Source of the DNA: a virus
Taxonomy: Duplodnaviria; Heunggongvirae; Uroviricota; Caudoviricetes
Direction: 5' to 3' (one strand)
DNA length: 18,808 nucleotides
IMG/VR virus record: IMGVR_UViG_2531839477_000015
Coordinates: 1 to 18,808 of that record
Shown here: positions 1 to 18,808 of the stretch, in pieces
Layout of the letters: every line of letters starts with the position of its first letter
Position numbering within the stretch: the stretch's first letter is position 1
The notes under the pieces: model-generated
What the model was told of the DNA's origin: nothing
Seen by the model: only the letters and a program-made list of their open reading frames with translations
Database searches by the model: none
Translations under genes and position numbers: made by a program

Positions 1-1284
1 TTACTTCTTCGCCTCTGCAACCACTTTACTACCCACGCCGCGGTTATTGTATTCCCACATGCGGTTGTAGTTAGTGTCATTCAGATTGCGCTGTATTTCG
101 TCGTTATCATCTACGCTGCCGGTATTACCCGCAAACGGACGATTAGAGATCACCGCATCGGCCCACGGTTTAGCCGTGTTAAAACCTTCGTTGATGGCGC
201 TATCACGGATCACCACCTGACCGTTGGTATTGGCATCAACATCCAGCGAGCGGCCCAGTTGCGCCACACCATCACCGAAAGCATTGAAACGGCTGTTTAC
301 GGCGAGGAAACCGTAGTAAATGTTGGACAGCGTAGCCGGTGCAAACACATACGCTTCTTGCTGAGTACGTGAGTTCACCACGCGGAATTCGGTGTTATCG
401 AACACCACTGCGCCGCGACCAGAAACGATATCCACATCCCCTTCAATGTAGCTGTTGGTCACCAGCGTACGCGGCTGACGATTCGTTTCCAGACGGTTCT
501 GCACACCGCTGTTGGTGACAAAGAAGGTGTTCTGACGACCGAGAATGTTAACGTTGTTAATCTGTACCTGGTCACCATCAGTACGCAGTGCCACCGCCGG
601 ATGGTTACCTGCATCTACGCTATCGCCCAGCGTGTTTTCGATGGTCAGATTTTGCAGTTGCAGGCCATTGTTTTGTGACCAGAAGACCGCAGAGCAGAGA
701 ACACCGATACTGTCGCTGCGTTTGCTCTGGCAGCTATCGTACATATACCACGCTGGTTTACCTGGCATATATTTGCCGCGCGGGTTGACGTCGTGACGCC
801 AGTCGGCAGGGCTCATGCCACCATCAAGGGAAAGCCCAATCTTCACATCAATCGGTTTTTCACCTGTACCGTACAGAGTAATTCCACCCGGAGCGGCAGG
901 GACATATACCGTTCCCTGATACTCACCAGGCATCACGGCAATATACTGGCGCTTGTTGGTACGCTTGATAATTGCCGCATCTACCGCCGCCTGAATCGTG
1001 GTATGCGTTACACCTTGAGTGCCCGCCGGGCCGACAACAAAGTCAGGTTGCGCAGGCAGGGTAATCGGGGAAGGATTCCACGCTGCAGCACCTGGTGTCA
1101 GGGATGCAAAATAGTGTTGAGCATCGAAATTCTGCGCTTCTTTTGCCGACAGAATCGGGCGAGAAGAGGTACCAGGCGCGGTTTGATCAGAAGGACGTTG
1201 ATCGGGCGGGGTTGAGCTACAGGCGGTCAGCGTCACGCCAAAAGCCAATGCCAGCGCCAGACGGGAAACTGAAAATGTGTTCAC
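1..1284 (-). CDS. ybhC: YbhC outer-membrane lipoprotein (pectinesterase-fold acyl-CoA thioesterase); host gene flanking attB-lambda
   Basis: 427-aa ORF; GTG start at 1282-1284 with GGAG 6 nt upstream; signal peptide plus lipobox LTAC; recognised from memory as E. coli YbhC; stop TAA at 1-3. Confidence 0.9.
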   Translation of the reverse strand: MNTFSVSRLALALAFGVTLTACSSTPPDQRPSDQTAPGTSSRPILSAKEAQNFDAQHYFASLTPGAAAWNPSPITLPAQPDFVVGPAGTQGVTHTTIQAAVDAAIIKRTNKRQYIAVMPGEYQGTVYVPAAPGGITLYGTGEKPIDVKIGLSLDGGMSPADWRHDVNPRGKYMPGKPAWYMYDSCQSKRSDSIGVLCSAVFWSQNNGLQLQNLTIENTLGDSVDAGNHPAVALRTDGDQVQINNVNILGRQNTFFVTNSGVQNRLETNRQPRTLVTNSYIEGDVDIVSGRGAVVFDNTEFRVVNSRTQQEAYVFAPATLSNIYYGFLAVNSRFNAFGDGVAQLGRSLDVDANTNGQVVIRDSAINEGFNTAKPWADAVISNRPFAGNTGSVDDNDEIQRNLNDTNYNRMWEYNNRGVGSKVVAEAKK

Positions 1285-1330
1285 AGGTTGCTCCGGGCTA
1301 TGAAATAGAAAAATGAATCCGTTGAAGCCT

Positions 1331-1345
1331 GCTTTTTTATACTAA
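1331..1345. other. attL common core GCTTTTTTATACTAA
   Basis: Exact 15-bp lambda att core; left flank TTGAAGCCTGC matches the attB B arm, right flank GTTGGCATTATAAAAAAGCATTGCTTATCAATTTG matches the attP P' arm. Confidence 0.95.
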
Positions 1346-1418
1346 GTTGGCATTATAAAAAAGCATTGCTTATCAATTTGTTGCAACGAACAGGTCACTA
1401 TCAGTCAAAATAAAATCA
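1346..1418. promoter_or_regulatory. attL P' arm with Int arm-type binding sites
   Basis: Lambda P' arm sequence with tandem arm-type motifs CAGGTCACTAT / CAGTCAAAAT / AAAATCATTAT immediately before the int stop codon. Confidence 0.8.
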
Positions 1419-2489
1419 TTATTTGATTTCAATTTTGTCCCACTCCCTGCCTCTGTCATCACGATACTGTGATGCCATGGTGTCCGACTTATGCCCGAGA
1501 AGATGTTGAGCAAACTTATCGCTTATCTGCTTCTCATAGAGTCTTGCAGACAAACTGCGCAACTCGTGAAAGGTAGGCGGATCCCCTTCGAAGGAAAGAC
1601 CTGATGCTTTTCGTGCGCGCATAAAATACCTTGATACTGTGCCGGATGAAAGCGGTTCGCGACGAGTAGATGCAATTATGGTTTCTCCGCCAAGAATCTC
1701 TTTGCATTTATCAAGTGTTTCCTTCATTGATATTCCGAGAGCATCAACATGCAATGCTGTTGGGATGGCAATTTTTACGCCTGTTTTGCTTTGCTCGACA
1801 TAAAGATATCCATCTACGATATCAGACCACTTCATTTCGCATAAATCACCAACTCGTTGCCCGGTAACAACAGCCAGTTCCATTGCAAGTCTGAGCCAAC
1901 ATGGTGATGATTCTGCTGCTTGATAAATTTTCAGGTATTCGTCAGCCGTAAGTCTTGATCTCCTTACCTCTGATTTTGCTGCGCGAGTGGCAGCGACAGG
2001 GTTTGTTGTTATATGGCCTTCAGCTATTGCCTCTCGGAATGCATCGCTCAGTGTTGATCTGATTAACTTGGCTGACGCCGCCTTGCCCTCGTCTATGTAT
2101 CCATTGAGCATTGCCGCAATTTCTTTTGTGGTGATGTCTTCAAGTGGAGCATCAGGCAGACCCCTCCTTATTGCTTTAATTTTGCTCATGTAATTTATGA
2201 GTGTCTTCTGCTTGATTCCTCTGCTGGCCAGGATTTTTTCGTAGCGATCAAGCCATGAATGTAACGTAACGGAATTATCACTGTTGATTCTCGCTGTCAG
2301 AGGCTTGTGTTTGTGTCCTGAAAATAACTCAATGTTGGCCTGTATGGCTTCAGTGATTGCGATTCGCCTGTCTCTGCCTAATCCAAACTCTTTACCCGTC
2401 CTTGGGTCCCTGTAGCAGTAATATCCATTGTTTCTTATATAAAGGTTAGGGGGTAAATCCCGGCGCTCATGACTTCGCCTTCTTCCCAT
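1419..2489 (-). CDS. int: Lambda-type integrase (tyrosine recombinase)
   Basis: 356-aa ORF MGRRRSHERRDLPPNLYIRNNGYYCYRDPRTGKEFGLG...DKIEIK, recognised as lambda Int; adjacent to attL; 23-nt overlap with xis as in lambda. Confidence 0.97.
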   Translation of the reverse strand: MGRRRSHERRDLPPNLYIRNNGYYCYRDPRTGKEFGLGRDRRIAITEAIQANIELFSGHKHKPLTARINSDNSVTLHSWLDRYEKILASRGIKQKTLINYMSKIKAIRRGLPDAPLEDITTKEIAAMLNGYIDEGKAASAKLIRSTLSDAFREAIAEGHITTNPVAATRAAKSEVRRSRLTADEYLKIYQAAESSPCWLRLAMELAVVTGQRVGDLCEMKWSDIVDGYLYVEQSKTGVKIAIPTALHVDALGISMKETLDKCKEILGGETIIASTRREPLSSGTVSRYFMRARKASGLSFEGDPPTFHELRSLSARLYEKQISDKFAQHLLGHKSDTMASQYRDDRGREWDKIEIK

Positions 2490-2685
2490 TTCTGATCCTC
2501 TTCAAAAGGCTACCTGTTACTGGTCGATTTAAGTCAACCTTTACCGCTGATTCGTGGAACAGATACTCTCTTCCATCCTTAACCGGAGGAGGGAATATCC
2601 TGCACTCGCGTACCCATCGACGAACTGTTTCAAGGCTTCTTGGGCGTCGCTGGCGTGCGTTCCACTCCTGAAGTGTCAAGTACAT
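2467..2685 (-). CDS. xis: Excisionase
   Basis: 72-aa ORF MYLTLQEWNARQRRPRSLETVRRWVRECRIFPPPVKDGREYLFHESAVKV..., recognised as lambda Xis. Confidence 0.95.
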   Translation of the reverse strand: MYLTLQEWNARQRRPRSLETVRRWVRECRIFPPPVKDGREYLFHESAVKVDLNRPVTGSLLKRIRNGKKAKS

Positions 2686-2708
2686 CGCAAAGTCTCCGCA
2701 ATTACACG

Positions 2709-2733
2709 CAAGAAAAAACCGCCATCAGGCGGC
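2709..2733 (-). terminator. Intrinsic terminator on the minus strand, upstream of xis
   Basis: Minus-strand RNA AAGCCGCC-UGAU-GGCGG followed by UUUUUU (plus coordinates: stem 2719-2723/2728-2732, A-run 2712-2717). Confidence 0.5.
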
Positions 2734-2798
2734 TTGGTGTTCTTTCAGTTCTTCAATTCGAATATTGGTTACATTGTTTTCATATATGAATAAATAAA

Positions 2799-2978
2799 TT
2801 AGCTTTTTTCGTTGCCTTCGCGTTCTTTATTAATTTTGACAAAATCGTTTTTACCACGCTCTCCAAATGCGTCTTTAGAGTCGTTGTATCCGCAATCGCA
2901 GCACACATAATCATCAGACCATCCACGCATTGTTTTTTCTTTTGCAATATTTCCAGAACCGCATTTTGGACAAGACAT
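2799..2978 (-). CDS. Small zinc-ribbon protein (hypothetical)
   Basis: ATG at 2976-2978 preceded by GGAGG 7 nt upstream (the track's longer ORF begins at a TTG); two Cys pairs CPKCG...CCDCG; 59 aa. Confidence 0.55.
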   Translation of the reverse strand: MSCPKCGSGNIAKEKTMRGWSDDYVCCDCGYNDSKDAFGERGKNDFVKINKEREGNEKS

Positions 2979-3074
2979 ATCACTACCTCCAAAGCATGAG
3001 TGAGATGACAACGTAACATTGATTGGAGATTAACAATAGATTGCTGATGTAAAAGATATGTATAAGCTTCGCTT

Positions 3075-3707
3075 TCAAAGTGGAGGCTCTGGTAGCGGCA
3101 TCCAGTGTGACGGCTCACATACCCCCTCAACACCATTCATGTAAAAGAATTGAAATAACCCTTTACCTTTGTGAAACCCTACCATCTGCTCTTTTGTGTC
3201 TGAGCAATAAACCAAAACATCTTCTTCGCTTGGCATTCGCTCACTACAGCTTATCCAACCATCCGGAGTTACCGGAGAGTTGCCGGGTTCTTTAATGTGC
3301 AAGCGAGGCTCACCATCTTTTGGCTCAGGCCACTGGCGCTCCATGATAATCTTCAATTTATCTTCCATAGCAACGGTAATTTCAGCATCGCTGATGCCAG
3401 CACGGCGCTGTGCATCCCACAACAGAAACTGCATATCAGCCCACTCGCTAAGATCGTCTGGTTCGGCTGCGGCTTCCAGTGCCTCTTTTGAGAGATGTTT
3501 CAGCGGAACAATGGGGCCAACGCAGCCAAATGTGGAGTCAGACCATTTGGCATACTCGTGGCGAATCTGTTCGCGTTCCAGTGATGCCAGCGCAATTCGT
3601 GCCAGTTCTTCCGCTTCTTCTGCTGGCAGTACAACGTTGCTACCAGGTCCGTATGTTTCGCGCCACTGCTTGATTGTCAGTAGTCGCTCTTTGGTCATAG
3701 TGGTCAT
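3075..3707 (-). CDS. DUF551-like phage protein (hypothetical)
   Basis: Start trimmed to ATG 3705-3707 (MTTMTKERLL...) with AAGGAG upstream; C-terminus WISCSERMPSEEDVLVY...HWMPLPEPP resembles the DUF551 signature. Confidence 0.65.
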   Translation of the reverse strand: MTTMTKERLLTIKQWRETYGPGSNVVLPAEEAEELARIALASLEREQIRHEYAKWSDSTFGCVGPIVPLKHLSKEALEAAAEPDDLSEWADMQFLLWDAQRRAGISDAEITVAMEDKLKIIMERQWPEPKDGEPRLHIKEPGNSPVTPDGWISCSERMPSEEDVLVYCSDTKEQMVGFHKGKGLFQFFYMNGVEGVCEPSHWMPLPEPPL

Positions 3708-3708
3708 A

Positions 3709-4230
3709 TCACTCTCCTTTGATGCGAATGCCTGTTGCAATGCTGTTTATGATGCTGTCAGTGCATGGGGTAGAAAGCTGGGCATCTCCAGCAATTTTCA
3801 TGACCTCAACATCTGCATATCGAATACCGAGGTGTATCAGACCGGCTATGCCTGACTTAAGCCGAGCATTTTCCATAAATAGAACCTTTGCCCGCTGTTT
3901 TTCTGCTTCAAGCTCAACTCTCAGCTTCCCTACCGTTAGCGCAATCTCCTCGTTCTCCTGGTCGCGAGATTTGATGTATTGCTGGTTTCTTTCCCGTTCA
4001 TCCAGCAGCGCCTGCACTACTTCAGGGTTGAAAGCTGCGATATAACGAGCGTTGTTCTCTGCGTTGTTCTGTCCATCAAAGCCGGTCCATTTGATAACGT
4101 CTTCACATCGTTTATCACCAGGTGTATGCACCGCATATGTACCAGTACCAGACGAAATAAATGCGACCCATTCACCCTGTGTTGCCAGTTGCGCCGCCTC
4201 ACGCAGTGCCTGATAGTCAATCTTGCTCAC
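3709..4230 (-). CDS. Ead/Ea22-like protein
   Basis: GTG start at 4228-4230 with AAGGAGG 6 nt upstream; N-terminus SKIDYQALREAAQLATQGEW typical of Ead/Ea22-like prophage proteins; coiled-coil middle. Confidence 0.65.
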   Translation of the reverse strand: MSKIDYQALREAAQLATQGEWVAFISSGTGTYAVHTPGDKRCEDVIKWTGFDGQNNAENNARYIAAFNPEVVQALLDERERNQQYIKSRDQENEEIALTVGKLRVELEAEKQRAKVLFMENARLKSGIAGLIHLGIRYADVEVMKIAGDAQLSTPCTDSIINSIATGIRIKGE

Positions 4231-4522
4231 TGGTTGCCTCCTTTGCTGGGCTTTCGAATGTATCAAACTCAAACAACTTAACTACGTCATCAAACAGGAC
4301 ATAATCGCCATCAGAATCTTCAGTCATGTCAGCGCCACAATCCTGACCGAACGAGTCACAACCATCCATATCAAGCTCGTATCGCTTGAGTTTTGCGATA
4401 TTTGATAAATTCAGCGCCAGTACAGCAAGGTCATAAACCTCATCAGCGGTATACCCGGCACCATGCCCATACATTTCAATACGGGATATGATTTCTTCTA
4501 CACGTTGTTTTGTGATCGTCAT
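4217..4522 (-). CDS. Hypothetical acidic protein (101 aa)
   Basis: ATG at 4520-4522 with AGGAAGGTGAG upstream; co-oriented and tightly packed within the pL operon. Confidence 0.55.
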   Translation of the reverse strand: MTITKQRVEEIISRIEMYGHGAGYTADEVYDLAVLALNLSNIAKLKRYELDMDGCDSFGQDCGADMTEDSDGDYVLFDDVVKLFEFDTFESPAKEATSEQD

Positions 4523-4980
4523 TTTTGCTCACCTTCCTGTTCTTCCAGAAAAATACGCATAGCCTCAAGCATCTCTTCGGTGTCATACGGAGACAGCTTG
4601 TCACGCAGGATGTGTTCAATGCTGTTAATGAACTTGCGGATTGCTTTGCGTTCAATTTCAGCCAGGAAAGCGTCGGTGGCTTGGGTTTCAGTAACATCAT
4701 CTTCCCATTCGCTAAACTCCTCACGACAAAAGTCATTAAATTCCTTCTCAGATTGCTTAAGCGAGGTATTTTCAGCAGCCATCTTCGCGCATTTAGCCTC
4801 AAGGTTATCAATCGTGATTCCAGCAGAACGACACTCCCGCAACGCCGTTTCCAGTTTTGATTCAAGTTCGCCGAACTTACGGACAAGATATTCAGCGTTT
4901 GTTTCGTTAACCTTTAAATCACTTGGGATGCATTTACCTTTCAGAAAACCATCCATCTCAATTAGTGTCATTTGTTTCAT
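4519..4980 (-). CDS. Hypothetical coiled-coil protein (153 aa)
   Basis: ATG at 4978-4980; stop overlaps the next start; charged, helix-prone sequence. Confidence 0.55.
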
Positions 4981-5141
4981 TTCTTCCCACTCCGCAACAT
5001 CGCATTCAGATATTTGTTGTCGTTAACAGAACCGAAACTCTTTCTTTTAAGCAATTCCTCTCTCGATGGCATTGGCTTTACGCGTTGGCGAATAATCATT
5101 TCTGCCGGAAGAATGCCGGGATTGTATGCAAGTCCTCTCAT
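4979..5141 (-). CDS. Small ORF (53 aa), translationally coupled
   Basis: Not in the >=60-aa track. ATG 5139-5141 overlaps the upstream stop (ATGA) and its own stop overlaps the next ATG; translation [54 protein letters not shown]. Confidence 0.35.
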
Positions 5142-5428
5142 GATTTACTCTCCACGAACTGGTCAATAGCCATGCTAAGTGACATACCTAAAGCTTCGAT
5201 ATGCTGCTGAATATCCTGTAGCGTCCGCGCCTGAGATAACAGAATTTCACGGTTGCATAACTCTTTAACCAGATGCTCAAACTTGCTGTAATAACCGATA
5301 CGGCTTAGTGTTTCTTTCCCTGCATTCTCGCCTTCTTTGATAATTCCTCTTTCGCTAAGAATCAGATCGTGTTTGGTTCCGGTAATAACGTATTTTCCGA
5401 GGTCGATGTTTAGCTTCATTGTTTTCAT
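5138..5428 (-). CDS. Hypothetical protein (96 aa)
   Basis: Start trimmed to ATG 5426-5428 ([14 protein letters not shown]...) with GAGGAA 8 nt upstream; the track's longer ORF would overlap the upstream gene. Confidence 0.55.
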
Positions 5429-5438
5429 TGTTAATTCC

Positions 5439-5732
5439 TCAGTCATTACTGATAGCGCCATAGCGTGAGCGGTAATTACGCAGGCGCGGGTCAATTTCAG
5501 GGAAGTGGGTATATGTGGCTTTGCGGAATGGTCGGATTGATGTCTGGTAAATTCGCTCGCGTTCTTTTTTCTCTGCAAGCCATATACAGTGGCGAAATTC
5601 CTTTTCATCTTTCGTTTCCTGCGGTAGAGACATTATCCGATCGTAGTTTTTTCTGAATTTATCCAGCACCTCCGATACGGAATTGCCGGAACAGCGGCGC
5701 GCGTCGTCCGCACCATACAGAGGCGCTGGCAT
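5439..5732 (-). CDS. Hypothetical protein (97 aa)
   Basis: ATG 5730-5732 with GGAG 6 nt upstream. Confidence 0.55.
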   Translation of the reverse strand: MPAPLYGADDARRCSGNSVSEVLDKFRKNYDRIMSLPQETKDEKEFRHCIWLAEKKERERIYQTSIRPFRKATYTHFPEIDPRLRNYRSRYGAISND

Positions 5733-5745
5733 GATTTTCTCCTGA

Positions 5746-6225
5746 TTAAATTGCGTGAATAGCGTGACGAGGGAATGGGAGAGTTACTGGTTCCTCGTCT
5801 GGGTAGATAGGTTTGTTATGTTTGTGCCACTCGACATGACATGACTTGCAGAGCCACATCACATCGGTTGGTTTGCTGTAGTCGCAGTGGTGCGCCTGTG
5901 GTTTACATTCTGATCCGCAGCACTCACATTGTGGTGGTCGGATTAGCTTACCGTCGCGCAAAAAATTACCCACAATGATGTGGGCTTTTCTTTTCCATGG
6001 GTTGCTCTGAATGAACCGCTTTTTGGCTGCGTTACACCGTTCTCTTCCGCGTTCCGATGATTGATATTCTCTCCTTGCTGATACTCGATGTGGCAATCCA
6101 GCGCGTTCTTTGTCGTATTCAGCCAGGCAAGCCCGGCAAGCGGCAGTTAATCCATCTCTGGATGCTCTTCTGATTTGAAAGTCCCTTTCTTCCTTCTGTT
6201 GATGGCATCTTGAGCAGACTTTCAT
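5746..6225 (-). CDS. HNH-family endonuclease with extra Cys pairs
   Basis: C-terminal CECCGSECKPQAHHCDYSKPTDVMWLCKSCHVEWH fits the HNH/zinc-finger pattern; ATG 6223-6225 with GGAG upstream. Confidence 0.6.
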   Translation of the reverse strand: MKVCSRCHQQKEERDFQIRRASRDGLTAACRACLAEYDKERAGLPHRVSARREYQSSERGRERCNAAKKRFIQSNPWKRKAHIIVGNFLRDGKLIRPPQCECCGSECKPQAHHCDYSKPTDVMWLCKSCHVEWHKHNKPIYPDEEPVTLPFPRHAIHAI

Positions 6226-6234
6226 ATTCAGCTC

Positions 6235-6708
6235 CTAGAACGGAATATCCGAATCGTCAAAATCCATAGGTGGTTCGCTGTGATTCCCCTGCTGCTGAGA
6301 TTGCTGTCTTTGTTGCTGACCGTTATTTCGCTGAGGTGAAGACTGTTCATTGCCTCCTTGCTTGCCACCAAGCATTTTCATGGTTCCACCAACGCCCACG
6401 ATGACTTCGGTAGTGAACCTATCCTGTCCGCTTTGATCCTGCCATTTTCTTGTCCGTAATTTGCCTTCAAGATAAACCTCTGAGCCTTTTCGCAGATATT
6501 CGCTGGCAATTTCTGCCAGTTTCCCGCTCATTACCACGCGGTGCCACTCCGTCTGCTCCTTTTGCTCTCCAGTTTGCTTATCACGCCATTGTTCTGACGT
6601 AGCAACTGTAAGGTTTGCAAATGCCGTTCCTGATGGTGAATATCTGATTTCTGGATCATGCCCAAGGCGACCAATAATGATCACCTTATTTACGCCTCTA
6701 CTTCCCAT
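6235..6708 (-). CDS. ssb: Single-stranded DNA-binding protein
   Basis: N-terminus [23 protein letters not shown]...TEWHRVV, Gln/Gly-rich linker and C-terminal [12 protein letters not shown] tail, matching SSB. Confidence 0.93.
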
Positions 6709-7416
6709 TTATGCCGCCTGTTTTAGTTCGTTAACTCTGATGTTCATTACCTGAACGCATTTAGCCTGCGCCTCCTCGTTGCCAGCCATTAATTGCCAGT
6801 CACGCTGATAACGCTCGATGAGTTTTTTCTTGTCAGTTTCTGTTGATGCATAATCGCTGAAGTCTTTCAGGATTTGTTCGCAGTCAACCGATGGAGATTT
6901 CTGGTTGGTATTTTCTGGTGATGGTTTGTTATCTGATGCTGGGATTGCCCATCCCGGCAGCGATGGAGGGAGCCAGTAAAATCCTGTTCCATCCTTGAGT
7001 TTTGCCCTGTGCCATCCCTGCTTTTTATCGAGAGATGTTTGTGCGAAACCTTCCTCAAGGTTATACAGATACCGACCGATTCCCCACTGAACGGCAGCGC
7101 GCTTCATTGCACCGGAACGACCACCTTTGACGGCTTCTACCTGCGTGTTTTCAGCAGCATCCCATTTGGTTACCCATTCGGAATCAATCTTGATTGATAT
7201 GCCGCATTCAACTCCGCCGTTGTTGGGAATATCGCGGTATTCATTGCGCCATCCTGCTTTGCCGCAAACATCGTCCAGGCGTTTCATGATTGCCCTGTTC
7301 GTGACATAAGCCAGCACCATAGCCCACACCTTTCCATCGCGTGTTTTACCGCTTTGCTGTATTCGCCATTCGATATCTTCAGGGCTGAATGGCTCATCGA
7401 ATTTGTTCAAATCCAT
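6709..7416 (-). CDS. Rad52/22-type single-strand annealing protein (recombinase)
   Basis: Motifs NRAIMKRLDDVCGKAGW and GGRSGAMKRAAVQWGIGRYLY match the Rad52-family signature; sits directly upstream of ssb. Confidence 0.75.
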   Translation of the reverse strand: MDLNKFDEPFSPEDIEWRIQQSGKTRDGKVWAMVLAYVTNRAIMKRLDDVCGKAGWRNEYRDIPNNGGVECGISIKIDSEWVTKWDAAENTQVEAVKGGRSGAMKRAAVQWGIGRYLYNLEEGFAQTSLDKKQGWHRAKLKDGTGFYWLPPSLPGWAIPASDNKPSPENTNQKSPSVDCEQILKDFSDYASTETDKKKLIERYQRDWQLMAGNEEAQAKCVQVMNIRVNELKQAA

Positions 7417-7424
7417 AATTCACC

Positions 7425-7595
7425 TCAGAATGGACACGGCCCAAGGAAATAACGCTGATTTAATACTTCGACTCGTGACAAATTAAGGCATACCCGCATT
7501 CCTTCGCGGTCGCCATTATGGCGATACCAGAGAGCTTTCTGCGTGTACATGCGTCTCTGTAACTTGCTCTCCTTCACTGTGGTTGCAAGTGACAT
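7425..7595 (-). CDS. Small ORF (56 aa), alternative reading of the region
   Basis: ATG 7593-7595 with AAGGAG upstream; overlaps the 7516-7672 ORF in another frame, so at most one of the two is likely real. Confidence 0.2.
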   Translation of the reverse strand: MSLATTVKESKLQRRMYTQKALWYRHNGDREGMRVCLNLSRVEVLNQRYFLGPCPF

Positions 7596-7672
7596 GAATA
7601 TCTCCTTCGTTACCGATTAAATCTTTCATCTGACGAATGAATTCTTCGTCTGACCAGTTATCTGTAAAACTC
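7516..7672 (-). CDS. Small ORF (52 aa), coupled to the kil-like ORF
   Basis: ATG 7672-7674 overlaps the stop of the upstream ORF (ATGA); weak Shine-Dalgarno. Confidence 0.3.
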
Positions 7673-7823
7673 ATTTCCTGCGATACCACGGAAGGTTGAT
7701 AGCTGATTTCATCGCTTTATTTGCTTCAAGCCACATTTTTGAATCACCAATAAATCTGGCTATTACTGCTTTGTTTTGTGCAGCACGAAGCACCTGGTGA
7801 TTGATGGCTATTTCATTGCGCAT
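7671..7823 (-). CDS. kil: Kil-like small protein (putative FtsZ/cell-division inhibitor)
   Basis: 50-aa ORF; segment IARFIGDSKMWLEANKAM resembles the FIGDEKM core I recall from lambda Kil; lies between cIII-like and the recombination genes as in lambda; GGAGG upstream. Confidence 0.4.
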   Translation of the reverse strand: MRNEIAINHQVLRAAQNKAVIARFIGDSKMWLEANKAMKSAINLPWYRRK

Positions 7824-7942
7824 AACGCCTCCAGTTGTTTCTTTGCTGCTCTGATTAATTGTTTAACTCGGCGTGATAATTCAGATTCGTGCGGGTAGAA
7901 AGCGGACATGACGCCGCTACCCGCGAACTGAAAGTGCATCAT
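7808..7942 (-). CDS. cIII: CIII-like protein (putative FtsH inhibitor / CII stabiliser)
   Basis: 44-aa ORF MMHFQFAGSGVMSAFYPHESELSRRVKQLIRAAKKQLEALCAMK; pattern M-x-[FY]-x-[IF]-AG ... ESxLxRRxxxLxR resembles lambda CIII; GAAGGAG 6 nt upstream. Confidence 0.5.
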   Translation of the reverse strand: MMHFQFAGSGVMSAFYPHESELSRRVKQLIRAAKKQLEALCAMK

Positions 7943-8017
7943 GGGTAACTCCTTCTGTTTGATTGCATAACGAAAACGCCTCGAGTGAAGCGTTATTGGT
8001 ATGCGGTAAAGCCGCGC

Positions 8018-8329
8018 TTAGGCGGCTGATGTTTCTTCTTTCAGGCTTTCGAGATATTTACGTGGGTCGTCGTAACATTGGCATTCGCTATACCAATCCA
8101 CCCAGCGATCAGTAAGCCCCATATCTGATAAATCTTCATCGGTAAGGCTCTCATCCCACATCTCAAGGCCGTTAGCATTGCAGTAATCAGGCTTGATGTT
8201 GTTGTCATACTGAAAGGCGTCATAATCAGCCAGTGCGTCCATCAGGCGAACACCCTCTTCAACACTTGCCACTTCTACAATGAACGGCTTCATAGGTACT
8301 TGCGGGATATGCCAGACACGTAATTTCAT
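8018..8329 (-). CDS. Hypothetical acidic protein (103 aa)
   Basis: Start trimmed to ATG 8327-8329 (MKLRVWHIPQ...) with GGAGGA upstream. Confidence 0.55.
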   Translation of the reverse strand: MKLRVWHIPQVPMKPFIVEVASVEEGVRLMDALADYDAFQYDNNIKPDYCNANGLEMWDESLTDEDLSDMGLTDRWVDWYSECQCYDDPRKYLESLKEETSAA

Positions 8330-8341
8330 ATATCCTCCGTC

Positions 8342-8370
8342 AAAAAAATTGCCCTCACATTGGAGGGCAA
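8342..8370 (-). terminator. Intrinsic terminator (tL-type) on the minus strand
   Basis: Minus-strand RNA UUGCCCUC-CAAUGU-GAGGGCAA followed by UUUUUUU; stem 8351-8356/8363-8368, U-run from plus A-run 8342-8348. Confidence 0.6.
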
Positions 8371-8430
8371 AGAAGATTTCCAATAATCAGAACAAGTCGG
8401 CTCCTGTTTAGTTACGAGCGACATTGCTCC

Positions 8431-8458
8431 GTGTATTCACTCGTTGGAATGAATACAC
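8431..8458. repeat. Inverted repeat (9-bp arms GTGTATTCA/TGAATACAC, 10-nt spacer)
   Basis: Perfect 9-bp inverted repeat directly 3' of the 156-aa gene stop; no U-tract follows. Confidence 0.5.
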
Positions 8459-8472
8459 AGTGCTTATTCGTA

Positions 8473-8943
8473 CTAATAAAACACCCAGTTTTCTGTTTCT
8501 TGGTTGTGTCCAAAGTTATATTCAATATCTGGTGTTGATGTATCAATATTCTTAATCCCATCAACAAGAGTTGATACAACAGCCAAATCTTGTTTGATTC
8601 TCATCAAATGGTATTTCTTCCGGCGCAATAAACTTTCAATGGCAAGTTTCTTCGTCGGGAACGCAAAAGATCTTTCTGCATTTTTTGCTACTTTCTTAAT
8701 TGCATATCTATTTCTCCTTTGTTTCCATTCCTGTAACCACTGATTTGGTGCTGGTTTAAAATTAACAATCCAATGCGCAGGAACCAACCATGCATAATGC
8801 TCTGTCTGATGAAAAGCTATATATTGAAGTGCGCATATTTTTATCCCATCTTCTTCAACTGTCGCCTGGAATCTCCAGAAAACAGGCATTCCATCATGTT
8901 CAGTTTCTGATTCAGGAAAAGGTACGCTCCATGATTTTGTCAT
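8473..8943 (-). CDS. Hypothetical protein (156 aa), N-proximal moron
   Basis: ATG 8941-8943 with GAGGTGA upstream; no motif recognised; a 60-nt sample (8701-8760) counts 37% GC versus 55% in a 60-nt int sample (1441-1500). Confidence 0.6.
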   Translation of the reverse strand: MTKSWSVPFPESETEHDGMPVFWRFQATVEEDGIKICALQYIAFHQTEHYAWLVPAHWIVNFKPAPNQWLQEWKQRRNRYAIKKVAKNAERSFAFPTKKLAIESLLRRKKYHLMRIKQDLAVVSTLVDGIKNIDTSTPDIEYNFGHNQETENWVFY

Positions 8944-8997
8944 ATCTCACCTCAAATAAGTGGTTTGCTGCGAAAATAAATCCGCTTAAGTTACCTG

Positions 8998-9135
8998 TTA
9001 TTTATCCCACCAAGTTCCGGATCTATCTATCCAGTTACACCAATCATCGACACTCCATTTTGTTGTGTCGCATTTTGGCAACTGGCATGAATATCTACCT
9101 TCTTTGTAAAGTCGGCGTTTGACTTTCTTGAGCAT
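8998..9135 (-). CDS. Small Cys-containing ORF (45 aa)
   Basis: Not in the track. ATG 9133-9135 with GAGGTGA upstream; translation MLKKVKRRLYKEGRYSCQLPKCDTTKWSVDDWCNWIDRSGTWWDK. Confidence 0.3.
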   Translation of the reverse strand: MLKKVKRRLYKEGRYSCQLPKCDTTKWSVDDWCNWIDRSGTWWDK

Positions 9136-9143
9136 GGCTCACC

Positions 9144-9449
9144 TCAATCGTAATAAGCTGGAATTGATTTTCCGCGTTGCTTCTGGCGGCCTGAACAAGT
9201 CACACCCATTTCACTGCGTGGCTTGCGGTAGTAAATACGGTTCTGTTTACGCTCGACTTCTTCTGCCTTCTTGCAGCGAAGGCTTCCGAGTGATGCTGCT
9301 TTATCTGCTCTGACGCAACCAGAGAGCTTTAGCGCAATTTTTCGTGCCAGTCGCTGCTCTTGCATTGCCTGTTCACGTTGATCCTGTCTGCGTGCTCTGC
9401 GGCGATTTCTGGCGTTATCGTCAGCCAGATATGTAATGACTACTGTCAT
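9144..9449 (-). CDS. N: Antitermination protein N
   Basis: N-terminal arginine-rich motif NARNRRRARRQDQREQ and C-terminus KPRSEMGVTCSGRQKQRGKSIP matching lambda N (...KPGERGITCSGRQKIKGKSIP); GGAGG 5 nt upstream; nutL lies in its leader. Confidence 0.85.
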   Translation of the reverse strand: MTVVITYLADDNARNRRRARRQDQREQAMQEQRLARKIALKLSGCVRADKAASLGSLRCKKAEEVERKQNRIYYRKPRSEMGVTCSGRQKQRGKSIPAYYD

Positions 9450-9557
9450 GTTGACCTCCGATGATTGACTTTGGCGGTGACGCGCCGGGTGCTTATCTTC
9501 CGGTTGCCGTCGTGCAGCTGCACTTCACGTCACCCCAAAACCAACTACTCTTTGGTT

Positions 9558-9598
9558 CCCGCATTTCGGCGGGACAATCCCATCAATGTTAAAGAGCC
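9558..9598 (-). promoter_or_regulatory. nutL (boxA GCTCTTTAACA + boxB hairpin CCCGC-CGAAAT-GCGGG)
   Basis: Read on the minus strand: boxA at plus 9587-9597 and boxB at plus 9558-9573; the boxB 16-mer is identical to the one downstream of cro. Confidence 0.7.
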
Positions 9599-9644
9599 TG
9601 CCAATATGTTCCGTTTGGCTACCAAACGTCCTGCTGATGGCTAA

Positions 9645-9673
9645 AGAATACTGTAGGTATTTTATTGTGTAAA
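9645..9673 (-). promoter_or_regulatory. pL promoter (putative)
   Basis: On the minus strand: -35 TTTACA (plus 9668-9673), 17-bp spacer, -10 TATTCT (plus 9645-9650); overlaps the two operator palindromes. Confidence 0.5.
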
Positions 9674-9731
9674 TACCCAAGGTATTTATTTTTGATGAAA
9701 TAATGATAAGCAAATGAATACAAAGGATATT
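9646..9731. promoter_or_regulatory. OL operators (2 clear + 1 degenerate site)
   Basis: AATAC-N5-GTATT at 9647-9661 and 9672-9686 (the latter a perfect 17-bp palindrome AAATACC-CAA-GGTATTT); weaker AATAC-N5-ATATT at 9717-9731. Confidence 0.6.
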
Positions 9732-9817
9732 TATTTTTTCGGTGTCTGCTTGTTCAGTGCTTTTTATGCGGGATATGTGAAGTGGATCCCGATAGCTATT
9801 GCTGCCGGGATTATAGG

Positions 9818-10186
9818 TTAGTCAGCGAAGGTTAAGACGAGAATTACCTTAATGATATCTGCTACAACAGACACGGCCATAGATAAACCAAAGACAATCC
9901 AAGCCATATAGATGTCTTCACTACCATCGTATAGAGTTCCGTAATCACTGGTGTAAGGCGTAAATGTCGCGCCTTGATACAACAGGTATAAGCTTGAACC
10001 ATAGAGGATAAATGCAGATATCCCTTGTATTGCTATGATCACTAGAATCATGAAACGAGCTGATCTATGCGCCCAAGCCTGGCTTATTTTTTCTGATAGA
10101 GATTTCGCAATAAAAGCATGCGCTAAGCCGTAAATTGTCGAGATTGCCAACATCCCAAAAAAGCTTGCTATAGCGGTTCCAACCAT
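9818..10186 (-). CDS. Small polytopic membrane protein in the rex position (downstream of cI)
   Basis: Start trimmed to ATG 10184-10186 (MVGTAIASFFGML...) with AAGGGG upstream (the track start is TTG); three or four hydrophobic helices; no recognised family. Confidence 0.65.
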   Translation of the reverse strand: MVGTAIASFFGMLAISTIYGLAHAFIAKSLSEKISQAWAHRSARFMILVIIAIQGISAFILYGSSLYLLYQGATFTPYTSDYGTLYDGSEDIYMAWIVFGLSMAVSVVADIIKVILVLTFAD

Positions 10187-10203
10187 AATCGCCCCTTGCG
10201 TGA

Positions 10204-10920
10204 TCAAACCAGCCTTAGTTTTGTCTCAATTGCAACGCCTATAATCTTGCAGTTTCCATTGATTGGCACGAGAGGCCATGCAGGATTAAGTCCCTTGAGG
10301 TATTTATTTCCGCCGTCGATTATCAGCTTCTTGAATGTTGCTTCGTTAGAGTCAGAAAGTTTTGCTATGACCAAGCTGCCGTTGATCGCCTCCCTTCCGG
10401 TATCGAAAAGAACGAATGTTCCCTCTGGAATGCTTAACCCAACCGGTGCCGTCATTGAATCACCTTCCACTTTAAGCCAGAACGCATTACCTTGAATATG
10501 CGCGTCAGACTCAAGCCAAACATCTATGTCTTTAATGGTGTATGGTTCGCATGCTTCACACCACGAGCCAGCCTGGATACTGCTTAACACCGGATACCTC
10601 TTTCCTGCTCTGTATTCCCCTGCATACCTTACGTTGGCATCGCTCTTAAGGCTTTCTGCCTGTTCTGCAACCTTGGCAGCAATTGACTGGCTAAAATCAG
10701 CAATTGAGACTTGCAACAGTCGTGCAAAACCAGATGCAACCTCAACGTTTAGCGCGTTTCTGCCATTAAGATAATGCCCTACCGCTCCTTGGGTGATACC
10801 CAGTTCATCCGCGATTGAGTATTGGGTTATCCCCAATTCTTTCTTTTTTGACTCATACAAAGCCTTAAGCCGCTTAGCGTCTTCGAGCTGTTCTGTCGTC
10901 AGTGATTTTTTATTTTCCAT
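10204..10920 (-). CDS. cI: CI-type prophage repressor (HTH + LexA/S24-like autocleavage domain)
   Basis: N-terminus LTTEQLEDAKRLKALYESKKKELGITQYSIADELGITQGAVGHY parallels lambda CI; C-terminal domain with conserved Ser/Lys context (WLKVEGDSMTAP ... TFKKLI); divergent from cro across the operators. Confidence 0.93.
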   Translation of the reverse strand: MENKKSLTTEQLEDAKRLKALYESKKKELGITQYSIADELGITQGAVGHYLNGRNALNVEVASGFARLLQVSIADFSQSIAAKVAEQAESLKSDANVRYAGEYRAGKRYPVLSSIQAGSWCEACEPYTIKDIDVWLESDAHIQGNAFWLKVEGDSMTAPVGLSIPEGTFVLFDTGREAINGSLVIAKLSDSNEATFKKLIIDGGNKYLKGLNPAWPLVPINGNCKIIGVAIETKLRLV

Positions 10921-10931
10921 AGCTTAATTCT

Positions 10932-10996
10932 AATAGCTAAGGTACTTAAACTAAAAATACCCTGAGTATTGATTGCTTTGAATACCTGTAGTATTC
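10932..10996. promoter_or_regulatory. OR operators (OR3-OR2-OR1) with divergent pRM and pR
   Basis: AATAC-N5-GTATT at 10956-10970 and 10981-10995, degenerate AATAG-N5-GTACT at 10932-10946; centre spacing 24-25 bp; possible leaderless pRM with -10 TAGAAT (plus 10927-10932) about 7 nt before the cI ATG. Confidence 0.6.
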
Positions 10997-10997
10997 T
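10969..10997 (+). promoter_or_regulatory. pR promoter (putative)
   Basis: -35 TTGATT (10969-10974), 17-bp spacer, -10 TATTCT (10992-10997), the same -10 hexamer as pL; overlaps OR1/OR2. Confidence 0.55.
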
Positions 10998-11026
10998 TTG
11001 TTCATGGTTAATAACGGAGAGTGCAT

Positions 11027-11221
11027 ATGATTCGAATGACACTTGCCGATTACGCCAAAATCCATGGACAGGCTAAAGCAGCCAGTGACTTTGGTGTAAT
11101 CCAGTGCGCTATCAGCAAGGCCATTCTGGCAGGCCGTAACATTATGGTTACGGTAAAGCCTGATGGCAGTGTGATTGGAGAGGAGGTTCGTCCTTTCCCA
11201 AGCAACAAGAAAAACAAATAG
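11027..11221 (+). CDS. cro: Cro repressor
   Basis: [33 protein letters not shown]...[13 protein letters not shown] parallels lambda Cro (…YQSAINKAI…EEVKPFPSNKK); ATG 11027 with ACGGAGAG upstream. Confidence 0.85.
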
Positions 11222-11227
11222 TAACAC

Positions 11228-11270
11228 CGCTCTTTAACAGTCATGGTCCTCATTCCCGCCGAAATGCGGG
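11228..11270 (+). promoter_or_regulatory. nutR (boxA CGCTCTTTAACA + boxB CCCGC-CGAAAT-GCGGG)
   Basis: boxA 11228-11239 matches the boxA consensus; boxB hairpin 11255-11270; located 7 nt after the cro stop. Confidence 0.75.
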
Positions 11271-11329
11271 AATACAACGCGCATCAGTTGGTGCGCATAA
11301 CTTCTTATTTGTTAAGGAAATACTTACAT

Positions 11330-11608
11330 ATGCAACTTACAAGTACTCGCAAGAAAGCGAATGCAATTACAAGCAACATCCTAAATCGAATTGCTGTACG
11401 TGGTCAGCGAAAGGTTGCTGATGCATTAGGGATCAATGAATCACAAATTTCGCGATGGAAAGACAGCTTTATCCCAAAGATGGCCATGCTTCTGGCTGTT
11501 CTTGAATGGGGAGTTGTTGATGATGAGATGGCGAGACTTGCTCAGCAGGTGGCATCGATTCTCACAAAAGAAAAACGCCCAGCTGTTGGTAGCAGTCTGG
11601 ACGCTTAA
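11330..11608 (+). CDS. cII: CII transcriptional activator
   Basis: Start trimmed to ATG 11330 (upstream AAGGAAATACTTACATATG matches the lambda cII initiation region as recalled); ...SQISRWKDSFIPKMAMLLAVLEWGVVDDEMARLAQQVASILT parallels lambda CII. Confidence 0.9.
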   Translation: MQLTSTRKKANAITSNILNRIAVRGQRKVADALGINESQISRWKDSFIPKMAMLLAVLEWGVVDDEMARLAQQVASILTKEKRPAVGSSLDA

Positions 11609-11668
11609 GCACACTGTGTTACGCCAAGTAACAGGAGTAATTATGCCAGGACAAACCAAGCAAGTAAA
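11567..11668 (-). ncRNA. OOP-like antisense RNA (putative)
   Basis: Minus-strand hairpin CGUCCAG...CUGGGCG + UUUUUCUUUU inside the cII 3' end (plus about 11570-11600), analogous to the lambda oop terminator; possible promoter -35 TTGTCA (plus 11687-11692) and -10 TTTACT (plus 11663-11668). Confidence 0.3.
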
Positions 11669-12047
11669 CACCGGCATAAAGGCCGGTGACAAGTTCGAAA
11701 CCGTATATCCATTTATCTTCGTATGCACAGATTATCAGTCTTATGACGGCAACGTGCATACCGATGAGCGCTGGATTGGCGGTTGTCACAAAAATTATGA
11801 GCCAGCCGATTGTGGTTATGGTGATCAGTGTTTTTACACCGCTGATGCTGAAGGAAAGAGAATTCTTGAGGTTCTGGCAGTGGTGGAAATGCCAGGCAAC
11901 TGGCAGCGCAGAATCATTTATTCGTGCCACCTCATAGAGCCTGAAGGCAAGGAGAGGAAAGGAAGGAAGGCTTACACAGTCACCGAATCAAGGTTTTTAA
12001 AAATGTCTACTGGTTACTTCGCTGATTACGAAGTAGAGGAGGCTTAA
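11643..12047 (+). CDS. Hypothetical Cys-rich protein (134 aa) inserted between cII and O
   Basis: ATG 11643 with AGGAG 5 nt upstream (the track ORF is over-extended into cII); Cys/His-rich segment [40 protein letters not shown]; no family recognised. Confidence 0.6.
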
Positions 12048-12193
12048 TGACAAAACCACTCAGTCCTTACCAGGACAAAATTCACAAACACATACTACGT
12101 GATCGCTTCCTGTCCAGCTTCAAGCAGCCTGGTCGATTCCGGGCTGAGTTGGAAAAAGTGAAGCTGATGCAGAAGGAGAAAGGTCATGAGTAA
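12047..12193 (+). CDS. Small ORF (48 aa), translationally coupled
   Basis: Not in the track. ATG 12047 overlaps the upstream stop (TAATG) with GAGGAGG 5 nt upstream; translation [48 protein letters not shown]; 3' end overlaps the O-like start. Confidence 0.4.
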
Positions 12194-13046
12194 TCTTGCA
12201 ACCGTAACACATTTAAGGCCTTCACAACGGCCTGTGGAGCGTCGTGTGGCAGAAGTTGAAGATGGTTATACCCGTCTTGCAAATGCCCTGTATGAAGAGC
12301 TTATCGGCGCAGATTTAACGAAAAATCAGAGCAAGGTTGCCCACGCCATATGCCGTAAAACATACGGCTACGGTAAAAAGATGGATCGCATCTCTGATAG
12401 TCAGTTAGCTCAAATTACCAGGCTGCCAAGACAGAAGGTAAACAAGGCCAAGAATGAGCTTATCGCGATGAAGGTTATCCTTCGCGAAGGCCAGCAAATC
12501 GGGCCTAACAAGAACATCGAGGAATGGCAAATAGAAGGGTGTCACTACTCTGGTGATAATGTCACTGCATTGGTGACAAAAAGTGTCACCAAAACGGTGA
12601 CAGCGCTGTCACCAAAACAGGGACACACAAAAGAAACTATTACAAAAGAAAAAAGAAATAATAAAAACACTATGTCCGAAAGTGTTCGGACGGAGTGTGA
12701 AAAATCACATGACCGTCACGAAGAAACCGACAAGGCATTCGAGGAAATATTCTGGTGTGCAGGCATGCGGAAAGCCGGGAAGAAAAACGCAGCTTCGGCA
12801 TTCAGAACACAGTTCAGGGAATGGCGTAAAACTACCAGGGGTACGGCAAGCGAGTTTGCCACGATGCTGGCAGAAGACATCGCATGCAGGAATGGTAAGC
12901 AGTTCGGATTCGACAGGTTGTTACCATCGAGCTACCTGAACGGTCAACGCTGGAACGACGAGAAGCCAGAAACTATTCAACCACAATCCAAACCATCATC
13001 CGCAATCACCGTATCGAAAACTGGCTACGTGTTTTTCGACAGGTGA
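12186..13046 (+). CDS. Replication initiator, lambda O-like N-terminal domain with unrelated C-terminal domain
   Basis: N-terminal region [58 protein letters not shown]...GPNKNIEEW parallels lambda O; iterons inside the gene; C-terminal half not O-like. Confidence 0.85.
12551..12672. repeat. Putative ori: iteron cluster plus AT-rich tract inside the O-like gene
   Basis: Six alternating copies of GGTGACA/TGTCACC-type heptamers between 12551 and 12622 (tggtgataa, tgtcactgc, ttggtgacaaaaa, gtgtcaccaaaac, ggtgacagcgc, tgtcaccaaaac), followed by the A-rich tract 12628-12672. Confidence 0.6.
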
Positions 13047-13153
13047 ACCATGAAATCAAAAATCAAATCGCTACTGGTCGCTGGTTATAACCACGGCTGG
13101 TTAAGTATTTCGTTTGTCGATTTCTGGTTTAAAAATCTCAATCTGAGGGAATC

Positions 13154-13648
13154 ATGATGAGCCTTGAAGTTGGAGAATATATACCTGGTTATGAGGGTAA
13201 ATACTCTGTAACCAAAGACGGTCGTGTTTATTCACATTTAAGAGGCAGGTTTTTGAATCCATCTCCGGATAACAAGGGTTATCTAAGAGTCACTTTGTGT
13301 TCCGATGGGATTCAGAAGACGTTAAAAGTTCATCGTCTTGTAGCTCAATTATTTATCCCAAATCCGTATTGCAAGCCAGAAGTAAATCATATCAACGGCG
13401 ACAAATCGGATAACGCCATTTGGAACTTGGAATGGTGTACCTGCTCAGAGAATTTAAAACATGCTTTTAGCATCGGACTGAAAAGCGCAAAGGGAGTTTT
13501 TAATGGTAGGGCAAAACTATCTGAAACTGATGTGATTGATATCAGGAATTCTGTTGGTATGAAACTAAGCGAACTATCCACTAAATACGGAGTGAGTGAA
13601 ATGCAAATTTCCACAATCCGCAGAGGAAACGCATGGAGGCACCTTTGA
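13154..13648 (+). CDS. HNH homing-type endonuclease (NUMOD4-like N-terminus, HNH_3 core, C-terminal HTH)
   Basis: YIPGYEGKYSVTKDGRVYS...HRLVAQLFIPNP...VNHINGDKSDNAIWNLEWCTCSEN; by-eye AT-rich; sits between the O-like gene and the primase-helicase. Confidence 0.8.
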   Translation: MMSLEVGEYIPGYEGKYSVTKDGRVYSHLRGRFLNPSPDNKGYLRVTLCSDGIQKTLKVHRLVAQLFIPNPYCKPEVNHINGDKSDNAIWNLEWCTCSENLKHAFSIGLKSAKGVFNGRAKLSETDVIDIRNSVGMKLSELSTKYGVSEMQISTIRRGNAWRHL

Positions 13649-15525
13649 GTCCATCAGAACTTAGCGACCTGCTTTGGGCGCAGGTTGACAGGGTGGCTCC
13701 GCACCTGTTGCCAAACGGCAAGAAAGAGGGGCATGAGTGGGTTGCCGGTAACGTCAACGGTGACAAGGGAAACAGCCTTAAGGTCAACCTTAGCGGCAAG
13801 AAAAAATGGGCTGATTTCGCCGAGGGAGACGGCGGTGACATGCTTGATTTGTGGATGGCATGTCGTGGAATTAACCTGCATCAGGCTATGCAGGAAGCGA
13901 AAGCATTTCTCGGTATCAAGGATGACGATCACCATTTCGATGCCAAACGTGAGAAGAAATTCTCCAGACCTGATCGCAAGAAAATCGCCCGCTACGTTAC
14001 CAGGACAGAATCCCATCTTGAGTACCTGCAATCGCGTGGCATATCGCCAGAAGTCGTAAAGCGCTACGAGGTTGTCAGCGGCAAGGTGTGGAATGGAGAA
14101 CGAGAACTGGATGCTCTGGTGATTCCGTACAAACGCGATGGTGAGTTGTTGCAGGTCAAGCGAATCAGCACTGAGCGCTCGGACGGGAAGAAAGTCATTA
14201 TGGCAGAAGGTGATTGCGAACCTTGTCTGTTCGGATGGCAGGCTCTGGACGCTGGCGTGAGGGCGGTTGTACTTTGCGAAGGCGAAATTGATTGTATGAG
14301 CTATGCGCAATACGGCATCTCGGCGTTATCCGTGCCGTTTGGTGGCGGGAAAGGCGCTAAGCAACAGTGGATTGAGTTTGAGTATCACAACCTCGACAGG
14401 TTTGAGGAAATATTCATCTCGATGGACGTTGATGATGTTGGTCGTGAAGCCGCAAGGGAAATCGCAAGCCGACTCGGTGAACATCGTTGCCGTCTTGTTA
14501 CTCTGCCGTACAAGGACATCAACGAATGCCTGATGAACGGTGTTACCGAGGATGAAATCTGGCAGTACATCGGCACGGCATCCTACTTCGATCCTGAAGA
14601 ACTCTACAGCGCGCGAGAGTTTTACCAGGACACTATCAACGCTTTCTACGGCAAGCAGCAGTATCTGTTTAATCCACCGTGGGAATCTCTGGCAGATAAA
14701 TTCCAGTTCCGTGAGGCCGAGTTGACGCTGGTCAATGGTGTGAACGGTCACGGAAAAACGGAGGTTGTCGGGCATATGGCACTTGAGGCAATGCGTCAGG
14801 GGGTGAAGACGTGCATCGCGTCACTTGAGCTGAAGCCTGGTATTCTCCTTAAGCGCCTTACCCGTCAGGCAACGTGCTGCAAGATGCCGCCAGTGCTGGA
14901 AATTGACTCTGCATTTAAATTTTATGACGAAAGACTTTGGGTGTTTGGCCTGACCGGAACGGCGAAATCCGACAGGCTGATCGAAATATTCGACTACGCT
15001 CGCCGCCGATACGGGATCCAGTTATTCATCATCGACAGCCTGATGAAATGTGGCATAGGCGACGATGACTATAACGGGCAGAAGGCGTTTGTTGACTCGA
15101 TTTGCGACTTCAAAAACAAAACAAACTCCCACGTCATTCTCGTTACTCACTCGCGAAAAGGAGACAGCGAAGAAAAACCAACCGGGAAAATGGACGTAAA
15201 AGGCTCTGGAGCGATAACAGACCTGACAGACAACCTTTTCATCATCTGGCGTAACAAGGCTCGCGAGAGAGCGTTACAGAGAGTTCAGAGTGGTGAAAAG
15301 ATGTCAGAGAAGGACGAACAGCTACTGGCATCTCCGGCATCTGTTTTGATGCTTGAAAAACAACGTAACGGCGAAGGTTGGGAAGGTGGCGTCCCGTTGT
15401 TCCTTGACGAGCAATCGCACCAGTTCCTGCAACTTGAATCAGGATCGCCATATAGCTACATCGCCAATATGCCGAAATCGGAATATGACGAGGCGTGGCG
15501 ACAGGAAAACGTGACGGAGTATTAA
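13633..15525 (+). CDS. Bifunctional primase-helicase (Toprim primase + DnaB/SF4-like helicase)
   Basis: 630 aa; Toprim-like VVLCEGEIDCMS; Walker A LVNGVNGHGKTEV; Walker B-like LFIIDSLMK; occupies the lambda P position. Confidence 0.85.
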   Translation: MEAPLSPSELSDLLWAQVDRVAPHLLPNGKKEGHEWVAGNVNGDKGNSLKVNLSGKKKWADFAEGDGGDMLDLWMACRGINLHQAMQEAKAFLGIKDDDHHFDAKREKKFSRPDRKKIARYVTRTESHLEYLQSRGISPEVVKRYEVVSGKVWNGERELDALVIPYKRDGELLQVKRISTERSDGKKVIMAEGDCEPCLFGWQALDAGVRAVVLCEGEIDCMSYAQYGISALSVPFGGGKGAKQQWIEFEYHNLDRFEEIFISMDVDDVGREAAREIASRLGEHRCRLVTLPYKDINECLMNGVTEDEIWQYIGTASYFDPEELYSAREFYQDTINAFYGKQQYLFNPPWESLADKFQFREAELTLVNGVNGHGKTEVVGHMALEAMRQGVKTCIASLELKPGILLKRLTRQATCCKMPPVLEIDSAFKFYDERLWVFGLTGTAKSDRLIEIFDYARRRYGIQLFIIDSLMKCGIGDDDYNGQKAFVDSICDFKNKTNSHVILVTHSRKGDSEEKPTGKMDVKGSGAITDLTDNLFIIWRNKARERALQRVQSGEKMSEKDEQLLASPASVLMLEKQRNGEGWEGGVPLFLDEQSHQFLQLESGSPYSYIANMPKSEYDEAWRQENVTEY

Positions 15526-15554
15526 ATGACCATCTACATCACTGAGCTAATAAC

Positions 15555-15586
15555 AGGCCTGCAGGTAATCGCAGGCCTTTTTATTT
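15555..15586 (+). terminator. Intrinsic terminator (tR2-equivalent) after the replication genes
   Basis: Perfect 8-bp stem AGGCCTGC/GCAGGCCT (15555-15562 / 15571-15578), 8-nt loop, then TTTTTATTT. Confidence 0.8.
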
Positions 15587-15602
15587 GGGGGAGAGGGAAG
15601 TC

Positions 15603-16019
15603 ATGAAAAAACTAACCTTTGAAATTCGATCTCCAGCACATCAGCAAAACGCTATTCACGCAGTACAGCAAATTCTTCCAGACCCAACCAAACCAATCGT
15701 AGTAACTATTCAGGAACGCAACCGCAGCATTCGGCAAAATGCACGCCTTCACGCGATGCTATCTGAAATAAGTAAGAAGGCTACATATCATGGAAAAGCA
15801 AGAAATATTGAGTTTTGGAAGGGGTTATTCGTTTCTGGTTGGCAGATTGCAACCAACCAGCACCCTGAGATTATATCAGGGTTAGAAGGTGAGCTAATAA
15901 ACATCAGAGAGAGTACGGCGACTCTATCTGTAAAAAAAATATCCGAAATAATGGACTACATAGAAGCATATTGTGCCATGAACTCAATTCATCTTAGCGA
16001 ATGGAGGAATTATGATTGA
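15603..16019 (+). CDS. ninB: NinB (Orf-family recombination mediator)
   Basis: MKKLTFEIRSPAHQQNAIHAVQQILPDPTKPIVVTIQERNRS matches the lambda NinB N-terminus as recalled; remainder is a diverged homologue; the track start at 15585 is TTG. Confidence 0.85.
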   Translation: MKKLTFEIRSPAHQQNAIHAVQQILPDPTKPIVVTIQERNRSIRQNARLHAMLSEISKKATYHGKARNIEFWKGLFVSGWQIATNQHPEIISGLEGELINIRESTATLSVKKISEIMDYIEAYCAMNSIHLSEWRNYD

Positions 16020-16614
16020 GGTTTGGGTAGATATCGAAGGAATTCCATTTTATCAGGTTAGCAATAAAGGAAATTTCAGGTCTATTACGAGGGAAATTAC
16101 AGTAACATCAACCAGACAGAGGCCATATAAGAAAATAATTAATGGCACTAGCGTAAAACCATTCAAGTGCAAGTCGACAGGATATCTTCAAATAAAGGTA
16201 TACGGTAAGAAATACAGCGCCCACAGGATAGTTGCGAAAGCATTCTGTACAGGGTTCTGTGATGGCTTGGTAGTTAATCACAAAAATGGGCAAAGAGATG
16301 ACAATAGGGCTGAAAACCTTGAATGGGTATCTCATTCTGAAAACTCAAAGCACGGATATAAACAAAATGGAAGAATACCTATATCGCTAGGTAAATTTAG
16401 TGGTGATCATCCTGCCAGTAAAGCTGTTATTTCTACTGACATGAAAACTGGGGAGGAGGTTTATTATGAAGCAGCTATGGATGCTGTCAGAGAAGGATTT
16501 GATAGTTCGTCAATTAGTCGTTGCTGTAATGGCGAAAGCTCATATCACAAAGGAAGATTCTGGCGATTTGCAAATGAAACAATGAAAGCGAGATGGGGAG
16601 ATCGGGCTGCATGA
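16012..16614 (+). CDS. HNH homing-type endonuclease inserted at the ninB 3' end
   Basis: NUMOD4-like GIPFYQVSNKGNFRS and HNH_3 HRIVAKAF...VNHKNGQRDDNRAENLEWVSHSEN; AT-rich by eye; C-terminal KARWGDRAA equals the lambda NinB C-terminus as recalled. Confidence 0.8.
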   Translation: MIEVWVDIEGIPFYQVSNKGNFRSITREITVTSTRQRPYKKIINGTSVKPFKCKSTGYLQIKVYGKKYSAHRIVAKAFCTGFCDGLVVNHKNGQRDDNRAENLEWVSHSENSKHGYKQNGRIPISLGKFSGDHPASKAVISTDMKTGEEVYYEAAMDAVREGFDSSSISRCCNGESSYHKGRFWRFANETMKARWGDRAA

Positions 16615-17138
16615 CTATCAAATCAAATACGCCAGCACACGACAAGGACTGCTGGCAAACGCCGCTTTGGCTTTTTGATGCACTGGATATTGAGTTTGGA
16701 TTCTGGCTGGATTCGGCAGCGAGCGACAAAAATGCTCTGTGTGCTCACTGGCTAACTGAGGCCGACGACGCACTCAATTCTGAGTGGGTAAGCCACGGTG
16801 CAATCTGGAATAACCCACCGTACAGCAATATCAGGCCGTGGGTGGAAAAAGCTGCTGAGCAGTGCATACAACAGCGACAGACGGTAGTTATGCTTGTGCC
16901 AGAGGATATGTCAGTCGGATGGTTCAGCAAGGCTCTGGAGAGTGTCGACGAAGTTCGCATTATCACTGATGGACGGATTAATTTTATCGAACCATCGACA
17001 GGGCTGGAGAAGAAGGGAAACAGCAAAGGCTCCATGCTGCTGATTTGGCGACCGTTCATCAGTCCTCGACGGATGTTTACTACCGTATCCAAAGCGGCAT
17101 TGATGGCGATCGGGCAGGGCGTCAGGAGGGCGGCATGA
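16611..17138 (+). CDS. Phage Dam-family DNA N6-adenine methyltransferase
   Basis: Catalytic motif AIWNNPPYS; N-terminus [26 protein letters not shown] typical of phage Dam family; ATG 16611 overlaps the HNH stop (ATGA). Confidence 0.8.
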
Positions 17139-17311
17139 GGCGACAGCGACGAAGTTTCACCGACATCATCTGCGAAAACTGCAAATACCTTCCAACGAAA
17201 CGCTCCAGAAATAAACGCAAGCCAATCCCAAAAGAATCTGACGTAAAAACCTTCAATTACACAGCTCACCTGTGGGATATCCGGTGGCTAAGATATCGTG
17301 CGAGGAAATGA
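17135..17311 (+). CDS. ninE: NinE
   Basis: [58 protein letters not shown] matches lambda NinE as recalled; AGGAGG 5 nt upstream; ATGA overlap with the methyltransferase stop. Confidence 0.85.
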
Positions 17312-17313
17312 CA

Positions 17314-17655
17314 ATGGATTATTCACAGTTAAGTGATTTTGAAATTAACAGAATGGTAGGAGACATAATTTTTAAAGGCCTTTGGGCAAGTAAACCGGAA
17401 ACATCAGGGAATAACACCAACAAATGGTATTACGGAAATGCTGATACAACTTTTGAGCCATTAAATCATTTGCCTGACTACTGCAATGATCCGAGCGCTT
17501 CATGGCCGATTATTGAGAAATACAGGATTTCTATCTTAGACCAGTTAACTGAATGGTGTGTGGATGCAAAAGGCGTAAGCCCAATATTTGATACCAGACC
17601 TCTCCGCGCCGCCATGATTGTCTTTCTCCTGATGCAGGAGGCCAATAATGCTTAG
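17314..17655 (+). CDS. nin-region hypothetical protein (possibly NinX/DUF2591-like)
   Basis: ATG 17314 ([16 protein letters not shown]...) with GAGGA 7 nt upstream; family assignment is tentative. Confidence 0.55.
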
Positions 17656-17842
17656 CCCATCTCAATCCCTTCAATACCTGAAAGGAAGCATAGAGCGGGC
17701 TTCAATGTGCACAGAGTGGATTCTATCTAGGTTTAGCGCATACAGAAGATTGCCGGTAAAGGGCATGCCAAGCAAGTCGATGCTGCATATGCAAAAGAAT
17801 GCGCGCTGGAAGGTATGGCGAGAACACAGGTTATGTGGCTGA
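17648..17842 (+). pseudogene. Chimeric ninF-like 5' fragment fused to non-homologous sequence
   Basis: First ~19 residues [19 protein letters not shown] resemble the lambda NinF N-terminus as recalled; the rest lacks the NinF Cys motifs; another frame (17737-17865) encodes ...[26 protein letters not shown], resembling the YbcO C-terminus. Confidence 0.4.
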
Positions 17843-17861
17843 AAGAGGGGATTATTAAGGC

Positions 17862-18224
17862 GTGAATACCTACAGCATCACATTACCTTGGCCTCCGAGC
17901 AATAATCGCTATTACCGCCATAATCGCGGGCGCACGCACGTCAGCGCAGAGGGGCAGGCATACCGCGATAACGTCGCCCGAATCATTAAAAACGCAATGC
18001 TAGATATCGGCCTGGCTATGCCTGTGAAAATCCGCATTGAGTGCCACATGCCGGATCGCCGTCGCCGTGACCTGGATAATCTGCAAAAAGCCGCTTTTGA
18101 CGCACTCACTAAAGCAGGTTTCTGGCTGGATGATGCTCAGGTCGTTGATTACCGCGTTGTGAAGATGCCTGTTACCAAAGGTGGGAGGCTGGAACTGACC
18201 ATCACCGAAATGGGGAATGAATGA
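17862..18224 (+). CDS. rusA: RusA Holliday-junction resolvase
   Basis: 120-aa [40 protein letters not shown]...[15 protein letters not shown], recognised as RusA; GTG start. Confidence 0.9.
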
Positions 18225-18361
18225 TGTTTGAGTTTAATATGGCAGAACTTCTTCGCCACCGCTGGGGGCGTCTGCGCTTATATCGTTTCCCCGGTTCTGT
18301 TTTGACCGATTACCGAATACTGAAGAATTACGCCAAAACACTGACAGGAGCAGGAGTATGA
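18221..18361 (+). CDS. Small protein (46 aa), YlcG-like
   Basis: Not in the track. ATG 18221 overlaps the rusA stop (ATGA); translation [46 protein letters not shown]; same position as ylcG after rusA in the DLP12 prophage. Confidence 0.45.
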
Positions 18362-18445
18362 AGTCAGAGATAACAATCAACTAATACTGTTTTGTTGATT
18401 TTTGCTTGTAATTGGCGTTCTGGTCTGATTTTGTGGAGTAAGTTG

Positions 18446-18808
18446 ATGCGTGATATTCAGATGGTTCTGGATCGTTGGGGAGCATGGGCGGCGAGTGATA
18501 GTTCAGGAGTAGATTATTCTCCTATAGCTGCTGGGTTTAAAGGGCTTCTTCCCTATACAAGCAAAACACGTCAGGCTTGTTCAGATAGTGATGCATTAAT
18601 TATTGAAGGTTGTCTTGCACGTCTAAAGCAAAAAAGACCTGATGAGCATTCGCTTCTTGTGGCACATTATTTATACAGAATATCCAAGCGTAAGATTGCA
18701 AAGGCGCGTGGAAAGGATGAGAAACTAATACGCATTGAGATACAGATGGCTGAGGGGTTTATTGATGGATGCCTTTCAATTCTGGATGTTAAACTTGAAA
18801 TGGATTAG
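18446..18808 (+). CDS. Antitermination protein Q (phage 82 / QuuD-type family)
   Basis: MRDIQMVLDRWGAWAASDSSGVDYSPIAAGFKGLLPY... typical of this Q family; ATG 18446 with GGAG 7 nt upstream (track start is TTG); stop TAG at 18806-18808. Confidence 0.75.
   Translation: MRDIQMVLDRWGAWAASDSSGVDYSPIAAGFKGLLPYTSKTRQACSDSDALIIEGCLARLKQKRPDEHSLLVAHYLYRISKRKIAKARGKDEKLIRIEIQMAEGFIDGCLSILDVKLEMD

Follow-up and report, generated by a model that had tools for sequence, protein, structure and literature searches.

A lambda integration cassette next to a non-lambda early region at attB-lambda

The attL junction beside ybhC

The window, i.e. the whole stretch of 18,808 nucleotides that was analysed, begins with a host gene and continues across an attachment site and the int and xis genes into the early-left, immunity, replication and nin genes of a phage (Table 1). 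The ORF at its left end carries the ybhC annotation wherever it was matched in E. coli chromosomes, and ybhC is the neighbour of attB-lambda on the gal side. Downstream of the host DNA, the 15-bp att core was recovered as an exact match at 1331-1345. It is present in a single copy, and a search of the window for a second one at up to 2 mismatches gave none.

Table 1. Coordinates of the features in the window (positions count from the first letter of the window)
Feature	Position	Strand	Description or evidence
ybhC (host gene)	1..1284	(-)	full-length ORF, 427 aa, pectinesterase-family putative acyl-CoA thioester hydrolase
Host intergenic DNA up to and including the attB B arm (...GTTGAAGCCT)	1285..1330	(+)	identical to the empty attB of KE58
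att common core (O), 15 bp, GCTTTTTTATACTAA	1331..1345	(+)	equals lambda 27724-27738, annotated misc_recomb
Lambda P' arm: C' half-site, IHF H' site, P'1-P'3 arm-type Int sites	1346..1461	(+)	100% identical to lambda 27739-27854
Predicted P'1-P'3 sites, CAGGTCACTATCAGTCAAAATAAAATCATTAT	~1391-1422		overlap the int 3' end
int, lambda-type tyrosine integrase	1419..2489	(-)	356 aa, 99.4% aa identity to lambda Int
xis, excisionase	2467..2685	(-)	72 aa, 98.6% aa identity to lambda Xis
Predicted CII-binding site TTGC-N6-TTGC, -35 region of the pI (int) promoter	2698..2711	(-)	identical to lambda
60-bp boundary block with t'I terminator	2713..2772	(-)	common to lambda, P22 and Sf101
t'I hairpin CCGCC-TGAT-GGCGG plus U run	2713-2735	(-)	identity to annotated terminator
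eaG homologue, first non-lambda gene	2799..2978	(-)	59-aa zinc-ribbon protein, 100% identical to Sf101 Eag
Recombination module, non-lambda	5746..7416	(-)	Pfam and PHROG matches
Endonuclease-like ORF	5746-6225	(-)	
SSB	6235-6708	(-)	
Rad52/Rad22-family annealase	6709-7416	(-)	PHROG 'Erf-like'
HK620-type immunity region	9818..11608	mixed	97.6% DNA identity to HK620 and HK630
hkaS-like ORF	9818-10207	(-)	
cI	10204-10920	(-)	Pfam HTH_3 and Peptidase_S24
cro	11021-11221	(+)	Pfam Cro
cII	within 11243-11608	(+)	Pfam Phage_CII
Replication module, non-lambda	12186..15525	(+)	Pfam matches
O-like initiator	12186-13046	(+)	
HNH endonuclease	13154-13648	(+)	NUMOD4/HNH_3
Toprim/DnaB-type primase-helicase	13633-15525	(+)	

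The nature of the two flanks was read from a four-way alignment of the window with the empty attB of E. coli KE58 (ybhC-ybhB), lambda attP and the attR of a related lysogen. The core is common to attB, attP, attL and attR in this alignment. To its left, 60 out of 60 bases (1271-1330) agree with the empty attB of KE58; the left flank is therefore host DNA and the junction has the B-O-P' arrangement of attL in a lambda lysogen. To its right, the window follows lambda attP. The lambda segment 27739-27854 includes the annotated Int-binding regions 'int 3' and 'int 4', and the putative Int-binding segment of the window (1346-1461) is identical to it; for the names of the individual P'-arm sites we presume that the established description of lambda attP applies.

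An initial reading of the DNA, referred to here as the first-pass annotation, had placed the prophage on the ybhC side of attB-lambda, and this is borne out by the exact core, by ybhC at 1-1284 and by the B arm shared with KE58. It had also regarded both flanks of the core as lambda, which is correct for the P' arm on the right, whereas the left flank is host B-arm DNA, as it is in a lambda lysogen. Neither tRNA nor tmRNA genes were found in the window, which fits an intergenic, non-tRNA att site, and no Rfam family was found in it at the gathering threshold.

The lambda cassette and the t'I block at its right edge

Window 1331-2772 and lambda 27724-29165 could be aligned without gaps and agree at 99.38% of the positions, the 9 mismatches being at 1748, 1999, 2346, 2511, 2590, 2605, 2608, 2611 and 2644. 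The match begins on the first base of the core and covers core and P' arm at 100%, so that the first mismatch lies within int, and directly beyond either end of the segment (left of 1331, right of 2772) identity to lambda collapses. Int differs from lambda Int by two substitutions, H164P and I248V, which are situated away from the catalytic residues, and all six of the latter (R212, K235, H308, R311, H333 and Y342) are kept. The matching ORF is annotated as integrase in lambda, HK97, HK630 and others. For Xis, a single substitution (G59S) was found despite six nucleotide mismatches in the gene, and the 23-nt overlap between xis and int is the same as in lambda. The predicted CII-binding site reads GCAATTACACGCAA (reverse complement TTGCGTGTAATTGC), again as in lambda, and the HK629 record has the annotation 'putative lambda cII binding site' at the equivalent position. 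Taken together, int and xis were rightly called lambda genes at the outset: both are intact ORFs at 99.4% and 98.6% amino acid identity, and the segment, at 99.4% DNA identity, shows no substantial divergence. The proposed extent needs one correction, since its start at 1331 stands but its end at 2685 does not: lambda identity runs 87 bp further, to 2772.

These additional bases include a 60-bp block that shows no variation among the window, lambda, P22 and Sf101 and has one deviating base in HK629. The P22 record L06296.1 annotates it as 'identical to 29106..29165 in bacteriophage lambda' and marks the t'I terminator in it. Folding recovered the t'I hairpin, but only with a marginal advantage over shuffled sequences (z = -1.9), and we identify the terminator because it is identical to the annotated one of lambda and P22, not because of the fold statistic. 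To the left of the block the window tracks lambda, and to the right it follows P22 and Sf101 into eaG, the DNA of which is 97-99% identical to P22, Sf101 and HK620.

A 118-aa ORF at 2780-3136(-), which overlaps eaG, was considered as the first non-lambda gene and discarded, being out of frame with the true eaG. The same ORF matches phrog_2945 at E = 8e-16, and this family was perhaps derived from miscalled ORFs.

From the positions of these boundaries, the crossover between a lambda int module and P22-like early-left genes likely took place within the t'I block. The sharp edges of the 99.4% block show that the integration module was moved as a unit, as proposed earlier; the right edge of this unit, however, is not at xis, as had been supposed, but in the 60 bp at 2713-2772 that are common to P22-like phages, and its left edge, the P arm at attR, falls beyond the window. 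The same joint is found elsewhere: an identical xis-t'I-eaG joint is present in HK629, Huey, Stx1a_EH2115 and 66 complete E. coli genomes, and across the HK629-type joint (HK629, Huey and 66 E. coli prophages) identity amounts to 99.3% over window 1331-3107.

The non-lambda body of the window

The gene order of the window is lambda-like (int-xis-early left-N-cI-cro-cII-replication-nin-Q) and composed of interchangeable modules. In addition to the genes in Table 1, it contains a P22 gene-17-like Sie, Kil, an N-like antiterminator, NinB, Dam, NinX, RusA and a Q-family antiterminator. With this content, the window's phage fits the lambdoid (mosaic) temperate phages, and it falls outside phage lambda proper (Lambdavirus lambda) with respect to lambda immunity, Red and O/P.

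Comparison of the proteins with those of lambda gave identities of 43% for CI, 63% for Cro, 62% for CII and 50% for NinB, and the O-like initiator reached 49% to lambda O in its N-terminal half only. Counterparts of exo, bet, gam and P are absent among the window proteins compared with lambda, and at E<=1e-3 none of the Rad52-family annealase, the SSB, the primase-helicase, the HNH endonucleases, Dam and RusA had a lambda match. The immunity stretch is of the HK620 type: 9800-11580 aligns with cI-hkaS-cro-cII of HK620 at 97.6%. The statement of the first-pass annotation that immunity, recombination and replication are not those of lambda is in full agreement with these data.

On the DNA level, matches to lambda outside the cassette are confined to short patches. 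Two of them, 3898-4017 and 4182-4231, consist of ea22-like sequence, the others lie at 7966-8026, 8343-8463, 15526-15728, 16584-16614 and 17142-17308, and two stretches in cro and cII match weakly (72-76%). Three patches reach 95-98%, namely 8343-8463 in the ea10/ral intergenic region, 15526-15728 at the ren-ninB border and 17142-17308 in ninE. Like the t'I block, they have the appearance of sequences conserved at the junctions between modules, and the one at 8343-8463 recurs in nearly every related locus of the mosaic map.

Several genes of the body deserve a separate comment. The hkaS-like ORF follows directly after cI, where lambda has rexAB, and a 122-aa ORF occupies the hkaS position beside the exact CI protein in all ten genomic contexts retrieved. 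It matches phrog_6534 (unknown function), had neither a Pfam nor a PADLOC match, and is a candidate for a prophage-expressed gene. More generally, PADLOC detected no known defence system among ten unannotated ORFs.

The NUMOD4/HNH_3 ORF is inserted between the genes of the O-like initiator and the primase-helicase and overlaps the start of the latter. The alignments of three related loci (L002, L007 and L012) reach 13157 and start again at 13657, the 499-bp stretch in between being absent, and a further one (L014) has the stretch. Judged from these alignments, it looks like a homing-endonuclease presence/absence polymorphism. A second NUMOD4-HNH endonuclease of 200 aa with an I-HmuI-like NUMOD domain is encoded at 16012-16614(+) between ninB and dam, and this gene is also found in the related prophage MS 115-1.

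An ORF at 3075-3740(-) combines a dATP/dGTP pyrophosphohydrolase domain (PF04447) and DUF551 in one protein, a two-domain architecture that was also seen in one other locus (L010); the surrounding stretches 3114-3256 and 4018-4258 had no match in any of the retrieved loci. Most database matches stop at about 17350, and for 17353-18808, which contains the distal NinX-like ORF, a 64-aa ORF, RusA and the start of the Q-family gene, no match of at least 90% was obtained in the retrieved loci. Within the mosaic, this section of the nin/Q region is the rarest.

Origin of the mosaic, rival explanations and known relatives

Module swapping is very common and well documented among lambda-like phages. 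In line with this, the ybhC-core-P'-int junction, for which the query needs only about 240 bp, was detected in 1,920 of 5,426 complete E. coli genomes (35%), compared with a lambda-type cI anywhere in only 618 of the 5,426, which indicates that most hosts of the cassette have non-lambda immunity. Among phages, the cassette is found at 98.6-99.8% in HK97, HK106, HK629, HK630, O276, mEp332, ev099, Chlobot, Huey, PDP110P2 and others. The exact CI protein of the window, in turn, adjoins several different integrases at different chromosomal sites, and a look-up of this protein returned 10 different contexts, none of which (0/10) has the window's mosaic. Each module assorts independently in a mosaic map of the window against 16 loci, and a megablast of the whole window against the 5,426 complete E. 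coli genomes yielded a best coverage of 54%. These results are in accordance with earlier surveys, in which the lambda site is among the intergenic integration loci occupied above average and lambdoid integrases are intermingled in the integrase tree (Bobay et al. 2013, PMC3603311). For early-region modules, recent exchange between P22-like and other lambdoid phages was described in the epsilon34 paper (PMC2629481), which for pervasive mosaicism refers to Juhala et al. 2000 (as cited in PMC2629481).

Considering all of these data, we are highly confident that the window represents the left (attL) end of a lambdoid prophage inserted at the canonical lambda attachment site of E. coli, with ybhC and ybhB as its neighbours, and that this prophage has a lambda cassette on a non-lambda early region. 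The cassette comprises about 1.4 kb that are essentially lambda's (core, P' arm, int, xis, pI promoter and t'I terminator). It is joined to P22/Sf101-like early-left genes, an HK620-type immunity region, a Rad52/Erf-type annealase with SSB, and O-like and primase-helicase genes for replication. A plausible origin is homologous recombination within the common 60-bp t'I block, between a phage or prophage with lambda int and a P22/HK620-like phage.

Int together with IHF recombines attP and attB to attL and attR, and Int together with Xis (with IHF and Fis) catalyses the reverse reaction. By the rules of lambda biology, a lambda-type Int and IHF would have joined attP and attB within the 15-bp core to create the B-O-P' junction, and excision would need Int and Xis acting on attL and attR. 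All sequence elements needed for recombination on the attL side are intact; by analogy with lambda the cassette is presumably active, and we infer that the prophage of the window has an attR. Expression of the cassette also looks compatible with foreign regulators, given that the CII site of pI is kept and the resident CII is in the Phage_CII family. The TTGC-N6-TTGC motif is the target of lambda CII and of P22 C1 alike. Transcription from pL, once modified by the N-like antiterminator, would pass t'I and continue into xis and int.

This account of the window has to be weighed against three other explanations. The window could derive from a defective or cryptic prophage remnant that kept attL, int and xis, lost attR or essential late genes and no longer excises as a viable phage. 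Neither the late genes nor attR fall within the 18.8-kb window, and remnants are probably what many of the 1,920 junction-positive genomes contain, as the junction query spans only about 240 bp. On the other hand, every examined ORF is full length across the 17.5 kb of prophage DNA, in which neither an IS element nor a frameshift or truncation was seen. Int, Xis, core, P' arm and pI are intact, and in the closest relative, MS 115-1, the P22-like prophage is complete and has an attR. We therefore consider a remnant unlikely.

An assembly chimera, in which the 60-bp repeat of two prophages of the same genome was collapsed into an artificial lambda/P22-like joint, is far less probable still. It is true that many lambdoid prophages have the sequence at which the joint lies, and that several such prophages are often found in one E. 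coli genome (median of 3 matching places per genome). A repeat of 60 bp is nevertheless shorter than a typical sequencing read, and we rejected this explanation because 66 genomes that were finished independently, as well as HK629 and Huey as isolated phages, have the identical xis-t'I-eaG joint. The lowest probability was assigned to a laboratory lambda hybrid, i.e. an imm-substitution derivative of lambda instead of a natural mosaic. Such hybrids exist with the same int region (lambda imm434, imm21 and h434 imm21), but the early-left, recombination, replication and nin genes of the window are all non-lambda, unlike those of imm hybrids, and lambda matches outside the cassette are short patches only. 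Together with the nine positions at which the cassette differs from reference lambda, the non-lambda body led us to reject a laboratory origin as well.

As the attL end of a lambdoid prophage, the window fixes the left boundary of this prophage, its integration site and its likely excision machinery. This is helpful for prophage delimitation and for predicting the attR junction and PCR primers. It provides a clean illustration of lambdoid mosaicism, with a module edge that falls in a short terminator block common to lambda-like and P22-like phages, and leaves the current understanding unchanged.

Comparison with individual phages and prophages places each part of the mosaic. Lambda itself has the same core, P' arm, CII site of pI, t'I terminator and chromosomal site beside ybhC. 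It differs from the window by nine nucleotides in the cassette and by the entire body, which in the window is non-lambda (CI at 43%, no exo/bet/gam and no P). On the side of the body, HK620, P22 and Sf101 share eaG and neighbouring early-left genes, the gene-17-like Sie and nin genes in patches of 97-99% identity, and HK620 also has an immunity region like that of the window. In contrast to the window, these three phages have other integrases and att sites: P22 integrates at thrW (PMC2629481), and the int gene of Sf101 has 1,179 bp and is on the opposite strand.

The best overall match is MS 115-1 (NZ_CP146665.1), a P22-like prophage between ybhC and ybhB, which covers 54% of the window at 97.9%. 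It shares ybhC-attL-int-xis (98.9% over 1-2770) and the O-like, primase-helicase and nin genes, and differs in its early-left genes, an ERF annealase, another repressor and the lack of the HNH insert (13154-13648 region). This podovirus prophage has a lambda-type attR that consists of a P arm, the core ACTTTTTTATACTAA, the B' arm CTTGAGCGAAACGGG and then ybhB. Such an attR in a P22-like prophage shows that the architecture is viable, which is not proof that the prophage of the window is complete. At the first position of this core (22703-22717 of locus L016), A replaces the G of window 1331-1345. The P arm has diverged from lambda in the 60 bp beside the core and is nearly identical in the P1/P2/sib region. 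Core change and diverged P arm together indicate that the cassette varies more towards the P arm than towards int. The lambda-like P-arm sequence extends over only about 190 bp and ends just past the sib/tI hairpin, beyond which unrelated DNA leads to the tailspike gene. Read from this layout, the portable unit in MS 115-1 is an approximately 1.6-kb cassette bracketed by two terminators.

A further reading of the window has two parts: the exact module mix would be an undescribed lambdoid phage, and the cassette would be a discrete portable unit between two conserved terminator blocks. We hold this combined reading to be possible but rather doubtful. The novelty of the mix is suggested by the fact that coverage of the window by complete E. 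coli genomes does not exceed 54%. As for the terminators, the cassette would have tI/sib at its P-arm end, judging from MS 115-1, and the 60-bp t'I block at its xis end, and both blocks might serve as preferred linkers for homologous recombination, which would allow the cassette to move between the bodies of siphoviruses (lambda, HK97) and of P22-like podoviruses. As the identity of the t'I block is already annotated for P22, novelty would lie only in showing systematically that the blocks are used as linkers.

The two remaining relatives have, respectively, the joint and the immunity pairing of the window. HK629 (JQ182735) has the lambda cassette fused at the 60-bp block to HK620/P22-like early-left genes, as in the window; it differs in the early-left genes further downstream and is classified as Lambdavirus. 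HK630 (JQ086376 / NC_019723) pairs lambda-type int/xis/attP (99.3%) with HK620-type immunity (97.6%), which is the same pairing as in the window, although only 23% of the window is shared and HK630 has Bet/RecT-type recombination and P-type replication genes. The functional-looking cassette is thus already known in kind and, from HK630, in its specific combination, and the mosaic is of the textbook lambdoid kind that sequenced phages already represent.

Follow-up and report, generated by a model that had tools for sequence, protein, structure and literature searches.

Eight promoter-distal genes of a lambda/P22-mosaic prophage, very probably abc2 and a seven-gene ea/exo-xis accessory region of the pL operon

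Introduction

What are the eight closely packed minus-strand genes that precede xis in a lambdoid prophage sitting at attLambda, adjoining ybhC? In the 18,808-nucleotide stretch of DNA that we analysed (the window), an initial annotation had described them as accessory genes with no assignable function, lying between xis and the recombination genes and translationally coupled in one pL-driven unit. We find that the segment from 2799 to 5732 (minus strand) is very probably the promoter-distal stretch of the pL operon of a lambda/P22-mosaic prophage and consists of abc2 plus a seven-gene ea/exo-xis accessory region. The block is an ordinary, well-described lambdoid accessory region, mosaic and already known, and the main outcome of the analysis is a correction of its annotation: it is the classical lambdoid ea/exo-xis region with abc2 rather than eight wholly unknown genes.

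Results

Gene content of the block

The eight co-oriented genes are all present. Each lies on the minus strand and matches a PHROG family (8/8, E 5e-31 to 8e-63), and the refined gene starts (Table 1) agree with the RefSeq annotation of a block in Escherichia coli strain 81 that is 99.3% identical. Earlier coordinates of several genes were longest-ORF artefacts arising from upstream TTG or ATG codons, and the DUF5405 protein has 96 residues rather than the earlier 156. Plus-strand "shadow" ORFs inside the block were rejected as genes because they had no credible family support, and an Rfam scan of the window returned no RNA family. The PADLOC models matched the eight proteins with 0 families, and a PDB sequence search with seven of the proteins (all but DUF2737) gave nothing significant for six.

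Table 1. Refined positions of the block genes and of the adjoining non-coding elements
Feature	Position	Strand	Description
eaG, four-cysteine zinc-ribbon	2799-2978	minus	59 aa; phrog_2945
EaA-like, PF04447 + DUF551	3075-3707	minus	210 aa; PF04447, PF04448
Ead/Ea22-like	3709-4230	minus	173 aa, GTG start; PF13935
Very acidic protein gene	4217-4522	minus	101 aa, pI 4.05; phrog_3126
EaE/Oad2-family gene	4519-4980	minus	153 aa, acidic; phrog_614
DUF2737, small basic	4977-5141	minus	54 aa, pI 10.7; PF10930
DUF5405	5138-5428	minus	96 aa (93 aa from second ATG, 5419); PF17399, phrog_154
abc2, anti-RecBCD protein 2	5439-5732	minus	97 aa; PF11043, phrog_656
Non-coding spacer, 96 nt, upstream of eaG	2979-3074	minus	
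Module-boundary linker with intrinsic terminator	2705-2772	minus	stem-loop 2735-2716, then T6 run

Synteny links the block to the P22 ea region, to HK620 hkaD-hkaJ and to HK446 gp27-gp30, and its counterpart in lambda is the exo-xis region. In P22 the order is abc2-orf56-eaE-orf45-eaF-eaD-eaI-eaA-eaG-eaC-xis-int, with the same pL-operon position and orientation, and homologues of the window proteins are Abc2 (91% identical), orf56 (DUF2737, 74%), EaE (59%, over residues 60-113), EaD (58%, over 52-113), EaA (53%) and EaG (95%). The window lacks orf45, eaF, eaI and eaC and has the DUF5405 and 101-aa genes instead; its integration module is lambda-type, unlike that of P22, and its recombination module encodes Rad52-like, SSB and HNH proteins where P22 has erf, arf and abc1. 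HK446 gp30-gp29-gp28-gp27 reproduces the order abc2-DUF5405-DUF2737-EaE/Oad2, the first three proteins being 96-97% identical (97% for DUF5405 and gp29), but in HK446 xis comes next after gp27, where the window has four more genes. With lambda, int and xis are 99% identical, and the exo-xis genes (orf60a, orf63, orf61, orf73, ea22, ea8.5) hold the same position between the recombination genes and xis and have an Ead/Ea22-family gene in common with the window, which lacks orf60a, orf61, orf63 and ea8.5, has a different Ea22 C-terminal domain and uses Abc2 where lambda uses Gam.

Identities to the HK620 proteins are 94% for HkaJ (Abc2), 93% for HkaI (DUF2737), 82% for HkaH (the 153-aa protein), 47% for HkaG, 31% for HkaE and 95% for HkaD (EaG), and in strain 81 the segment from eaG through DUF2737 is almost unchanged; both lack DUF5405, adjoin a torI-type excisionase and occupy a different attachment site. 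None of the complete E. coli genomes in the collection covered at least 80% of the block.

A promoter-distal segment of the pL operon

The architecture supports the claim that the genes form a pL-driven unit. A pL-like promoter (9673-9645) precedes every gene from the N-like gene (9144-9449) through int; all lie on the minus strand, in an operon context that includes N-like, cIII, kil, a gene-17 homologue, cI and cro, and the genes for a Rad52/22-family annealing protein, an SSB and an HNH nuclease stand directly upstream of abc2. No sigma-70-like promoter was detected when the minus strand was scanned from 2300 to 6400, and a strong intrinsic terminator (centroid energy -12.2 kcal/mol, z = -2.7) closes the block. 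The linker that carries it stands right before a lambda-type pI/cII box and xis. About 60 nt of this linker (window ~2709-2770) are identical in lambda, and up to the T-run it is identical in P22, HK620 and strain 81, which diverge beyond that point, and the hairpin of P22 is the same as that of the window; the linker recurs in about 100 of 162 related loci, whether eaG is present or absent.

From this architecture and the lambda and P22 precedents, we infer a single transcript subject to antitermination. Once infection or induction sets it off, transcription from pL, antiterminated by N, would pass through cIII, kil and the three genes for the annealing protein (Rad52-like), the SSB and the nuclease (HNH) into the block, and the transcript would stop at the hairpin at 2735-2716 unless antiterminated, just short of pI, xis and int. 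The 96-nt spacer upstream of eaG is unchanged in the window, strain 81, HK620 and P22 except for two substitutions at its ends in P22, one beside the EaA stop and one just before the eaG start. We rejected a hidden promoter or a structured RNA in this spacer, which showed no promoter-like site and a structure z of +0.58.

Junctions between the genes

Stop/start overlaps had been cited as a sign of translational coupling, and the refined junctions confirm the overlaps in part. The ATGA at 5141-5138 is as claimed, but the second lies at 4980-4977 (not at 4979-4981), a third lies at 4522-4519, and three junctions have no overlap. The packing is tight but uneven: with the 14-nt overlap at 4230-4217, four of the seven internal junctions overlap, and the others leave gaps of 1 nt (3708), 10 nt (5438-5429) and 96 nt (3074-2979). 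Such packing is not peculiar to this block, since it is similar in the neighbouring genes, with gaps of 0, 9 and 13 nt, and in the P22 ea and nin regions, where 4-nt overlaps are mixed in the same way; P22 also has the 10-nt gap between abc2 and orf56 and the 96-nt spacer before eaG. Because a separate Shine-Dalgarno sequence precedes the start codon of every gene in the block by 5-10 nt, independent initiation is equally possible, and translational coupling is possible but not required.

These junctions bear on the best surviving alternative to our reading, namely that the block is a set of eight function-less accessory genes, separate from the recombination genes, whose overlaps make them one obligatorily coupled translation unit. 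The four overlaps, the common orientation with no internal promoter-like site, and four genes truly without a known function are what such a unit would present. It is nonetheless unlikely, as three junctions lack an overlap, no gene is without a Shine-Dalgarno sequence of its own, and the Abc2, Oad2-like, EaA-like and Ea22-like genes are assignable. Moreover, genes are gained and lost singly among relatives, which argues against an obligatory co-translated unit: DUF5405, found in 17 of 82 abc2 loci, is optionally inserted between abc2 and DUF2737, and of the 57 loci whose downstream sequence was long enough, 4 have the 101-aa gene and 13 have eaG.

Abc2 belongs to the recombination module

The product of the first gene aligned with PF11043 over positions 1-97 of 97 (E 7e-62) and with the Abc2 chain of PDB 8B1T/8B1U over residues 1-97 (E 2e-56). 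The P22 protein, a RecBCD modifier of known structure, was solved on RecBCD, and in the RecBCD-Abc2-PpiB complex its Pro68 occupies the PpiB active site (PMC9836394); the proline is kept in the window protein in the context IRPFRK. RecC binding and loss of the Chi response are known for P22 Abc2 only. By analogy with this 91%-identical protein, the window Abc2 would bind RecC and change the action of RecBCD: in place of a nuclease that responds to Chi and degrades the phage, the enzyme would then assist the phage annealing protein. The module of Rad52-like, SSB and HNH genes followed by abc2 corresponds to the "ES18-type" module of PMC12315714, and abc2 is functionally its last gene. The placement of the whole block between xis and the recombination genes was thus one gene off, abc2 itself being in the recombination module.

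Assignable genes of the accessory region

The statement that none of the genes has an assignable function fails for Abc2 as a RecBCD modifier, for the EaA-like protein with its PF04447 domain, for the 153-aa protein as an Oad2 homologue and for the Ea22-like protein, whose relative Ea22 has a described pro-lysogenic phenotype; it stands for the other four, so confident annotation does not extend to every member.

The EaA-like protein had been labelled DUF551-like. A DUF551 domain (PF04448) is indeed found at residues 150-209 (E 2e-18), but a full-length domain of PF04447 (formerly DUF550), the MazG-like dATP/dGTP pyrophosphohydrolase family, is also present at residues 48-143 (E 1e-38; 131.6 bits, the curated cutoff being 23; positions 1-96 of the 97 in the profile). 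Residues E75, E78, E88 and D91 do not vary among 30 homologues, all at least 82% identical to the query in the alignment. Their spacing fits the pattern ExxE...ExxE/D described for MazZ enzymes, whose acidic metal-binding residues E35/E38/E50/E53 may be their equivalents. Family membership makes hydrolysis of dATP/dGTP or related nucleotides by the PF04447 domain the probable activity of the protein, and an all-alpha MazG/HisE fold would be expected of it. The PDB sequence search yielded no relative, the characterised PF04447 enzyme of Acinetobacter phage SH-Ab 15497 was too distant for tblastn to find, and the AF2 model, built from a shallow 30-sequence alignment (mean pLDDT 49.8), predicted helices in the PF04447 domain and was unusable for a fold search. 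No purZ or datZ of the Z-genome cluster was found among the ORFs scanned in the window, itself part of the prophage, which suggests that the EaA-like enzyme, if active, has another purpose here. An identical EaA-like protein occurs on 53 contigs.

The Ead/Ea22-like protein matched PF13935 over positions 1-139 of 139 (E 3e-37) and, over residues 1-113, which comprise the N-terminus and the coiled coil, shares 44% identity with lambda Ea22. Similarity ends at residue 113; the C-terminal ~60 residues are unlike those of lambda Ea22, and at E <= 1 the PDB search gave no match to its NMR-solved C-terminal domain. C-terminal domains typically vary across the Ead/Ea22 family. A pro-lysogenic phenotype has been described for lambda Ea22, and by analogy the window protein probably biases the lysis-lysogeny decision.

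A homologue of Oad2 with a new tail

The 153-aa protein, which matches phrog_614 at E 6e-59, is built of a 42-aa conserved head, a coiled coil, an 11-residue linker and a variable tail. Against HK446 gp27 (Oad2) it is 56% identical over 165 columns (BLASTP E 1e-58), with the first ~64 residues near-identical and the C-terminal half diverged, and its tail was not found in sequenced phages. The gene occupies the same slot as Oad2 in HK446, directly after DUF2737, where the 42-aa EaE/Oad2 head is found in 115 of 151 loci.

HK446 Oad2 directly binds and inhibits the tetramer of P2 OLD, an abortive-infection nuclease that is activated on impairment of RecBCD and for which Gp33 is the reported trigger, and the HK75 homologue (54% identical) is reported to be inactive against P2 OLD (bioRxiv 10.64898/2026.07.10.737580). 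In the window, the ORF at 7519-7674 encodes a homologue of Gp33 that is 86.5% identical to the HK446 copy and lies in the same operon; we rejected a 56-aa ORF at 7425-7595 as the Gp33 homologue, the overlapping ORF at 7519-7674 being the one that matches. Judged by homology, the most likely role of the 153-aa protein would be to neutralise a sensor of the OLD type or a similar one. Its predicted activity on P2 OLD specifically is doubtful, since it is closer to the inactive HK75 homologue (72% identical) than to the active HK446 Oad2.

The four remaining genes

The DUF5405 protein matched PF17399 at E 2.5e-5, which exceeds the curated cutoff. Its AF2 model (pLDDT 88.8) has four strands and two helices, and a structure search with this model gave no PDB neighbour; the BFVD neighbours are uncharacterised phage proteins, one of which bears an unverified "replication initiation protein" label. 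DUF2737, which matches PF10930 at E 6e-30, is the constant first gene past the recombination module and is present in 82 of 82 abc2 loci. We rejected abc2 and DUF2737 as an obligate pair, as abc2 is present in 68 of 77 DUF2737 loci and a RecT-type module takes its place in 9.

The 101-aa protein matched phrog_3126 (E 8e-63) and had no Pfam, PDB or PADLOC match. It has 267 homologues, none of them named, with E. coli, Salmonella and phage contigs as listed sources, and its head is elsewhere fused through a 12-residue linker to varied tails. For EaG, the zinc-ribbon matches (HVO_2753, Lar) were all sub-threshold, and we rejected it as a Lar-family restriction alleviation protein (PF14354) because it scored 23.0 bits against a cutoff of 28.6 and matched the generic zinc-ribbon part only. 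All four proteins of this group are most likely additional, putative small binders of host proteins.

Discussion

The description of the early-left region as a reservoir of host-interaction genes is broadly right, and in the literature this part of lambdoid genomes now counts as a hotspot for genes of host interaction and anti-defence. Abc2 and the Gp33-like protein would tamper with RecBCD and so trip OLD, retrons and Gabija-like guards, which could call for separate neutralisers. We therefore put forward, tentatively and as a speculative extension, that the block may be a counter-defence island stacked on the recombination module, in which the Oad2-like, 101-aa and Ea22-like proteins would each neutralise a different guard, would be retargeted by in-frame tail swaps at a conserved 10-residue linker, and would have DUF2737 as a constant helper.

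The genes downstream of abc2 (DUF5405, DUF2737 and others) could instead be unrecognised replication or recombination factors, for which the "replication initiation protein" label of phrog_154 and the presence of DUF2737 after abc2 in every abc2 locus might be cited. We consider this distinctly improbable. The label was seen here only on single phage records (Salmonella phage 103203_sal5, phiKT and HK446 gp29) with no support within them and no PDB match, and we rejected it for DUF5405 on the structural neighbours given above; DUF2737 also stands behind RecT-type modules that lack abc2, and a survey published in 2025, covering 325 lambdoid Rec modules, leaves these genes out as members (PMC12315714). 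That the block is a prophage defence or superinfection-exclusion island of morons, expressed in the lysogen and protecting the host, deserves hardly any credence: eaG is a compact conserved cassette with the 96-nt upstream spacer and its own terminator, and defence genes near int are frequent in lambdoid prophages, but PADLOC found no family, the coding strand has no sigma-70-like promoter in the block, the eaG spacer included, the genes lie within the repressor-controlled pL operon, and the characterised homologues Abc2 and Oad2 serve the phage against host systems.

For the pL-operon accessory region that we favour, the value of the result is modest and lies in the emergence of this region as an anti-defence hotspot linked to phage recombination genes. 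The window provides a natural candidate set beside known genes: DUF2737, DUF5405, the 101-aa protein, EaG and the new-tailed Oad2 variant. The region probably evolves by module exchange at conserved linkers, the terminator linker on the left and DUF2737 on the right, with internal exchange points at the in-frame head/linker/tail junctions of the EaE, Ea22 and 101-aa families, and this mosaicism suggests a route by which such inhibitors could be retargeted.

The early-left operon and its gene calls

The window is the left arm of a lambdoid prophage, in which an unbroken series of minus-strand genes, with homologues of P22 gene 17, cIII, and kil inside it, extends from int and xis up to an N-like antiterminator gene. 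Since the block of eight genes from abc2 to eaG lies downstream in this run, below a pL-like promoter, we assign it to the promoter-distal portion of the early-left operon. Each of the eight genes is real and has a PHROG match (E values from 5e-31 to 8e-63), and the refined starts, each preceded by a Shine-Dalgarno sequence, are the same as the RefSeq calls in the 99.3%-identical block of Escherichia coli strain 81. By these starts, four gene spans of the initial annotation were longest-ORF artefacts; its eight genes stood, while their coordinates and junctions required correction. The tight packing it described is real, with four overlaps (ATGA at 5141-5138, 4980-4977, and 4522-4519, and one of 14 nt) alongside gaps of 1, 10, and 96 nt, but it is ordinary: the remaining operon is equally tight (gaps of 0, 9, and 13 nt), and the annotated ea and nin regions of P22 are packed alike, including the 10-nt gap after abc2 and the 96-nt gap before eaG. 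Such packing allows translational re-initiation without proving it.

Features of the prophage left arm (window coordinates)
Feature	Position	Strand	Remark
ybhC	1-1284		adjoins lambda attachment site
int, lambda-type	1419-2489		99% identical to lambda Int
xis	2467-2685		after int
eaG	2799-2978	-	
EaA-like	3075-3707	-	
Ead/Ea22-like	3709-4230	-	GTG start
101-aa gene	4217-4522	-	
153-aa gene	4519-4980	-	
DUF2737	4977-5141	-	
DUF5405	5138-5428	-	
abc2	5439-5732	-	
HNH nuclease	5746-6225	-	
SSB	6235-6708	-	
Rad52/22-family strand-annealing protein	6709-7416	-	
52-aa ORF	7519-7674	-	Gp33-like
156-aa ORF	8473-8943	-	phrog_1636
N-like antiterminator gene	9144-9449	-	
pL-like promoter	9673-9645	-	
129-aa ORF	9818-10207	-	phrog_6534
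cI-type repressor	10204-10920		beyond N-like gene
cro	11021-11221		divergent
HNH gene	13154-13648	+	NUMOD4/HNH_3
HNH gene	16012-16614	+	NUMOD4/HNH_3

The block is a mosaic probably assembled around conserved linkers

Both the type of region and its genes were known before, as were near-identical copies. The P22 ea region is syntenic with the block (abc2-orf56-eaE-...-eaD-...-eaA-eaG-(eaC)-xis-int), with identities of 91% for Abc2, 74% for orf56, 59% (partial) for EaE, 58% (partial) for EaD, 53% for EaA, and 95% for EaG. The block also matches hkaJ to hkaD of HK620, and its promoter-proximal half has exactly the gp30-gp29-gp28-gp27 order of HK446; in lambda, the positional equivalent is the exo-xis region, which has its own literature. 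Within the collections searched, coverage of the block reached 80% in none of the complete E. coli genomes and in none of the sequenced phages; pieces of it turned up in 3625 of 5426 E. coli genomes and 608 phage records, a piecewise occurrence typical of lambdoid mosaicism.

We compared 82 Abc2-encoding loci: 80 were retrieved by a search for Abc2, and HK620 and strain 81 were added. DUF2737 directly followed abc2, or an inserted DUF5405 (17 loci), in all 82, and gene content beyond it was variable: of the 57 loci whose sequence reached far enough, 13 had eaG, 14 had an Ea22-like match and 11 an EaA-like match (both full-length), and four had the 101-aa gene. A DUF2737-based search returned abc2 upstream in 68 of 77 loci and a RecT-type module in the other nine; we therefore rejected DUF2737 as an Abc2 partner and conclude that it marks the first place after the recombination module, whatever its type. 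The slot after DUF2737 carried one 42-aa head in 115 of 151 loci. These loci encode 79 distinct proteins there, with tails that form at least 23 clusters and are often attached to the head by a conserved "[10 protein letters not shown]" motif. In other genomes, the same motif links the head of the 101-aa protein to different tails. The EaE/Oad2, Ea22, and 101-aa families share one build: a conserved head is followed by a '[12 protein letters not shown]' linker and then by a tail that varies but ends in ...RKGGNQ or ...RKEAAQ (P0215, P0220, and P0227, homologues of the 101-aa protein; loci L003-L162).

At the other end of the block lies the eaG cassette, made up of the 96-nt spacer, the ORF, and the 3' region. 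The window, strain 81, HK620, and Salmonella phage P22 share this cassette at 97 to 100% identity, and similarity stops exactly past the T-run of a hairpin (2735-2716). The noncoding DNA beside eaG (2979-3074 and 2705-2772, minus strand) shows virtually no variation between E. coli prophages and P22, whereas the coding sequence has a few substitutions; no promoter or RNA structure was seen in the 2979-3074 spacer, and no Rfam family is present in the window. The terminator segment of about 60 nt, which folds as a classical intrinsic terminator, is identical in lambda too, directly ahead of the pI cII box, and occurs in about 100 of 162 related loci, with or without eaG. In these loci, it forms the boundary to three different integration modules. 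The conserved linkers are likely the crossover points that generate the mosaic.

About half of the genes have an assignable function

The initial annotation treated all eight genes as accessory and without assignable function, which is wrong for about half of them (abc2, the 153-aa gene, and the EaA-like and Ead/Ea22-like genes); its idea that one pL unit holds a reservoir of host-interaction genes is reasonable and in line with recent literature. The gene abc2 belongs instead to the recombination module, here of the anti-RecBCD, SSB, nuclease, and SAP type. Its product matches PF11043 over the full length (E 7e-62), aligns along its entire length with the P22 Abc2 chain (PDB 8B1T/8B1U), and keeps Pro68. 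Abc2 of P22 binds RecC, abolishes the Chi response with the helicase still active, and is proposed to redirect RecBCD toward loading of the phage annealing protein (PMC9836394; PMC12315714).

The 153-aa protein, previously hypothetical, is homologous to HK446 gp27 (E 1e-58), with the first ~64 residues near-identical and the C-terminal half diverged. HK446 gp27, named Oad2 in a 2026 preprint, binds OLD directly and blocks its tetramer activation; it is akin to P22 EaE and at times fused with HNH or EaD/Ea22 proteins, and an HK75 homologue 54% identical to it is reportedly inactive against P2 OLD (bioRxiv 10.64898/2026.07.10.737580). By homology, membership of the EaE/Oad2 family is firm. The window protein is 72% identical to this HK75 copy, which makes activity against P2 OLD itself doubtful, and its last ~26 to 40 residues match no sequenced phage in the collection. 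The same operon encodes a 52-aa ORF 86.5% identical to HK446 Gp33, which is reported to be sufficient to trigger the P2 OLD abortive-infection nuclease (bioRxiv 10.64898/2026.07.10.737580). The ORF has kil on one side and the annealing-protein gene on the other, the place of arf in P22.

The "DUF551-like" protein is EaA-like and consists of a complete PF04447 domain (131.6 bits) followed by DUF551. PF04447, formerly DUF550, is now named "dATP/dGTP pyrophosphohydrolase", and its member in Acinetobacter phage SH-Ab 15497 hydrolyzes dATP and dGTP in the Z-genome pathway. Residues E75, E78, E88, and D91 have MazG-like spacing and are invariant among homologues. Neither purZ nor datZ was found in the 18.8-kb window, so any predicted pyrophosphohydrolase activity would here serve another purpose. 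For the Ead/Ea22-like protein, the match to PF13935 is full-length and that to lambda Ea22 spans the N terminus and coiled coil; its C-terminal domain is unlike that of lambda Ea22. Ea22 of lambda and Stx phages is pro-lysogenic, and the family is noted for C-terminal domain swaps, DUF551 among them.

None of the eight proteins matched known defence families. The DUF5405 model (pLDDT 88.8) has a four-stranded sheet and two helices; we found no solved structural relative. Its relatives in BFVD belong to phages that infect Gram-negative and Gram-positive bacteria, and they are uncharacterised save for one unverified label, "replication initiation protein", for which we found no basis. DUF2737 is a basic protein of 54 aa, the 101-aa protein is very acidic (pI 4.05) with homologues that are all unnamed, and EaG is a four-cysteine zinc ribbon whose similarity to Lar and archaeal zinc fingers is subthreshold.

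Most likely, upon infection or induction, antiterminated pL transcription would express the recombination module and then the block, a scheme inferred from the architecture and lambda/P22 precedent. Abc2 would disarm and redirect RecBCD; the Oad2-like protein, possibly with its small neighbours, would counter host systems that sense RecBCD tampering; the EaA-like enzyme would adjust nucleotide pools or remove a nucleotide signal; and the Ea22-like protein would influence the lysis-lysogeny outcome. A near-identical characterised protein backs the Abc2 step alone, and we infer the others at the level of families. The four small proteins and the new-tailed Oad2 variant are of residual value as counter-defence candidates.

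Other features of the left arm

The C-terminal 79 aa of the annealing protein are 63% identical to the C terminus of P22 Erf, whose annealing core differs; this common tail may be a shared partner-interaction tail (for SSB or Abc2-RecBCD?). The 18.8 kb contain three HNH endonuclease genes, of which one lies within the recombination module and two are of the homing type and interrupt the replication and nin regions. Between the N-like gene and the gene 17 homologue, where GC content drops to the window's minimum (0.37 over 8501-9000), the 156-aa ORF looks like a recently acquired insert. The 129-aa ORF has a 4-nt overlap with the stop codon of the repressor gene. It sits in the position of rexA/rexB and is probably cotranscribed with the repressor gene in the lysogen, so it is a candidate for an exclusion gene expressed by the prophage.

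Follow-up and report, generated by a model that had tools for sequence, protein, structure and literature searches.

The recombination module considered here is already known: Shigella phage Sf6 was sequenced in 2003–2004, the Erf-type swap, that is, an exchange between Rad52 and Erf domains, was noted in 2008 (PMC2629481), and the class was catalogued in 2025. The ES18 class combines an anti-RecBCD protein, an SSB, a nuclease and a single-strand annealing protein (SAP); it accounts for 25 of the 325 phages in Table 1 of PMC12315714, where the SSBs of Sf6 and ES18 are also named. In Sf6 (AF547987), genes 25–28 are an abc2 homolog, gene 26, ssb and an "erf-like" gene 28, and the GenBank record already remarks on 14 residues common to gene 26 and an SSB.

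Related solutions are found in other phages. In P22, the genes are arf–erf–abc1–abc2, and the P22-type Abc2 neutralizes RecBCD (the role of Gam) and turns it into a resection nuclease (the role of Exo) (PMC5928155, PMC12315714). In HK620, the C-terminal tip of the SSB stimulates recombineering by the neighboring Sak4 (PMC5928155). The annealing proteins Rad52, Beta, Erf, and RecT form one structural superfamily (PMC12315714). In SPP1, gene 35 (RecT) is followed by 36 (SSB) and 36.1 (HNH) (PMC6316719); in T4, segG adjoins gene 32, the T4 SSB gene (PMC2988022).

The locus and its closest relatives

The DNA analyzed (hereafter the window) is the whole stretch of 18,808 nucleotides of the IMG/VR virus record IMGVR_UViG_2531839477_000015 (Caudoviricetes). 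The following features are considered:

6709–7416, minus strand: Rad52-type single-strand annealing protein (SAP), Sf6 gp28 type, 235 aa (ORF, PF04098, phrog_1097)
7009–7407, minus strand: Rad52-type N-terminal annealing domain of the SAP, aa 4–136 (Pfam limits)
6712–6948, minus strand: C-terminal domain of the SAP, aa 157–235, P22 Erf-like (BLASTP, predicted three-helix bundle)
6235–6708, minus strand: phage SSB, OB fold, 157 aa (PF00436, TIGR00621)
5746–6225, minus strand: HNH-like (His-Me finger) zinc protein, Sf6 gp26 type, 159 aa (phrog_2340)
5746–5791, minus strand: 14-aa tail PVTLPFPRHAIHAI of the HNH-like protein, last 46 nt of the gene (blastn, translations)
5439–5732, minus strand: Abc2, P22-type anti-RecBCD or RecBCD-hijacking protein, 97 aa (PF11043, phrog_656)

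An earlier reading made from the sequence only had described three successive genes within 5746–7416. The ORFs bear this out, being contiguous on the minus strand at 6709–7416, 6235–6708, and 5746–6225. The stop codon of the SAP gene and the start codon of ssb directly adjoin (TAAATG). The spacer between ssb and the HNH-like gene is 9 nt long, with an AGGAG that overlaps the ssb stop codon; the one between the HNH-like gene and abc2 is 13 nt long, with an AGGAG ribosome-binding site for abc2. From 7416 to 5439, the module shows an operon-like packing, with spacers of 0–13 nt and no unrelated genes in between. The context is that of an early-left operon, with kil (7671–7823) and gene 17 (8018–8383) upstream and the integrase downstream, while the replication module is encoded elsewhere in the window (O protein, 12186–13046; primase/helicase, 13633–15525).

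A promoter and terminator scan of 4800–9600 gave no signal exceeding the shuffled expectation; the one promoter-like match, upstream of the module, is weak (9 of 12 positions; 6.9 ± 2.1 in shuffles). A hairpin at 5968–5985, inside the HNH-like gene, is at chance level when compared with shuffles. The PADLOC defense models have no match in the module or in the neighboring genes. Upstream of the SAP gene, the 56-aa ORF at 7425–7595, which carries the PHROG label "recombinase", was considered as P22 Arf and rejected (it has no Pfam match, and P22 Arf is PF17585); its tblastn matches are in HK97, HK022, and Sf6, with none in P22.

The region is 98.4% identical to genes 24–28 of Sf6 over 2551 nt; of the 5426 complete E. 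coli genomes searched, 1375 contain matches to it. Order and spacing of the genes are the same in Sf6 and in the window. Within the module there are only point differences, whereas the flanks are mosaic, the window having gene 17 of P22 as well as further ea genes. In ES18, the SAP, the SSB (SSB-1), and Abc2 are of the same sequence types, again contiguous and in the early-left operon. The nucleases differ, however: ES18 gp47 is HNH_3/T7 7.7-like, whereas that of the window is of the phrog_2340 type and without a Pfam HNH model. The possibility that gp47 is a homolog of the 159-aa protein was rejected (no similarity by BLASTP; gp47 belongs to HNH_3). As in the ES18 class, the four types of genes are present in the window in one contiguous early-left cluster.

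P22 has the same operon position and an Abc2 that is 91% identical, but its Erf has a PF04404 N-terminal domain, SSB and nuclease are absent, and Arf and Abc1 are present. In HK620, as in the window, a cognate SSB whose tip ends in PF comes after the annealing protein, and Abc2 comes next; on the other hand, Sak4 is a RecA-like ATPase, the SSB is not of the bacterial type, and there is no nuclease (PMC5928155). With lambda Red, the locus shares the operon position and the logic (neutralize RecBCD, resect, anneal), Bet and the SAP belonging to one structural superfamily. Unlike lambda Red, it has no homolog of Exo or Gam, those roles being passed to the host RecBCD via Abc2, and it adds an SSB of its own as well as a protein of the endonuclease type. 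A small nuclease gene beside the SSB gene is found also in SPP1, but gp36.1 is an I-HmuI-like HNH protein with no homology to the 159-aa protein (PMC6316719). The position of segG beside gene 32 in T4 is similar; SegG, a proven homing enzyme, is a non-homologous GIY-YIG protein (PMC2988022).

The identities of the genes, their order and packing, the near-identity to Sf6, and the conserved pairing of ssb with the HNH-like gene are established. Very probably, the locus is the "Rec" (homologous-recombination) module that a P22-like or lambdoid prophage carries in its early-left operon, in the Sf6 version and of the ES18 class.

The annealing protein

The 235-aa protein belongs to the Rad52 family, as first proposed from the sequence. 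Pfam gives PF04098 alone (Rad52_Rad22; E = 5e-26, 91.9 bits for a cutoff of 20.3, residues 4–136), and Mgm101/RAD52 comes on top in the fold search. The domain search was also inspected for an assignment to a non-recombinase family, and there is none. The match to phrog_1097 has E = 3.5e-130; the homologs form 5594 clusters, with PF04098 in all of those listed. The Rad52-family motif already pointed out, GGRSGAMKRAAVQWGIGRYLY, corresponds to residues 98–118 (nt 7063–7125). Of the 21 positions, 19 do not vary among 37 homologs, and the segment K97–Y118 is nearly all invariant.

The AF2 model (mean pLDDT 82) has an N-terminal β–β–β–α topology. In a Foldseek search of the PDB, the top 17 matches are all Mgm101/RAD52, human RAD52 included (E from 6.7e-4 to 5e-2); the probabilities reach 1.0, yet the TM-scores are merely 0.21–0.44. 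Sequence and profile searches of the PDB with the SAP returned chance matches only. A WW-domain-like stretch at aa 129–164 was set aside (just E = 0.1–0.5 to PRP40).

The C-terminal domain resembles another protein. It is 63% identical to residues 134–205 of P22 Erf (BLASTP, E = 2e-30), with helices at 179–192, 196–209, and 214–234 in the AF2 model. The likeness to Erf is confined to these C-terminal 79 residues; at its N-terminus, P22 Erf carries an unrelated domain, PF04404. The label of ERF superfamily ("Erf-like") for the whole SAP was discarded: PF04404 gives no match at E ≤ 0.01, while P22 Erf itself scores 157 bits. The SAP is a chimera between a Rad52-fold N-terminal domain and a P22 Erf C-terminal domain, the latter being a putative partner-binding domain. 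Within the shared structural superfamily, the SAP is the Bet equivalent of the module.

The SSB and the HNH-like protein

The SSB matches PF00436 (E = 2.2e-38, 130.9 bits for a cutoff of 26) and TIGR00621 (182 bits for a cutoff of 53.95), and it is 61% identical to the E. coli SSB sequence used for comparison. It directly follows the SAP and ends with the acidic tip DDSDIPF (nt 6238–6258), as anticipated, with a free C-terminus before the stop codon. The partners of SSB bind the free C-terminal Phe of this acidic tip.

The third gene had been called an HNH nuclease. Its 159-aa product matches phrog_2340, "endonuclease" (2.5e-47), and contains a four-Cys ribbon (aa 4–33, nt 6127–6216), a helical middle part, and a C-terminal β–β–α core (aa 100–134, nt 5824–5928). 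In the alignment of the family, C100, C103, H112, H113, D115, Y116, L125, H130, and H134 are invariant and C126 near-invariant. The AF2 model (pLDDT 92) has strands at 110–113 and 122–125 and a helix at 127–136, so that the conserved residues, placed on the model, give the HNH signature CxxC...HH...(N/D)...CxxC/H-H on a β–β–α–metal core. In BFVD, there are 34 matches at E ≤ 1e-3, many of them called HNH or endonuclease VII (predicted structures, named automatically), and the top five Foldseek matches in the PDB are HNH enzymes (Cap5, PacI), at non-significant values of E = 0.66–0.99.

On the other hand, every curated HNH sequence model fails. The protein has no match in Pfam or NCBIfam or in sequence and profile searches of the PDB (chance PDB matches only). 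When the curated HNH models are compared with 48 homologs, only two touch PF01844, at E = 0.68. A transitive search through 147 distant members of the family reaches no Pfam HNH family at E ≤ 0.01. The name is supported only by the conserved Cys and His residues and by the predicted fold, and nuclease activity is a prediction from them. Domain searches of the protein and of 48 homologs contain no DNA-binding module of the NUMOD/IENR type. The family is large and phylogenetically widespread: at E ≤ 1e-30 it numbers 1,097 cluster representatives, and relaxing the threshold to E ≤ 1e-3 gives 68,350. The RefSeq annotation passes over the intact and conserved 159-aa ORF in all the E. coli genome rows that were looked at.

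Abc2 and the proposed pathway

It had also been stated that no equivalent of exo, bet or gam is present. Neither the lambda Exo/RecE (YqaJ) family nor that of lambda Gam is matched by any of the ORFs that were scanned along the window, but the statement fails for the functions: Abc2, encoded next door at 5439–5732, would cover the roles of both Gam and Exo, as in P22, and the SAP that of Bet. The match of Abc2 to PF11043 extends over its full length (1–97 of 97; E = 7.2e-62, 206 bits). By analogy with P22, Abc2 is best described as a non-homologous functional analog of Exo and Gam. Because Abc2 would supply resection by RecBCD and the SAP is the Bet equivalent, nothing requires the HNH-like gene to stand in for Exo.

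A pathway can be proposed on these bases. Abc2 would bind RecBCD (at RecC), as does the 91%-identical P22 protein, so that phage DNA is spared and RecBCD is made into a Chi-independent 5′–3′ resection machine. The phage SSB would then coat the resulting 3′ single strands. The Rad52 fold of the SAP would bind the single-stranded DNA, probably as rings, and then anneal complementary strands, while its Erf-type domain at the C-terminus is probably the contact for a partner; the likeliest candidate is the acidic tip of the SSB, by analogy with Red-beta/SSB and with Sak4/SSB of HK620. The outcome, judging from P22 and lambda, would be a circularized terminally redundant genome, repair, and a switch to concatemer-producing replication. 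The 159-aa HNH-like protein would be an optional fourth component and not a substitute for Exo.

That the SAP, the SSB, and the HNH nuclease replace lambda Red outright, with the HNH protein processing DNA ends and with no analog of Gam or Exo, is hardly tenable. The contiguity and tight packing of the three genes would fit, as would the lack of the Exo/RecE (YqaJ) and Gam families among the scanned ORFs. Long 3′ tails, such as those produced by Exo, are however beyond an endonuclease by itself. In addition, HK75 and ECP1 have SAP–SSB–Abc2 with the nuclease absent, and about three-quarters of the E. coli prophages with this SAP are without the HNH-like gene. What largely refutes such a three-gene replacement is Abc2, encoded 13 nt downstream; on the P22 model, it both counters RecBCD and provides for resection (PMC5928155). 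What stands of the phrase "in place of lambda Red", used in the sequence-only reading, is the position, since the module occupies the same early-left place as Red.

The HNH-like gene next to ssb

Among the 5426 complete E. coli genomes, 402 have the SAP gene and 99 the HNH-like gene; the latter is optional and occurs in about a quarter of the E. coli prophages with this SAP. In phage ECP1, the flanks are ~98% identical and a cassette of 447 nt, which starts at the ssb stop codon, is absent. A search for target-site duplications or inverted repeats around the cassette yielded short chance matches only.

When present, the gene has a preferred neighbor. The immediate upstream neighbor is an SSB or an SSB-tipped protein in 43 of 47 lineages of the family (lineages being defined by 60% clustering); in the controls, the figure is 2 out of 677 for other ORFs and 0 out of 39 for downstream neighbors. 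The pairing is repeated in species-representative genomes, with 23–25 of 26 members (score of at least 120 bits) and 1 of 31 relatives with the HNH domain alone. The paired SSBs belong to various families (phrog_44, 743, and 9002), and so do the annealing proteins (Rad52, ERF, Sak4). The HNH-like family sits right after ssb in about 90% of the diverged lineages, whatever the SSB, the SAP or the downstream gene.

A short sequence also links the two genes. In relatives without the HNH-like gene, the 14-aa tail PVTLPFPRHAIHAI appears as a C-terminal extension of the SSB (15 aa) after ...DIPF. Across 76 IMG/VR loci, this extension follows the gene content almost without exception: ssb ends with DDSDIPF-stop in 23 of 23 HNH-positive loci, and with DDDIPF plus the extension in all 11 loci where abc2 directly follows ssb. 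One allele of the 14-aa peptide shows seven synonymous and no non-synonymous changes, which points to purifying selection. In the AF2 model, the tail is disordered (residues 152–159 with pLDDT below 50). From these sequence comparisons, PVTLPFPRHAIHAI looks like a portable docking motif: without the nuclease it sits on the SSB, where it would cap the IPF tip, and where the nuclease exists it is carried by the latter. Our literature search found no paper describing either the pairing rule or the rule for the 14-aa peptide.

Possible roles of the HNH-like protein

For a recombination role of the HNH-like protein, the argument is only one of guilt by association. There is about an even chance that it acts as an accessory nuclease coupled to SSB, which would nick or cut DNA at SSB-covered structures and feed ends to the pathway. 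For the family as a whole, we tentatively consider an SSB-coupled nuclease, possibly drawn to DNA that SSB coats or to the SSB tip, and forming with ssb a conserved two-gene unit in recombination and replication modules of phages. Staphylococcal phage 80alpha can reportedly do without its analogous HNH gene (PMC6316719).

This dispensability would also suit a selfish, free-standing homing endonuclease targeting the 3′ ends of ssb (intronless homing) and with no role in recombination, which is the main alternative but rather unlikely. Several observations agree with it. The gene is patchy among near-identical prophages and comes as a clean 447-nt cassette from the ssb stop codon. The ssb tip differs systematically between loci that are HNH-positive (DDSDIPF-stop) and those with abc2 next to ssb (DDDIPF plus extension), and, between ECP1 and the window, the substitutions lie closer together in the last ~65 nt of ssb. 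Two more free-standing genes of the homing type (NUMOD4/HNH_3) are present in the window. The same slot is filled by an unrelated HNH_3 gene in ES18 and by the I-HmuI-like gp36.1 in SPP1 (PMC6316719), and there is a precedent in T4, where SegG cleaves the adjoining gene 32 (PMC2988022).

On the other hand, the position after ssb is kept across HNH proteins that are 30–50% identical and at least three SSB families without nucleotide similarity. Homing families at such divergence are usually scattered over many sites. The HNH_3 genes of the window are indeed scattered, unlike the ssb-bound HNH-like family. As to co-conversion, ECP1 has the cluster of substitutions in the last ~65 nt of ssb, but two other loci compared (L035 and L036) have no high-identity tract and only ordinary mosaicism at gene boundaries. 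The 159-aa protein lacks the NUMOD/IENR-type modules that are typical of site-specific phage HNH homing enzymes, and it bears the conserved 14-aa tail of the module, under purifying selection.

The SSB and the HNH-like protein could instead serve phage replication or counter-defense, with only the SAP and Abc2 acting in recombination. Some ssb–HNH pairs do occur in replication or nin-type contexts with no adjoining SAP: one locus (P0050) reads NinG, one further gene, an SSB-like gene, and HNH, and another (P0035) Sak4–Gp157–SSB–HNH–helicase. Besides, phage SSBs are known to trigger defenses of the host (PMC13402713). But the window, like most of its enterobacterial relatives, has the pair enclosed by SAP and Abc2 at distances of translational coupling, it has a separate replication module (O protein, primase/helicase), and no PADLOC defense model matches. 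A role restricted to replication or counter-defense is, accordingly, improbable.

Implications

In practical terms, the locus offers one more pair of SAP and cognate SSB for trial in recombineering. Beyond the known module, the only lead is the coupling of ssb with the nuclease. Because partners bind the free C-terminal Phe, a capped tip, as in modules without the nuclease, would be expected to change the set of proteins that interact with SSB. The near-universal pairing of ssb with the HNH-like gene across phyla would point either to an unrecognized SSB-dependent nuclease step in the recombination or replication of phages or to a homing family specialized on ssb.

Genes of the recombination module

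The sequence-only reading proposed a Rad52-type annealing protein, an SSB and an HNH nuclease in place of lambda Red. The three contiguous minus-strand ORFs are present as described, and a fourth gene follows them:

6709–7416, minus strand: annealing protein, ORF of 235 aa, PF04098
6235–6708, minus strand: SSB, ORF of 157 aa, PF00436 and TIGR00621
5746–6225, minus strand: HNH-like protein, ORF of 159 aa, PHROG "endonuclease" family
5439–5732, minus strand: Abc2, PF11043

The genes are spaced in operon fashion. The stop codon of the annealing-protein gene directly abuts the ssb start (TAAATG), the AGGAG of the HNH-like gene overlaps the ssb stop (spacer of 9 nt), and 13 nt separate the HNH-like gene from the fourth gene. 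The stretch 4800–9600 has a single promoter-like match, a weak one (9/12 positions) that falls upstream of the module; shuffled sequences yield 6.9 ± 2.1.

The Rad52-family motif is located at residues 98–118 of the 235-aa protein, and the domain search assigns that protein to a recombinase family. PF04098 (Rad52_Rad22) is the sole Pfam family matched (residues 4–136, 91.9 bits for a cutoff of 20.3, E = 5e-26); there are 5594 homolog clusters, and PF04098 occurs in all of those listed. Sequence and profile searches of the PDB gave no match for this protein. With its AlphaFold2 model (pLDDT 82), the 17 best PDB matches are yeast Mgm101 and human RAD52 (best E = 6.7e-4, with low TM-scores). Residues 157–235 are 63% identical to the C-terminus of P22 Erf (E = 2e-30), the N-terminal domain of which belongs to the ERF family and is unrelated to the Rad52-type N-terminus present here. 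The annealing protein is thus a domain chimera, with a Rad52-type N-terminus and an Erf-type C-terminus, and its widespread "Erf-like" label stems from the latter. The same swap was reported earlier for phage epsilon34 (PMC2629481). The Erf-type three-helix domain is likely the partner-binding part. Between the two domains, residues 126–164 are confidently predicted to form a three-stranded beta unit, with invariant W148, P151, L153, P154, W156, and P159, that faintly resembles WW domains (PRP40, E = 0.1–0.5).

By its sequence, the 157-aa protein is a bacterial-type SSB (PF00436, E = 2.2e-38; TIGR00621, 182 bits; 61% identity to E. coli SSB), and it terminates with the acidic DDSDIPF. The product of the fourth gene matches PF11043 (E = 7e-62) and is 91% identical to the characterized P22 Abc2. 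The sequence-only reading had overlooked this gene: its gene identities stand, but its statement that no exo, bet, or gam equivalent is present does not. Abc2 binds RecBCD and turns it to resection, which makes ends ready for the annealing protein (PMC5928155, with reference to Murphy 2000; PMC12315714); Abc2 and host RecBCD would thus cover the roles of lambda Gam and Exo. In HK620, recombineering is stimulated by the neighboring SSB via its C-terminal tip (PMC5928155); by analogy, the SSB of the module most likely works in the same way.

A known module in a lambdoid prophage

A 2551-nt region is 98.4% identical to genes 24–28 of Shigella phage Sf6, and among 5426 complete E. coli genomes, 1375 contain portions of it. 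A survey from 2025, covering 325 lambdoid phages, treats Rec modules as sets drawn from four functions (SSB, nuclease, annealing protein, anti-RecBCD), all of which occur together in the ES18 class (25 phages); the Sf6 and ES18 SSBs are named there, and the HNH and DnaQ-type nucleases of this slot are discussed with a caveat on HNH mobility (PMC12315714). Given the near-identity to Sf6 and the published ES18 class, this is a known, common module. Other features of the window are:

1–1284, minus strand: pectinesterase-like ORF, continuing past the left end
1419–2489, minus strand: lambda-type integrase (arm-binding domain), adjoining the pectinesterase-like ORF
3075–3740, minus strand: dATP/dGTP pyrophosphohydrolase domain (PF04447) and DUF551 in one ORF, ea region of the early-left operon
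7425–7595, minus strand: ORF of 56 aa, adjoining the annealing-protein gene on its upstream side, PHROG label "recombinase"
15585–16019, plus strand: NinB/Orf recombination mediator, nin region
16593–17138, plus strand: Dam-type adenine methyltransferase, nin region
17862–18224, plus strand: RusA Holliday-junction resolvase, nin region

With NinB/Orf and RusA encoded in the nin region, the recombination toolkit of the prophage reaches past the early-left module; as mediator and junction resolvase are supplied from there, resolution does not require the HNH-like protein. The pectinesterase-like ORF beside the integrase, a junction found also at another locus (L011), suggests a prophage at the ybhC-side attachment site of E. 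coli, the site used by lambda. The 56-aa ORF has no Pfam match, is not P22 Arf, and recurs in HK97 and HK022, phages whose recombination systems are of other kinds; its "recombinase" label seems unfounded.

The HNH label of the 159-aa protein

The PHROG family labeled "endonuclease" matches the 159-aa protein (2.5e-47). Residues C100, C103, H112, H113, D115, H130, and H134 are invariant in its family, which has an N-terminal four-Cys ribbon. In a confident model (pLDDT 92) the conserved Cys, His, and Asp fall on a beta-beta-alpha unit, and 34 predicted viral structures match at E ≤ 1e-3, many of them called HNH or endonuclease VII. On the other hand, the protein has no match among the sequence models of Pfam, NCBIfam, or the PDB, its 48 close and 147 more distant homologs yield no HNH-clan match at a meaningful E-value, and among solved structures the HNH enzymes Cap5 and PacI rank first at a nonsignificant E of about 0.7. 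We thus call the protein probably HNH-like (His-Me finger) rather than an established member of the family.

Association of the HNH-like gene with ssb

The family counts 1097 representatives at E ≤ 1e-30. Among ten diverged homologs (39%–55% identity), eight have an SSB directly upstream, from several PHROG families, preceded by annealing proteins of Rad52, ERF, or Sak4 type. We surveyed neighbors at 92 loci (80 from IMG/VR), with HNH-like proteins clustered at 60% identity, and scored pairing when the immediate upstream same-strand neighbor was an SSB homolog or ended in an acidic [DE]..[IVLM]P[FW] tip. Pairing occurs in 43 of 47 evaluable lineages (91%), against 2/677 other ORFs and 0/39 downstream neighbors; in two of the four unpaired lineages the neighbor looks like an ssb gene with a frameshift. 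Spacers have a median of ∼16 nt. In a separate sample of species-representative genomes, 23–25 of 26 members at ≥120 bits are paired (hand count from the per-locus table), ranging from Enterobacterales to Campylobacterota, Cyanobacteria, and Bacteroidota, while relatives with just the HNH domain in common are paired in only 1/31. We found no statement of this rule in the literature searched.

Such deep conservation across unrelated SSB families argues for a nuclease that may be functionally coupled to SSB. The genes may also be a homing endonuclease family specialized on ssb, as favored by their patchy presence and clean cassette ends, by the T4 segG/gene 32 precedent (PMC2988022), and by the dispensability of the 80alpha HNH (PMC6316719). 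Two more of the three HNH-type genes in the 18.8-kb window point the same way, both free-standing endonuclease genes of homing type (NUMOD4 and HNH_3, I-HmuI-like):

13154–13648, plus strand: flanked by the O replication gene and the primase/helicase gene
16012–16614, plus strand: between ninB and dam

The cassette site and its travelling tail

Between ssb and abc2 lies a cassette site.

Contents of the ssb–abc2 slot
HK75, ECP1: empty
mEp235: DnaQ-like 3′-5′ exonuclease
Window, Sf6, IME10, E. coli E41: HNH-like gene
Bas106: HNH-like gene and exonuclease together
ES18: HNH_3 gene, unrelated to the HNH-like gene

The window differs from ECP1 by a clean 447-nt indel that has the ssb stop codon as its starting point. 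A co-conversion test for homing gave mixed signals: relative to ECP1, substitutions crowd into roughly the final 65 nt of ssb, but loci L035 and L036 show no tract of high identity. Of the complete E. coli genomes, 402 carry the annealing-protein gene and 99 the HNH-like gene. The intact, conserved 159-aa ORF is unannotated by RefSeq (PGAP) in all E. coli records inspected (E41 and the best 8 of 102 matching records, from 99 genomes), and likewise in IME10, where its DNA is present. At one E. coli locus (L012, GCA_019436465.1), an HNH_3 gene (3060–3527) has inserted upstream of ssb, separating it from the Rad52-type annealing-protein gene, and a gene of the window's HNH-like type (phrog_2340) follows ssb, which there has an HNH gene on either side, the two being unrelated. 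Public assemblies contain a few rare hybrid ORFs (homologs P0011, P0014, P0024, P0053, P0060, and P0063). Some combine SSB with the C-terminal half of the HNH-like protein; in others, the N-terminal zinc ribbon of the latter is fused to the C-terminus of the DnaQ-like exonuclease. Both kinds resemble products of deletion in decaying prophages.

The HNH-like gene ends in 46 nt (5746–5791, minus strand) that encode a 14-aa C-terminal tail, PVTLPFPRHAIHAI. In relatives devoid of that gene (HK75, ECP1, mEp235), the same sequence forms a 15-aa extension of SSB past ...DDDIPF. Of the 76 IMG/VR loci compared, all with related ssb genes, SSB ends in DDSDIPF-stop in 23/23 with the HNH-like gene, and the extension is present in 11/11 with abc2 directly after ssb and in 26/28 with the DnaQ exonuclease there. 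One allele has an identical tail peptide with seven synonymous and no nonsynonymous changes, and the divergent alleles APIGLPYPRHAIYVI and SPVTLPFPRHTIHVI retain the pattern; the tail is thus conserved as a peptide and not as DNA alone, and the sequences indicate purifying selection on it. The Sf6 GenBank record mentions 14 residues in common, without interpretation. The tail is disordered in the model of the HNH-like protein, which would fit a short linear docking motif. Partners of SSB normally bind its free C-terminal Phe, which the 15-aa extension would cap. The migrating tail and the coupling of the HNH-like gene to ssb are the only leads of experimental worth.

Follow-up and report, generated by a model that had tools for sequence, protein, structure and literature searches.

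Four short overlapping genes between gene 17 and a Rad52-type annealing-protein gene in a probable lambdoid phage

In phage lambda, kil lies directly 3′ of cIII in the early-left (PL) operon and is followed by gam, and this placement of kil is common to HK97, Sf6, and HK620. Both cIII and kil have textbook functions, and the central helix region of lambda CIII suffices to inhibit FtsH. The block of four small ORFs that concerns us here is annotated in Sf6 (genes 32, 31, 30, and 29), HK97, and HK022, an annotation that for HK97 and Sf6 dates back two decades. Gene 17 of P22 permits growth on a Fels-2 lysogen (P22 record). The Arf protein of P22 helps recombination but is not essential, and there is genetic evidence for its function (PMC12315714). 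In HK620, the HkaM protein was called an orphan in a publication that draws no link to HK97 gp42 or Sf6 gp29, and sak4 and ssb alone equaled the whole module, including hkaM, in oligonucleotide recombineering (PMC5928155).

The window analyzed here is the whole 18,808-nucleotide stretch of viral DNA. Between its homolog of gene 17 and a gene for a Rad52-type annealing protein, four ORFs of fewer than 60 codons lie on the minus strand (Table 1), too short to appear in a list of ORFs cut off at 60 aa. The original prediction, a compact cluster of overlapping sub-60-aa ORFs, proved to be real, as all four are on the same strand and their matches go far beyond chance. Families were assigned with the curated gathering thresholds of Pfam and with PHROG profiles; NCBIfam holds a model for none of the small proteins. 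It had also been noted that lambda carries kil and cIII at this position, and we find that the gene order is indeed that of lambda and also of P22, HK97, Sf6, and HK620. The block was found in 1131 of 5426 complete E. coli genomes. With good confidence, we regard the region as the unremarkable midsection of a PL operon that belongs to a lambdoid mosaic, phage or prophage, of E. coli or Shigella, with four small genes whose biochemical activities are presumed throughout.

Table 1 Features of the small-gene cluster and its neighborhood, in the order of the minus strand
Feature	Coordinates	Strand	Basis
Gene 17 homolog, 103 aa; 5′ neighbor of the cluster	8018..8329	-	Pfam PF17420 GP17, 5.1e-56
Putative terminator-like hairpin in the gene 17/cIII gap	7975..7994	-	Consensus scan
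Shine-Dalgarno (SD) AAGGAG of cIII, 6 nt 5′ of the ATG	7949..7954	-	Direct sequence reading
cIII, 44 aa, HK97/HK022 type	7808..7942	-	PF08134 and phrog_550
kil, 50 aa	7671..7823	-	PF06301 and phrog_2055
ORF52, 52 aa, Arf-like	7516..7674	-	phrog_2123, 1e-41
SD GAAGGAG of ORF56, 6 nt 5′ of the ATG	7602..7608	-	Sequence reading
ORF56, 56 aa, HkaM family	7425..7595	-	phrog_1723, 9.4e-36
Rad52/Rad22-type single-strand annealing protein, Sf6 gene 28 type	6709..7416	-	PF04098, 5e-26; phrog_1097, 3.5e-130
Phage SSB, C-terminal end ...DDSDIPF	6235..6708	-	phrog_44, 1e-64
Abc2 anti-RecBCD gene	5439..5732	-	phrog_656, 2.8e-54

The putative hairpin between gene 17 and cIII occupies the position of the tL2-type terminators annotated in P22, HK97, and HK620. 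A promoter scan returned one promoter-like site, inside ORF52, which is chance level (1 found versus 2.1 expected), and Rfam gave zero RNA families across the entire window. Mosaic breakpoints fall at 7825, 7674, and 7424, all of them gene boundaries, so that ORF52 and ORF56 move together as a single 251-nt mosaic unit.

The first two genes were called correctly as cIII-like and kil-like. The cIII product matches PF08134 over its full length (1-37 of 37; 1.5e-29, 101.9 bits for a cut-off of 25), aligns to lambda CIII, and is 98% identical to HK97 CIII, 41% to P22 C3, and 30% to lambda CIII. Its core, ES.L.R..L.R..K.L, is conserved, with E19, S20, L22, R24, L29, R31, K35, and L37 invariant among the window, lambda, P22, and HK97. 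Like these homologs, it is small, and in the PL operon its gene is preceded by N, ral, and gene 17 and followed by kil. However, with an E of 0.23 the product does not reach the threshold of PF02061, the model specific for lambda, and is devoid of the C-terminal NQPGVP... extension found in lambda and P22 CIII. By homology, it is presumed to inhibit FtsH, which would stabilize CII and favor lysogeny. Kil scores above the gathering threshold of PF06301 (6.4e-20, 70.8 bits, cut-off 27.6), matches phrog_2055 at 5.5e-35, aligns to lambda Kil with 47% identity, and is the name that RefSeq gives to this product. The kil gene has an SD (GGAGG, 7828-7832) 4 nt 5′ of its ATG, and its start overlaps the end of cIII by 16 nt, a start/stop overlap in the same slot as in lambda. 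It differs from lambda Kil by a 7-residue N-terminal extension and another C-terminal end (PWYRRK). Homology suggests that it would block FtsZ-ring assembly and cause filamentation.

What follows kil is an Arf-like gene, ORF52, where lambda has gam. The 52-aa ORF had been placed at 7516-7672, with an upper coordinate two nucleotides short of the correct 7674, and 7516-7672 gives no translation. ORF56 lies in the +1 frame relative to ORF52, with an overlap of 80 nt, and had been described as a frame competing with it. The overlap stands, but the two are not alternatives, as Sf6 annotates both (genes 30 and 29). Nor is ORF56 a mere competitor: it is the better-supported gene of the two, as the pattern of substitutions in the shared stretch is that of its frame. 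In a set of 95 close distinct modules, this stretch is polymorphic at 12 of the 25 third positions of ORF56 codons, compared with 3 of 26 first and 1 of 26 second positions. Read as ORF56, the variants of these close modules in the overlap comprise 15 synonymous and 4 non-synonymous changes; read as ORF52, they comprise 1 and 18, respectively. In divergent loci, the overlap has a pS of 0.5-0.8 and a pN of 0.12-0.39 when read as ORF56, whereas pN exceeds pS when it is read as ORF52. On these comparisons, ORF52 and ORF56 both appear to be genes, unequally supported, and conservation together with the ribosome sites suggests that both are translated.

The case for ORF56 extends well beyond the overlap. 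The ORF is intact in 138 of 139 distinct sequences and ends in Pro-Phe-stop in 138 of the 139 DNA sequences; its own ATG is kept in 137, and an SD-like motif is present in all 139. The strong GAAGGAG motif sits in codons 23-25 of ORF52 (Glu-Gly-Asp), and the arrangement of motif, spacer, and ATG is retained in divergent loci. ORF56 would be translated independently from this site, inside ORF52. Indeed, it is also found with no ORF52-like gene 5′ of it, in HK620 and in six other loci (L170, L171, L090-L092, and L095). Third-position periodicity and a pS far above pN run over its whole length, and in the part outside the overlap, synonymous change is saturated and pN is ~0.13. AlphaFold2 (AF2) models it confidently as a two-helix hairpin (pLDDT 92.9) with a C-terminal tail that has no secondary structure and lower confidence. 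Searches of the PDB and BFVD with this model found generic helical hairpins only, none at E <= 0.001, and a search against the sequences of solved structures gave no match below E 0.16. These data bear on the opposite reading, in which ORF52 is the sole gene, coding throughout its 52 codons, and ORF56 is open by chance. That reading agrees with RefSeq, insofar as one of two inspected records annotates ORF52 and both lack ORF56. However, a chance frame would not be expected to have a strong ribosome site of its own, a confidently predicted fold, purifying selection in its unique part, and a family whose members all keep a length of 56-62 aa and six invariant residues down to 34% identity. The comparative data appear to have refuted this reading already, and we give it practically no credence.

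The evidence for ORF52 is of another kind. Its ATG overlaps the stop of kil as ATGA, an arrangement kept in 126 of the 139 distinct sequences, 13 of the 139 lack the ATG, and the coupling to kil is also kept in divergent phages. Translation would proceed by re-initiation at this ATGA. The SD of ORF52 itself is weak, an AGGA at a spacing of 2 nt. Comparison with divergent loci gives a pN of ~0.2 and a pS of ~0.47 for the unique part, and pN is below pS in every comparison. Among close variants, the first 26 codons show 9 synonymous and 22 non-synonymous changes (7 and 9 for variants seen at least two times). The sequence comparisons thus point to a moderate constraint that is confined to codons 1-26 (7597-7674), and the ribosome site of ORF56 could account for part of it. 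The tail (7516-7596) is ORF56 read out of frame, and it is unconstrained. The idea that its length is under selection was considered and rejected, as 38-62% of synonymous randomizations of ORF56 keep this frame open over 26 codons or more. The AF2 model of ORF52 shows one helix at residues 9-20 and a disordered tail. A scan of a genome collection with ORF52 returned 6 loci only, and little was gained from it.

ORF52 is the equivalent of Sf6 gene 30 and of the N-terminal part of HK97 gp42.1. Its likeness to P22 Arf (47 aa) lies in its placement, with kil on one side and the gene of the annealing protein on the other, and in a small acidic N-terminus with the motif (F/W)SDEEFI in both proteins. 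However, this likeness covers only ~22 residues, is statistically weak, and leaves the tail unrelated: hhalign gives a probability of 33.6% (E 4.4e-4) over 22 columns against P22 Arf, and residues 5-26 match the Arf family phrog_2445 at E 0.011. The N-terminal peptide MSFTDNWSDEEFIRQMKE also heads independent genes of 31-35 aa; the one gene checked for its context belongs to a RecT-type module. The working part of ORF52 would be its first ~26 residues, a short acidic Arf-like helix, and the remaining 26 residues would be produced by ribosomes running on, out of frame, over the start of the next gene.

It could instead be proposed that ORF56 is the only gene, and that the 5′ part of ORF52 is conserved as mRNA context or ribosome site of ORF56 or through the coupling to kil. 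The lack of protein-level constraint in the ORF52 tail, an open frame that chance would supply, and the weak SD all fit this proposal, as do the 13 sequences without the ATG and the premature stops found in 2 of the 95 close modules. Against it stand the pN well below pS in the first 26 codons, the persistence of the ATGA in divergent phages, the appearance of MSFTDNWSDEEFIRQMKE at the head of other small genes, and the resemblance to the N-terminus of Arf, a protein of genetically supported function. We therefore consider it unlikely, although not negligible, that ORF52 is no gene at all, and we keep the reading of two unequally supported genes.

A third view would make ORF52 and ORF56 one gene, joined by a programmed +1 ribosomal frameshift in the overlap to give a fusion of ~82 aa. 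The HK97 record does have the two fused in one frame, annotated as the 83-aa gp42.1, and databases hold a few fusion proteins of 81-82 aa; the strong SD-like GAAGGAG within ORF52 and the common mosaic unit could be read in the same sense. However, the two extra bases of HK97 occur in none of the ~240 related loci of the gap-free close set, and 1.2 kb away the record has a third such base, through which gp40 loses its ...DDSIPF end; this makes sequencing error the likely source of the fusion frame. The database fusions form clusters of 1-4 sequences with differing junction positions, as expected of sporadic indels. When the overlap was read by eye, without a formal scan, no prfB-like or other recognizable +1 shift site was seen. 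With the independent start of ORF56, and its occurrence without ORF52, the pair does not have the characteristics of a frameshift pair. We rejected both a programmed frameshift and an HK97-type fusion, and a single joined gene seems highly improbable; the two genes would be translated separately.

ORF56 is 100% identical to Sf6 gp29 and is the equivalent of HK97 gp42. The link to HkaM has an hhalign probability of 91.8% (E 7e-7), with 51% identity to the family member P0090, which places ORF56, as judged from sequence, in the HK620 HkaM family as a distant homolog. Both proteins are encoded directly 5′ of a recombinase gene and end in ...PF. HkaM differs in its length (62 aa), in following kil immediately with no Arf-like gene between them, and in preceding a Sak4 ATPase rather than a Rad52-type protein. 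In 18 diverse members, the family shares the C-terminal pattern ...F(L/I)..xPF, with F50, P55, and F56 invariant. An exhaustive profile search found 21 clusters only, among which there was no convincing larger domain-bearing protein and no annotation. The picture that emerges is of a predicted two-helix hairpin with a flexible C-terminus bearing the invariant ...FLGxxPF.

The neighborhood of ORF56 points to recombination. The ribosome site of the Rad52-type gene (GAGGTG) overlaps the ORF56 stop, which is 8 nt from that gene in the window. In a survey of all loci with a callable downstream gene (2 loci had none), the 3′ neighbor was a recombinase of the ERF, Rad52, or one of two AAA_24/Sak4 types, at a gap of 7-16 nt. 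The exception to this spacing is L173, where an in-frame ATG precedes the stop of ORF56 by 13 nt. The absence of gam, stated in the original prediction, was confirmed and is explained by Abc2, which fills its role; the module is of the P22/HK75 recombination type. ORF52 and ORF56 would then be accessory factors of this module (annealing protein, SSB, and Abc2) rather than genes of lysogeny or killing. Given that sak4 and ssb sufficed in HK620, an accessory role in recombination is something that we can so far only infer for the ORF56 family.

One conceivable activity comes from the C-terminal end. Like the C-terminal tip of SSB (...DDDIPF, ...NDYPPF), the ORF56 family ends in an invariant terminal x-Pro-Phe-COOH on a tail predicted to lack secondary structure, and modules with this family usually also encode an SSB bearing such a tip. 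Unlike SSB, ORF56 has non-acidic residues before the Pro-Phe (YFLGPCPF) and no OB fold, so this is a resemblance only. As a long shot, the ORF56/HkaM family might act in place of the SSB tip, as its decoy or adaptor, with the exposed x-Pro-Phe end docking in the pockets that accept ...IPF; candidate pockets would be those of the phage annealing protein or of host partners of SSB, for example RecQ, ExoI, RecJ, PriA, or RecO. If true, this would explain both the placement before unrelated types of recombinase and the company of SSB-bearing modules, and processing of ssDNA would be steered toward phage recombination. Literature searches found neither ribosome-profiling data for the small genes nor a described mimic of the SSB tip.

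Finally, the four small genes are all already known, ORF56 is the only one that is not ordinary, and the discovery value is small. Three practical points remain. Current RefSeq annotation, which names only kil and calls cIII hypothetical, omits the better-supported overlapping gene, ORF56, in both records inspected, although roughly one in five complete E. coli genomes carries it. The ORF52/ORF56 pair offers a clean example of overlapping genes of which one is constrained while the other runs on, a caution for counting "dual-coding" regions. The tie between ORF56 and HkaM would define a compact family that is linked to recombinases and carries an invariant C-terminal Pro-Phe.

The window belongs to a mosaic lambdoid phage or prophage from the E. 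coli/Shigella group; its best matches (Sf101, N7, mEp043, IME10 and Stx phages) cover only ~30% of it each. Its early-left operon carries on the minus strand four conserved small genes with start signals, which are missing from the 60-codon ORF list because each is shorter than 60 codons. All four were found with the features that the original prediction had described, and its interpretation was essentially right; the range given for the 52-aa ORF, 7516-7672, was off by two, has a length not divisible by three, and does not translate (correct, 7516-7674).

Early-left operon features in the window, in operon order
Feature	Coordinates	Strand	Remarks
N-like antiterminator	9144-9449	-	first in the listed order
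Unknown gene	8473-8943	-	between N-like antiterminator and gene 17
Gene 17	8018-8329	-	Pfam GP17, 5e-56
Terminator-like hairpin	7994-7975	-	between gene 17 and the four small ORFs
cIII	7808-7942	-	AAGGAG, 6 nt, ATG
kil	7671-7823	-	GGAGG, 4 nt, ATG; 16-nt overlap of its 5' end with the cIII 3' end
ORF52	7516-7674	-	start codon and kil stop share ATGA
ORF56	7425-7595	-	GAAGGAG, 6 nt, ATG; best ribosome site of the four
Rad52-type annealing protein	6709-7416	-	after the four small ORFs
SSB	6235-6708	-	after the annealing-protein gene
Endonuclease-like gene	5746-6225	-	between SSB and Abc2
Abc2	5439-5732	-	after the endonuclease-like gene

The cIII-like and kil-like assignments were borne out by Pfam matches that scored above the curated cut-offs (101.9 bits for PF08134 and 70.8 bits for PF06301, respectively). 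The cIII product is 98% identical to HK97 CIII, 41% to P22 C3, and 30% to lambda CIII, with the core ES.L.R..L.R..K.L invariant across the four proteins, and Kil is 47% identical to its lambda and 49% to its HK620 counterpart. Family membership suggests that cIII would protect CII by inhibiting FtsH and that Kil would block the FtsZ ring. As predicted, gam is absent; the anti-RecBCD function is instead provided by an Abc2 gene, as it is in P22, Sf6, and HK97. The recombination module of the window, with an anti-RecBCD gene, SSB, and annealing protein but without an exonuclease, belongs to the "HK75" class in a published scheme (PMC12315714). The endonuclease-like gene encodes 159 aa of the Sf6 gene 26 type and matches a PHROG "endonuclease" family (2.5e-47), with weak matches to Lar-like restriction alleviation and endonuclease VII families.

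Relative to ORF52, ORF56 is read in the +1 frame, with 80 nt shared between them. Both frames are annotated in Sf6 (gene 30 for ORF52 and gene 29 for ORF56), as well as in HK022 and others. The 269 loci collected gave 119 distinct 250-nt modules, 95 of which shared over 85% identity with the window (close modules). In the overlap, the third codon position of ORF56 is the first of ORF52, and its second position is the third of ORF52. Polymorphic sites among the close modules fell there at 3/26, 1/26, and 12/25 of the first, second, and third ORF56 positions, and at 7/30, 4/30, and 21/31 in the part unique to ORF56. Read in the ORF56 frame, the overlap held 15 synonymous and 4 non-synonymous variants, whereas in the ORF52 frame the counts were 1 and 18. 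The ORF56-unique part held 26 and 15; the ORF52-unique part held 9 and 22 (7 and 9 for variants seen at least twice). The same frame dependence was found when the window was compared with divergent loci (L172 and L175-L187) by Nei-Gojobori pS and pN: ORF56 gave pS 0.7-0.98 and pN ~0.13 in its unique part and 0.5-0.8 and 0.12-0.39 in the overlap, whereas in the ORF52 frame of the overlap pN exceeded pS by a ratio of 1.4-2.1; the ORF52-unique part gave pS ~0.47 and pN ~0.2. The 56-codon frame, previously regarded as a competing one, is by frame-specific constraint the stronger gene and not a competitor.

Of 139 distinct sequences, 138 had an intact ORF56, and all retained an SD-like motif for it. 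ORF52 had no ATG in 13 of these 139, and premature stops interrupted it in 2 of the 95 close modules. Its length, 52 or 56 codons, is set by the ORF56 allele beneath. When the synonymous codons of ORF56 were randomised, 38-62% of trials still left 26 or more codons open in the ORF52 frame, so the long tail of ORF52 needs no selective explanation. AlphaFold predicted a confident two-helix hairpin for ORF56 (helices 7-27 and 30-51, pLDDT 92.9) and, for ORF52, a single helix (9-20) and then a tail modelled with low confidence. By sequence and models, ORF56 is a gene over its entire length; ORF52 is also a gene, with its first ~26 residues as the probable functional part and the tail as a passenger. 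The only SD-like element of ORF52, AGGA, is too near its ATG, making re-initiation after kil its likely mode of start.

The N-terminus of ORF52, MSFTDNWSDEEFIRQMK, resembles that of P22 Arf, MQHEFSDEEFIALIS, and both genes are placed between kil and the annealing-protein gene; matches to the Arf family are statistically weak (phrog_2445, E 0.011; hhalign probability 33.6%). In P22, Arf aids recombination without being essential, by a mechanism that is unknown (PMC12315714). In ~77 related loci, ORF52 comes immediately after a lambda-type cIII (phrog_550, 1e-22), without an intervening kil. The N-terminal peptide of ORF52 also heads separate 31-35-aa genes with acidic tails. One of these, a 35-aa gene at 1501-1608 of the related locus L273, is followed by a 102-aa gene and then a RecT gene, linking the Arf-like peptide to RecT-type modules too. 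In an 80-aa database protein (P0052), an N-terminal segment matching PF11438 (lambda N-protein peptide family) continues in frame into ORF52 at ...NWSDEEF; this fusion implies that all of the DNA from N to the Arf-like gene was deleted. The same motif is also where several further variants switch sequence.

An exhaustive profile search with ORF56 against 1.84 billion representative proteins yielded only 21 clusters, nearly all of 56-60 aa. Eighteen diverse members share invariant S10, A21, E43, F50, P55, and F56 and always end in ...F(L/I)..xPF. HK620 HkaM (62 aa) matched the profile (probability 91.8%, E 7e-7) and is 51% identical to the family member P0090, placing HkaM as a distant member of the family. 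HkaM was described as an orphan of unknown function by Hutinet et al. 2018 (PMC5928155), where sak4 plus ssb performed as well in oligonucleotide recombineering as the whole HK620 module including hkaM; HkaM is thus dispensable in that assay. Searches of solved and predicted structures with ORF56, by fold and by sequence, found nothing specific. Its invariant Pro-Phe end, modelled with lower confidence and no secondary structure, is similar to the SSB tip (...DDDIPF in E. coli, ...NDYPPF in HK620), the latter being required for Sak4 stimulation (PMC5928155). By analogy, ORF56 might imitate this tip and dock where the tip does, on the annealing protein or in the pockets of host SSB partners; however, the residues ahead of its Pro-Phe are not acidic, unlike those of SSB, which weakens the analogy, and we consider such mimicry doubtful.

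The HK97 record could suggest that ORF52 and ORF56 are joined by a programmed frameshift, as gp42.1 (83 aa) and gp42 (58 aa) share one frame there. Alignment indicated two extra single bases, 7 nt apart, joining the two frames, which occur in none of the ~240 related loci of the close set (all gap-free alignments), and a third 1.2 kb away that destroys the ...DDSIPF end of gp40 kept by its relatives. With a third extra base nearby and the first two unshared, the HK97 fusion is treated as a probable sequencing error in the deposited record. In that record (AF069529.1), the insertions lie at 2502-2753 (two) and near 1497-1510, at the 3' end of the SSB-like gp40, which now ends in ...DDSNPILI. 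Database proteins of 81-82 aa joining both frames form clusters of 1-4 sequences with junctions at differing places, a pattern that would be expected from sporadic indels. ORF56 keeps its GAAGGAG-spacer-ATG in divergent phages, has relatives with no ORF52-like gene upstream (L170, L171, L090-L092, L095, and HK620), and no recognisable +1 shift site was found on reading the overlap by eye; a programmed frameshift is therefore most improbable. ORF56 is predicted to be translated independently of ORF52.

The place of ORF56 is fixed: wherever the downstream gene could be called, it was a recombinase, of the P22-Erf (~130 loci), Rad52 (~115), second ERF (4), 290-aa AAA_24/Sak4 (~10), or HK620 Sak4 (3) type. 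It starts 7-16 nt past the ORF56 stop (the exception, locus L173, has an in-frame ATG 13 nt ahead of that stop) and is usually followed by an SSB ending ...IPF. BLAST breakpoints between mosaic variants in ~90 related loci coincide exactly with gene boundaries: 7825 (ahead of the kil ATG), 7674 (the ORF52 ATG), and 7424 (right after the ORF56 stop). These boundaries indicate that ORF52 and ORF56 act as one exchangeable unit on the right-hand border of the recombination module, to which, judging from context, they may be accessory. Recombinases with unrelated cores (ERF, Rad52-type, and Sak4/AAA_24) have a similar C-terminal ~55 aa ending ...ELKQAA, ...EGAAA, or ...DKAA (6709-6890 in the window; also loci L110, L171, L172, L174, L175, and L176), which suggests a common and exchangeable interaction domain. 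Many prophage SSBs encoded after the recombinase (loci L028, L032, L049, and L091) carry 15 extra residues, APVTLPFPRHAIHAI, past the canonical ...MDFDDDIPF, so that the usual tip would no longer be terminal.

Of 5426 complete E. coli genomes, 1131 carry the block of four small ORFs, and annotations of these ORFs in Sf6, HK97, and HK022 go back about twenty years; the block is thus already known and ordinary. In the two RefSeq E. coli chromosomes inspected (L269 and L270), the NCBI pipeline names kil, labels cIII "hypothetical protein", and annotates ORF52 in one and ORF56 in neither, though the strongest coding signature belongs to ORF56. The small added value of this analysis is to tie HK97 gp42 and Sf6 gp29 to HkaM, to demonstrate that the ORF52 tail is unconstrained, and to point out the omission of ORF56 from these two records.

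Follow-up and report, generated by a model that had tools for sequence, protein, structure and literature searches.

Among the closest described counterparts of the locus analysed here is the ral neighbourhood of phage lambda. Ral is a Cys-rich protein of 66 aa that alleviates type I restriction and is encoded, with orf28, in a position expressed early from pL. The ral-containing region has been treated as a phage accessory region by Silas et al. (bioRxiv 10.1101/2023.04.06.535777), and one gene studied there, orf184, encodes the 107-aa trigger of the gop-beta-cII abortive-infection system (bioRxiv 10.1101/2023.04.06.535777). Between ral and ea10, lambda also carries the gene for LPR1/PreS, an sRNA that depends on Hfq; its form of ~88 nt is processed to one of ~68 nt, and the 3' end of the RNA is the pL-operon terminator tL2a (bioRxiv 10.1101/2024.10.31.621285). 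This RNA is produced in the lytic cycle only, from 10 min post-induction; it stimulates the translation of dnaN and favours the replication of lambda DNA (bioRxiv 10.1101/2024.10.31.621285). Genes of the family that concerns us are already present in GenBank, in the records of H-19B, 933W and HK97 (gene product gp45 in the latter), and the terminator and the sRNA have been published.

We compared these systems with a window of 18,808 nt, a caudoviricete sequence from the IMG/VR record IMGVR_UViG_2531839477_000015, and in particular with its interval from 8473 to 9135. The overall best explanation, to which we assign a probability of about 0.55, is that the interval represents the variable ral slot of the lambdoid early-left (pL) operon, here occupied by a gp45 gene and preceded by a small DUF5484 gene, whose products may act as early counter-defence or host-takeover factors. 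In the architecture of the interval and the identities of its elements we have high confidence. The initial annotation had called two open reading frames, an inverted repeat and a terminator in this region, and all of them were confirmed in place on the minus strand, to which every window coordinate given below refers.

The layout of the region is that of a lambdoid early-left operon. Behind a gene for a cI-like repressor (10920..10204), the rex position is taken by a membrane ORF of 129 aa (10207..9818). A promoter scan placed a pL-like sigma-70 promoter (TTTACA-17-TATTCT) at 9673..9645, downstream of cI, and this was the sole promoter-like site found by the consensus scan on the minus strand between 7800 and 10000. 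Two operator-like palindromes, read by eye, overlap it at 9687..9671 and 9662..9647. Further along, a nutL-like site can be read from the sequence, composed of the boxA-like element GCTCTTTAAC (9597..9588) and a boxB-like hairpin (9574..9557); phage 21 shows the same arrangement, with an annotated nutL between pL and N. The next gene encodes an N-like antiterminator of 101 aa (9449..9144), which matched phrog_271 with an E-value of 7.7e-36 and scored 18.8 bits, under the cut-off, against the Pfam N_peptide family.

Behind N lie the 45-aa ORF (9135..8998; PF17583, phrog_1871) and the 156-aa ORF (8943..8473; phrog_1636), the latter a member of the HK97 gp45/933W L0079 family and hereafter called gp45. 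Both open with the same 15-nt unit, TTGAGGTGAG(A/C)(T/C)ATG, which holds a strong Shine-Dalgarno sequence, in agreement with the good ribosome-binding sites noted earlier for both. The Shine-Dalgarno sequence of the 45-aa ORF sits inside the last codons of N, so that the two are probably translationally coupled. The gp45 gene is followed by a hairpin, an sRNA-like element and a terminator, and the first gene past the terminator belongs to the gp17 family (8329..8018; PF17420, E-value 5e-56; phrog_1510) and is part of the next mosaic module. Members of this last family are annotated as the P22 superinfection-exclusion protein gp17.

The segment 3' of gp45 ties the locus to lambda. Positions 8343..8463 of the window are 98.3% identical over 121 nt to lambda 33925-34045, a stretch flanked by the stop of ral (34087) and the start of ea10 (33904), and the two substitutions both fall in or next to the terminator stem-loop. 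A 124-nt query with this block recovered 327 phage records at 96-99% identity, among them lambda, 434, 21, HK022, HK75 and HK97, and the block is annotated as 'terminator' in HK97, 21, 434, HK75 and mEp234. The HK97 record marks its 'putative terminator' after gene 45. The terminator itself (8370..8342) was found by a terminator scan as an 8-bp stem with five GC pairs (8370..8349) followed by T7. It was the only intrinsic terminator-like site on the minus strand from pL to the next gene, Rho-dependent sites being outside the scan; as had been proposed, both ORFs thus precede the first intrinsic terminator that could be detected in the pL transcript. The strong tL-type terminator of the initial annotation is therefore the orthologue of tL2a.

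Upstream of the terminator, the inverted repeat (8458..8431) has perfect 9-bp arms, GTGTATTCA at 8458..8450 and TGAATACAC at 8439..8431, and RNAfold extends the pairing to 12 base pairs. Counting 88 nt back from the U-tail places the estimated 5' end of PreS at ~8430, directly beside the repeat, and delimits a PreS/LPR1 orthologue at 8430..8343. In a seven-phage alignment the sequence from the inverted repeat through the terminator was essentially invariant, the single-stranded body of PreS being the same in all seven copies and identical to lambda. The hairpin was likewise identical in the aligned lambdoid phages and in lambda, whatever gene precedes it, and the invariance of the block holds with a different gene upstream (phi458) or downstream (gp17, ssb/ea10 or cIII). 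Furthermore, the matches to 933W and HK97 extend from window position 8971 to 8343 and end exactly at the end of the T-run. Compared with shuffled controls, the whole 138-nt interval has a much stronger tendency to fold (z = -4.8). Searches of Rfam with the whole window at the gathering threshold, and with positions 8200-9800 at an E-value threshold, returned no real match and no PreS entry.

Judged by alignment, the block is the orthologue of lambda PreS/LPR1 plus tL2a; it has the same GC-rich hairpin with U-tail and the same place in the pL operon, and differs in that the gene upstream of PreS is ral in lambda and gp45 here. What had been listed earlier as an anonymous hairpin and terminator thus corresponds to lambda tL2a and a published sRNA, with an additional conserved hairpin upstream. 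This hairpin may separate PreS from the mRNA upstream of it, as a boundary for processing or stability. Two candidates were discarded in the course of the analysis of the block. A 32-aa ORF within PreS (8424..8326) was judged spurious, its Shine-Dalgarno sequence lying 2 nt from the ATG and its frame running through the terminator. The anti-sRNAs AgvB and AsxR were set aside as a comparison, being located at the PR' moron site and not at this locus.

The opposite side of gp45 is bounded just as sharply. A conserved linker, GCAGCAAACCACTTATTTGAGGTGAGATATG (8971..8941), carries the Shine-Dalgarno sequence and start codon and forms the left boundary of the slot 5' of gp45 in five phages, including 933W, HK97, H-19B and 611R6. 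The same linker, with one mismatch, stands 5' of the lambda-type orf28-ral cassette in phi458. Ral (with orf28) is the canonical occupant of the slot, sharing both the 5' linker and the 3' PreS/tL2a block with gp45. The equivalence to the lambda ral neighbourhood suggested by the initial annotation proved to be one of homology, with a 3' flank 98.3% identical and the 5' Shine-Dalgarno linker that of orf28-ral. In HK97, 933W and H-19B, gp45 occupies the same place in the pL operon, directly 5' of the hairpin/terminator block; there it directly follows N, whereas here the DUF5484 ORF intervenes. The gene 3' of the block is cIII in HK97, ssb/ea10 in 933W, and gp17 both in H-19B and in the present sequence.

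A query with a 63-nt core of the block matched over 120 viral contigs, and the analysis of 128 loci revealed at least 12 alternative proteins encoded directly upstream of PreS. Ral was the commonest (51 loci), followed by gp45 (24), a 149-aa membrane protein (phrog_3054; 13), a 207-aa protein with an Nmad5 domain (PF18757; 12), a 98-aa protein (phrog_1273; 11), a 62-aa protein (7), a 67-aa protein (6), a 91-aa protein and an 80-aa DUF7446 protein (5 each), and proteins of 107, 293 and 65 aa (2 each). Three members of the library of Silas et al., orf87 (Ral), orf184 and orf47 (a membrane protein), were all recovered as occupants. Both gp45 and DUF5484 fall outside that 200-gene library, and the screen is silent on them.

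Ral and gp45 were never found together. In the 100 loci for which 1.5 kb or more of upstream sequence was available, Ral was present in 43, gp45 in 18 and both in none, against an expected overlap of 7.7 (hypergeometric probability 1e-5, a value that overstates independence since the prophages are related). Each of the two was seen with ea10/ssb, cIII or gp17 downstream. Within this sample of sequences, Ral and gp45 exclude each other as cargo of a single, sharply bounded slot.

These patterns bear on the claim that the two ORFs constitute a moron. According to the definition of Juhala et al. 2000, as summarised in PMC3594210, the deviation in base composition is present: GC content is 36.9% in the gp45 gene and 40.6% in the DUF5484 gene, compared to 49.7% in N and 46.1% in the window. 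The low value of 37% that had been reported from a 60-nt sample of the 156-aa gene thus holds for the entire gene. However, a consensus scan of the minus strand from 9645 to 8473 detected no sigma-70-like site that could serve as an own promoter, although weak or non-sigma-70 promoters may escape such a scan, and the terminator belongs to the phage backbone, given that 327 phage records share it irrespective of the gene upstream (Ral, gp45 or at least 10 others). With these two defining features missing, the strict moron label fails, and the two ORFs are better described as pL-driven cargo of a hotspot.

The same evidence weighs on a reading in which they are true morons or lysogenic-conversion genes that are expressed from the prophage and exclude other phages, in the manner of lambda sieB or HK97 gp15. 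Horizontal acquisition is suggested by a GC content some 9 points under that of the window, sieB resides in the same neighbourhood of lambda, the neighbouring gene is of the P22 gp17 family, annotated as superinfection exclusion, and a terminator follows the gene. That terminator, however, is the backbone tL2a/PreS element and not part of the cargo, and neither ORF is preceded by a sigma-70 promoter-like site. Moreover, the lambda transcripts of the interval are restricted to the lytic cycle (bioRxiv 10.1101/2024.10.31.621285), neither protein matches a PADLOC defence family, and fold relatives of gp45 (see below) are also found in virulent phages, for which there is no lysogen to be protected. 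Prophage-expressed exclusion consequently appears quite improbable, and we return to the ral slot of the pL operon as the framework for the proteins themselves.

The 156-aa protein matched phrog_1636 over residues 1-156 of 156 (E-value 1.1e-110) and is 98.1% identical to HK97 gp45, 98.7% identical to 933W L0079 and 98% identical to an unannotated ORF of H-19B. The gene is carried by 83 phage records and by 598 of 5426 complete E. coli genomes (11%). Full-length homologues at 56-84% identity were identified in Pectobacterium, Brenneria, Cronobacter, Rosenbergiella and others, and 40 columns are invariant in this close homologue set. More distant proteins, ~135-155 aa long and 23-31% identical, came from an exhaustive HMMER search of cluster representatives and belong to phrog_13631 and phrog_25384, families whose function is likewise unassigned. 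Two further hits of the search among representatives, P0042 and P0057, were discarded as low-complexity repeats.

Searches of Pfam, NCBIfam, PADLOC and PDB sequences with the single sequence and two profiles gave nothing significant or consistent; 17 Pfam families were each matched by only one of 32 members of the family, with E-values above 0.008. In PADLOC-DB, at E-values up to 1, no family was found for gp45, DUF5484, gp17 or the ORF in the rex position. Comparison with Ral (PF11058) was equally negative, with no Pfam match and a probability of 0.1% when the family profile was aligned to Ral with hhalign. The two proteins also differ in size and in predicted architecture, gp45 being a longer, basic protein.

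AlphaFold2 predicted a structure for gp45 with high confidence (pLDDT 94.6, all five models), a beta-sheet packed on a long helix, for which no solved or annotated relative was found. A Foldseek search of BFVD returned 12 relatives with E-values below 1e-3, every one of them labelled 'uncharacterized', from temperate and virulent phages of Erwinia, Achromobacter, Delftia, Rhizobium, Sinorhizobium, Tenacibaculum and Cellulophaga. Homologues and fold relatives are located both in the early regions of temperate phages and in virulent phages such as phiEa2809, phiAxp-3, RG-2014 and phages of Cellulophaga and Rhizobium, and their presence in virulent phages points to a role in lytic growth. The neighbours of the distant homologues revealed no conserved partner, only a general early-operon position, and no PreS was found downstream of them. 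Some distant homologues are also placed upstream of recombination genes. We found no functional study of L0079 or HK97 gp45 in the literature.

The protein is basic (pI 8.95), with conserved residues R79, K84, K87, R91, R107, K109 and R115, and this strongly conserved basic patch is what would be expected if gp45, DUF5484 or both were regulators or nucleic-acid-binding factors intrinsic to the phage, acting in transcription, RNA processing, replication or recombination. For example, gp45 could bind the pL transcript or PreS, or modulate RNA polymerase. Its location between N and PreS and upstream of recombination genes, the latter shared with distant homologues, fits such a role. Yet gp45 is dispensable, given that its place is taken by Ral or other proteins in the majority of lambdoid phages that share the backbone; the distant homologues are unlinked to PreS; and family searches detected neither a helix-turn-helix nor any known DNA- or RNA-binding family in the protein. 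We therefore regard an intrinsic regulatory role as unlikely, if less so than prophage-expressed exclusion, and retain the ral slot interpretation.

The 45-aa ORF, which had been described as lacking any recognisable motif, belongs to a named family: it scored 47.7 bits against Pfam DUF5484 (PF17583; E-value 1.2e-12), for which the gathering cut-off is 27, and BLASTP aligned it to phage T4 gp55.4 with 53% identity over 40 residues (E-value 7e-16). The T4 protein (43 aa, as opposed to 45) shares a conserved core, DTTKWSV-DW...ID..G.W. The three Cys residues to which attention had been drawn (C17, C22 and C33) are replaced in the pairwise alignment with T4 gp55.4 by Thr, Gly and Ile; since the T4 protein lacks them all, they do not constitute a family-defining metal site. 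A tblastn search located DUF5484 in 928 phage records, about 10 of them lambdoid at 90% identity or more. The other 918 were below 60% identity and came almost entirely from T-even-like myoviruses, including T4, T2 and T6. In T4, gene 55.4 is one of the small genes 55.1-55.8 between nrdH and gene 55, in the vicinity of nrdH/nrdG, and is not located behind an antiterminator, whereas the prophage copy follows N. The literature yielded no functional study of DUF5484 or gp55.4.

DUF5484 is absent from HK97, 933W and H-19B. Of 10 loci that carry it, 5 have Ral, 4 have gp45 and 1 has neither, and in 9 the gene lies directly behind N, the exception (locus L123) having ~480 nt between the two. It was found behind at least two types of N. 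The ORF is often missing from annotations, those of phi458 and E. coli EC190329 among them. DUF5484 is therefore an independently mobile mini-cassette, and the earlier view of the two ORFs as a pair does not stand, for DUF5484 pairs with Ral or with gp45 and most copies of gp45 are without it.

Could one or both ORFs be non-functional, as chance ORFs or decaying remnants of a mosaic junction? Their annotation is confined to 'hypothetical', and the smaller is frequently not annotated at all. But homologues of gp45 span its full length at identities as low as ~25%, 40 columns are invariant in the close set, the predicted structure of gp45 reaches the same high confidence in all five models, DUF5484 recurs in 928 phage records with a Pfam score above cut-off, and both ORFs have strong Shine-Dalgarno sequences. 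Conservation thus effectively refutes this explanation, and gp45 and DUF5484 are, on this comparative evidence, real and conserved genes.

With the ral slot as the preferred reading, knowledge of lambda and the PreS study suggest how these genes would be expressed. Upon infection or induction, pL transcripts would run through N, DUF5484 and gp45. Without N, transcription from pL would end at tL2a, so that both proteins and PreS would be made immediately and in lytic development only. A single immediate-early transcript could then yield N, the two accessory proteins and, from its 3' end, PreS. Such N-independent expression, as deduced from the sequence, assumes that no Rho-dependent terminator exists between pL and tL2a.

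The product of gene 45 would be a basic protein of the cytoplasm whose target is a macromolecule of the host, be it nucleic acid or an acidic partner. A protein so basic is unlikely to be a DNA mimic of the kind of Ocr or ArdA, and binding of this type is favoured instead. We propose that gp45 may be an early factor for counter-defence or host takeover that fills the role of Ral by a different mechanism, and that DUF5484, which moves independently and is shared with T-even phages, may be another small factor with such a role. From position and distribution, gp45 would be an early, dispensable and host-directed factor. The interchange with Ral, the links of other occupants to immunity and the relatives in virulent phages favour a lytic role, in counter-defence or takeover, over the protection of lysogens. 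The more specific attribution to counter-defence or host takeover, of which position is the basis, we advance tentatively. Nearly all occupants of the slot other than Ral are without an assigned function, orf184 is known only as a trigger of abortive infection, and gp45 resembles neither Ral nor any anti-restriction family in PADLOC or Pfam. More doubtful still, though possible, is that gp45 represents a new class of early phage inhibitor of the host immune system that binds its target through its basic surface instead of mimicking DNA, with DUF5484 as a second host-directed micro-protein.

Our analysis adds to previous knowledge the mutual exclusion of gp45 and Ral in one slot, with PreS as its right boundary. 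It also identifies the small ORF as a homologue of T4 gp55.4 and provides a confidently predicted architecture for gp45, one without relatives among solved or annotated proteins. Among the carriers of the gp45 gene are medically important Stx-converting phages (933W, H-19B and many other Stx1 and Stx2 phages) and the model phage HK97, and its product has remained 'hypothetical' for 25 years. The results also affect the design of deletions, given that removal of gene 45 "plus terminator" would eliminate PreS, a replication-promoting sRNA. The sharp boundaries of the slot, the exclusion of Ral and gp45, and the known interactions of Ral and orf184 with immunity make its occupants a small set of candidate proteins for counter-defence or host takeover that lends itself to testing. 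The slot is thus a good hunting ground for new counter-defence proteins, and nothing mechanistically surprising has emerged from it yet. The relationship with T4 gp55.4 represents gene flow between virulent T-even and temperate lambdoid phages. If our explanation is true, gp45 would replace Ral functionally by another mechanism, and the DUF5484 micro-protein would span the T-even and lambdoid phages.

The early-left transcript of this lambdoid prophage would begin at a pL-like promoter overlapped by two operator-like palindromes read by eye on the minus strand, AAATACCTTGGGTATTT (9687..9671) and AAATACCTACAGTATT (9662..9647). Downstream of this promoter, on the same strand and by the same by-eye reading, lie a boxA-like element, GCTCTTTAAC (9597..9588), and a boxB-like hairpin (9574..9557). 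On the minus strand immediately after cI, in the position that rexAB occupies in lambda, is a 129-aa multi-transmembrane ORF (9818-10207), for which searches of PADLOC and NCBIfam returned no match and which we regard as a candidate exclusion gene expressed from the prophage.

The two accessory ORFs, which encode a 45-aa DUF5484 protein and the 156-aa gp45, each take their Shine-Dalgarno (SD) sequence and start from a copy of a 15-nt direct repeat, TTGAGGTGAG(A/C)(T/C)ATG (8941-8955 and 9133-9147; 13/15 identical), which may represent a junction sequence for cassette insertion. Comparison with phage phi458 shows that DUF5484 partners Ral as well as gp45, since that locus (L015, 3001-3442) runs from N through DUF5484 and a lambda-type orf28 to Ral and PreS. 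The phi458 record carries no annotation for DUF5484, and its Ral is shortened at the C-terminus to 59 aa. Alternative cargos of this variable slot among the viral-contig loci L018-L137 include a 207-aa protein with an Nmad5 domain ('nucleotide modification associated domain 5', PF18757). Another is 293 aa long, and its C-terminal 20 residues match a PHROG of Nun-like termination factors.

Downstream, the mechanical ORF list starts gp17 at a TTG (8383), running it through the terminator (8018-8383, minus strand); read from the ATG at 8329, the gene encodes a 103-aa protein that matches PF17420 at positions 1-98. UDP0144 of the Silas et al. library is a gp17 homologue (bioRxiv 10.1101/2023.04.06.535777).

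The segment at 8343-8430 on the minus strand is the orthologue of PreS/LPR1, an Hfq-dependent sRNA in lambda, at 98.3% identity to the lambda sequence; the only two substitutions fall in or beside the terminator stem-loop. A 32-aa ORF (MSLVTKQEPTCSDYWKSSLPSNVRAIFLTEDI; 8326-8424, minus strand) lies inside PreS and its terminator and is probably not translated, because its ATG is only 2 nt from the SD. In phage vB_EcoP-611R6 (locus L003, about 2460-2540) the upstream hairpin and the PreS body are retained and a different GC-rich hairpin, GCCGC...GGGCGGC, takes the position of the tL2a stem; the terminator appears to have been swapped there in sequence with its function retained. Any deletion spanning gene 45 plus the terminator would also remove PreS.

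Follow-up and report, generated by a model that had tools for sequence, protein, structure and literature searches.

N is a largely disordered protein. The boxBs of lambda, read from its genome record (NC_001416; also PMC2724277), have the form GCCCU-GA(A/G)AA-AGGGC (GCCCUGAAGAAGGGC and GCCCUGAAAAAGGGC). Lambda N binds the GNRNA pentaloop in a GNRA fold, for which the U-A closing pair and the G at the start of the loop are both required (PMC12027372). The spacer of the lambda nut sites is the part bound by NusA, and the same source gives the reference sequences of the rrn boxA, UGCUCUUUA+ACA, and of the lambda boxA, CGCUCUUA (PMC2724277). The genome record of P22 reads GCGCU-GACAA-AGCGC at nutL and CCGC-C-GACAA-C-GCGG at nutR. 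The loop-closing position of P22 boxB-right has been described as '6C-12C' (PMC6023938), and the peptide of the P22 complex uses His7 and Arg11 to contact the C of GACAA, which is looped out (PMC12550061). In phi21 the four bases UAAC of the hexaloop CUAACC make a GNRA-like turn, next to which lies a non-canonical C·C pair (PDB 1NYB; PMC12550061).

The DNA analysed here is a stretch of 18,808 nucleotides from a tailed-phage record of IMG/VR (IMGVR_UViG_2531839477_000015), referred to below as the window. Its immunity region is about 97% identical to those of coliphages HK620, HK630, HK140 and mEpX2. The HK620 record (AF335538) annotates 'nutL; putative N-utilization leftward' and 'nutR; putative N-utilization rightward', with the feature sequences GGCTCTTTAACATTGATGGGATTGTCCCGCCGAAATGCGGGA and CGCTCTTTAACAGTCATGGTCCTCATTCCCGCCGAAATGCGGGAAT, and at both sites the window is identical to HK620 from boxA through the end of the hairpin. 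The records of HK630, HK140 and mEpX2 annotate the boxA part only, and the CUS-3 record labels the same stretch 'bsq5; boundary sequence'. Of 5426 complete Escherichia coli genomes, 501 (about 9%) contain the nutL module, as do 26 deposited phage records. The two hairpins are nutL and nutR of a common HK620-type lambdoid/P22-like E. coli prophage, and the sites are already known, the nut assignment having been made when HK620 was deposited in 2001. As a discovery the locus is of small significance, because sites annotated in HK620 in 2001 have been re-identified. The searchable literature yielded no experimental study of this N/boxB pair. A search of the window and four related loci at the Rfam gathering threshold gave no match, and Rfam contains no nut or boxB family.

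Our overall explanation, to which we assign a probability of roughly 0.9, is that the window carries two HK620-type N-utilisation sites whose boxB, which probably has a GNRA + C·U loop, would be recognised by the arginine-rich motif (ARM) of N.

Gene context and composition of the two nut sites

The surrounding genes are those of a lambdoid immunity region. On the leftward side a pL promoter-like site, TTTACA-17-TATTCT (9645..9673, minus strand), corresponds to the pL annotated in HK620, and the N antiterminator gene (101 aa) lies at 9144..9449 (minus strand). The codons of N residues 9-28 (ADDNARNRRRARRQDQREQA; 9366..9425, minus strand) specify the ARM that would bind boxB. Operator repeats are found at 9643-9687 and 10955-10999, and between them are a small membrane-like ORF (9818-10207, minus strand) and the cI repressor gene (10204..10920, minus strand; Pfam HTH_3 and Peptidase_S24). 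The rightward side begins with cro (11027..11221, plus strand; Pfam Cro), and cII (11330..11608, plus strand; Pfam Phage_CII) is the first gene 3' of nutR. nutL is situated between pL and N, about 40 nt downstream of the promoter and 120 nt upstream of the gene, and its boxA begins about 40 nt into the leftward pL transcript. nutR is situated between cro and cII and starts 8 nt past the cro stop codon. Two intrinsic-terminator-like hairpins lie further along the operons, one with a T7 tract about 0.8 kb past N in the leftward operon (8349..8370, minus strand) and one with a T-run in the rightward operon (15555..15578, plus strand); both are candidate terminators for N-modified polymerase to read through.

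A preliminary description of this DNA had reported an identical 16-mer in the two leaders, each copy preceded by a boxA close to the consensus, and both observations hold and can be extended. The 16-mer CCCGCCGAAATGCGGG has exactly two copies in the 18.8-kb window, even with up to two mismatches allowed, at 9558-9573 (minus strand) and 11255-11270 (plus strand). Its chance expectation is 0.01, and two copies arose in none of 200 dinucleotide shuffles. The perfect identity between the nutL and nutR boxBs in fact covers 19 nt, TCCCGCCGAAATGCGGGAA, at 9556-9574 (minus strand) and 11254-11272 (plus strand). The 11-mer GCTCTTTAACA is also present in exactly two copies in the window (9587-9597, minus strand; 11229-11239, plus strand), each 5' of the hairpin and on the same strand, although by itself it is less significant, at least two matches with up to one mismatch being found in 14 of 200 shuffles.

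In nutL, the boxA core GCUCUUUAACA (GGCUCUUUAACA with the preceding base; 9587..9597, minus strand) matches the rrn boxA and falls inside the HK620 'nutL' feature. It is followed by a 12-nt spacer, UUGAUGGGAUUG (9575..9586, minus strand), the 5' part of which (nUnAUGG) is common to nutR, phi21 nutL and P22 nutL, and then by the boxB hairpin UCCCGC-CGAAAU-GCGGGA(A) (9556..9574, minus strand). In nutR, the same boxA core (CGCUCUUUAACA with the preceding base; 11229..11239, plus strand) is followed by a 14-nt spacer, GUCAUGGUCCUCAU (11240..11253, plus strand), and by a boxB hairpin that is the same as that of nutL over 19 nt (11254..11272, plus strand). All 11 positions of GCUCUUUAACA match the E. 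coli rrn boxA (UGCUCUUUA+ACA), including an extra U that is absent from the lambda boxA. P22 and phi21 also have an rrn-like boxA, so this form is the usual one among non-lambda lambdoid phages. From boxA into the start of the spacer, 18 nt are common to nutL and nutR at 89%, and the two divergent early leaders share, besides the operator repeats, solely this boxA-spacer start and the 19-mer. The two copies are inverted on the DNA and each reads from boxA to boxB along its transcript. The locus therefore has the parts by which a nut site is recognised, a 5' boxA of the form CGCUCUU(U)A with a stem-loop 12 or 14 nt further on, in two correctly placed and oriented copies.

The analysis establishes where the two sequences lie and how they are oriented, their predicted fold, the covariation of the stem, the co-variation of ARM and boxB and the identity with HK620; N binding, the roles of the Nus factors, the GNRA fold with its C·U pairing, and antitermination itself are inferred. 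In the scheme that we propose, the pL (leftward) and pR (rightward) transcripts would each carry boxA, a 12-14 nt spacer and the boxB hairpin. By homology with lambda, boxA would recruit NusB and NusE (S10), and NusA would make contact with the spacer. The boxB would present a G+C-rich stem of 5-7 bp, an invariant C-G pair, a non-canonical C·U and a GAAA tetraloop, and the N-terminal arginine-rich helix of N (about residues 9-28, core NARNRRRARR) would bind this hairpin. Through its phi21-like and lambda-like centre and C-terminus, N would hold NusA and RNA polymerase, making the polymerase resistant to terminators further along, for example the candidates at 8370-8349 (minus strand) and 15555-15578 (plus strand).

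Fold of the boxB hairpin and its loop

Energy folding, the check suggested in the preliminary description, gave a 6-7 bp stem and a 6-nt loop, CGAAAU, at both sites, with free energies of -10.5 and -11.2 kcal/mol. The corresponding z scores are -3.8 and -3.3, and none of 200 shuffles folded equally well. In the first set of loci collected, the 16-mer is invariant at 134 of 134 sites and its flanks vary. Wider scans returned, among the matches listed, 17 distinct hairpins with the same loop, including a nutR subfamily of the form GCUCCCAC-CGAAAU-GUCGGAGC; sites with this loop were also seen in Pantoea, Rosenbergiella and Serratia, again among the matches listed. A scan of genome contigs with a loose pattern gave mostly chance matches beside rrn-type boxA in unrelated bacteria, and about 8 true hairpin sites among the matches listed. 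Across the 17 hairpins the 7-bp helix is 93% paired, with compensatory changes at 4 of the 7 pairs, and pairing collapses to 36-66% when the 3' arm is slid along. Covariation scores 0.358, a value reached by 0/500 shuffles (0.227±0.028), with the signal coming mainly from the outer pairs and from a few divergent Enterobacterales loci, since there is hardly any variation in the four inner pairs. The C-G pair that closes the loop never changes, and the loop itself reads C(16/17)-G-A-(A/G)-A-U, with the final U in 17/17.

The boxB of the window can be written CCGC-C-GAAA-U-GCGG. It had been described as having a 6-nt loop, which is correct for the energy-folded form; nearest-neighbour models cannot compute C·U pairing or a GNRA fold, and their output is a plain 6-nt loop. 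As a structure, the loop is probably a GAAA tetraloop of the GNRA type flanked by a C·U mismatch, judging from sequence comparison. The G-N-R-A positions are conserved with R as A or G, so the loop sequence is compatible with a GNRA fold, of which a sheared G·A and a 3' purine stack are the marks. Two variants among the related loci support a GNRA tetraloop with a non-canonical flanking pair. In one (L205) the loop is CGAGAU, still GNRA, and the ARM is NSRNRRKARR. In the other (L211) the loop is AGAGAU, in which an A-U pair would close a GAGA tetraloop; the N gene of L211 looks frameshifted and the locus may be a decaying prophage, so this variant carries less weight. The GNRA + C·U reading is also supported by the pyrimidine·pyrimidine flank in P22 nutR and phi21 boxB, and by the ARM, which aligns best with the N-terminus of P22 N.

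The alternative of a true hexaloop, in which C and U stay unpaired and the ARM reads them directly, a mode that would differ from the way lambda and P22 recognise a GNRA fold, draws on the 6-nt loop that energy folding gives at both sites. Near-invariance of the C (16/17) and U (17/17) is also what would be expected of directly contacted bases, and in an ungapped register the ARM has no equivalent of lambda Trp18 or of the P22 His. We consider it unlikely, given that the four central bases are GAAA or GAGA, the canonical GNRA, and that P22 nutR and phi21 boxB, the latter in a solved structure, have a pyrimidine·pyrimidine beside a GNRA-like turn. Moreover, the ARM has a core that matches those of lambda and P22, whose ARMs bind GNRA folds. 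Under either reading, the solved structure of phi21 provides a precedent for a boxB loop of 6 nt.

The GNRA + C·U reading places the hairpin beside that of P22 nutR. The inner stem CCGC/GCGG is the same, the loop starts with GA and ends with A, and a pyrimidine·pyrimidine lies next to the loop, C·C in P22 and C·U in the window. The window boxB differs in being without the third loop base, the looped-out C, and in that U replaces the C flanking the loop on its 3' side. The stems of P22 nutL and nutR differ from each other, whereas those of the window are identical. A P22-type boxB has a GAYAA pentaloop in a GNRA fold from which the third base is looped out, whereas the window has only the four bases GAAA between the flanking C and U; the ARM, in contrast, is of the P22 type, being homologous to P22 N residues ~1-30.

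With phi21 the window shares a 6-nt loop built as Y-[4-nt GNRA-like turn]-Y, in which the flanking pair is non-canonical, a nearly identical boxA and spacer start, and an N body in which 67 of 69 residues are identical. The loop core of phi21, however, is UAAC (UMAC) against GAAA in the window, its nutL and nutR boxB stems are unlike each other and richer in A/U, and its ARM, GTAKSRYKARRAELIAERR, has only 6 of 32 residues in common with that of the window over the N-terminus. With lambda the window has in common the boxA-spacer-boxB layout, the same genomic positions, a GNRA-type loop core, the ARM core A-x-x-RRR-x-RR and a homologous N C-terminus. The differences are the GNRNA pentaloop of lambda, with its extruded fourth base and required closing U-A pair (PMC12027372), and Trp18 in the ARM, which stacks on the loop, the shorter boxA CGCUCUUA and the different stem (PMC2724277, PMC12027372); the loop of the window is C-GAAA-U on a C-G pair. 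The preliminary description had correctly given the lambda boxB as a 5-nt GAAAA/GAAGA loop on a GCCCU stem (NC_001416; PMC2724277) and had contrasted both stem and loop with it. Loop and stem are indeed distinct from lambda, but the boxB lies near P22 nutR and the GNRA core is kept.

N residues 1-32 constitute a P22-like leader and ARM, and residues 33-101 a phi21-type body, of which residues 62-98 can be aligned with residues 74-109 of lambda N as seen in 6GOV, a structure of the antitermination complex. The Pfam N_peptide match to this N falls below threshold (18.8 vs 27.9 bits). The N of HK620 (AF335538 / NC_002730) has the same ARM as the window, as do those of HK630, HK140, mEpX2 and CUS-3. 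The window N joins its phi21-type body to a lambda-like C-terminus, …GVTCSGRQKQRGKSIPAYYD, whereas the N proteins of HK620 and mEpX2 have a P22/H-19B-like end, …AAGYRKSKQLTAR.

The ARM core, NARNRRRARR, had been called divergent, which overstates the case, as it keeps the lambda/P22 core xA(R/K/Q)(N/T)RR(R/H)(A/E)RR, and the A-x-x-RRR-x-RR core is common to the window and lambda ARMs. The best alignment of the ARM is with the N-terminus of P22 N, with a score of 39 against a shuffle mean of 19.2±4.1 (0/500 reach it) in a local pairwise alignment with shuffle control, in a register that needs an indel of 2-3 residues. Features common to P22 N and the window N are MTV(V)ITY…NA(K/R)(T/N)RR(H/R)(E/A)RR. 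The residue aligned with lambda Trp18 is Ala28, and in the ungapped register the ARM is without an equivalent of lambda Trp18 and without the P22 His. In that register the P22 residues that hold the looped-out C are replaced by Arg and Gln, which would fit the absence of a looped-out base.

Taken jointly, and tentatively, these features may define an experimentally uncharacterised fourth N-boxB class, with a P22-like ARM on a true GNRA tetraloop closed by C·U and no extruded base. The ARM of such a class would be P22-like without the His and Arg that hold the looped-out cytosine of P22. If this class is real, it would test the need for an extruded loop base in NusA assembly. If the pair is orthogonal to the N proteins of lambda, P22 and phi21, it would stand as a natural intermediate between boxBs with a pentaloop and those with a hexaloop, and would provide an additional ready-made peptide-RNA tethering pair. 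The probable GNRA-tetraloop/C·U variant extends the series of model and tethering systems formed by lambda, P22 and phi21.

Co-variation of boxB and the arginine-rich motif

Relatives of the window N, collected from 80 IMG/VR loci, fall into two N-terminal classes, MTVVITYLADDNARNRRRARRQ… and MVTIVWKESKGTAKSRYKARR…, on an otherwise near-identical protein. The MVTIVWKESKGTAKSRYKARR… class is the true phi21 type, residues 8-29 of one of its members (L037) being identical to the phi21 peptide of PDB 1NYB. Of the loci with the window ARM, 67 extend at least 2 kb upstream, and 66 of these carry exactly one CCGAAATG hairpin before N on its own strand, plus another, still farther upstream, on the opposite strand; most of the at least 134 sites are near-identical E. 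coli prophage copies, so that the 66/67 counts related sequences and not independent events. The CCGAAATG hairpin is present in none of 10 phi21-ARM loci, which instead carry CUCAAC-CUAACC-GUUGAG at nutL and CACCU-CUAACC-GGGUG at nutR.

The stronger argument than these counts is the switch of small islands within homologous DNA. Aligned from nutL to N with the phi21-type loci, the window is 91-93% identical in the leader, boxA and spacer start, 36-40% in the boxB hairpin, 72-74% in the rest of the leader up to the ATG, 42-43% in N codons 1-33 (the ARM) and 88-96% in the N codons that follow. Up to residue 32 the window N agrees with that of L037 at 6 of 32 positions, and from there onward at 67 of 69. 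The boxB (36%) and the ARM codons (42%) are coupled islands of divergence within homologous DNA whose flanks are 91-96% identical, and the co-variation of ARM and boxB points to the boxB hairpin as the probable target of N. An unbiased IMG/VR query with the boxA-spacer sequence GCTCTTTAACATYGAYG, containing neither boxB nor N, returned at least five classes of hairpin, each paired with a distinct ARM class. In HK620 and mEpX2 the ARM and boxB of the window accompany N bodies that are P22-like. Together with position, orientation, gene context and the identity with HK620, this tracking of ARM and boxB supports the nutL and nutR assignment proposed in the preliminary description.

Three other explanations of the hairpins were weighed against these data. 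The CUS-3 label 'bsq5; boundary sequence' on the same stretch suggests that the 19-mer and 18-mer could be mainly DNA-level 'boundary sequences', that is, junctions for module recombination under no RNA selection. The module does flank many immunity cassettes and N bodies, and the 16-mer is invariant at 134 sites while the flanks change. A junction, however, needs no transcription-oriented hairpin with compensatory stem changes, nor any need to switch with ARM codons ~170 nt away across homologous DNA, and we regard a purely DNA-level role as highly improbable. The RNA and mosaic-joint roles are not exclusive, and nut sites may serve as mosaic joints too. Still less probable is that the hairpins are terminators or pause sites at the starts of the early operons (tL0/tR0-like) and not N-binding sites. 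Their stems are G+C-rich, with energies of -10.5 to -11.2 kcal/mol, and they lie early in both transcripts, but there is no U-tract 3' of either hairpin (GGGAACCAAAG and GGGAAUACAAC), the terminator scan flags neither, and a terminator would not co-vary with the N ARM. An identity as terminators was rejected on the first two of these grounds.

The least probable of the three is that the real N target is another leader hairpin, an outcome that had been named beforehand as one that would overturn the boxB assignment. Such hairpins do adjoin boxB, the candidates being GCGCAUCAGUUGGUGCGC at 11279-11296 and CCAAAGAGUAGUUGG downstream of nutL. The comparative check speaks against them, as they are not common to the nutL and nutR leaders, which have in common the boxA-spacer and 19-mer alone, and they do not follow the ARM class, the leader past boxB being 74% identical to that of the phi21 class. 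The two HK620-type nut sites, with boxB as the predicted target of N, are of modest value for the study of N-boxB recognition, as a natural example of ARM/boxB specificity switching as two small coupled islands within DNA that is otherwise identical.

The window ARM and boxB are found across at least seven nutL-nutR spacings, which indicates different immunity cassettes. In 32 of the window-ARM loci nutL lies 324-577 nt upstream, owing to small modules inserted in the leader. The same boxA-spacer scaffold carries at least three further uncharacterised ARM/boxB classes.

The nutL-to-N leader and its insertions

The leader between nutL and the antiterminator gene N is an insertion hotspot among relatives of the window, and boxA-boxB is intact in every relative that carries such inserts. 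Many prophages sharing the window's N have an insert of about 205 nt directly 5' of the N Shine-Dalgarno sequence (L003:2790-3000 and L010:2790-3000 in two related IMG/VR loci), which is absent from the window, where the equivalent position is ~9450-9460. Within the insert a boxA-like TGCTCTTTC or TGCTCTTCC is followed, 2-3 nt on, by a G+C hairpin that shows covariation (GCCCCTC-AGTTC-GAGGGGC in L003, CCCCGTC-TAATT-GGCGGGG in L010). It has no T-run and no match in Rfam; a small RNA or an additional nut-like element are two possible identities for it. In other relatives the leader carries inserts of other kinds. About 250 nt are inserted directly 3' of boxB in the L063 type (L063:2640-2900), while in the L045 type (L045:2700-3000) the leader is replaced and a small ORF with the C-terminal end ...ERKNK is found there.

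Further hairpin and arginine-rich motif classes

The same boxA-spacer also precedes boxB hairpins of other classes. In loci L208 and L216 the boxB hexaloop is CUAGCA; one such site lies on the plus strand at L208:5705-5770, with its nutR on the minus strand. The stems of this class are UUCCUCU/GGAGGAA at nutL versus CUCAUCU/GGAUGAG at nutR, the differences being compensatory changes. The arginine-rich motif (ARM) paired with it, DN(A/S)KNRYRARRAAKREQ, looks like a hybrid of the window class and phi21. Two further pairs of loci combine boxB UCUCCCG-CCCUUG-UGGGAGA with ARM SVSRRYLKRGELIAKRR (L207, L212) and boxB CUCCCGG-AUAGU-CUGGGAG with ARM ENSKTRKFKRTGEFF (L226, L236), again behind the same boxA-spacer. 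Both ARMs are unlike those of lambda, P22 and phi21, and we know of no characterisation of either hairpin/ARM class.

Features of the window near nutR and cI

Directly 3' of the nutR boxB the plus strand of the window carries a further hairpin, GCGCAUCAGUUGGUGCGC (11279-11296), with AUAACUUCUUAUUU after it, and there is no equivalent at nutL. Because the record of coliphage HK620 places tR1 immediately 3' of nutR, this hairpin may belong to the first region of termination or pausing that N overcomes. Between cI and pL, a hydrophobic ORF of 129 aa on the minus strand (9818-10207) occupies the same position as HK620 hkaS and lambda rexAB. Pfam gives no match for this ORF, which is probably a lysogen-expressed moron, perhaps with a role in exclusion. 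On the plus strand, cII and the replication gene that starts at 12186 are separated by an ORF of ~134 aa (11643-12047); since megablast similarity to HK620 and related phages stops at ~11580 of the window, this ORF is, on that alignment, a mosaic difference from them.

Variant and unusually assigned loci

L211 is the sole locus with A in place of the loop-flanking C (loop AGAGAU). Its nutL is on the minus strand (~4000-4120) with N downstream, and N appears to be split between two reading frames, of which one ends ...CLPQ and the other bears ...AAGYRKSKDIVTAR; this suggests a frameshifted, possibly decaying prophage. In about ten loci, including L101, L104 and L118 (IMG/VR contigs of 45-62 kb), TGCTCTTTAACA is followed by CCAAAGCAATTCGGATTCGAAATGTCTATATATG; these were recovered solely through the CGAAAT pattern. 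Their boxA fits the consensus, but no strong hairpin is evident 3' of it. Two short contigs of 4-5.5 kb, L342 from a MAG labelled Bacillales and L353 from one labelled Segatella copri, carry nutL/nutR and N of the typical enterobacterial kind though binned in unrelated MAGs, and probably represent binning contamination in public assemblies.

Follow-up and report, generated by a model that had tools for sequence, protein, structure and literature searches.

hkaS, a small membrane-protein gene downstream of cI in HK620-type immunity cassettes and a candidate exclusion factor of lambdoid prophages

The interval between cI and N is a mosaic hotspot in which both rexAB and bstA are housed (PMC8585504). 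In lambda, rexAB is found between cI and oL. In Salmonella phage BTP1, bstA is a lysogen-expressed defence gene located directly downstream of cI, with which it is presumed to share a promoter, and its product localises to sites of phage DNA replication (PMC8585504). SieA of P22, a three-transmembrane (TM) inner-membrane protein of 162-164 aa, is sufficient on its own to prevent the injection of DNA, which it does through interference with the ejection proteins (PMC10883804).

The DNA analysed here, referred to as the window, is a stretch of 18,808 nucleotides from IMG/VR virus record IMGVR_UViG_2531839477_000015. It represents a lambdoid prophage early region that opens with a pectinesterase-like host gene (1-1284), followed by an integrase gene at 1419-2489. 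An original prediction held that the open reading frame (ORF) directly downstream of cI encodes an unannotatable small membrane protein in the rex position, a candidate exclusion or abortive-infection factor. This ORF was found to be gene hkaS of phage HK620 (AAK28867; HK620p19), of which the product is annotated as "unknown".

Gene call and layout of the immunity region

The hkaS ORF runs on the minus strand from an ATG at 10186 to a TAA stop codon at 9818-9820 and encodes 122 aa, so that the coordinates, strand and length originally given for it were exact. Use of an alternative upstream TTG would yield a protein of 129 aa. The ATG was preferred because the diverged homologues all start at the equivalent ATG, following a purine-rich spacer of 17-20 nt, and because one diverged homologue has an in-frame stop codon immediately upstream. 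Operators, pL, nutL, the oR region, cro and cII were placed by aligning the window with the annotated genome of HK620. The resulting features are as follows.

9144-9449, minus strand: N-like antiterminator gene; the left edge of the conserved cassette varies from ~9181 to 9555
9557-9598, minus strand: nutL, mapped from HK620
9638-9732, minus strand: pL and oL, with pL at 9638-9673, OL1 at 9646-9662, OL2 at 9671-9687 and a probable OL3 at 9716-9732
9786-9811, minus strand: hairpin without U tract, 7 nt past the hkaS stop codon
9818-10186, minus strand: hkaS-like coding sequence for a 122-aa three-pass inner-membrane protein, predicted to have its N-terminus out and its C-terminus in
10187-10203, minus strand: cI-hkaS spacer of 17 nt, with the Shine-Dalgarno (SD) sequence AAGGGG at 10193-10198, 6 nt before the ATG
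10204-10920, minus strand: cI repressor gene, 238 aa with HTH_3 and Peptidase_S24 domains, 99.6-100% identical to cI of HK620 and mEpX2
10931-10996, no strand assigned: oR region with OR3 at 10931-10947, OR2 at 10955-10971 and OR1 at 10980-10996, mapped from the HK620 record
10969-11004: pR, mapped from the HK620 record; pRM presumably lies within the oR region
11027-11221, plus strand: cro
11330-11608, plus strand: cII; on the right, the conserved immunity cassette ends at ~11574-11583

The ORF had been predicted to lie directly 3' of cI, in the same orientation and 17 bp away, and the gap was indeed counted as 17 nt. A purine-rich SD sequence is kept across all diverged loci and the spacer measures 17-20 nt in all lineages. 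Since a spacer of 17 nt leaves no room for a promoter or a terminator, cI and hkaS would constitute one transcription unit, and from this layout hkaS is almost certainly co-transcribed with cI. In the HK620 record, the end of the cI transcript is placed after hkaS. No consensus terminator was found 3' of hkaS on the minus strand within the window. The stretch that carries the tIMM annotation in HK620 (9706-9736) coincides in part with the OL3-like site and resembles the third oL operator. An Rfam scan of 8900-11700 gave no credible match. We are highly confident that hkaS is a real gene of the immunity operon and that it is expressed as a membrane protein.

Several smaller elements around hkaS were discarded. 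A 35-aa hydrophobic ORF on the plus strand (9714-9821), which overlaps the hkaS stop codon, was rejected as a partner or type I toxin because diverged loci do not conserve it. A 62-aa ORF on the minus strand (9525-9713), present as an annotation in some records, runs across both nutL and pL; it is in all likelihood spurious. An operator-like site inside hkaS (9977-9989) is statistically unexpected, yet it is missing from diverged alleles in which the true operators are conserved. This site is probably a by-product of the codons for Tyr-Leu-Leu-Tyr.

The slot between cI and pL has other occupants elsewhere. That lambda carries rexA-rexB in this very position, as originally stated, was confirmed, and the absence of a RexA-like partner likewise held, only 17 nt separating cI from hkaS and no further gene preceding oL. 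Phages 434, Sf6 and Huey encode in this slot a 134-aa signal-peptide protein that is variously labelled, in one record as PagP-like. Erwinia phage EhrS_49 has a soluble protein of 179-200 aa and Cronobacter phage ENT39118 an unannotated 99-aa ORF. The slot is empty in P22, mEp213 and Serratia OS31, and CharmingMan, of which the cI C-terminal domain is 77% identical, has no hkaS. Of the earlier description of the slot as a defence hotspot, the mosaic hotspot with rexAB and bstA stands (PMC8585504), but some of the cargo is not obviously defensive and some phages carry none. Because non-defence cargo is also found here, position alone is weak evidence for a defence role.

Distribution, linkage and selection

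The term "unannotatable" had to be given up, since the protein is already catalogued, both as hkaS and as PHROG 6534, a family of unknown function which it matches over its full length (E = 6.8e-79, residues 1-122 on profile positions 1-122). RefSeq labels it "hypothetical protein" (WP_024202995-type). The segment 9450-10300 shows 97.6-98.5% DNA identity to mEpX2, HF4s, HK620, HK630, HK140 and two Stx phages; for HK620, the identity to the window in the hkaS region is 97.8%. As for the claim that HkaS has no recognisable family, it is correct for Pfam, NCBIfam and PADLOC but not for PHROG, where HkaS is a full-length member. Pfam and NCBIfam scans returned nothing significant, and no transporter, immunity-protein or stress family was among the results; a match to Cation_ATPase_C (E = 0.0015, below the cut-off) was dismissed as a generic hydrophobic match. 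None of the PADLOC-DB v2 defence models matched at E <= 1. A sequence search of the PDB with HkaS gave 0 matches, and a fold search with the HkaS model yielded no significant viral match and, in the PDB, only generic helical bundles. In the literature, no text mentioning hkaS together with HK620 was found, and the papers on mEpX2, SieA, BstA, Nissle and svsR contain nothing on hkaS. The Nissle "pr" amplicon (410 bp) was set aside as too short for the 717-bp cI.

A word-indexed search of 5.8 billion proteins gave 12 HkaS clusters, and phmmer, run exhaustively over 1.8 billion representatives, added one further 50% cluster plus a fragment. It also returned two repeat proteins of >2000 aa, rich in T/D/G/S, which were rejected as compositional matches. 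Using a profile search, the family was enlarged to 33 clusters, all measuring 121-122 aa and none falling below 52% identity to the window protein; no more distant relatives were detected in this search. Members occur in Escherichia, Hafnia, Salmonella, Klebsiella aerogenes, Citrobacter and Cronobacter, thus in Enterobacterales only, and the GTDB species-representative genomes that were scanned contained no hkaS homologue. Among complete E. coli genomes, hkaS is present in 146 of 5426 (~2.7%) and always chromosomal. Its carriers span P22-like, lambda-like and Stx phages; hkaS is independent of virion type. Every occurrence seen lies within a lambdoid immunity cassette; none is a gene of the chromosome proper.

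Linkage to the repressor is strict. Exact-sequence look-up of seven homologues showed the same order in 18/18 places: an S24 repressor, 17-20 nt, hkaS and then an N-type antiterminator region. At 80 IMG/VR loci, a block of high identity always extends from ~9181-9555 to ~11574-11583 between flanks that are unrelated and mosaic. This conserved block is the classical immunity module, comprising pL/oL, hkaS, cI, oR, cro and cII. The linkage is sufficiently explained by position: hkaS is enclosed by cI and the oL operators, to which cI has to bind, and a recombination event separating them would destroy immunity.

Such trapping between two co-adapted elements would account for the 1:1 linkage even if hkaS were a functionless hitch-hiker, co-inherited with cI and oL, and rare frameshifted variants (P0006, P0007 and P0009) are in line with this. 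However, the selection data largely refute this explanation, which we regard as extremely improbable. In the E. coli population, the hkaS frame is intact in 81/81 loci. The piN/piS ratio within E. coli is 0.23 for hkaS and 0.02 for cI, with 20 and 5 protein alleles, respectively, and all changes in hkaS are conservative. For the Hafnia-type pair, the synonymous difference (pS) is 0.48 for hkaS vs 0.48 for cI, and omega of hkaS against the Hafnia-type allele is ~0.12; in more distant cassette pairs, pS is saturated near 0.8 for both genes. At equal dS, the non-synonymous divergence of hkaS is 4-5 times that of cI. Hence, hkaS is under purifying selection (omega 0.12-0.23) and is selectively maintained, though less tightly than cI. 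Also opposing a hitch-hiker are the fixed length of 121-122 aa, the conserved ribosome-binding site and ~40 HkaS residues that remain invariant at 52% identity, after synonymous saturation.

Because its synonymous divergence equals that of cI, hkaS has co-diverged with the repressor and is a long-standing resident of the cassette rather than a recent arrival. This bears on the original prediction of a moron, based on low GC content. The GC content is 41.2% for the ORF (12th percentile among same-size windows), 45.9% for cI and 46.1% for the window. The claim of low GC is therefore weakly true, the 60-nt sample that had been counted containing 43.3%, but the whole int ORF has 45.3% and not the 55% used for comparison. 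A difference of 41% vs 46% is too small to indicate a moron, and hkaS dS equals cI dS. Furthermore, the 17-nt spacer has no room for a promoter and the presence of hkaS is not patchy: in complete E. coli, hkaS and cI each match 146 genomes (147 places), and hkaS was present in 16/16 phage records that have this cI.

Predicted topology and conserved residues

Hydropathy indicates three membrane spans (~3-27, 45-70 and 93-121). The AlphaFold2 model, for which the input comprised only seven sequences, has a pLDDT of 92.3 and places helices at 2-29, 31-38, 41-73 and 89-121, together with a small beta-hairpin in loop 2. Where three or four hydrophobic helices had been predicted, both approaches agree on three; the fourth does not hold, residues 31-38 forming a short helix in loop 1. 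Loop 1 (17 residues) is basic and loop 2 (22 residues) acidic and aromatic, with net charges of +3 to +5 and -1 to -4, respectively, in the 20 full-length family members scored. Following the positive-inside rule, the N-terminus and loop 2 are predicted to be periplasmic and loop 1 and the C-terminus cytoplasmic. TM1 is the least conserved part of HkaS; it was ruled out as a cleavable signal peptide, its A-H-A motif being unconserved. The window allele has Tyr93, where most other alleles have Ser or Thr.

Invariant residues form four groups: the cytoplasmic-loop motif K-I-x-Q-A-W-x-H-R-x-A-R-F, the stretch Y-L-L-Y-x-G-x-T-F where TM2 meets the periplasm, the TM3 residues D110 and K113, and the C-terminus V-L-T-F-A-D. 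Polar or charged residues conserved within TM2 and TM3 are Q54, S106, D110 and K113.

The buried invariant Asp-x-x-Lys of TM3, together with Gln54 of TM2, would suit a site handling an ion or a ligand. HkaS could accordingly be a conversion factor acting on host physiology and expressed with cI, providing for example tolerance to a toxin, a bacteriocin or ionic stress; we consider this unlikely. Expression with cI would make use of the strongest prophage promoter in the lysogen, the PagP-like label given to the 434/Sf6/Huey protein in one record suggests that cargo in this slot is not always anti-phage, and purifying selection with conservative changes would fit a housekeeping-like membrane role. 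Against this, Pfam and NCBIfam disclose no similarity to transporter, immunity-protein or stress families, and the family is confined to lambdoid immunity cassettes, never a chromosomal gene.

The same residues Q54, S106, D110 and K113 could alternatively line a pore. HkaS would then be an abortive-infection effector of the RexB type, an oligomeric channel that depolarises the membrane when an infecting phage triggers it, with the host, another prophage gene or HkaS itself providing the sensor, and the slot and strand are those of rexB. This reading is quite improbable, considering that homology to RexB is lacking in the profile comparison given below and that no RexA-like gene lies nearby. 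In addition, HkaS has three TM segments rather than four and hardly any soluble portion that could act as an infection sensor. A pore-former made constitutively would have to be tightly controlled, and no element for such control is seen.

One exception is informative: at loci L107/L108, an HkaS homologue (55% identical) is encoded downstream of a repressor of 210 aa whose N-terminal DNA-binding domain is unrelated to that of HK620 cI, whereas its C-terminal domain is nearly identical (most aligned positions match). Cro at L107/L108 is of the P22 type, and operators of the form ATTTAAG-N4-CTTAAAT occur both in oR and on the far side, past hkaS; L107/L108 lack the ATAC-N5-GTAT core of HK620-type operators. 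As the cI C-terminal domain and hkaS persist under another immunity specificity, hkaS is independent of operator and repressor specificity.

CII and CIII are degraded by FtsH, a membrane-bound protease, and an effect of lambda RexB on the proteolysis of lambda O has been reported. If produced from pRE and pRM transcripts, HkaS might alternatively modulate the lysis-lysogeny switch of its own phage and so tune establishment or induction, acting at the membrane on host proteases such as FtsH or on other factors that set the levels of CII, CIII and cI, and possibly contacting the cI C-terminal domain. We judge this distinctly unlikely. It would agree with the divergence of hkaS, cI, cro and cII as a single unit, with the L107/L108 block that survived both operator-set swaps, consisting of exactly the cI C-terminal domain and hkaS, and with the cytoplasmic location of the best-conserved HkaS segments, namely the loop motif and the V-L-T-F-A-D tail. 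Adjacency, however, suffices to explain the linkage, and no sequence evidence ties HkaS to FtsH, HflKC or Clp. Moreover, the related repressors of CharmingMan (77% in the C-terminal domain), OS31 and mEp213 (cI 51-71%) presumably function although hkaS is lacking there, and the slot of P22 is empty. In a more specific version, the cytoplasmic loop and tail of HkaS would contact or control the cI C-terminal domain (S24 autocleavage, oligomerisation) or a protease of switch proteins, thereby setting the threshold for induction or establishment. Such coupling to the repressor would explain the survival unit at L107/L108, where the operators, Cro and the cI DNA-binding domain were swapped, but is very improbable.

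Proposed role and comparison with known systems

The exclusion or abortive-infection role originally suggested is a reasonable hypothesis. As a tentative best guess, held with less than even confidence, HkaS may be a lysogen-expressed inner-membrane protein that blocks superinfecting phages at the membrane. In this proposal, hkaS would be the second cistron of the repressor operon and be made with cI, from pRM in the lysogen and from pRE at establishment; production alongside cI is suggested by the 17-nt spacer with its own ribosome-binding site. The protein would interfere with DNA delivery of superinfecting phages, as do P22 SieA, T4 Imm or lactococcal Sie2009. Exclusion was chosen on account of the precedents in the slot, the SieA-like architecture, the lack of a soluble sensing domain and a protein evolution faster than that of the neighbouring regulators. 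The faster change of HkaS relative to cI fits an interface exposed to changing partners. On the other side, omega well below 1 and conservative substitutions do not constitute an arms-race signature. The strongest conservation is cytoplasmic (loop 1 and the C-terminal tail), which is unexpected for contact with a phage conduit in the periplasm, and no homology, fold match, PADLOC match or paper speaks for exclusion.

The slot occupants studied so far, rexAB and bstA, all proved to have interesting functions in the lysogen. hkaS is carried by the tractable model phage HK620, by lambdoid phages infecting K-12 (mEpX2, HK630 and HK140) and by Stx-converting phages. If exclusion is true, HkaS would represent a new sequence family among membrane exclusion factors that act as single proteins, with a bearing on phage therapy and the spread of Stx phages. 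If tuning of the switch is true, a membrane component would be added to lambdoid lysogeny control, a new element of the textbook switch. The gene is a clean target, being small and without a partner gene, and D110, K113, the cytoplasmic loop and VLTFAD can be addressed by mutation.

Compared with lambda RexB, hkaS has the same slot, strand and operon logic, and both products are small polytopic inner-membrane proteins. RexB, however, has four TM segments and 144 aa and needs RexA, whereas HkaS has three and 122 aa, with no RexA partner anywhere in the cassette; profile comparison of HkaS with RexB gave an hhalign probability of 0.7%, and a Pfam scan at E <= 1 did not bring up a RexB family. 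Against lambda SieB, this probability was 1.7%, with no Pfam match. BstA has a DNA-based self-immunity element and is not described as a membrane protein; HkaS matched none of the PADLOC defence models. The class I holins lambda S and P22 gp13 resemble HkaS in size (~100-120 aa), three TM segments and predicted N-out/C-in topology; the hhalign probability against P22 gp13 was 0.4%. Unlike holins, HkaS has no charged C-terminal tail (VLTFAD), its gene lies outside the lysis cassette, and hkaS is placed for constitutive expression in the lysogen, which would be intolerable for a holin.

Among experimentally studied proteins, SieA is closest in architecture, being, like HkaS, a lone protein of small size for which three TM segments are predicted; in a comparison limited to the P22 type, one of three SieA sequence types (PMC10883804), the hhalign probability was 0.3%. 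SieA too is expressed from the prophage, but its gene adjoins the ejection-protein genes and has its own promoter, whereas hkaS is located in the immunity operon. With hkaS of HK620, nothing of substance differs, as it is the same gene in the same place between cI and oL. In short, hkaS is ordinary in kind, belonging to a known type of cargo slot, and an orphan in sequence.

Operator-like sites within and downstream of hkaS

Five copies of the operator core ATAC-N5-GTAT occur in the window, where 0.10 would be expected. Four of these copies correspond to OL1, OL2, OR2 and OR1. The fifth lies within hkaS at 9977-9989, over codons Y67-L-L-Y70, and is present in 80 of 80 E. coli-type alleles. The core was not found in hkaS of the diverged cassettes, while their real operators retain it. 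The Tyr-Leu-Leu-Tyr codons probably account for the intragenic copy, which is at most a putative cI site.

Downstream of hkaS, GAATACAAAGGATATTT (9716-9732) differs from the operator consensus at one position. The diverged cassettes carry a perfect operator core with the same 45-bp spacing from OL2, and 9716-9732 is likely to be the true OL3. The OL3 given in the HK620 record maps to the equivalent of 9693-9709, where the sequence is not operator-like. The stretch labelled as the terminator tIMM in that record maps to the equivalent of 9706-9736. No consensus intrinsic terminator was found downstream of hkaS on the minus strand of the window. One small reading frame converges on hkaS:

9714-9821, plus strand: very hydrophobic 35-aa ORF (MNTKDIYFFGVCLFSAFYAGYVKWIPIAIAAGIIG), its stop codon overlapping that of hkaS

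This ORF is probably not a gene, since it is not conserved in the diverged loci.

Neighbouring genes and the prophage boundary

The following features were recorded on either side of the immunity region:

1-1284, minus strand: 427-aa pectinesterase-like protein, adjoining the integrase gene
1419-2489, minus strand: 356-aa tyrosine integrase
8018-8383, minus strand: P22 gp17 homologue in the early-left operon (PF17420, 'Superinfection exclusion gene product 17', E = 9e-56)
8473-8943, minus strand: 156-aa ORF of unknown function (PHROG 1636), between N and the gp17 homologue
11643-12047, plus strand: ORF encoding 134 aa (PHROG 30464, function unknown), an insertion that separates cII from the O-like replication gene
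13154-13648 and 16012-16614, plus strand: two HNH endonuclease genes, either side of the primase/helicase and NinB genes
16593-17138, plus strand: orphan DNA methyltransferase (PADLOC oMTase), after the second HNH gene

The 156-aa ORF has the lowest GC content of the region (36.9%) and returned no match in Pfam, NCBIfam or PADLOC. On composition, it outranks hkaS as a moron candidate. The pectinesterase-like gene beside the integrase gene probably belongs to the host and lies at the edge of the prophage; the window therefore begins at a prophage end.

The slot in other immunity regions

A natural hybrid immunity region was found at 1700-3400 of L107, and likewise in L108, the two comparison loci carrying the 55% identical hkaS homologue. 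Cro is of the P22 type, and P22-type operators (ATTTAAG-N4-CTTAAAT) occur at both oR and oL. The cI protein joins an unrelated N-terminal domain to an HK620-like C-terminal one; the hkaS homologue comes next, and then a clean terminator (AAACAACCCGGA...TCCGGGTTTTTT).

In 434-type immunity regions (434, Sf6, Huey), the same slot is filled by a conserved 134-aa gene overlapping the cI stop, located in three comparison loci as follows:

L018, 2109-2513: 134-aa slot gene
L111, 1908-2312: 134-aa slot gene
L113, 1909-2313: 134-aa slot gene

Record labels for this gene differ ('repressor protection protein', 'gene 38 protein', 'PagP'). Only the 434 gene was translated in this analysis; its product has a signal-peptide-like start. 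The gene appears to be another uncharacterised occupant of the slot that holds hkaS in the window.

Follow-up and report, generated by a model that had tools for sequence, protein, structure and literature searches.

The DNA analyzed here (the window, a stretch of 18,808 nucleotides) carries a mosaic early region with genes for an integrase, an Erf-like recombinase, SSB, N, CI, Cro, CII, an O-like initiator, an HNH endonuclease, and a primase/helicase. Within it, cI and cro are divergently oriented across a gap of 106 bp and code for a repressor with HTH and S24 domains and for a small Cro protein, respectively (Table 1). The first-pass annotation of this DNA had described an immunity region with an operator specificity of its own. 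The divergent CI and Cro genes, the operator clusters OR and OL, and a half-site that is unlike that of lambda at position 4 all agree with that description.

CI is 43% identical to lambda CI, and its closest solved structures are those of the lambda repressor, 3BDN (the best match) and 1LMB. Cro is 63% identical to lambda Cro, with 5CRO and 6CRO as the top matches among solved structures, and the closest structures for the two proteins include complexes of lambda repressor and lambda Cro with DNA. Judged by sequence and structure matches, CI and Cro are orthologs of the lambda proteins. The motifs QAG, SMTAP, and FKKL of CI align with the cleavage site and the catalytic residues of lambda CI, and we take their counterparts there to be Ala111-Gly112, Ser149, and Lys192. 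As CI thus has an Ala-Gly cleavage site and both residues of the Ser/Lys dyad, its RecA-stimulated self-cleavage is predicted to induce the prophage.

Table 1. Genes, operators, and promoters of the immunity region, in window coordinates
Feature	Position	Strand	Description
cI (repressor)	10204..10920	-	238 aa; HTH_3 and Peptidase_S24
cro	11027..11221	+	64 aa; Pfam Cro PF09048, E = 3.6e-26
cII			Flanking ORF; PF05269 (Phage_CII)
hkaS-like gene	9818..10186	-	Small membrane protein of 122 aa; hkaS in HK620 annotation; phrog_6534, function unknown
N (antiterminator)	9144..9449	-	First gene of pL operon; HK620 annotation; weak N_peptide Pfam match
nutL	9557-9598		Exact identity to HK620 nutL
nutR	11228..11273	+	boxA CGCTCTTTAAC and boxB hairpin, downstream of cro; exact identity to HK620 nutR
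OR1	10980..10996	.	GAATACCTGTAGTATTC; perfect core; same as HK620 OR1
OR2	10955..10971	.	AAATACCCTGAGTATTG; perfect core; same as HK620 OR2
OR3	10931..10947	.	TAATAGCTAAGGTACTT; degenerate, 2 core mismatches; same as HK620 OR3
OL1	9646..9662	.	GAATACTGTAGGTATTT; perfect core; same as HK620 OL1
OL2	9671..9687	.	AAATACCCAAGGTATTT; perfect core, 7-bp perfect arms; same as HK620 OL2
Probable OL3	9716..9732	.	GAATACAAAGGATATTT; one core mismatch; 45 bp from OL2 center
pR	10969..10997	+	-35 TTGATT (10969-10974), 17-bp spacer, -10 TATTCT (10992-10997)
pL	9645..9673	-	-35 TTTACA (9673..9668), 17-bp spacer, -10 TATTCT (9650..9645); found by promoter scan
pRM -10	10927..10932	-	TAGAAT, 6 nt upstream of cI ATG (10920)

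The hkaS-like gene occupies the slot between cI and OL that holds rexAB in lambda, so that a single gene for a small membrane protein stands here in place of that pair. It is probably cotranscribed with cI and expressed in lysogens from pRM, and a function in exclusion or in lysogenic conversion is possible. Just past its stop codon there is a GC-rich hairpin, UCCCGGCAGCAAUAGCUAUCGGGA (9786-9811, minus strand); the 136-nt segment that contains it folds at -20.2 kcal/mol (z = -1.96). We considered this hairpin as a terminator and rejected it, as it is stable but without a U-tract.

Two observations concern the genes downstream of cro. An ORF at 11436-12047 (plus strand) overlaps the end of cII, and its residues 70 to 203 match phrog_30464, a family of unknown function; its true start is probably internal, near 11643. 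Further on, the ORF for the HNH endonuclease (13154-13648, plus strand) is inserted between those for the O-like initiator (12186-13046) and the primase/helicase (13633-15525).

Relationship to coliphage HK620

The segment 9258-11580 of the window is about 97.6% identical to coliphage HK620, whose record (AF335538.1/NC_002730) annotates OL1-3, OR1-3, pL, pR, nutL, nutR, tIMM, and pRE; we mapped these features to the window by an offset of +7758. OR1-3, OL1-2, pR, pL, nutL, and nutR are base-for-base identical in the two phages, and the genes between and beside them are nearly so, with differences at 5 of 717 nucleotides in cI and at 2 of 195 in cro. Near-identical cI and cro genes together with exact copies of five operators place the region in the HK620 immunity type. 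The flanks are mosaic, and the 3' parts of N and cII diverge from HK620. The junctions lie inside these two genes, at 9144-9260 in N and at 11500-11608 in cII (66 and 43 mismatches to HK620, respectively), and the remainder of both genes is nearly identical to HK620. A single phage record accounts for 32% of the window at most.

The same immunity module is found in HK630, HK140, mEpX2, HF4s, and some Stx2c phages. With an identity threshold of 95%, it is present in 146 of 5,426 complete E. coli genomes (about 2.7%), and a scan of viral contigs returned 362 relatives of the DNA-binding domain of the repressor, of which the best 80 are 100% identical to it. Immunity of the phage 21 type was considered as well; phage 21 has no record among the 18 full-length phage matches, in a collection that may not include it.

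The operators described here are hence already known as those of the HK620-type immunity region, annotated by sequence in 2001 according to the GenBank feature table, and the first-pass annotation amounts to their rediscovery from the sequence alone. The original HK620 paper is that of Clark and coworkers from 2001 (J Mol Biol 311:657). The comparison with known lambdoid immunity operators that had been proposed as a check gave an exact match to OR1-3 and OL1-2 of HK620. We found no binding, footprinting, or transcript-mapping data for HK620-type CI or Cro in the searchable literature, and our literature searches for experimental work on the operators of HK620, HK630, mEpX2, or imm21 returned nothing relevant. 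What is new here is the breadth of the operator family and a probable misannotation of OL3 in the HK620 record.

Operators and promoters

The operators share the core motif AATACNNNNNGTATT (AATAC-N5-GTATT), which has four perfect matches in the 18.8 kb of the window (9647-9661, 9672-9686, 10956-10970, and 10981-10995). Dinucleotide-preserving shuffles led us to expect 0.01, and none of 200 shuffles of the window gave four. A scan of the whole window placed the perfect motif exclusively in the cI-cro intergenic region and in the intergenic region upstream of N. Allowing up to one mismatch gave five matches (0.47 expected), with 9717-9731 as the sole addition. Allowing up to two gave 15 matches in the window where 7.8 were expected, an excess so small that the core motif by itself gives no significance to OR3 (core at 10932-10946). 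We scored 18,792 positions of the window with a weight matrix trained only on the four perfect operators. OL2 had the top score, the site at 9716-9732 ranked sixth, and OR3 ranked seventh; shuffles that preserve local composition equaled the score of 9716-9732 in 70 of 20,000 cases and that of OR3 in 53 of 20,000. The operator-like 17-mer at rank 5 (AAAGACTTTGGGTGTTT, 14930-14946) is probably a chance match and was treated as such: it lies within the primase/helicase coding sequence and has mismatches at two invariant core positions.

All six sites that the first-pass annotation had listed are present, and its spacing of 24 to 25 bp holds, with centers 24 bp apart for OR3 and OR2 and 25 bp apart both for OR2 and OR1 and for OL1 and OL2. 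The distance from OL2 to the third OL site is 45 bp. The claim that OL2 is a perfect 17-bp palindrome does not hold, since only its 7-bp arms are perfect and positions 8 and 10 are asymmetric. In the 17-bp register the half-site reads (A/G)AATAC(C/T): position 1 is A or G, A stands at position 2 in 10/10 half-sites and at position 3 in 9/10, T at position 4 and A at position 5 in 10/10 each, C at position 6 in 9/10, and position 7 is C or T. Among 80 near-identical loci, few operator columns vary, and those that do are mostly central positions.

The three dyad-symmetric operators of OR (10931-10996) overlap both hexamers of pR and the -10 hexamer of pRM. OR1 overlaps the -10 hexamer of pR, and the final 3 bp of OR2 are the TTG of its -35 hexamer. 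At its other end OR2 abuts the -35 region of pRM, where the candidate hexamer TTTAGT (10955..10950) is weak (3 of 6 positions) and touches the operator. On the left, OL1 and OL2 (9646-9687) have the same half-site and lie over pL, with its -10 hexamer under OL1, its -35 hexamer under OL2, and nutL and N downstream. A common -10 hexamer, TATTCT, for pR and pL and the overlap of these promoters with the promoter-proximal operators had been noted earlier, and both were recovered here, together with 17-bp spacers. The predicted starts are near 11004 for pR and near 9638 for pL; the HK620 annotations of these promoters map to 10969-11004 and 9638-9673.

A generic promoter scan of the window found pL and neither pR nor pRM, because the latter two each match 8 of 12 consensus positions or fewer. 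The calls for pR and pRM rest instead on position, on the annotation of HK620, and on conservation. The TTG and the TATTCT/TATTAT hexamers of pR are kept in phages of Hafnia, Serratia, and Erwinia.

The arrangement follows that of lambda closely. Both phages have 17-bp operators with a central base pair and three similarly spaced OR sites, and in both pR and pL are each overlapped by operators 1 and 2. The centers of OR3, OR2, and OR1 lie 19, 43, and 68 bp from the cI ATG here and 19, 42, and 66 bp from it in lambda, so that the spacings within OR are 24 and 25 bp instead of 23 and 24 bp. In both phages OR3 and the -10 hexamer of pRM share 2 bp at the end of the operator, and 6 nt separate the hexamer (TAGAAT here and TAGATT in lambda) from the ATG. 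The hexamer had been proposed before at this place ahead of cI, and it has not only the lambda geometry but is also kept in diverged relatives. No Shine-Dalgarno sequence precedes the cI ATG, and together with the placement of the -10 hexamer this makes a leaderless cI mRNA the natural reading. That such an mRNA is made as in lambda had likewise been predicted, and the identical geometry of OR3, the pRM -10 hexamer, and the ATG supports it. In most of 32 diverged loci a TAnAAT/TAnTAT hexamer is fused to the end of OR3, 5 to 7 nt before the ATG, which points to the leaderless pRM arrangement as a trait of the family.

Conservation and specificity of the half-site

To find the diverged loci, genomes were scanned with an alignment of repressor DNA-binding domains; this gave 33 prophage loci at 60 to 84% identity, 32 of them distinct and used here. 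Their genera include Serratia, Yersinia, Pectobacterium, Pantoea, Tatumella, Proteus, Morganella, Providencia, and Photorhabdus, and the CI helix QGAVGHYLNGRN is kept in nearly all of them. Sites of at least 9 bits occur in the 32 loci at 17.5 per kb within 130 bp upstream of cI and at 0.50 per kb elsewhere. Their centers recur at three distances from the cI ATG: 18 to 20 bp in 17/32 loci, 40 to 44 bp in 26/32, and 64 to 69 bp in 28/32. The Hafnia phage Pocitis76, the Serratia phage OS31, and the Erwinia phage Ehr49, whose DNA is about 70 to 73% identical to that of the window across OR, cro, and the N-terminal part of cI, each carry three motif sites at OR and another three at OL.

Some relatives depart from this pattern. 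A subgroup of five loci (L018, L023, L032, L033, and L035) has the same CI helix and no motif match at the positions of OR2 and OR3, where another conserved sequence, GGTAGGAGAC...TCAAAC, is found. In the record of phage OS31 (L005), cI (3020-3778) apparently starts some 16 codons too early; as deposited, its coding sequence covers the predicted OR3 and OR2, and a lambda-like start, MESKKSL, lies downstream.

How does the half-site compare with that of lambda? The consensus here is AAATACC and that of lambda is TATCACCG, which reads T-A-(T)-C-A-C-C-G. The two share A at position 2, A at position 5, C at position 6, and C or T at position 7 and differ at positions 1, 3, 4, and 8, in keeping with the earlier remark that they are not the same. 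From this comparison of sequences, the half-site is a variant of that of lambda and not an unrelated sequence. The clearest difference is at position 4, with T in 10/10 half-sites here and C in 12/12 half-sites of lambda. The region also has neither a C at this position nor the helix 3 of lambda CI, QSGVGALFNGIN, and thus lacks the marks of the lambda immunity specificity.

The DNA-binding helices differ in a corresponding way. Helix 3 of CI is QGAVGHYLNGRN in place of QSGVGALFNGIN; in the alignment with lambda CI, the repressor retains Gln44, Asn52, and Asn55 and has Gly in place of Ser45 and His in place of Ala49. Base pair 4, the one that has changed here, is contacted by Ser45 at its guanine in the lambda complex (1LMB). 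The recognition helix of Cro is QCAISK here and QSAINK in lambda, with Ser replaced by Cys at H2 and Asn by Ser at H5. Going by these alignments, the change from C to T at position 4 matches the Ser45-to-Gly replacement in CI and the H2 and H5 replacements in Cro. A simple covariation between residue 55 of CI and operator position 6 was considered as well and rejected: three loci (L010, L012, and L013) have Ile55 in place of Asn55, yet C6 is kept.

An evolutionary code for Cro pairs Gln at H1 with A at position 2, Ala at H3 with A at position 5, and Lys at H6 with C at position 6 (Hall, Lefevre and Cordes 2005 and Hall et al. 2011, summarized in PMC6649833). The helix QCAISK, with Gln at H1, Ala at H3, and Lys at H6, and a half-site with A2, A5, and C6 are what this code predicts, an agreement that may not be fully independent because HK620 is possibly in the dataset of the code.

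These comparisons also bear on the question of whether the palindromes are operators of CI and Cro at all. Chance AT-rich repeats, or targets of another factor, might be expected in intergenic regions that are 64 to 74% A+T, as both of these are. However, chance would hardly produce four perfect sites against an expectation of 0.01, and neither it nor another factor fits a placement relative to the cI ATG that is conserved across genera, the agreement with the recognition code of Cro, and a geometry that can be superimposed on the experimentally defined operators of lambda. We give this explanation next to no credence and regard it as effectively refuted.

The probable third left operator

Our analysis and the HK620 record differ in the placement of OL3. 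We place it at 9716-9732, whereas the HK620 record puts it at the equivalent of 9693-9709 (TGATGAAATAATGATAA), 22 bp from OL2. The placement in the record has in its favor, besides the annotation itself, a spacing like the 20 to 22 bp of lambda and the existence of a genuine motif site at 21 bp in some relatives. In the window, however, the stretch scores -14.7 bits with the weight matrix and ranks 8,457 of 18,792, which is background. It is also commonly polymorphic in close relatives, with position 9695 variable in 42/79 loci. In addition, sites at 21 bp and sites at 45 bp exclude each other: there are relatives with a real 21-bp site and no 45-bp site and relatives with the reverse, and the window belongs to the 45-bp class. 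It is thus very improbable that 9693-9709 is the true OL3.

The site at 9716-9732 differs from the annotated one on each of these counts. Nine of 23 OL clusters, from several genera, have a site at this 45-bp offset from OL2; they include those of Serratia phage OS31 and of prophages from Pantoea, Tatumella, Yersinia, Kluyvera, and Phytobacter. These sites score 11 to 17 bits, and their half-sites are kept while the center varies freely. Other relatives have their third site at 21 bp or at 29 to 30 bp, and the positions are essentially mutually exclusive. The first-pass annotation had called the third OL site degenerate, and matrix rank, conservation, and the recurrent 45-bp offset now support it better than the OL3 of the HK620 record. 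On this sequence evidence the HK620 annotation of OL3 appears to be wrong and 9716-9732 to be the better OL3.

A site of this kind need not be an operator. The stretch could be part of a terminator, tIMM, or of a conserved AT-rich boundary or upstream element, and OL would then consist of two operators, as has been reported for phage 933W. The HK620 record indeed labels the equivalent of 9706-9736 as tIMM, which covers 9716-9732. This segment, however, folds at only -0.6 kcal/mol (z = +0.56), no better than shuffled sequence, and so contains no credible intrinsic terminator; we reject tIMM as a stable terminator hairpin on these grounds. Next to the site, at 9733-9741 on the cI strand, is the conserved element AAAATAAAT, which nearly all relatives (seen in L007 to L037) carry at a constant distance from OL toward cI; lambda (L003) has it too, immediately past OL3. 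The element may serve pL as an upstream or host-factor element or mark a recombination boundary. It is kept even in relatives whose adjoining stretch does not match the operator, so part of the conservation of 9716-9732 could have another cause. The spacing of 45 bp, moreover, is a nonintegral number of helical turns.

Against a nonoperator role stand the rank of the site, sixth of 18,792 positions; its near invariance, with a single variant in some 1,340 alignment cells of 79 close relatives, compared with 3.3% in the neighboring gap (9688-9715); and the recurrence of 11- to 17-bit sites at exactly 45 bp in nine OL clusters of different genera. We therefore consider a nonoperator role unlikely, though to be taken seriously, and favor with some confidence the reading of 9716-9732 as a true CI site.

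The distance of 45 bp between OL2 and OL3 contrasts with 20 bp in lambda. A tentative generalization, which we put forward as a possibility and somewhat doubt, is that the HK620-type family has a left-operator architecture unlike that of lambda, with OL3 at 21, 29 to 30, or 45 bp, with the window and HK620 both in the 45-bp class, and with the OL3 of HK620 misplaced in its record.

The proposed switch

We consider it very probable that the window carries an HK620-type immunity region that works as a lambda-style bistable switch, with the functional steps proposed by analogy with lambda. A LexA-like CI and a Cro of the lambda fold would act on common 17-bp dyad-symmetric operators with the half-site (A/G)AATAC(C/T). 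In the lysogen, CI dimers at OR1 and OR2 would occlude pR, and dimers at OL1 and OL2 would occlude pL. CI at OR2 adjoins the weak -35 hexamer of pRM and probably activates this promoter; the poor match of that hexamer and a distance of OR2 that is 1 bp greater than in lambda make the activation an assumption. Transcription from pRM would start with the A of the cI ATG or with a neighboring nucleotide and give a leaderless cI-hkaS mRNA. The weak OR3, which lies over the -10 hexamer of pRM, would shut off the synthesis of CI when CI is abundant or when Cro binds. OR3 may also limit cI expression together with OL3 through a loop of 1.3 kb, the distance between OL and OR being about 1.3 kb here and about 2.4 kb in lambda. 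Cro, bound to the same sites, would shut off pRM, and self-cleavage of CI stimulated by RecA would lead to prophage induction.

For E. coli phages, this is a common immunity module, and the importance of the present findings lies mostly in its correct annotation. Beyond E. coli, the operator specificity and the leaderless-cI arrangement of pRM are conserved across prophages of many Enterobacterales genera. As the operators differ from those of lambda mainly at one invariant base pair, the family offers a convenient natural case for studying how the specificities of CI and Cro diverge. If the left-operator architecture is indeed as outlined above and the 45-bp OL3 is functional, the relatives would form a natural series for relating operator spacing to the cooperativity of CI and to the control of pRM by looping between OL and OR.

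Follow-up and report, generated by a model that had tools for sequence, protein, structure and literature searches.

A candidate OOP/M3-type antisense RNA gene at the 3' end of cII in a lambdoid Escherichia coli prophage

OOP RNA of phage lambda is a 77-nt leftward transcript with a 5' pppG as its first base, and its promoter, pO, is inactivated by replacing ATTAT at 38684-38688, the complement of the -10 element (PMC3349717). OOP lowers cII expression in an RNase III-dependent manner (Krinke and Wulff, as cited in PMC12197685 and PMC3985674), and pO activity, by interfering with pR, also influences the replication of lambda (PMC3985674). A 2025 review gives OOP as known for lambda and the Stx phages (PMC12197685); oop together with pO has been described in 23 lambdoid phages, with a 33-bp linker, ACTGGATCaATCcACAGGAGTaATTATGaCAAA, that is at least 90% conserved (PMC3349717). 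In a lambda/P22 hybrid, divergence begins at -19 (38694), which implies that the -35 regions of the two phages differ and that the -10 element is common to both (PMC3349717). The P22 oop RNA is 63 nt long by small-RNA sequencing and ends in GGCUUUUCUUU (PMC13397905), and prophage BTP1 makes a transcript at the OOP position (PMC7067206). The phi80 record carries a 60-nt minus-strand ncRNA designated "M3 RNA; homolog of lambda oop RNA", and this M3 RNA is a known substrate of RNase P (PMC5499578, PMC11143913, PMC10731613). (In the lambda records NC_001416 and J02459 oop is absent among the features listed; the coordinates used here are those given in PMC3349717 and agree with the sequence.)

The window, by which is meant the whole 18.8-kb (18,808-nt) stretch of DNA that was analysed, represents the early region of a lambdoid prophage of E. 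coli. Rightward of cII it has a gene for a 134-aa protein, a DUF2740 gene and an O-like replication gene, in that order (Table 1). HK620 is the closest phage on both flanks and is without the 134-aa gene, for which a Pfam search gave no match; at the DNA level this gene is 87% identical to HK639_53, which comes after the M3-like RNA in phage HK639, and it has further homologues in a Hafnia phage (76%) and in Klebsiella phages (75%). (The PHROG label of the DUF2740 gene, "tail protein", looks like a mislabelling because the gene lies in the replication region.) Of 5426 complete E. coli genomes, just two carry the whole arrangement, and the prophages of both are 100% identical to the window across 11560-11675; prophages identical over this stretch are those of E. 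coli CFSAN061770 and MS 115-1. In the RefSeq record of E. coli CFSAN061770 just the two flanking protein genes are annotated at the identical sequence.

Several other features of this early region are of a familiar lambdoid kind. Between cro and cII, a boxA-like CGCTCTTTAA (11228-11237) and a hairpin, TTCCCGC/GCGGGAA (11253-11272), are found on the plus strand; nutR of HK620 is annotated between the same two genes (its 9423-9468). The 5' part of cII contains GCAA-N6-GCAA on the plus strand (11363-11376; TTGC-N6-TTGC on the minus strand), which resembles the CII-binding repeat of lambda pRE. Three 19-nt palindromic repeats in the O-like gene (TGTCAC-N7-GTGACA, spaced 23-24 nt; 12560-12625, plus strand) are probably origin iterons. 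They lie ~900 nt from the pO-like promoter described below; the lambda iterons are about 350 nt from pO, by our own reckoning.

Table 1. Genes around cII and predicted elements of the candidate RNA gene (positions in the window)
Feature	Position	Strand	Remarks
cI	10204-10920	(-)	
cro	11021-11221	(+)	
cII, putative antisense target	11330-11608	(+)	92 aa; Pfam Phage_CII, E = 4e-43
U-run UUUUUCUUUU	11575-11566	(-)	complement of CII codons T-K-E-K
Predicted OOP/M3-type antisense RNA, ~62 nt	11571..11632	(-)	both ends predicted
Terminator hairpin	11573..11606	(-)	10 outer pairs, bulged A, 3 inner pairs, loop CUACCAA
5' stem-loop GUUAC-UUGGC-GUAAC	11618..11632	(-)	predicted fold
Extended -10 element TGgCATAAT, predicted	11640..11648	(-)	promoter scan; aligns with the lambda pO -10
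-35 element TTTACT (4/6) of predicted pO-like promoter	11668-11663	(-)	17 nt upstream of CATAAT; same in HK639
134-aa gene	11643-12047	(+)	PHROG 30464, function unknown
DUF2740/hkaW-like gene	12047-12193	(+)	
O-like replication gene	12186-13046	(+)	

Sequence comparison makes it very probable that the minus strand at the end of cII holds a gene for a small RNA of the OOP/M3 family, known from lambdoid phages. An OOP-like antisense RNA had been proposed at this place in a preliminary description made from the sequence of the window; the kind of RNA is upheld by homology, but neither the promoter nor the RNA size that was assigned to it is. The predicted RNA lies on the strand opposite to cII, before the next rightward gene, with its 3' end inside cII: it covers the last 38 nt of cII (including the stop codon) and 24 nt of spacer, with perfect complementarity to the rightward pR transcript over 62 nt. 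Its start is predicted to be G11632, by analogy with lambda, where transcription begins at G38675, 7 nt after the -10 element; this 5' end would be one base short of the Shine-Dalgarno sequence (AGGAG) of the next gene. The 3' end probably falls within the U-run, at ~11571, as judged from the ends of M3 RNA (GGGCUUUUU) and P22 oop RNA. Lambda geometry thus gives an RNA of ~62 nt in place of the 80-90 nt originally suggested. The z-score of the whole-RNA fold is modest (-1.8 to -1.9).

The predicted promoter reads, on the minus strand, TTTACT-17-TGGCATAAT-TACTCCT-G; the corresponding lambda sequence is TTGAGT-17-TGTCATAAT-GACTCCT-G, with 38675 as the final G, and CATAAT, the 7-nt spacer and the G align base for base. 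CATAAT (11645-11640) is the complement of ATTATG, that is, of the start codon of the 134-aa gene and the three bases that precede it, and the upstream TG (11648-11647) complements the last two bases of the second codon. The -35 element overlaps codons 7-9 (11663-11668). In alignments with lambda, HK620, phi80 and HK639, the window shows a -10 element of the pO type that overlaps the downstream start codon and is followed 7 nt on by the predicted RNA start. A promoter scan lists TTTACT, 17 nt and CATAAT with its upstream TG. Promoter-like patterns of this description are no rarer than chance (3 sites found against 5.3 expected from shuffles), so that the weight of the promoter assignment comes from homology, and ACAGGAGTAATTATG could in part owe its conservation to the translation start of the downstream gene (Shine-Dalgarno sequence and start codon) and not to the promoter. 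LexA control has been claimed for lambda pO; by eye, there is no LexA box (CTGT-N8-ACAG) at the promoter here, CTGT and ACAG being 13 nt apart.

Might the pO-like promoter be inactive, so that the site is only a leftward terminator, or a relic, that stops stray antisense transcription from the replication genes and makes no dedicated small RNA? The -35 element has just four of six consensus bases and the -10 element begins with C, as one would expect of an inactive promoter. A good -35 element is, however, unnecessary for σ70 promoters with an extended -10 element, and the TG that makes this -10 element an extended one has been retained in 44 of the 46 unique promoter/gene combinations, even though TG was outside the pattern used for the search. 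The ATG inside the -10 element serves as start codon for about 12 unrelated genes, and retention of TG means that the second codon of whichever gene follows the RNA gene is almost always NCA (44 of the 46 contexts, giving N-termini MT, MS, MP and MA); an inactive promoter would hardly be kept despite such a constraint on unrelated genes. Moreover, the same type of promoter is active in lambda (PMC3349717, PMC3985674), and transcripts of the expected size have been found in P22 (PMC13397905) and BTP1 (PMC7067206). A site that terminates and does not initiate is accordingly considered improbable, and the locus is taken to be an RNA gene with its own promoter.

The placement of that promoter and of the RNA start is supported by two further relatives. 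A distant DNA search with 11560-12060 leads to HK639, and a search with the HK639 element leads on to phi80. The HK639 match, 87% identical from 11611 onward, lies under a feature annotated as "M3-like RNA", and the window is nearly identical to HK639 from the -35 element through RNA position 22. On its minus strand HK639 has the same -35 element, the -10 element TGCCATAAT, and GTTACTTGGCGTAACACAGTGT beginning exactly at the annotated 5' end. The first 22 nt of the predicted RNA are matched at 22 of 22 positions by the HK639 M3-like RNA and at 21 of 22 by phi80 M3 RNA, and G11632 is homologous to the annotated 5' ends of both. The transcribed 5' end is thus homologous to that of a characterised member of the family, M3.

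In the preliminary description, TTTACT was read as the -10 element of a promoter whose -35 element was TTGTCA, 18 nt farther upstream; an RNA starting from there would be ~80-90 nt long and would cover the translation start of the 134-aa gene (Shine-Dalgarno sequence and start codon). The two hexamers are where they were said to be (TTGTCA at 11692-11687, TTTACT at 11668-11663), they share 9 of 12 positions with the consensus, and TTTACT is conserved in HK639. As a -10 element, on the other hand, TTTACT is without the A at hexamer position 2; it is rejected by the promoter scan, in which it is absent as a -10 element. In all homologues the hexamer at its position is the -35 element, 17 bp upstream of a conserved CATAAT or CATACT (TTGAGT, TTGAGA, TTGATA or TTTACA are found there, likewise with 17-nt spacing). 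TTGTCA is replaced by CTGTCA in HK639, and where other genes lie downstream the coding sequence at its place is wholly different. The homologue of G11632 is the start of M3 RNA, M3-like RNA and lambda OOP alike. The promoter had therefore been placed ~25 bases too far upstream, and a start from TTGTCA and TTTACT is highly improbable; the idea that the promoter lies inside the 5' end of the 134-aa gene is true of the -35 element (11668-11663), but not with the hexamers as they had been assigned. (A hairpin, CACCGGCCTTTATGCCGGTG, followed by TTTACTTG, is found at 11669-11688 on the minus strand, just upstream of the -35 element and inside the 134-aa gene. It was considered as an upstream terminator and rejected, the pairing not being maintained in HK639; it is probably due to chance.)

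The RNA predicted to start at G11632 would end at a G+C-rich hairpin followed by a U-run. On the minus strand the terminator reads GCGTCCAG-A-CTG-CTACCAA-CAG-CTGGGCGT, then TTTTTCTTTT: a 13-bp stem (11606-11593 paired with 11585-11573) with a 7-nt loop, which spans the final 9 codons of cII and the stop codon. The pairing of CGTCCAG (11603-11597) with CTGGGCG (11582-11576) and the U-run at 11575-11566 had been pointed out before and are confirmed, the full fold being longer than was described. The 45-nt terminator segment has a predicted folding energy of -16.8 kcal/mol (z = -3.3; 2 of 200 shuffles are as stable), approximately equal to that of lambda tO (-16.7 kcal/mol). A rule-based terminator scan of the window missed this site because it allows neither a bulge nor loops of more than 8 nt, and was replaced by a fold-based scan of both strands. 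In the 18.8-kb window, that scan finds only 6 sites with a hairpin and a U-run of at least 8/10, of which the hairpin at the end of cII is the most stable. (Other strong sites are at 15578 on the plus strand, with -15.8 kcal/mol, and at 2718 and 12667 on the minus strand, with -12.7 and -14.8 kcal/mol, respectively; 12667 falls inside the O-like gene, which is on the other strand.) Past the hairpin at the end of cII, the plus strand lacks a U-run, which implies that the terminator acts leftward only.

Since the terminator lies within a protein-coding sequence, its relation to the CII codons has to be considered. With the CII residues held fixed, 2-3% of synonymous versions match the stability of the fold and 6-12% keep a 9/10 U-run, but fold and U-run occur together in only 0.04% (about 4e-4) of them. 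It had been proposed that the RNA be given up if the hairpin were explained purely by CII codon conservation; this is not the case, and the CII amino acids do not account for the hairpin and U-run. A locus without any RNA element, the hairpin being a matter of CII codon conservation and CATAAT part of the ribosome-binding context of the next gene, is extremely improbable: the T-run does complement lysine and glutamate codons and ACAGGAGTAATTATG does include a Shine-Dalgarno sequence and start codon, but, besides the rarity of the combination among synonymous versions, CII tails are wholly different between alleles and yet every one encodes a hairpin, the hairpin is intergenic in phi80, HK639 and KO-TP1, and the TG upstream of the -10 element belongs to no translation signal. 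(The phi80-type hairpin is outside the cII reading frame, and coding therefore cannot maintain it there.)

The extent to which the elements of the predicted RNA gene are conserved was examined in about 200 IMG/VR loci, 80 of them retrieved through the CII protein and 120 through the 22-mer. In these there are 22 distinct terminator hairpins (10-16 bp, -11 to -20 kcal/mol), all with a U-run behind them, and a further group, of the KO-TP1 type, with a weaker U-run; predicted RNA lengths range from 61 to 79 nt. In the allele group of the window, base changes that retain pairing are found in two loci: CUG/CAG has become UUG/CAA in one (L092), and a U.G pair has become U-A in the other (L176). The CII tails that the hairpins encode are wholly different (RPAVGSSLDA, APKNGEFFEA, PQDCGNSFEA, PQTSGNSFRA, RPAATERSEQIQMEF). 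An analysis of 23 M3-type alleles with MAFFT and RNAalifold recovered only the 5' hairpin, which is invariant in these alleles, so that covariation speaks neither for nor against it. Since the terminator stems lack sequence homology and were out of register in the MAFFT alignment, terminator hairpins were tabulated allele by allele.

Pairwise alignments bring out a mosaic structure. The segment 11668-11611 is of the HK639 type. Klebsiella phage KO-TP1 has exactly the same hairpin loop and inner stem, CTGCTACCAACAGC (11596-11583); in that phage the hairpin is intergenic, and the RNA is confined to the spacer, ~15 nt beyond a 180-aa cII of another type. Leftward from GGGCGTTTTT the window has lambda-family cII sequence, and identity with HK620 stops near 11580. 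(Among the IMG/VR loci, CII tails, which are the hairpins, are combined with various CII bodies and with either kind of RNA 5' end (for example in L092, L094, L176, L193 and L199); the joint of this reassortment is the U-run, that is, the T-K-E-K codons.) It is conceivable, though we would put it forward only tentatively, that the RNA gene is itself a recombination joint between a promoter and first 22 nt of the HK639/phi80 type, a hairpin whose loop and inner stem are those of KO-TP1, and a lambda-family cII, with processing of its RNA by RNase P as a further possibility. If so, the last 9 residues of CII would be the antisense of an imported terminator, and modules consisting of a terminator and a CII tail would freely exchange CII bodies at the U-run. 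The RNA may be processed by RNase P, by analogy with phi80, because it carries the 5' end of M3.

Searches of Rfam give no match at the site at the gathering threshold, and a permissive search yields only chance-level similarities (E values of 3.3 to 9.4; STnc310 and ctRNA_p42d are among those at the terminator). In a control, lambda oop and phi80 M3 were also unmatched at E up to 1; the silence of Rfam is uninformative because known members of the family are missed as well.

If the locus functions as lambda oop does, RNA polymerase would start leftward at TTTACT, 17 nt and TGgCATAAT, overlapping the ribosome-binding site and ATG of the gene to the right of cII, begin transcription at ~G11632, and stop at the hairpin and U-run in the last codons of cII, generating a ~62-nt RNA with two stem-loops. 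By analogy with lambda OOP, the duplex of this RNA with cII mRNA would be cut by RNase III, lowering the level of CII and shifting the outcome of infection towards lysis. Firing of the promoter against the convergent pR may also modulate transcription into the replication genes. That this phage makes the RNA, where exactly the RNA begins and ends, and how it acts on CII are extrapolated from related phages.

The importance of the locus is mainly one of annotation, in that a conserved regulator of the lysis/lysogeny decision is unmarked at the CFSAN061770 locus. Beyond this, the extended -10 element of pO constrains the second codon of whichever gene lands rightward of it (NCA, 44/46), and terminator hairpins, which are at the same time the C-terminal tails of CII, are exchanged separately from the CII body and from the 5' end of the RNA. 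Neither the codon constraint nor the reassortment of tails alters the accepted picture of OOP.

It remains to compare the predicted RNA with the described members of the family. An alignment with lambda oop, which had been called for in the preliminary description, brings the promoter, the start and the 3' arm of the terminator with its U-run into register; the transcribed 5' part cannot be aligned (GUUGAUAGAUCCAG... in lambda, GUUACUUGGCGUAAC... here). In both, the CATAAT -10 element and its upstream TG overlap the ATG of the next gene, which is O in lambda and the 134-aa gene here, and the RNA starts with a G one base before the Shine-Dalgarno sequence. Both RNAs are predicted to fold into two stem-loops, and lambda tO and the terminator of the window are placed on the same CII codons (K-K/E-K-R-P-A) with GGGCGTTTTT in common, which bears out the parallel with the lambda oop terminator that had been drawn at the outset. 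Lambda OOP is, however, longer than the predicted RNA (77 nt, as against ~62 nt) and overlaps cII by 55 nt in place of 38 nt. Of the 33-bp linker conserved among lambdoid phages, the window matches approximately 21 bases by our count, and only its core, ACAGGAGTAATTATG with an added CA, is retained; this linker is a search criterion and not a functional definition (PMC3349717).

The oop RNAs of P22, HK620 and BTP1 resemble the predicted RNA in size (~63 nt), in position and in being antisense to a cII of the same family (the cII DNA of HK620 is ~95% identical to the window up to ~11580). They differ from it in the terminator stem and the CII tail (APKNGEFFEA or PQDCGNSFEA, compared with RPAVGSSLDA here) and in their 5' part (GUGGAUUGAUCCAG...), and they are directly followed by hkaW/DUF2740 and not by a 134-aa gene. 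With phi80 M3 RNA and the M3-like RNA of HK639, in contrast, the predicted RNA shares its 5' part: the promoter layout is common to phi80, HK639 and the window, HK639 also has TTTACT as its -35 element and a 134-aa gene, the three RNAs are predicted to fold into the same GUUAC/GUAAC hairpin at the 5' end, joined by a linker to a terminator, and the two known RNAs end in UUUUUCUUUU, as here. The RNAs of phi80 and HK639 are 60 nt long and wholly intergenic, ~15 nt past the stop codon of a different, 180-aa cII, and so are antisense to the spacer only, whereas the terminator here is a different hairpin inside a lambda-family cII; the long helix has 15 continuous pairs in M3 and 13 pairs with a bulge in the window. 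On sequence grounds, the locus is thus a new allele of a known family; its 5' end is closest to that of phi80 M3, and its terminator is placed most nearly as lambda tO is.

Follow-up and report, generated by a model that had tools for sequence, protein, structure and literature searches.

The window, by which we mean the whole 18,808-nucleotide stretch that was analyzed, represents the early region of a lambdoid prophage of the P22/HK620 type. The locus under study, with a 134-codon gene that we call gene X, lies in its rightward early (pR) operon, with the following genes and features.

10204-10920, minus strand: cI-type repressor
11021-11221, plus strand: cro
11330-11608, plus strand: cII (Pfam Phage_CII, 4.4e-43)
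11566-11632, minus strand: predicted oop-like antisense RNA (comparison with lambda oop, and fold)
11633-11637, plus strand: Shine-Dalgarno sequence of gene X, AGGAG, 5 nt 5' of the ATG
11640-11668, minus strand: predicted pO-like sigma-70 promoter (promoter scan)
11643-12047, plus strand: gene X, 134 amino acids, ATG at 11643 and TAA at 12045-12047
12036-12042, plus strand: Shine-Dalgarno sequence of the 48-aa ORF, GAGGAGG
12036-12049, plus strand: coupling segment from X to the DUF2740 ORF, GAGGAGG plus TAATG (from the sequence)
12047-12193, plus strand: 48-aa ORF, Pfam DUF2740 (PF10872, 9e-29), pI 10.1
12186-13046, plus strand: O-like replication initiator (Pfam Phage_rep_O, PF04492, 1.1e-37; TIGR01610)
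12540-12625: ori-type iterons inside the O-like gene (repeat analysis)
13154-13648, plus strand: HNH/NUMOD4 endonuclease
13633-15525, plus strand: Toprim primase-helicase

The cII stop and the O start are 577 bp apart. Both ORFs in this interval are present as described in the initial annotation, including the GAGGAGG, the single A shared by the X stop and the start of the 48-aa ORF (TAATG), and the 8-nt overlap of the latter with the O-like start (ATGAGTAA). A scan of the plus strand between cII and O found no promoter-like or terminator-like site, and the GC content of X (0.459) is close to that of the window (0.461) and of cII, DUF2740 and O (0.452-0.467). With no rightward promoter or terminator belonging to X, the gene would be expressed from the pR transcript, which agrees with the early placement first proposed from the position of the gene.

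The 48-aa ORF encodes the usual DUF2740 partner of initiators of the O type. Its score on the Pfam DUF2740 model is 99.4 bits (gathering cut-off 27), and it is the P22 Orf48 / HK620 HkaW protein, with 83% identity to P22 Orf48 and 98% to HkaW and to its counterparts in HK022 and HK630 (the HK620 record terms HkaW similar to HK022 gp53). DUF2740 occurs in 127 phage records, and in the listed records bearing annotation it adjoins an initiator of the O/gene-18 type. The 8-nt overlap with the O/gene-18 start that is seen for P22 Orf48 and HkaW is retained in the window. In P22 and HK620, DUF2740 immediately follows cII and has the -10 element of pO at its own start (GGAGTAATTATG), whereas in the window X occupies the post-cII slot, GAGGAGGCTTAATG precedes the 48-aa ORF, and the -10 element is lost. 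The ORF should be annotated as DUF2740 / P22 Orf48-like; the name "tail protein" given by PHROG lacks credibility, and we regard it as a mislabel because the position of DUF2740 in the early operon is invariant.

Gene X is a real protein-coding gene and not a chance ORF. Comparison with eight homologues (51-91% identity) gave pN values of 0.04-0.32 and pS values of 0.51-0.91, and dN/dS was 0.05-0.2 in this set where dS was estimable (unsaturated). The X frame (+1) alone is free of internal stops in nine of nine sequences, and the other frames, on both strands, have 1-17 stops each. Since the other frames carry stops in the homologues, the mechanically called ORFs that overlap X (11436-12047 and 11686-11937 on the plus strand, 11619-11930 on the minus strand) are not genes and were rejected.

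X belongs to a catalogued but nameless family. It matches PHROG 30464 ("unknown function") with an E-value of 2.7e-95, residues 1-134 aligning with profile positions 1-134, and it is 91% identical to HK639 gp53 (YP_004934083.1) across all 134 residues. Neither Pfam nor NCBIfam has a family that X matches, and the PADLOC anti-phage defence profiles gave no match for X, for DUF2740 or for three longer homologues. The earlier statement that no family could be recognized is accordingly correct for X as far as Pfam and NCBIfam are concerned, but X has its place in PHROG 30464 with HK639 gp53, and the 48-aa ORF in DUF2740. We suggest that annotations link X to these two entries. An exhaustive search found X homologues in 73 representative clusters (E-value threshold 0.001), and a profile search extended the family to 165 clusters, all without a name. 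A Pfam domain was found in one case only among the 165, a protein (P0068) in which an X homologue is fused to an N-terminal DUF3850/ASCH domain. Another match, P0079, is a DUF11/DUF7507 repeat protein of 1,028 aa with nine matched stretches and was treated as a spurious low-complexity beta-hairpin match. The collection of papers that we searched contains nothing on PHROG 30464, DUF2740 or PF10872 (text matches to "hkaW" were unrelated words), and, judging by titles and abstracts, gp53 is not a subject of the papers there that mention HK639.

Close relatives of X are rare. At the DNA level, a search of 5,426 complete E. coli genomes found X in two, CFSAN061770 and MS 115-1 (both 100% identical), even though the surrounding 5 kb are matched by 1,354 of the same genomes. 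Protein searches detected X in 7 of 50,697 phage records, and a close relative was present in 4 of 185,579 species-representative genomes. There was no match among 72,556 plasmids, and X is therefore not a plasmid leading-region gene; the family was seen in phages and prophages only.

The cII-O junctions of related lambdoid phages, a comparison that had been suggested together with the first description of the locus, delimit the exchanged DNA at ~11580 and 12047. In a megablast search of 11243-12300 against phages, HK620 and HK630 matched only positions 1-338 and 805-951 of the query, and the end of the first HK620 match (query 338) corresponds to position 11580 of the window. In the alignment, the left breakpoint is inside the 3' end of cII, just past ACAAAAGAAAAA (~11576-11580), and the right breakpoint is exactly at the DUF2740 ATG (12047), where homology to HK620 and LCP17S3 resumes at ATGACAAAAC. 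The last ~30 nt of cII (from ~11580) are thus part of the mosaic segment and specify a lambda-like C-terminal tail (KEKRPAVGSSLDA). The closest E. coli prophage, LCP17S3_I1, has the order cII-DUF2740-O with nothing interposed, and its O protein (WP_000067062.1) is identical to that of MS 115-1, which carries X. Read from these alignments, one cassette of ~470 bp (~11580-12046) has been swapped in with respect to the nearest relatives, comprising the lambda-like cII tail, a different oop allele, the predicted pO and gene X. The initial annotation had described a two-gene insertion; both genes are extra by comparison with lambda, but by comparison with the nearest relatives only X is, the 48-aa ORF being the resident DUF2740 gene.

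HK639 provides the closest parallel. Its gp53 occupies the same slot after a cII-type gene, has the same TAATG overlap with the next gene and is preceded by the same 33-nt segment (ACACTGTGTTACGCCAAGTAAC..GGA.TAATTATG). The neighbors differ, however: the upstream activator is a different CII-like protein of 181 aa, and the next gene encodes an unrelated replication protein of 287 aa, with no DUF2740. Although cII and the replication genes are unrelated, HK639 shares the stretch from ~11610 through TAATG. Together with the exact breakpoints, this shows that the mobile unit is a short upstream segment plus X. X is a genuine accessory gene, and it is ordinary lambdoid mosaicism that has put this rare, catalogued gene behind cII. 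We hold the anatomy as such, a mosaic joint made of cII, a predicted oop-like RNA with its pO, X, DUF2740 and O, with high confidence.

The start of X is predicted to contain a leftward promoter. The promoter scan identified TTTACT-17 nt-CATAAT with a TG before the -10 element on the minus strand (11668-11640). The -10 element is the reverse complement of ATTATG at the X start, and the -35 element lies within codons 7-9 of X (Q-V-N). The predicted promoter spans the ribosome site, the start codon and the early codons, and the first 26 nt of X would be used twice. The start of lambda O carries CATAATGACTCCTGTTGATAG, and the core is near-identical between the two (CATAAT-(G/T)ACTCCTGTT). Downstream of the predicted promoter on the minus strand, TACTCCTGTTACTTGG parallels GACTCCTGTTGATAG of lambda, where oop RNA starts; by homology, an oop-like transcript would start at 11632. 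The predicted RNA would be ~64 nt long and overlap ~40 nt of the cII 3' end. It has a 5' stem-loop with a 5-bp stem (GUUAC-UUGGC-GUAAC), a predicted overall folding energy of -21.7 kcal/mol and a terminator hairpin of -13 kcal/mol, which is followed by TTTTTCTTTT at 11575-11566. The left breakpoint of the cassette falls in the U-run of this predicted terminator.

Promoter prediction is consistent for X genes adjoining cII. Among distinct loci of this type, the promoter is kept in 29 of 29, in the same place, with 8-10 of 12 matches and a spacer of 17-18 nt. In the Yersinia-type X (N-terminus MQNTGSVNS), the -10 element becomes TATTAT and the spacing is kept. None of 20 nin-type X loci has a pO-like promoter. 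An 11-residue N-terminal extension, which contains the -35 box, is likewise found only in X forms adjoining cII, suggesting selection on those codons at the DNA level. A hairpin followed by a T-run is present 53-81 nt downstream in 26 of 31 distinct X-carrying arrangements, including the window, with hairpin sequences that differ; the lambda O and HK620 hkaW controls also have a hairpin and a T-run. At gathering thresholds, Rfam has no family in the window, and a relaxed scan of 11200-12400 returned only a chance-level STnc310 match on the plus strand (E 3.1). The oop-like RNA therefore has no match in Rfam. In the HK639 record, an "M3-like RNA" is annotated between cII and gp53, and it coincides with the predicted oop-like RNA.

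Lambda makes its oop RNA from pO, a promoter inside the N-terminal end of O; the RNA is terminated at a hairpin and overlaps cII by 52 bases, and it nullifies CII activity and lowers CII expression via RNase III (PMC5869508). The window has the same predicted arrangement of a leftward promoter embedded where the first gene behind cII begins and a short RNA that would end at a GC hairpin and a U-run within the cII 3' end. The gene hosting the promoter is O in lambda and X in the window, the 5' stem-loop is a different allele, and the lambda oop stretch that we folded is 77 nt, against ~64 nt predicted here. From the sequence, the pO-like promoter would thus drive an oop-like RNA antisense to the 3' end of cII. 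If the prediction of pO is correct, the oop/pO unit remains beside cII, and the gene in which the promoter is embedded can be replaced by another.

X is not found in one genomic context only. We collected 79 close X loci with usable context from IMG/VR and from annotated phages and prophages. In 49 of these, X directly follows a cII-type gene, which is of one of two unrelated types. The start of the next gene is overlapped by 1-8 nt in 47 of the 49 and is 13 or 26 nt away in the other two. This next gene belongs to one of three unrelated initiator families or is a DUF2740-type small ORF followed by O. In a Yersinia prophage that was fetched separately (L005), a T5orf172 gene lies between X and O. 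About 30 Klebsiella-type loci have a 131-aa form of X, without the N-terminal 11 residues, in a nin-like region, where it is preceded by O, P and a Ren/MarR-like gene and has NinB downstream. More distant relatives, with 25-35% identity, are placed among small ORFs of varied early operons: in ERF/YqaJ operons, beside integrase/excisionase, between NinX and NinG, upstream of a methylase and DnaB, and in a cyanophage early operon. The variety of contexts makes X an exchangeable accessory gene of early operons that is not tied to any single replication system. Three of the distant loci include an adjacent Lar restriction-alleviation gene, or one no more than ~4 kb away. These are only three of the ~10 distant contexts examined, and proximity could be due to chance in gene-dense early regions.

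The AlphaFold2 model of X, based on an alignment of 21 sequences, is a confident one, with a pLDDT of 84.5 and a pTM of 0.67. It is all-beta, with seven strands and one short C-terminal helix; pLDDT is below 50 for residues 1-4 and averages 47 over the first ten residues. A Foldseek search of the PDB with the model returned no hit below an E-value of ~0.1-0.14, and sequence searches of the PDB, with X alone or with a 32-member profile, none below 0.4. In BFVD, a match to one unnamed phage protein was found (E 1e-5). About half of the model aligns with small beta-barrels of the SH3/Tudor/chromo type (CarD N-domain, C-terminal Tudor domain of UvrD/PcrA), but the scores are under the level that would indicate homology, and there is no sequence similarity. 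Among 32 diverse family members, P23, W44, G47, G71, R90, P100 and Y129 are invariant, and F24 and F118 nearly so.

The residues that had first attracted attention to X are its cysteines and histidines, described as a cluster of the form C-x20-CH-x7-C-x5-C. They are present (C28, H39, C48, H49, C57, C63, C95 and H96), although the first spacing is x19 and not x20, and they could be taken to suggest a metal-binding (zinc) regulatory protein. Within 21 close homologues from Enterobacterales, C48 indeed never varies, and C57 and C95 are close to invariant, as might be expected for a lineage-specific site. However, C28, H49, C63 and H96 vary even in this group, and in the set of 32 diverse members none of the cysteines and histidines is invariant, or nearly so (C48 itself is absent from P0055, P0057, P0061 and P0068). 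Hence the cluster is not a conserved motif, and a metal site in X is unsupported. Pfam and NCBIfam indicate no zinc-finger family, and the barrel-like model has no match to a knuckle or a treble clef. A zinc protein is therefore very improbable, and the metal-binding idea can be dropped from annotations. If X were a replication accessory factor that assists the initiator (through an effect on origin binding or helicase recruitment, for instance), this would fit the 49 of 79 close loci with X between cII and the replication genes, overlapping or within 26 nt, as well as the distant homologue (L099) upstream of DnaB and an HTH_36 initiator. Against this, X is paired with at least four unrelated downstream arrangements, follows P in a nin-like region in ~30 loci, and in other relatives belongs to recombination or integrase-proximal operons. 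The identical O protein works in LCP17S3_I1 in the absence of X, and 1,354 E. coli genomes match the neighborhood, against only 2 with the gene. We therefore consider a role of X in replication unlikely, be it as an accessory or as a core factor.

It is about equally unlikely that X acts early in infection as a binder of nucleic acid (single-stranded DNA, RNA or modified bases). DUF3850/ASCH domains have a PUA-like fold and are usually predicted to bind nucleic acids, and the fusion in P0068, faint structural resemblance to PC4, SSB and barrels of the Tudor/KOW type, the conserved aromatics (W44 and Y129, nearly also F24 and F118) with R90, and a basic patch at residues 103-109 (KERKGRK) all point in this direction. 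Yet X is acidic overall (pI 5.2), and the fusion is a single one among more than 165 clusters. X also resembles the accessory genes of lambdoid nin regions and mosaics ("morons") in being sporadic, non-core and exchanged at a gene boundary, and might then be expressed from the repressed prophage for the benefit of the host, for example in superinfection exclusion. It is not a moron in the strict sense, as rightward promoters and terminators of its own are absent from its flanks and its GC content matches that of the neighboring genes. Moreover, it is embedded, apparently with translational coupling, in the pR operon. This operon is shut off by the repressor in lysogens. We regard a classical moron function as highly improbable. 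The reading that we prefer, tentatively and at somewhat less than an even chance, is that X is a dispensable accessory which, early in infection, binds a macromolecule of the host or the phage and serves host takeover or anti-defence. A binding or adaptor role is favored because X is acidic, presumably cytoplasmic, of compact predicted beta structure, with conserved aromatics and without conserved catalytic or ligand residues; genomic context, composition and the absence of catalytic or ligand motifs would all suit a non-enzymatic accessory. Anti-defence or host takeover is consistent with the sporadic distribution in early operons and the occasional adjacency of Lar. For anatomy and class of function blended into one explanation, we see slightly better than an even chance.

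According to this preferred reading, X would be made from the delayed-early pR transcript. X, DUF2740 and O are chained by their overlapping stop and start codons; translational coupling would hand ribosomes onward, and the X start would double as the leftward pO, the role that the O start has in lambda. The protein would then bind its host or phage partner early in infection.

Genes in the early operons of temperate phages are a class that keeps yielding anti-defence and host-takeover proteins. X is without a Pfam model or a structural relative and is found in early operons of temperate phages only, making it a cheap candidate for screening. The interest of the gene rests on this absence of functional or structural relatives, on its restriction to early operons and on DNA that would be both promoter and coding sequence. 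A more far-reaching proposal, that X founds a phage-restricted family of more than 165 sequence clusters which extends from Enterobacterales to cyanophages, has a beta-barrel fold without a solved relative and works early in infection by binding in the service of anti-defence or host takeover, appears doubtful to us. The initial annotation had named two findings that would refute its own reading, namely that X is a core gene, conserved and with a known function, or that another frame only is translated, and we encountered neither.

The mosaic joint may also be informative about pO itself. In lambda, pO modulates pR transcription and replication, and severe impairment of replication was reported for lambda plasmids when 6-500 bp were inserted between pO and ori (PMC3985674). 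The distance between pO and the iterons is ~350 bp in lambda. With the predicted pO, it is ~900 bp in the window and ~500 bp in LCP17S3_I1, which has the identical O allele, and the pair therefore bears on the claim for pO-ori spacing (PMC3985674). If the prediction holds, the insertion of X, which shifts pO by ~400 bp from an identical O/ori, would provide an exception, found in nature, to the strict pO-ori spacing reported to be required in lambda plasmids.

The C-terminal tail of the window cII (11576-11608) is lambda-like, KEKRPAVGSSLDA, while the HK620-type tail, as deduced from the DNA alignment, is roughly KEKAPKNGEFFEA. Apart from the tail, the two alleles are 94% identical. A mosaic breakpoint lies within cII, and the C-terminal tail is therefore lambda-like rather than HK620-type. 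In lambda CII, the C-terminus serves as the tag for degradation by FtsH, so the window and HK620-type alleles could encode CII proteins of different stability.

Two elements flank cII, one of them in the window and one in the locus of phage HK639 (L001):
Window 11229-11275, between cro and cII: boxA and boxB-type hairpin, nutR-like from sequence reading only
L001 2931-2990 (HK639 37910-37969), between cII and gp53: 'M3-like RNA', as annotated in the HK639 record

The putative nutR-like element in the cro-cII interval consists of boxA, CGCTCTTTAAC, and after it a hairpin of boxB type, TTCCCGC-CGAAAT-GCGGGAA; the HK620 record has nutR and tR1 annotated at the equivalent place. The HK639 feature occupies the same place as the predicted oop-like antisense RNA, and its minus strand contains a hairpin of -15 kcal/mol followed by a U-run.

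The 48-aa DUF2740 protein (12047-12193), also known as HkaW or P22 Orf48, is named 'tail protein' in PHROG 1913, and RefSeq phage records deriving from this family repeat the name. The label is implausible, because the place of the gene between cII and O/gene 18 is invariant.

Further features were found in and next to the replication genes:
12540-12651, within the O-like gene: array of four ori-type iterons, then an A-rich stretch
13154-13648, plus strand: HNH/NUMOD4 homing-endonuclease gene, inserted relative to the E. coli prophage LCP17S3_I1
13633-15525, plus strand: toprim primase-helicase gene, forming a junction with the HNH/NUMOD4 gene

The iteron unit is TGTCAC-N7-GTGACA, spaced at 20-24 bp, and ACAAAAGAAA occurs twice in the A-rich stretch after the iterons. 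Minus-strand 'terminator-like' scan matches in this gene were spurious and stemmed from the iterons.

Compared with LCP17S3_I1, the HNH/NUMOD4 gene (GC 0.40 versus 0.47-0.51 in the flanks) is inserted exactly at the primase-helicase start codon, and the primase-helicase N-terminus is MTPSELSDL in LCP17S3_I1 versus MEAPLSPSELSDL in the window. The E. coli prophage MS 115-1 likewise lacks the insertion.

Distant homologues of the 134-aa protein adjoin Lar restriction-alleviation (PF14354) genes, or lie at most about 4 kb from them, in three unrelated prophages:
L087 6391-6687: distant homologue/Lar locus
L090 5504-6595: distant homologue/Lar locus
L099 962-1534: distant homologue/Lar locus

The prophage end in L087 carries a CBASS-like SMODS and S_4TM pair.
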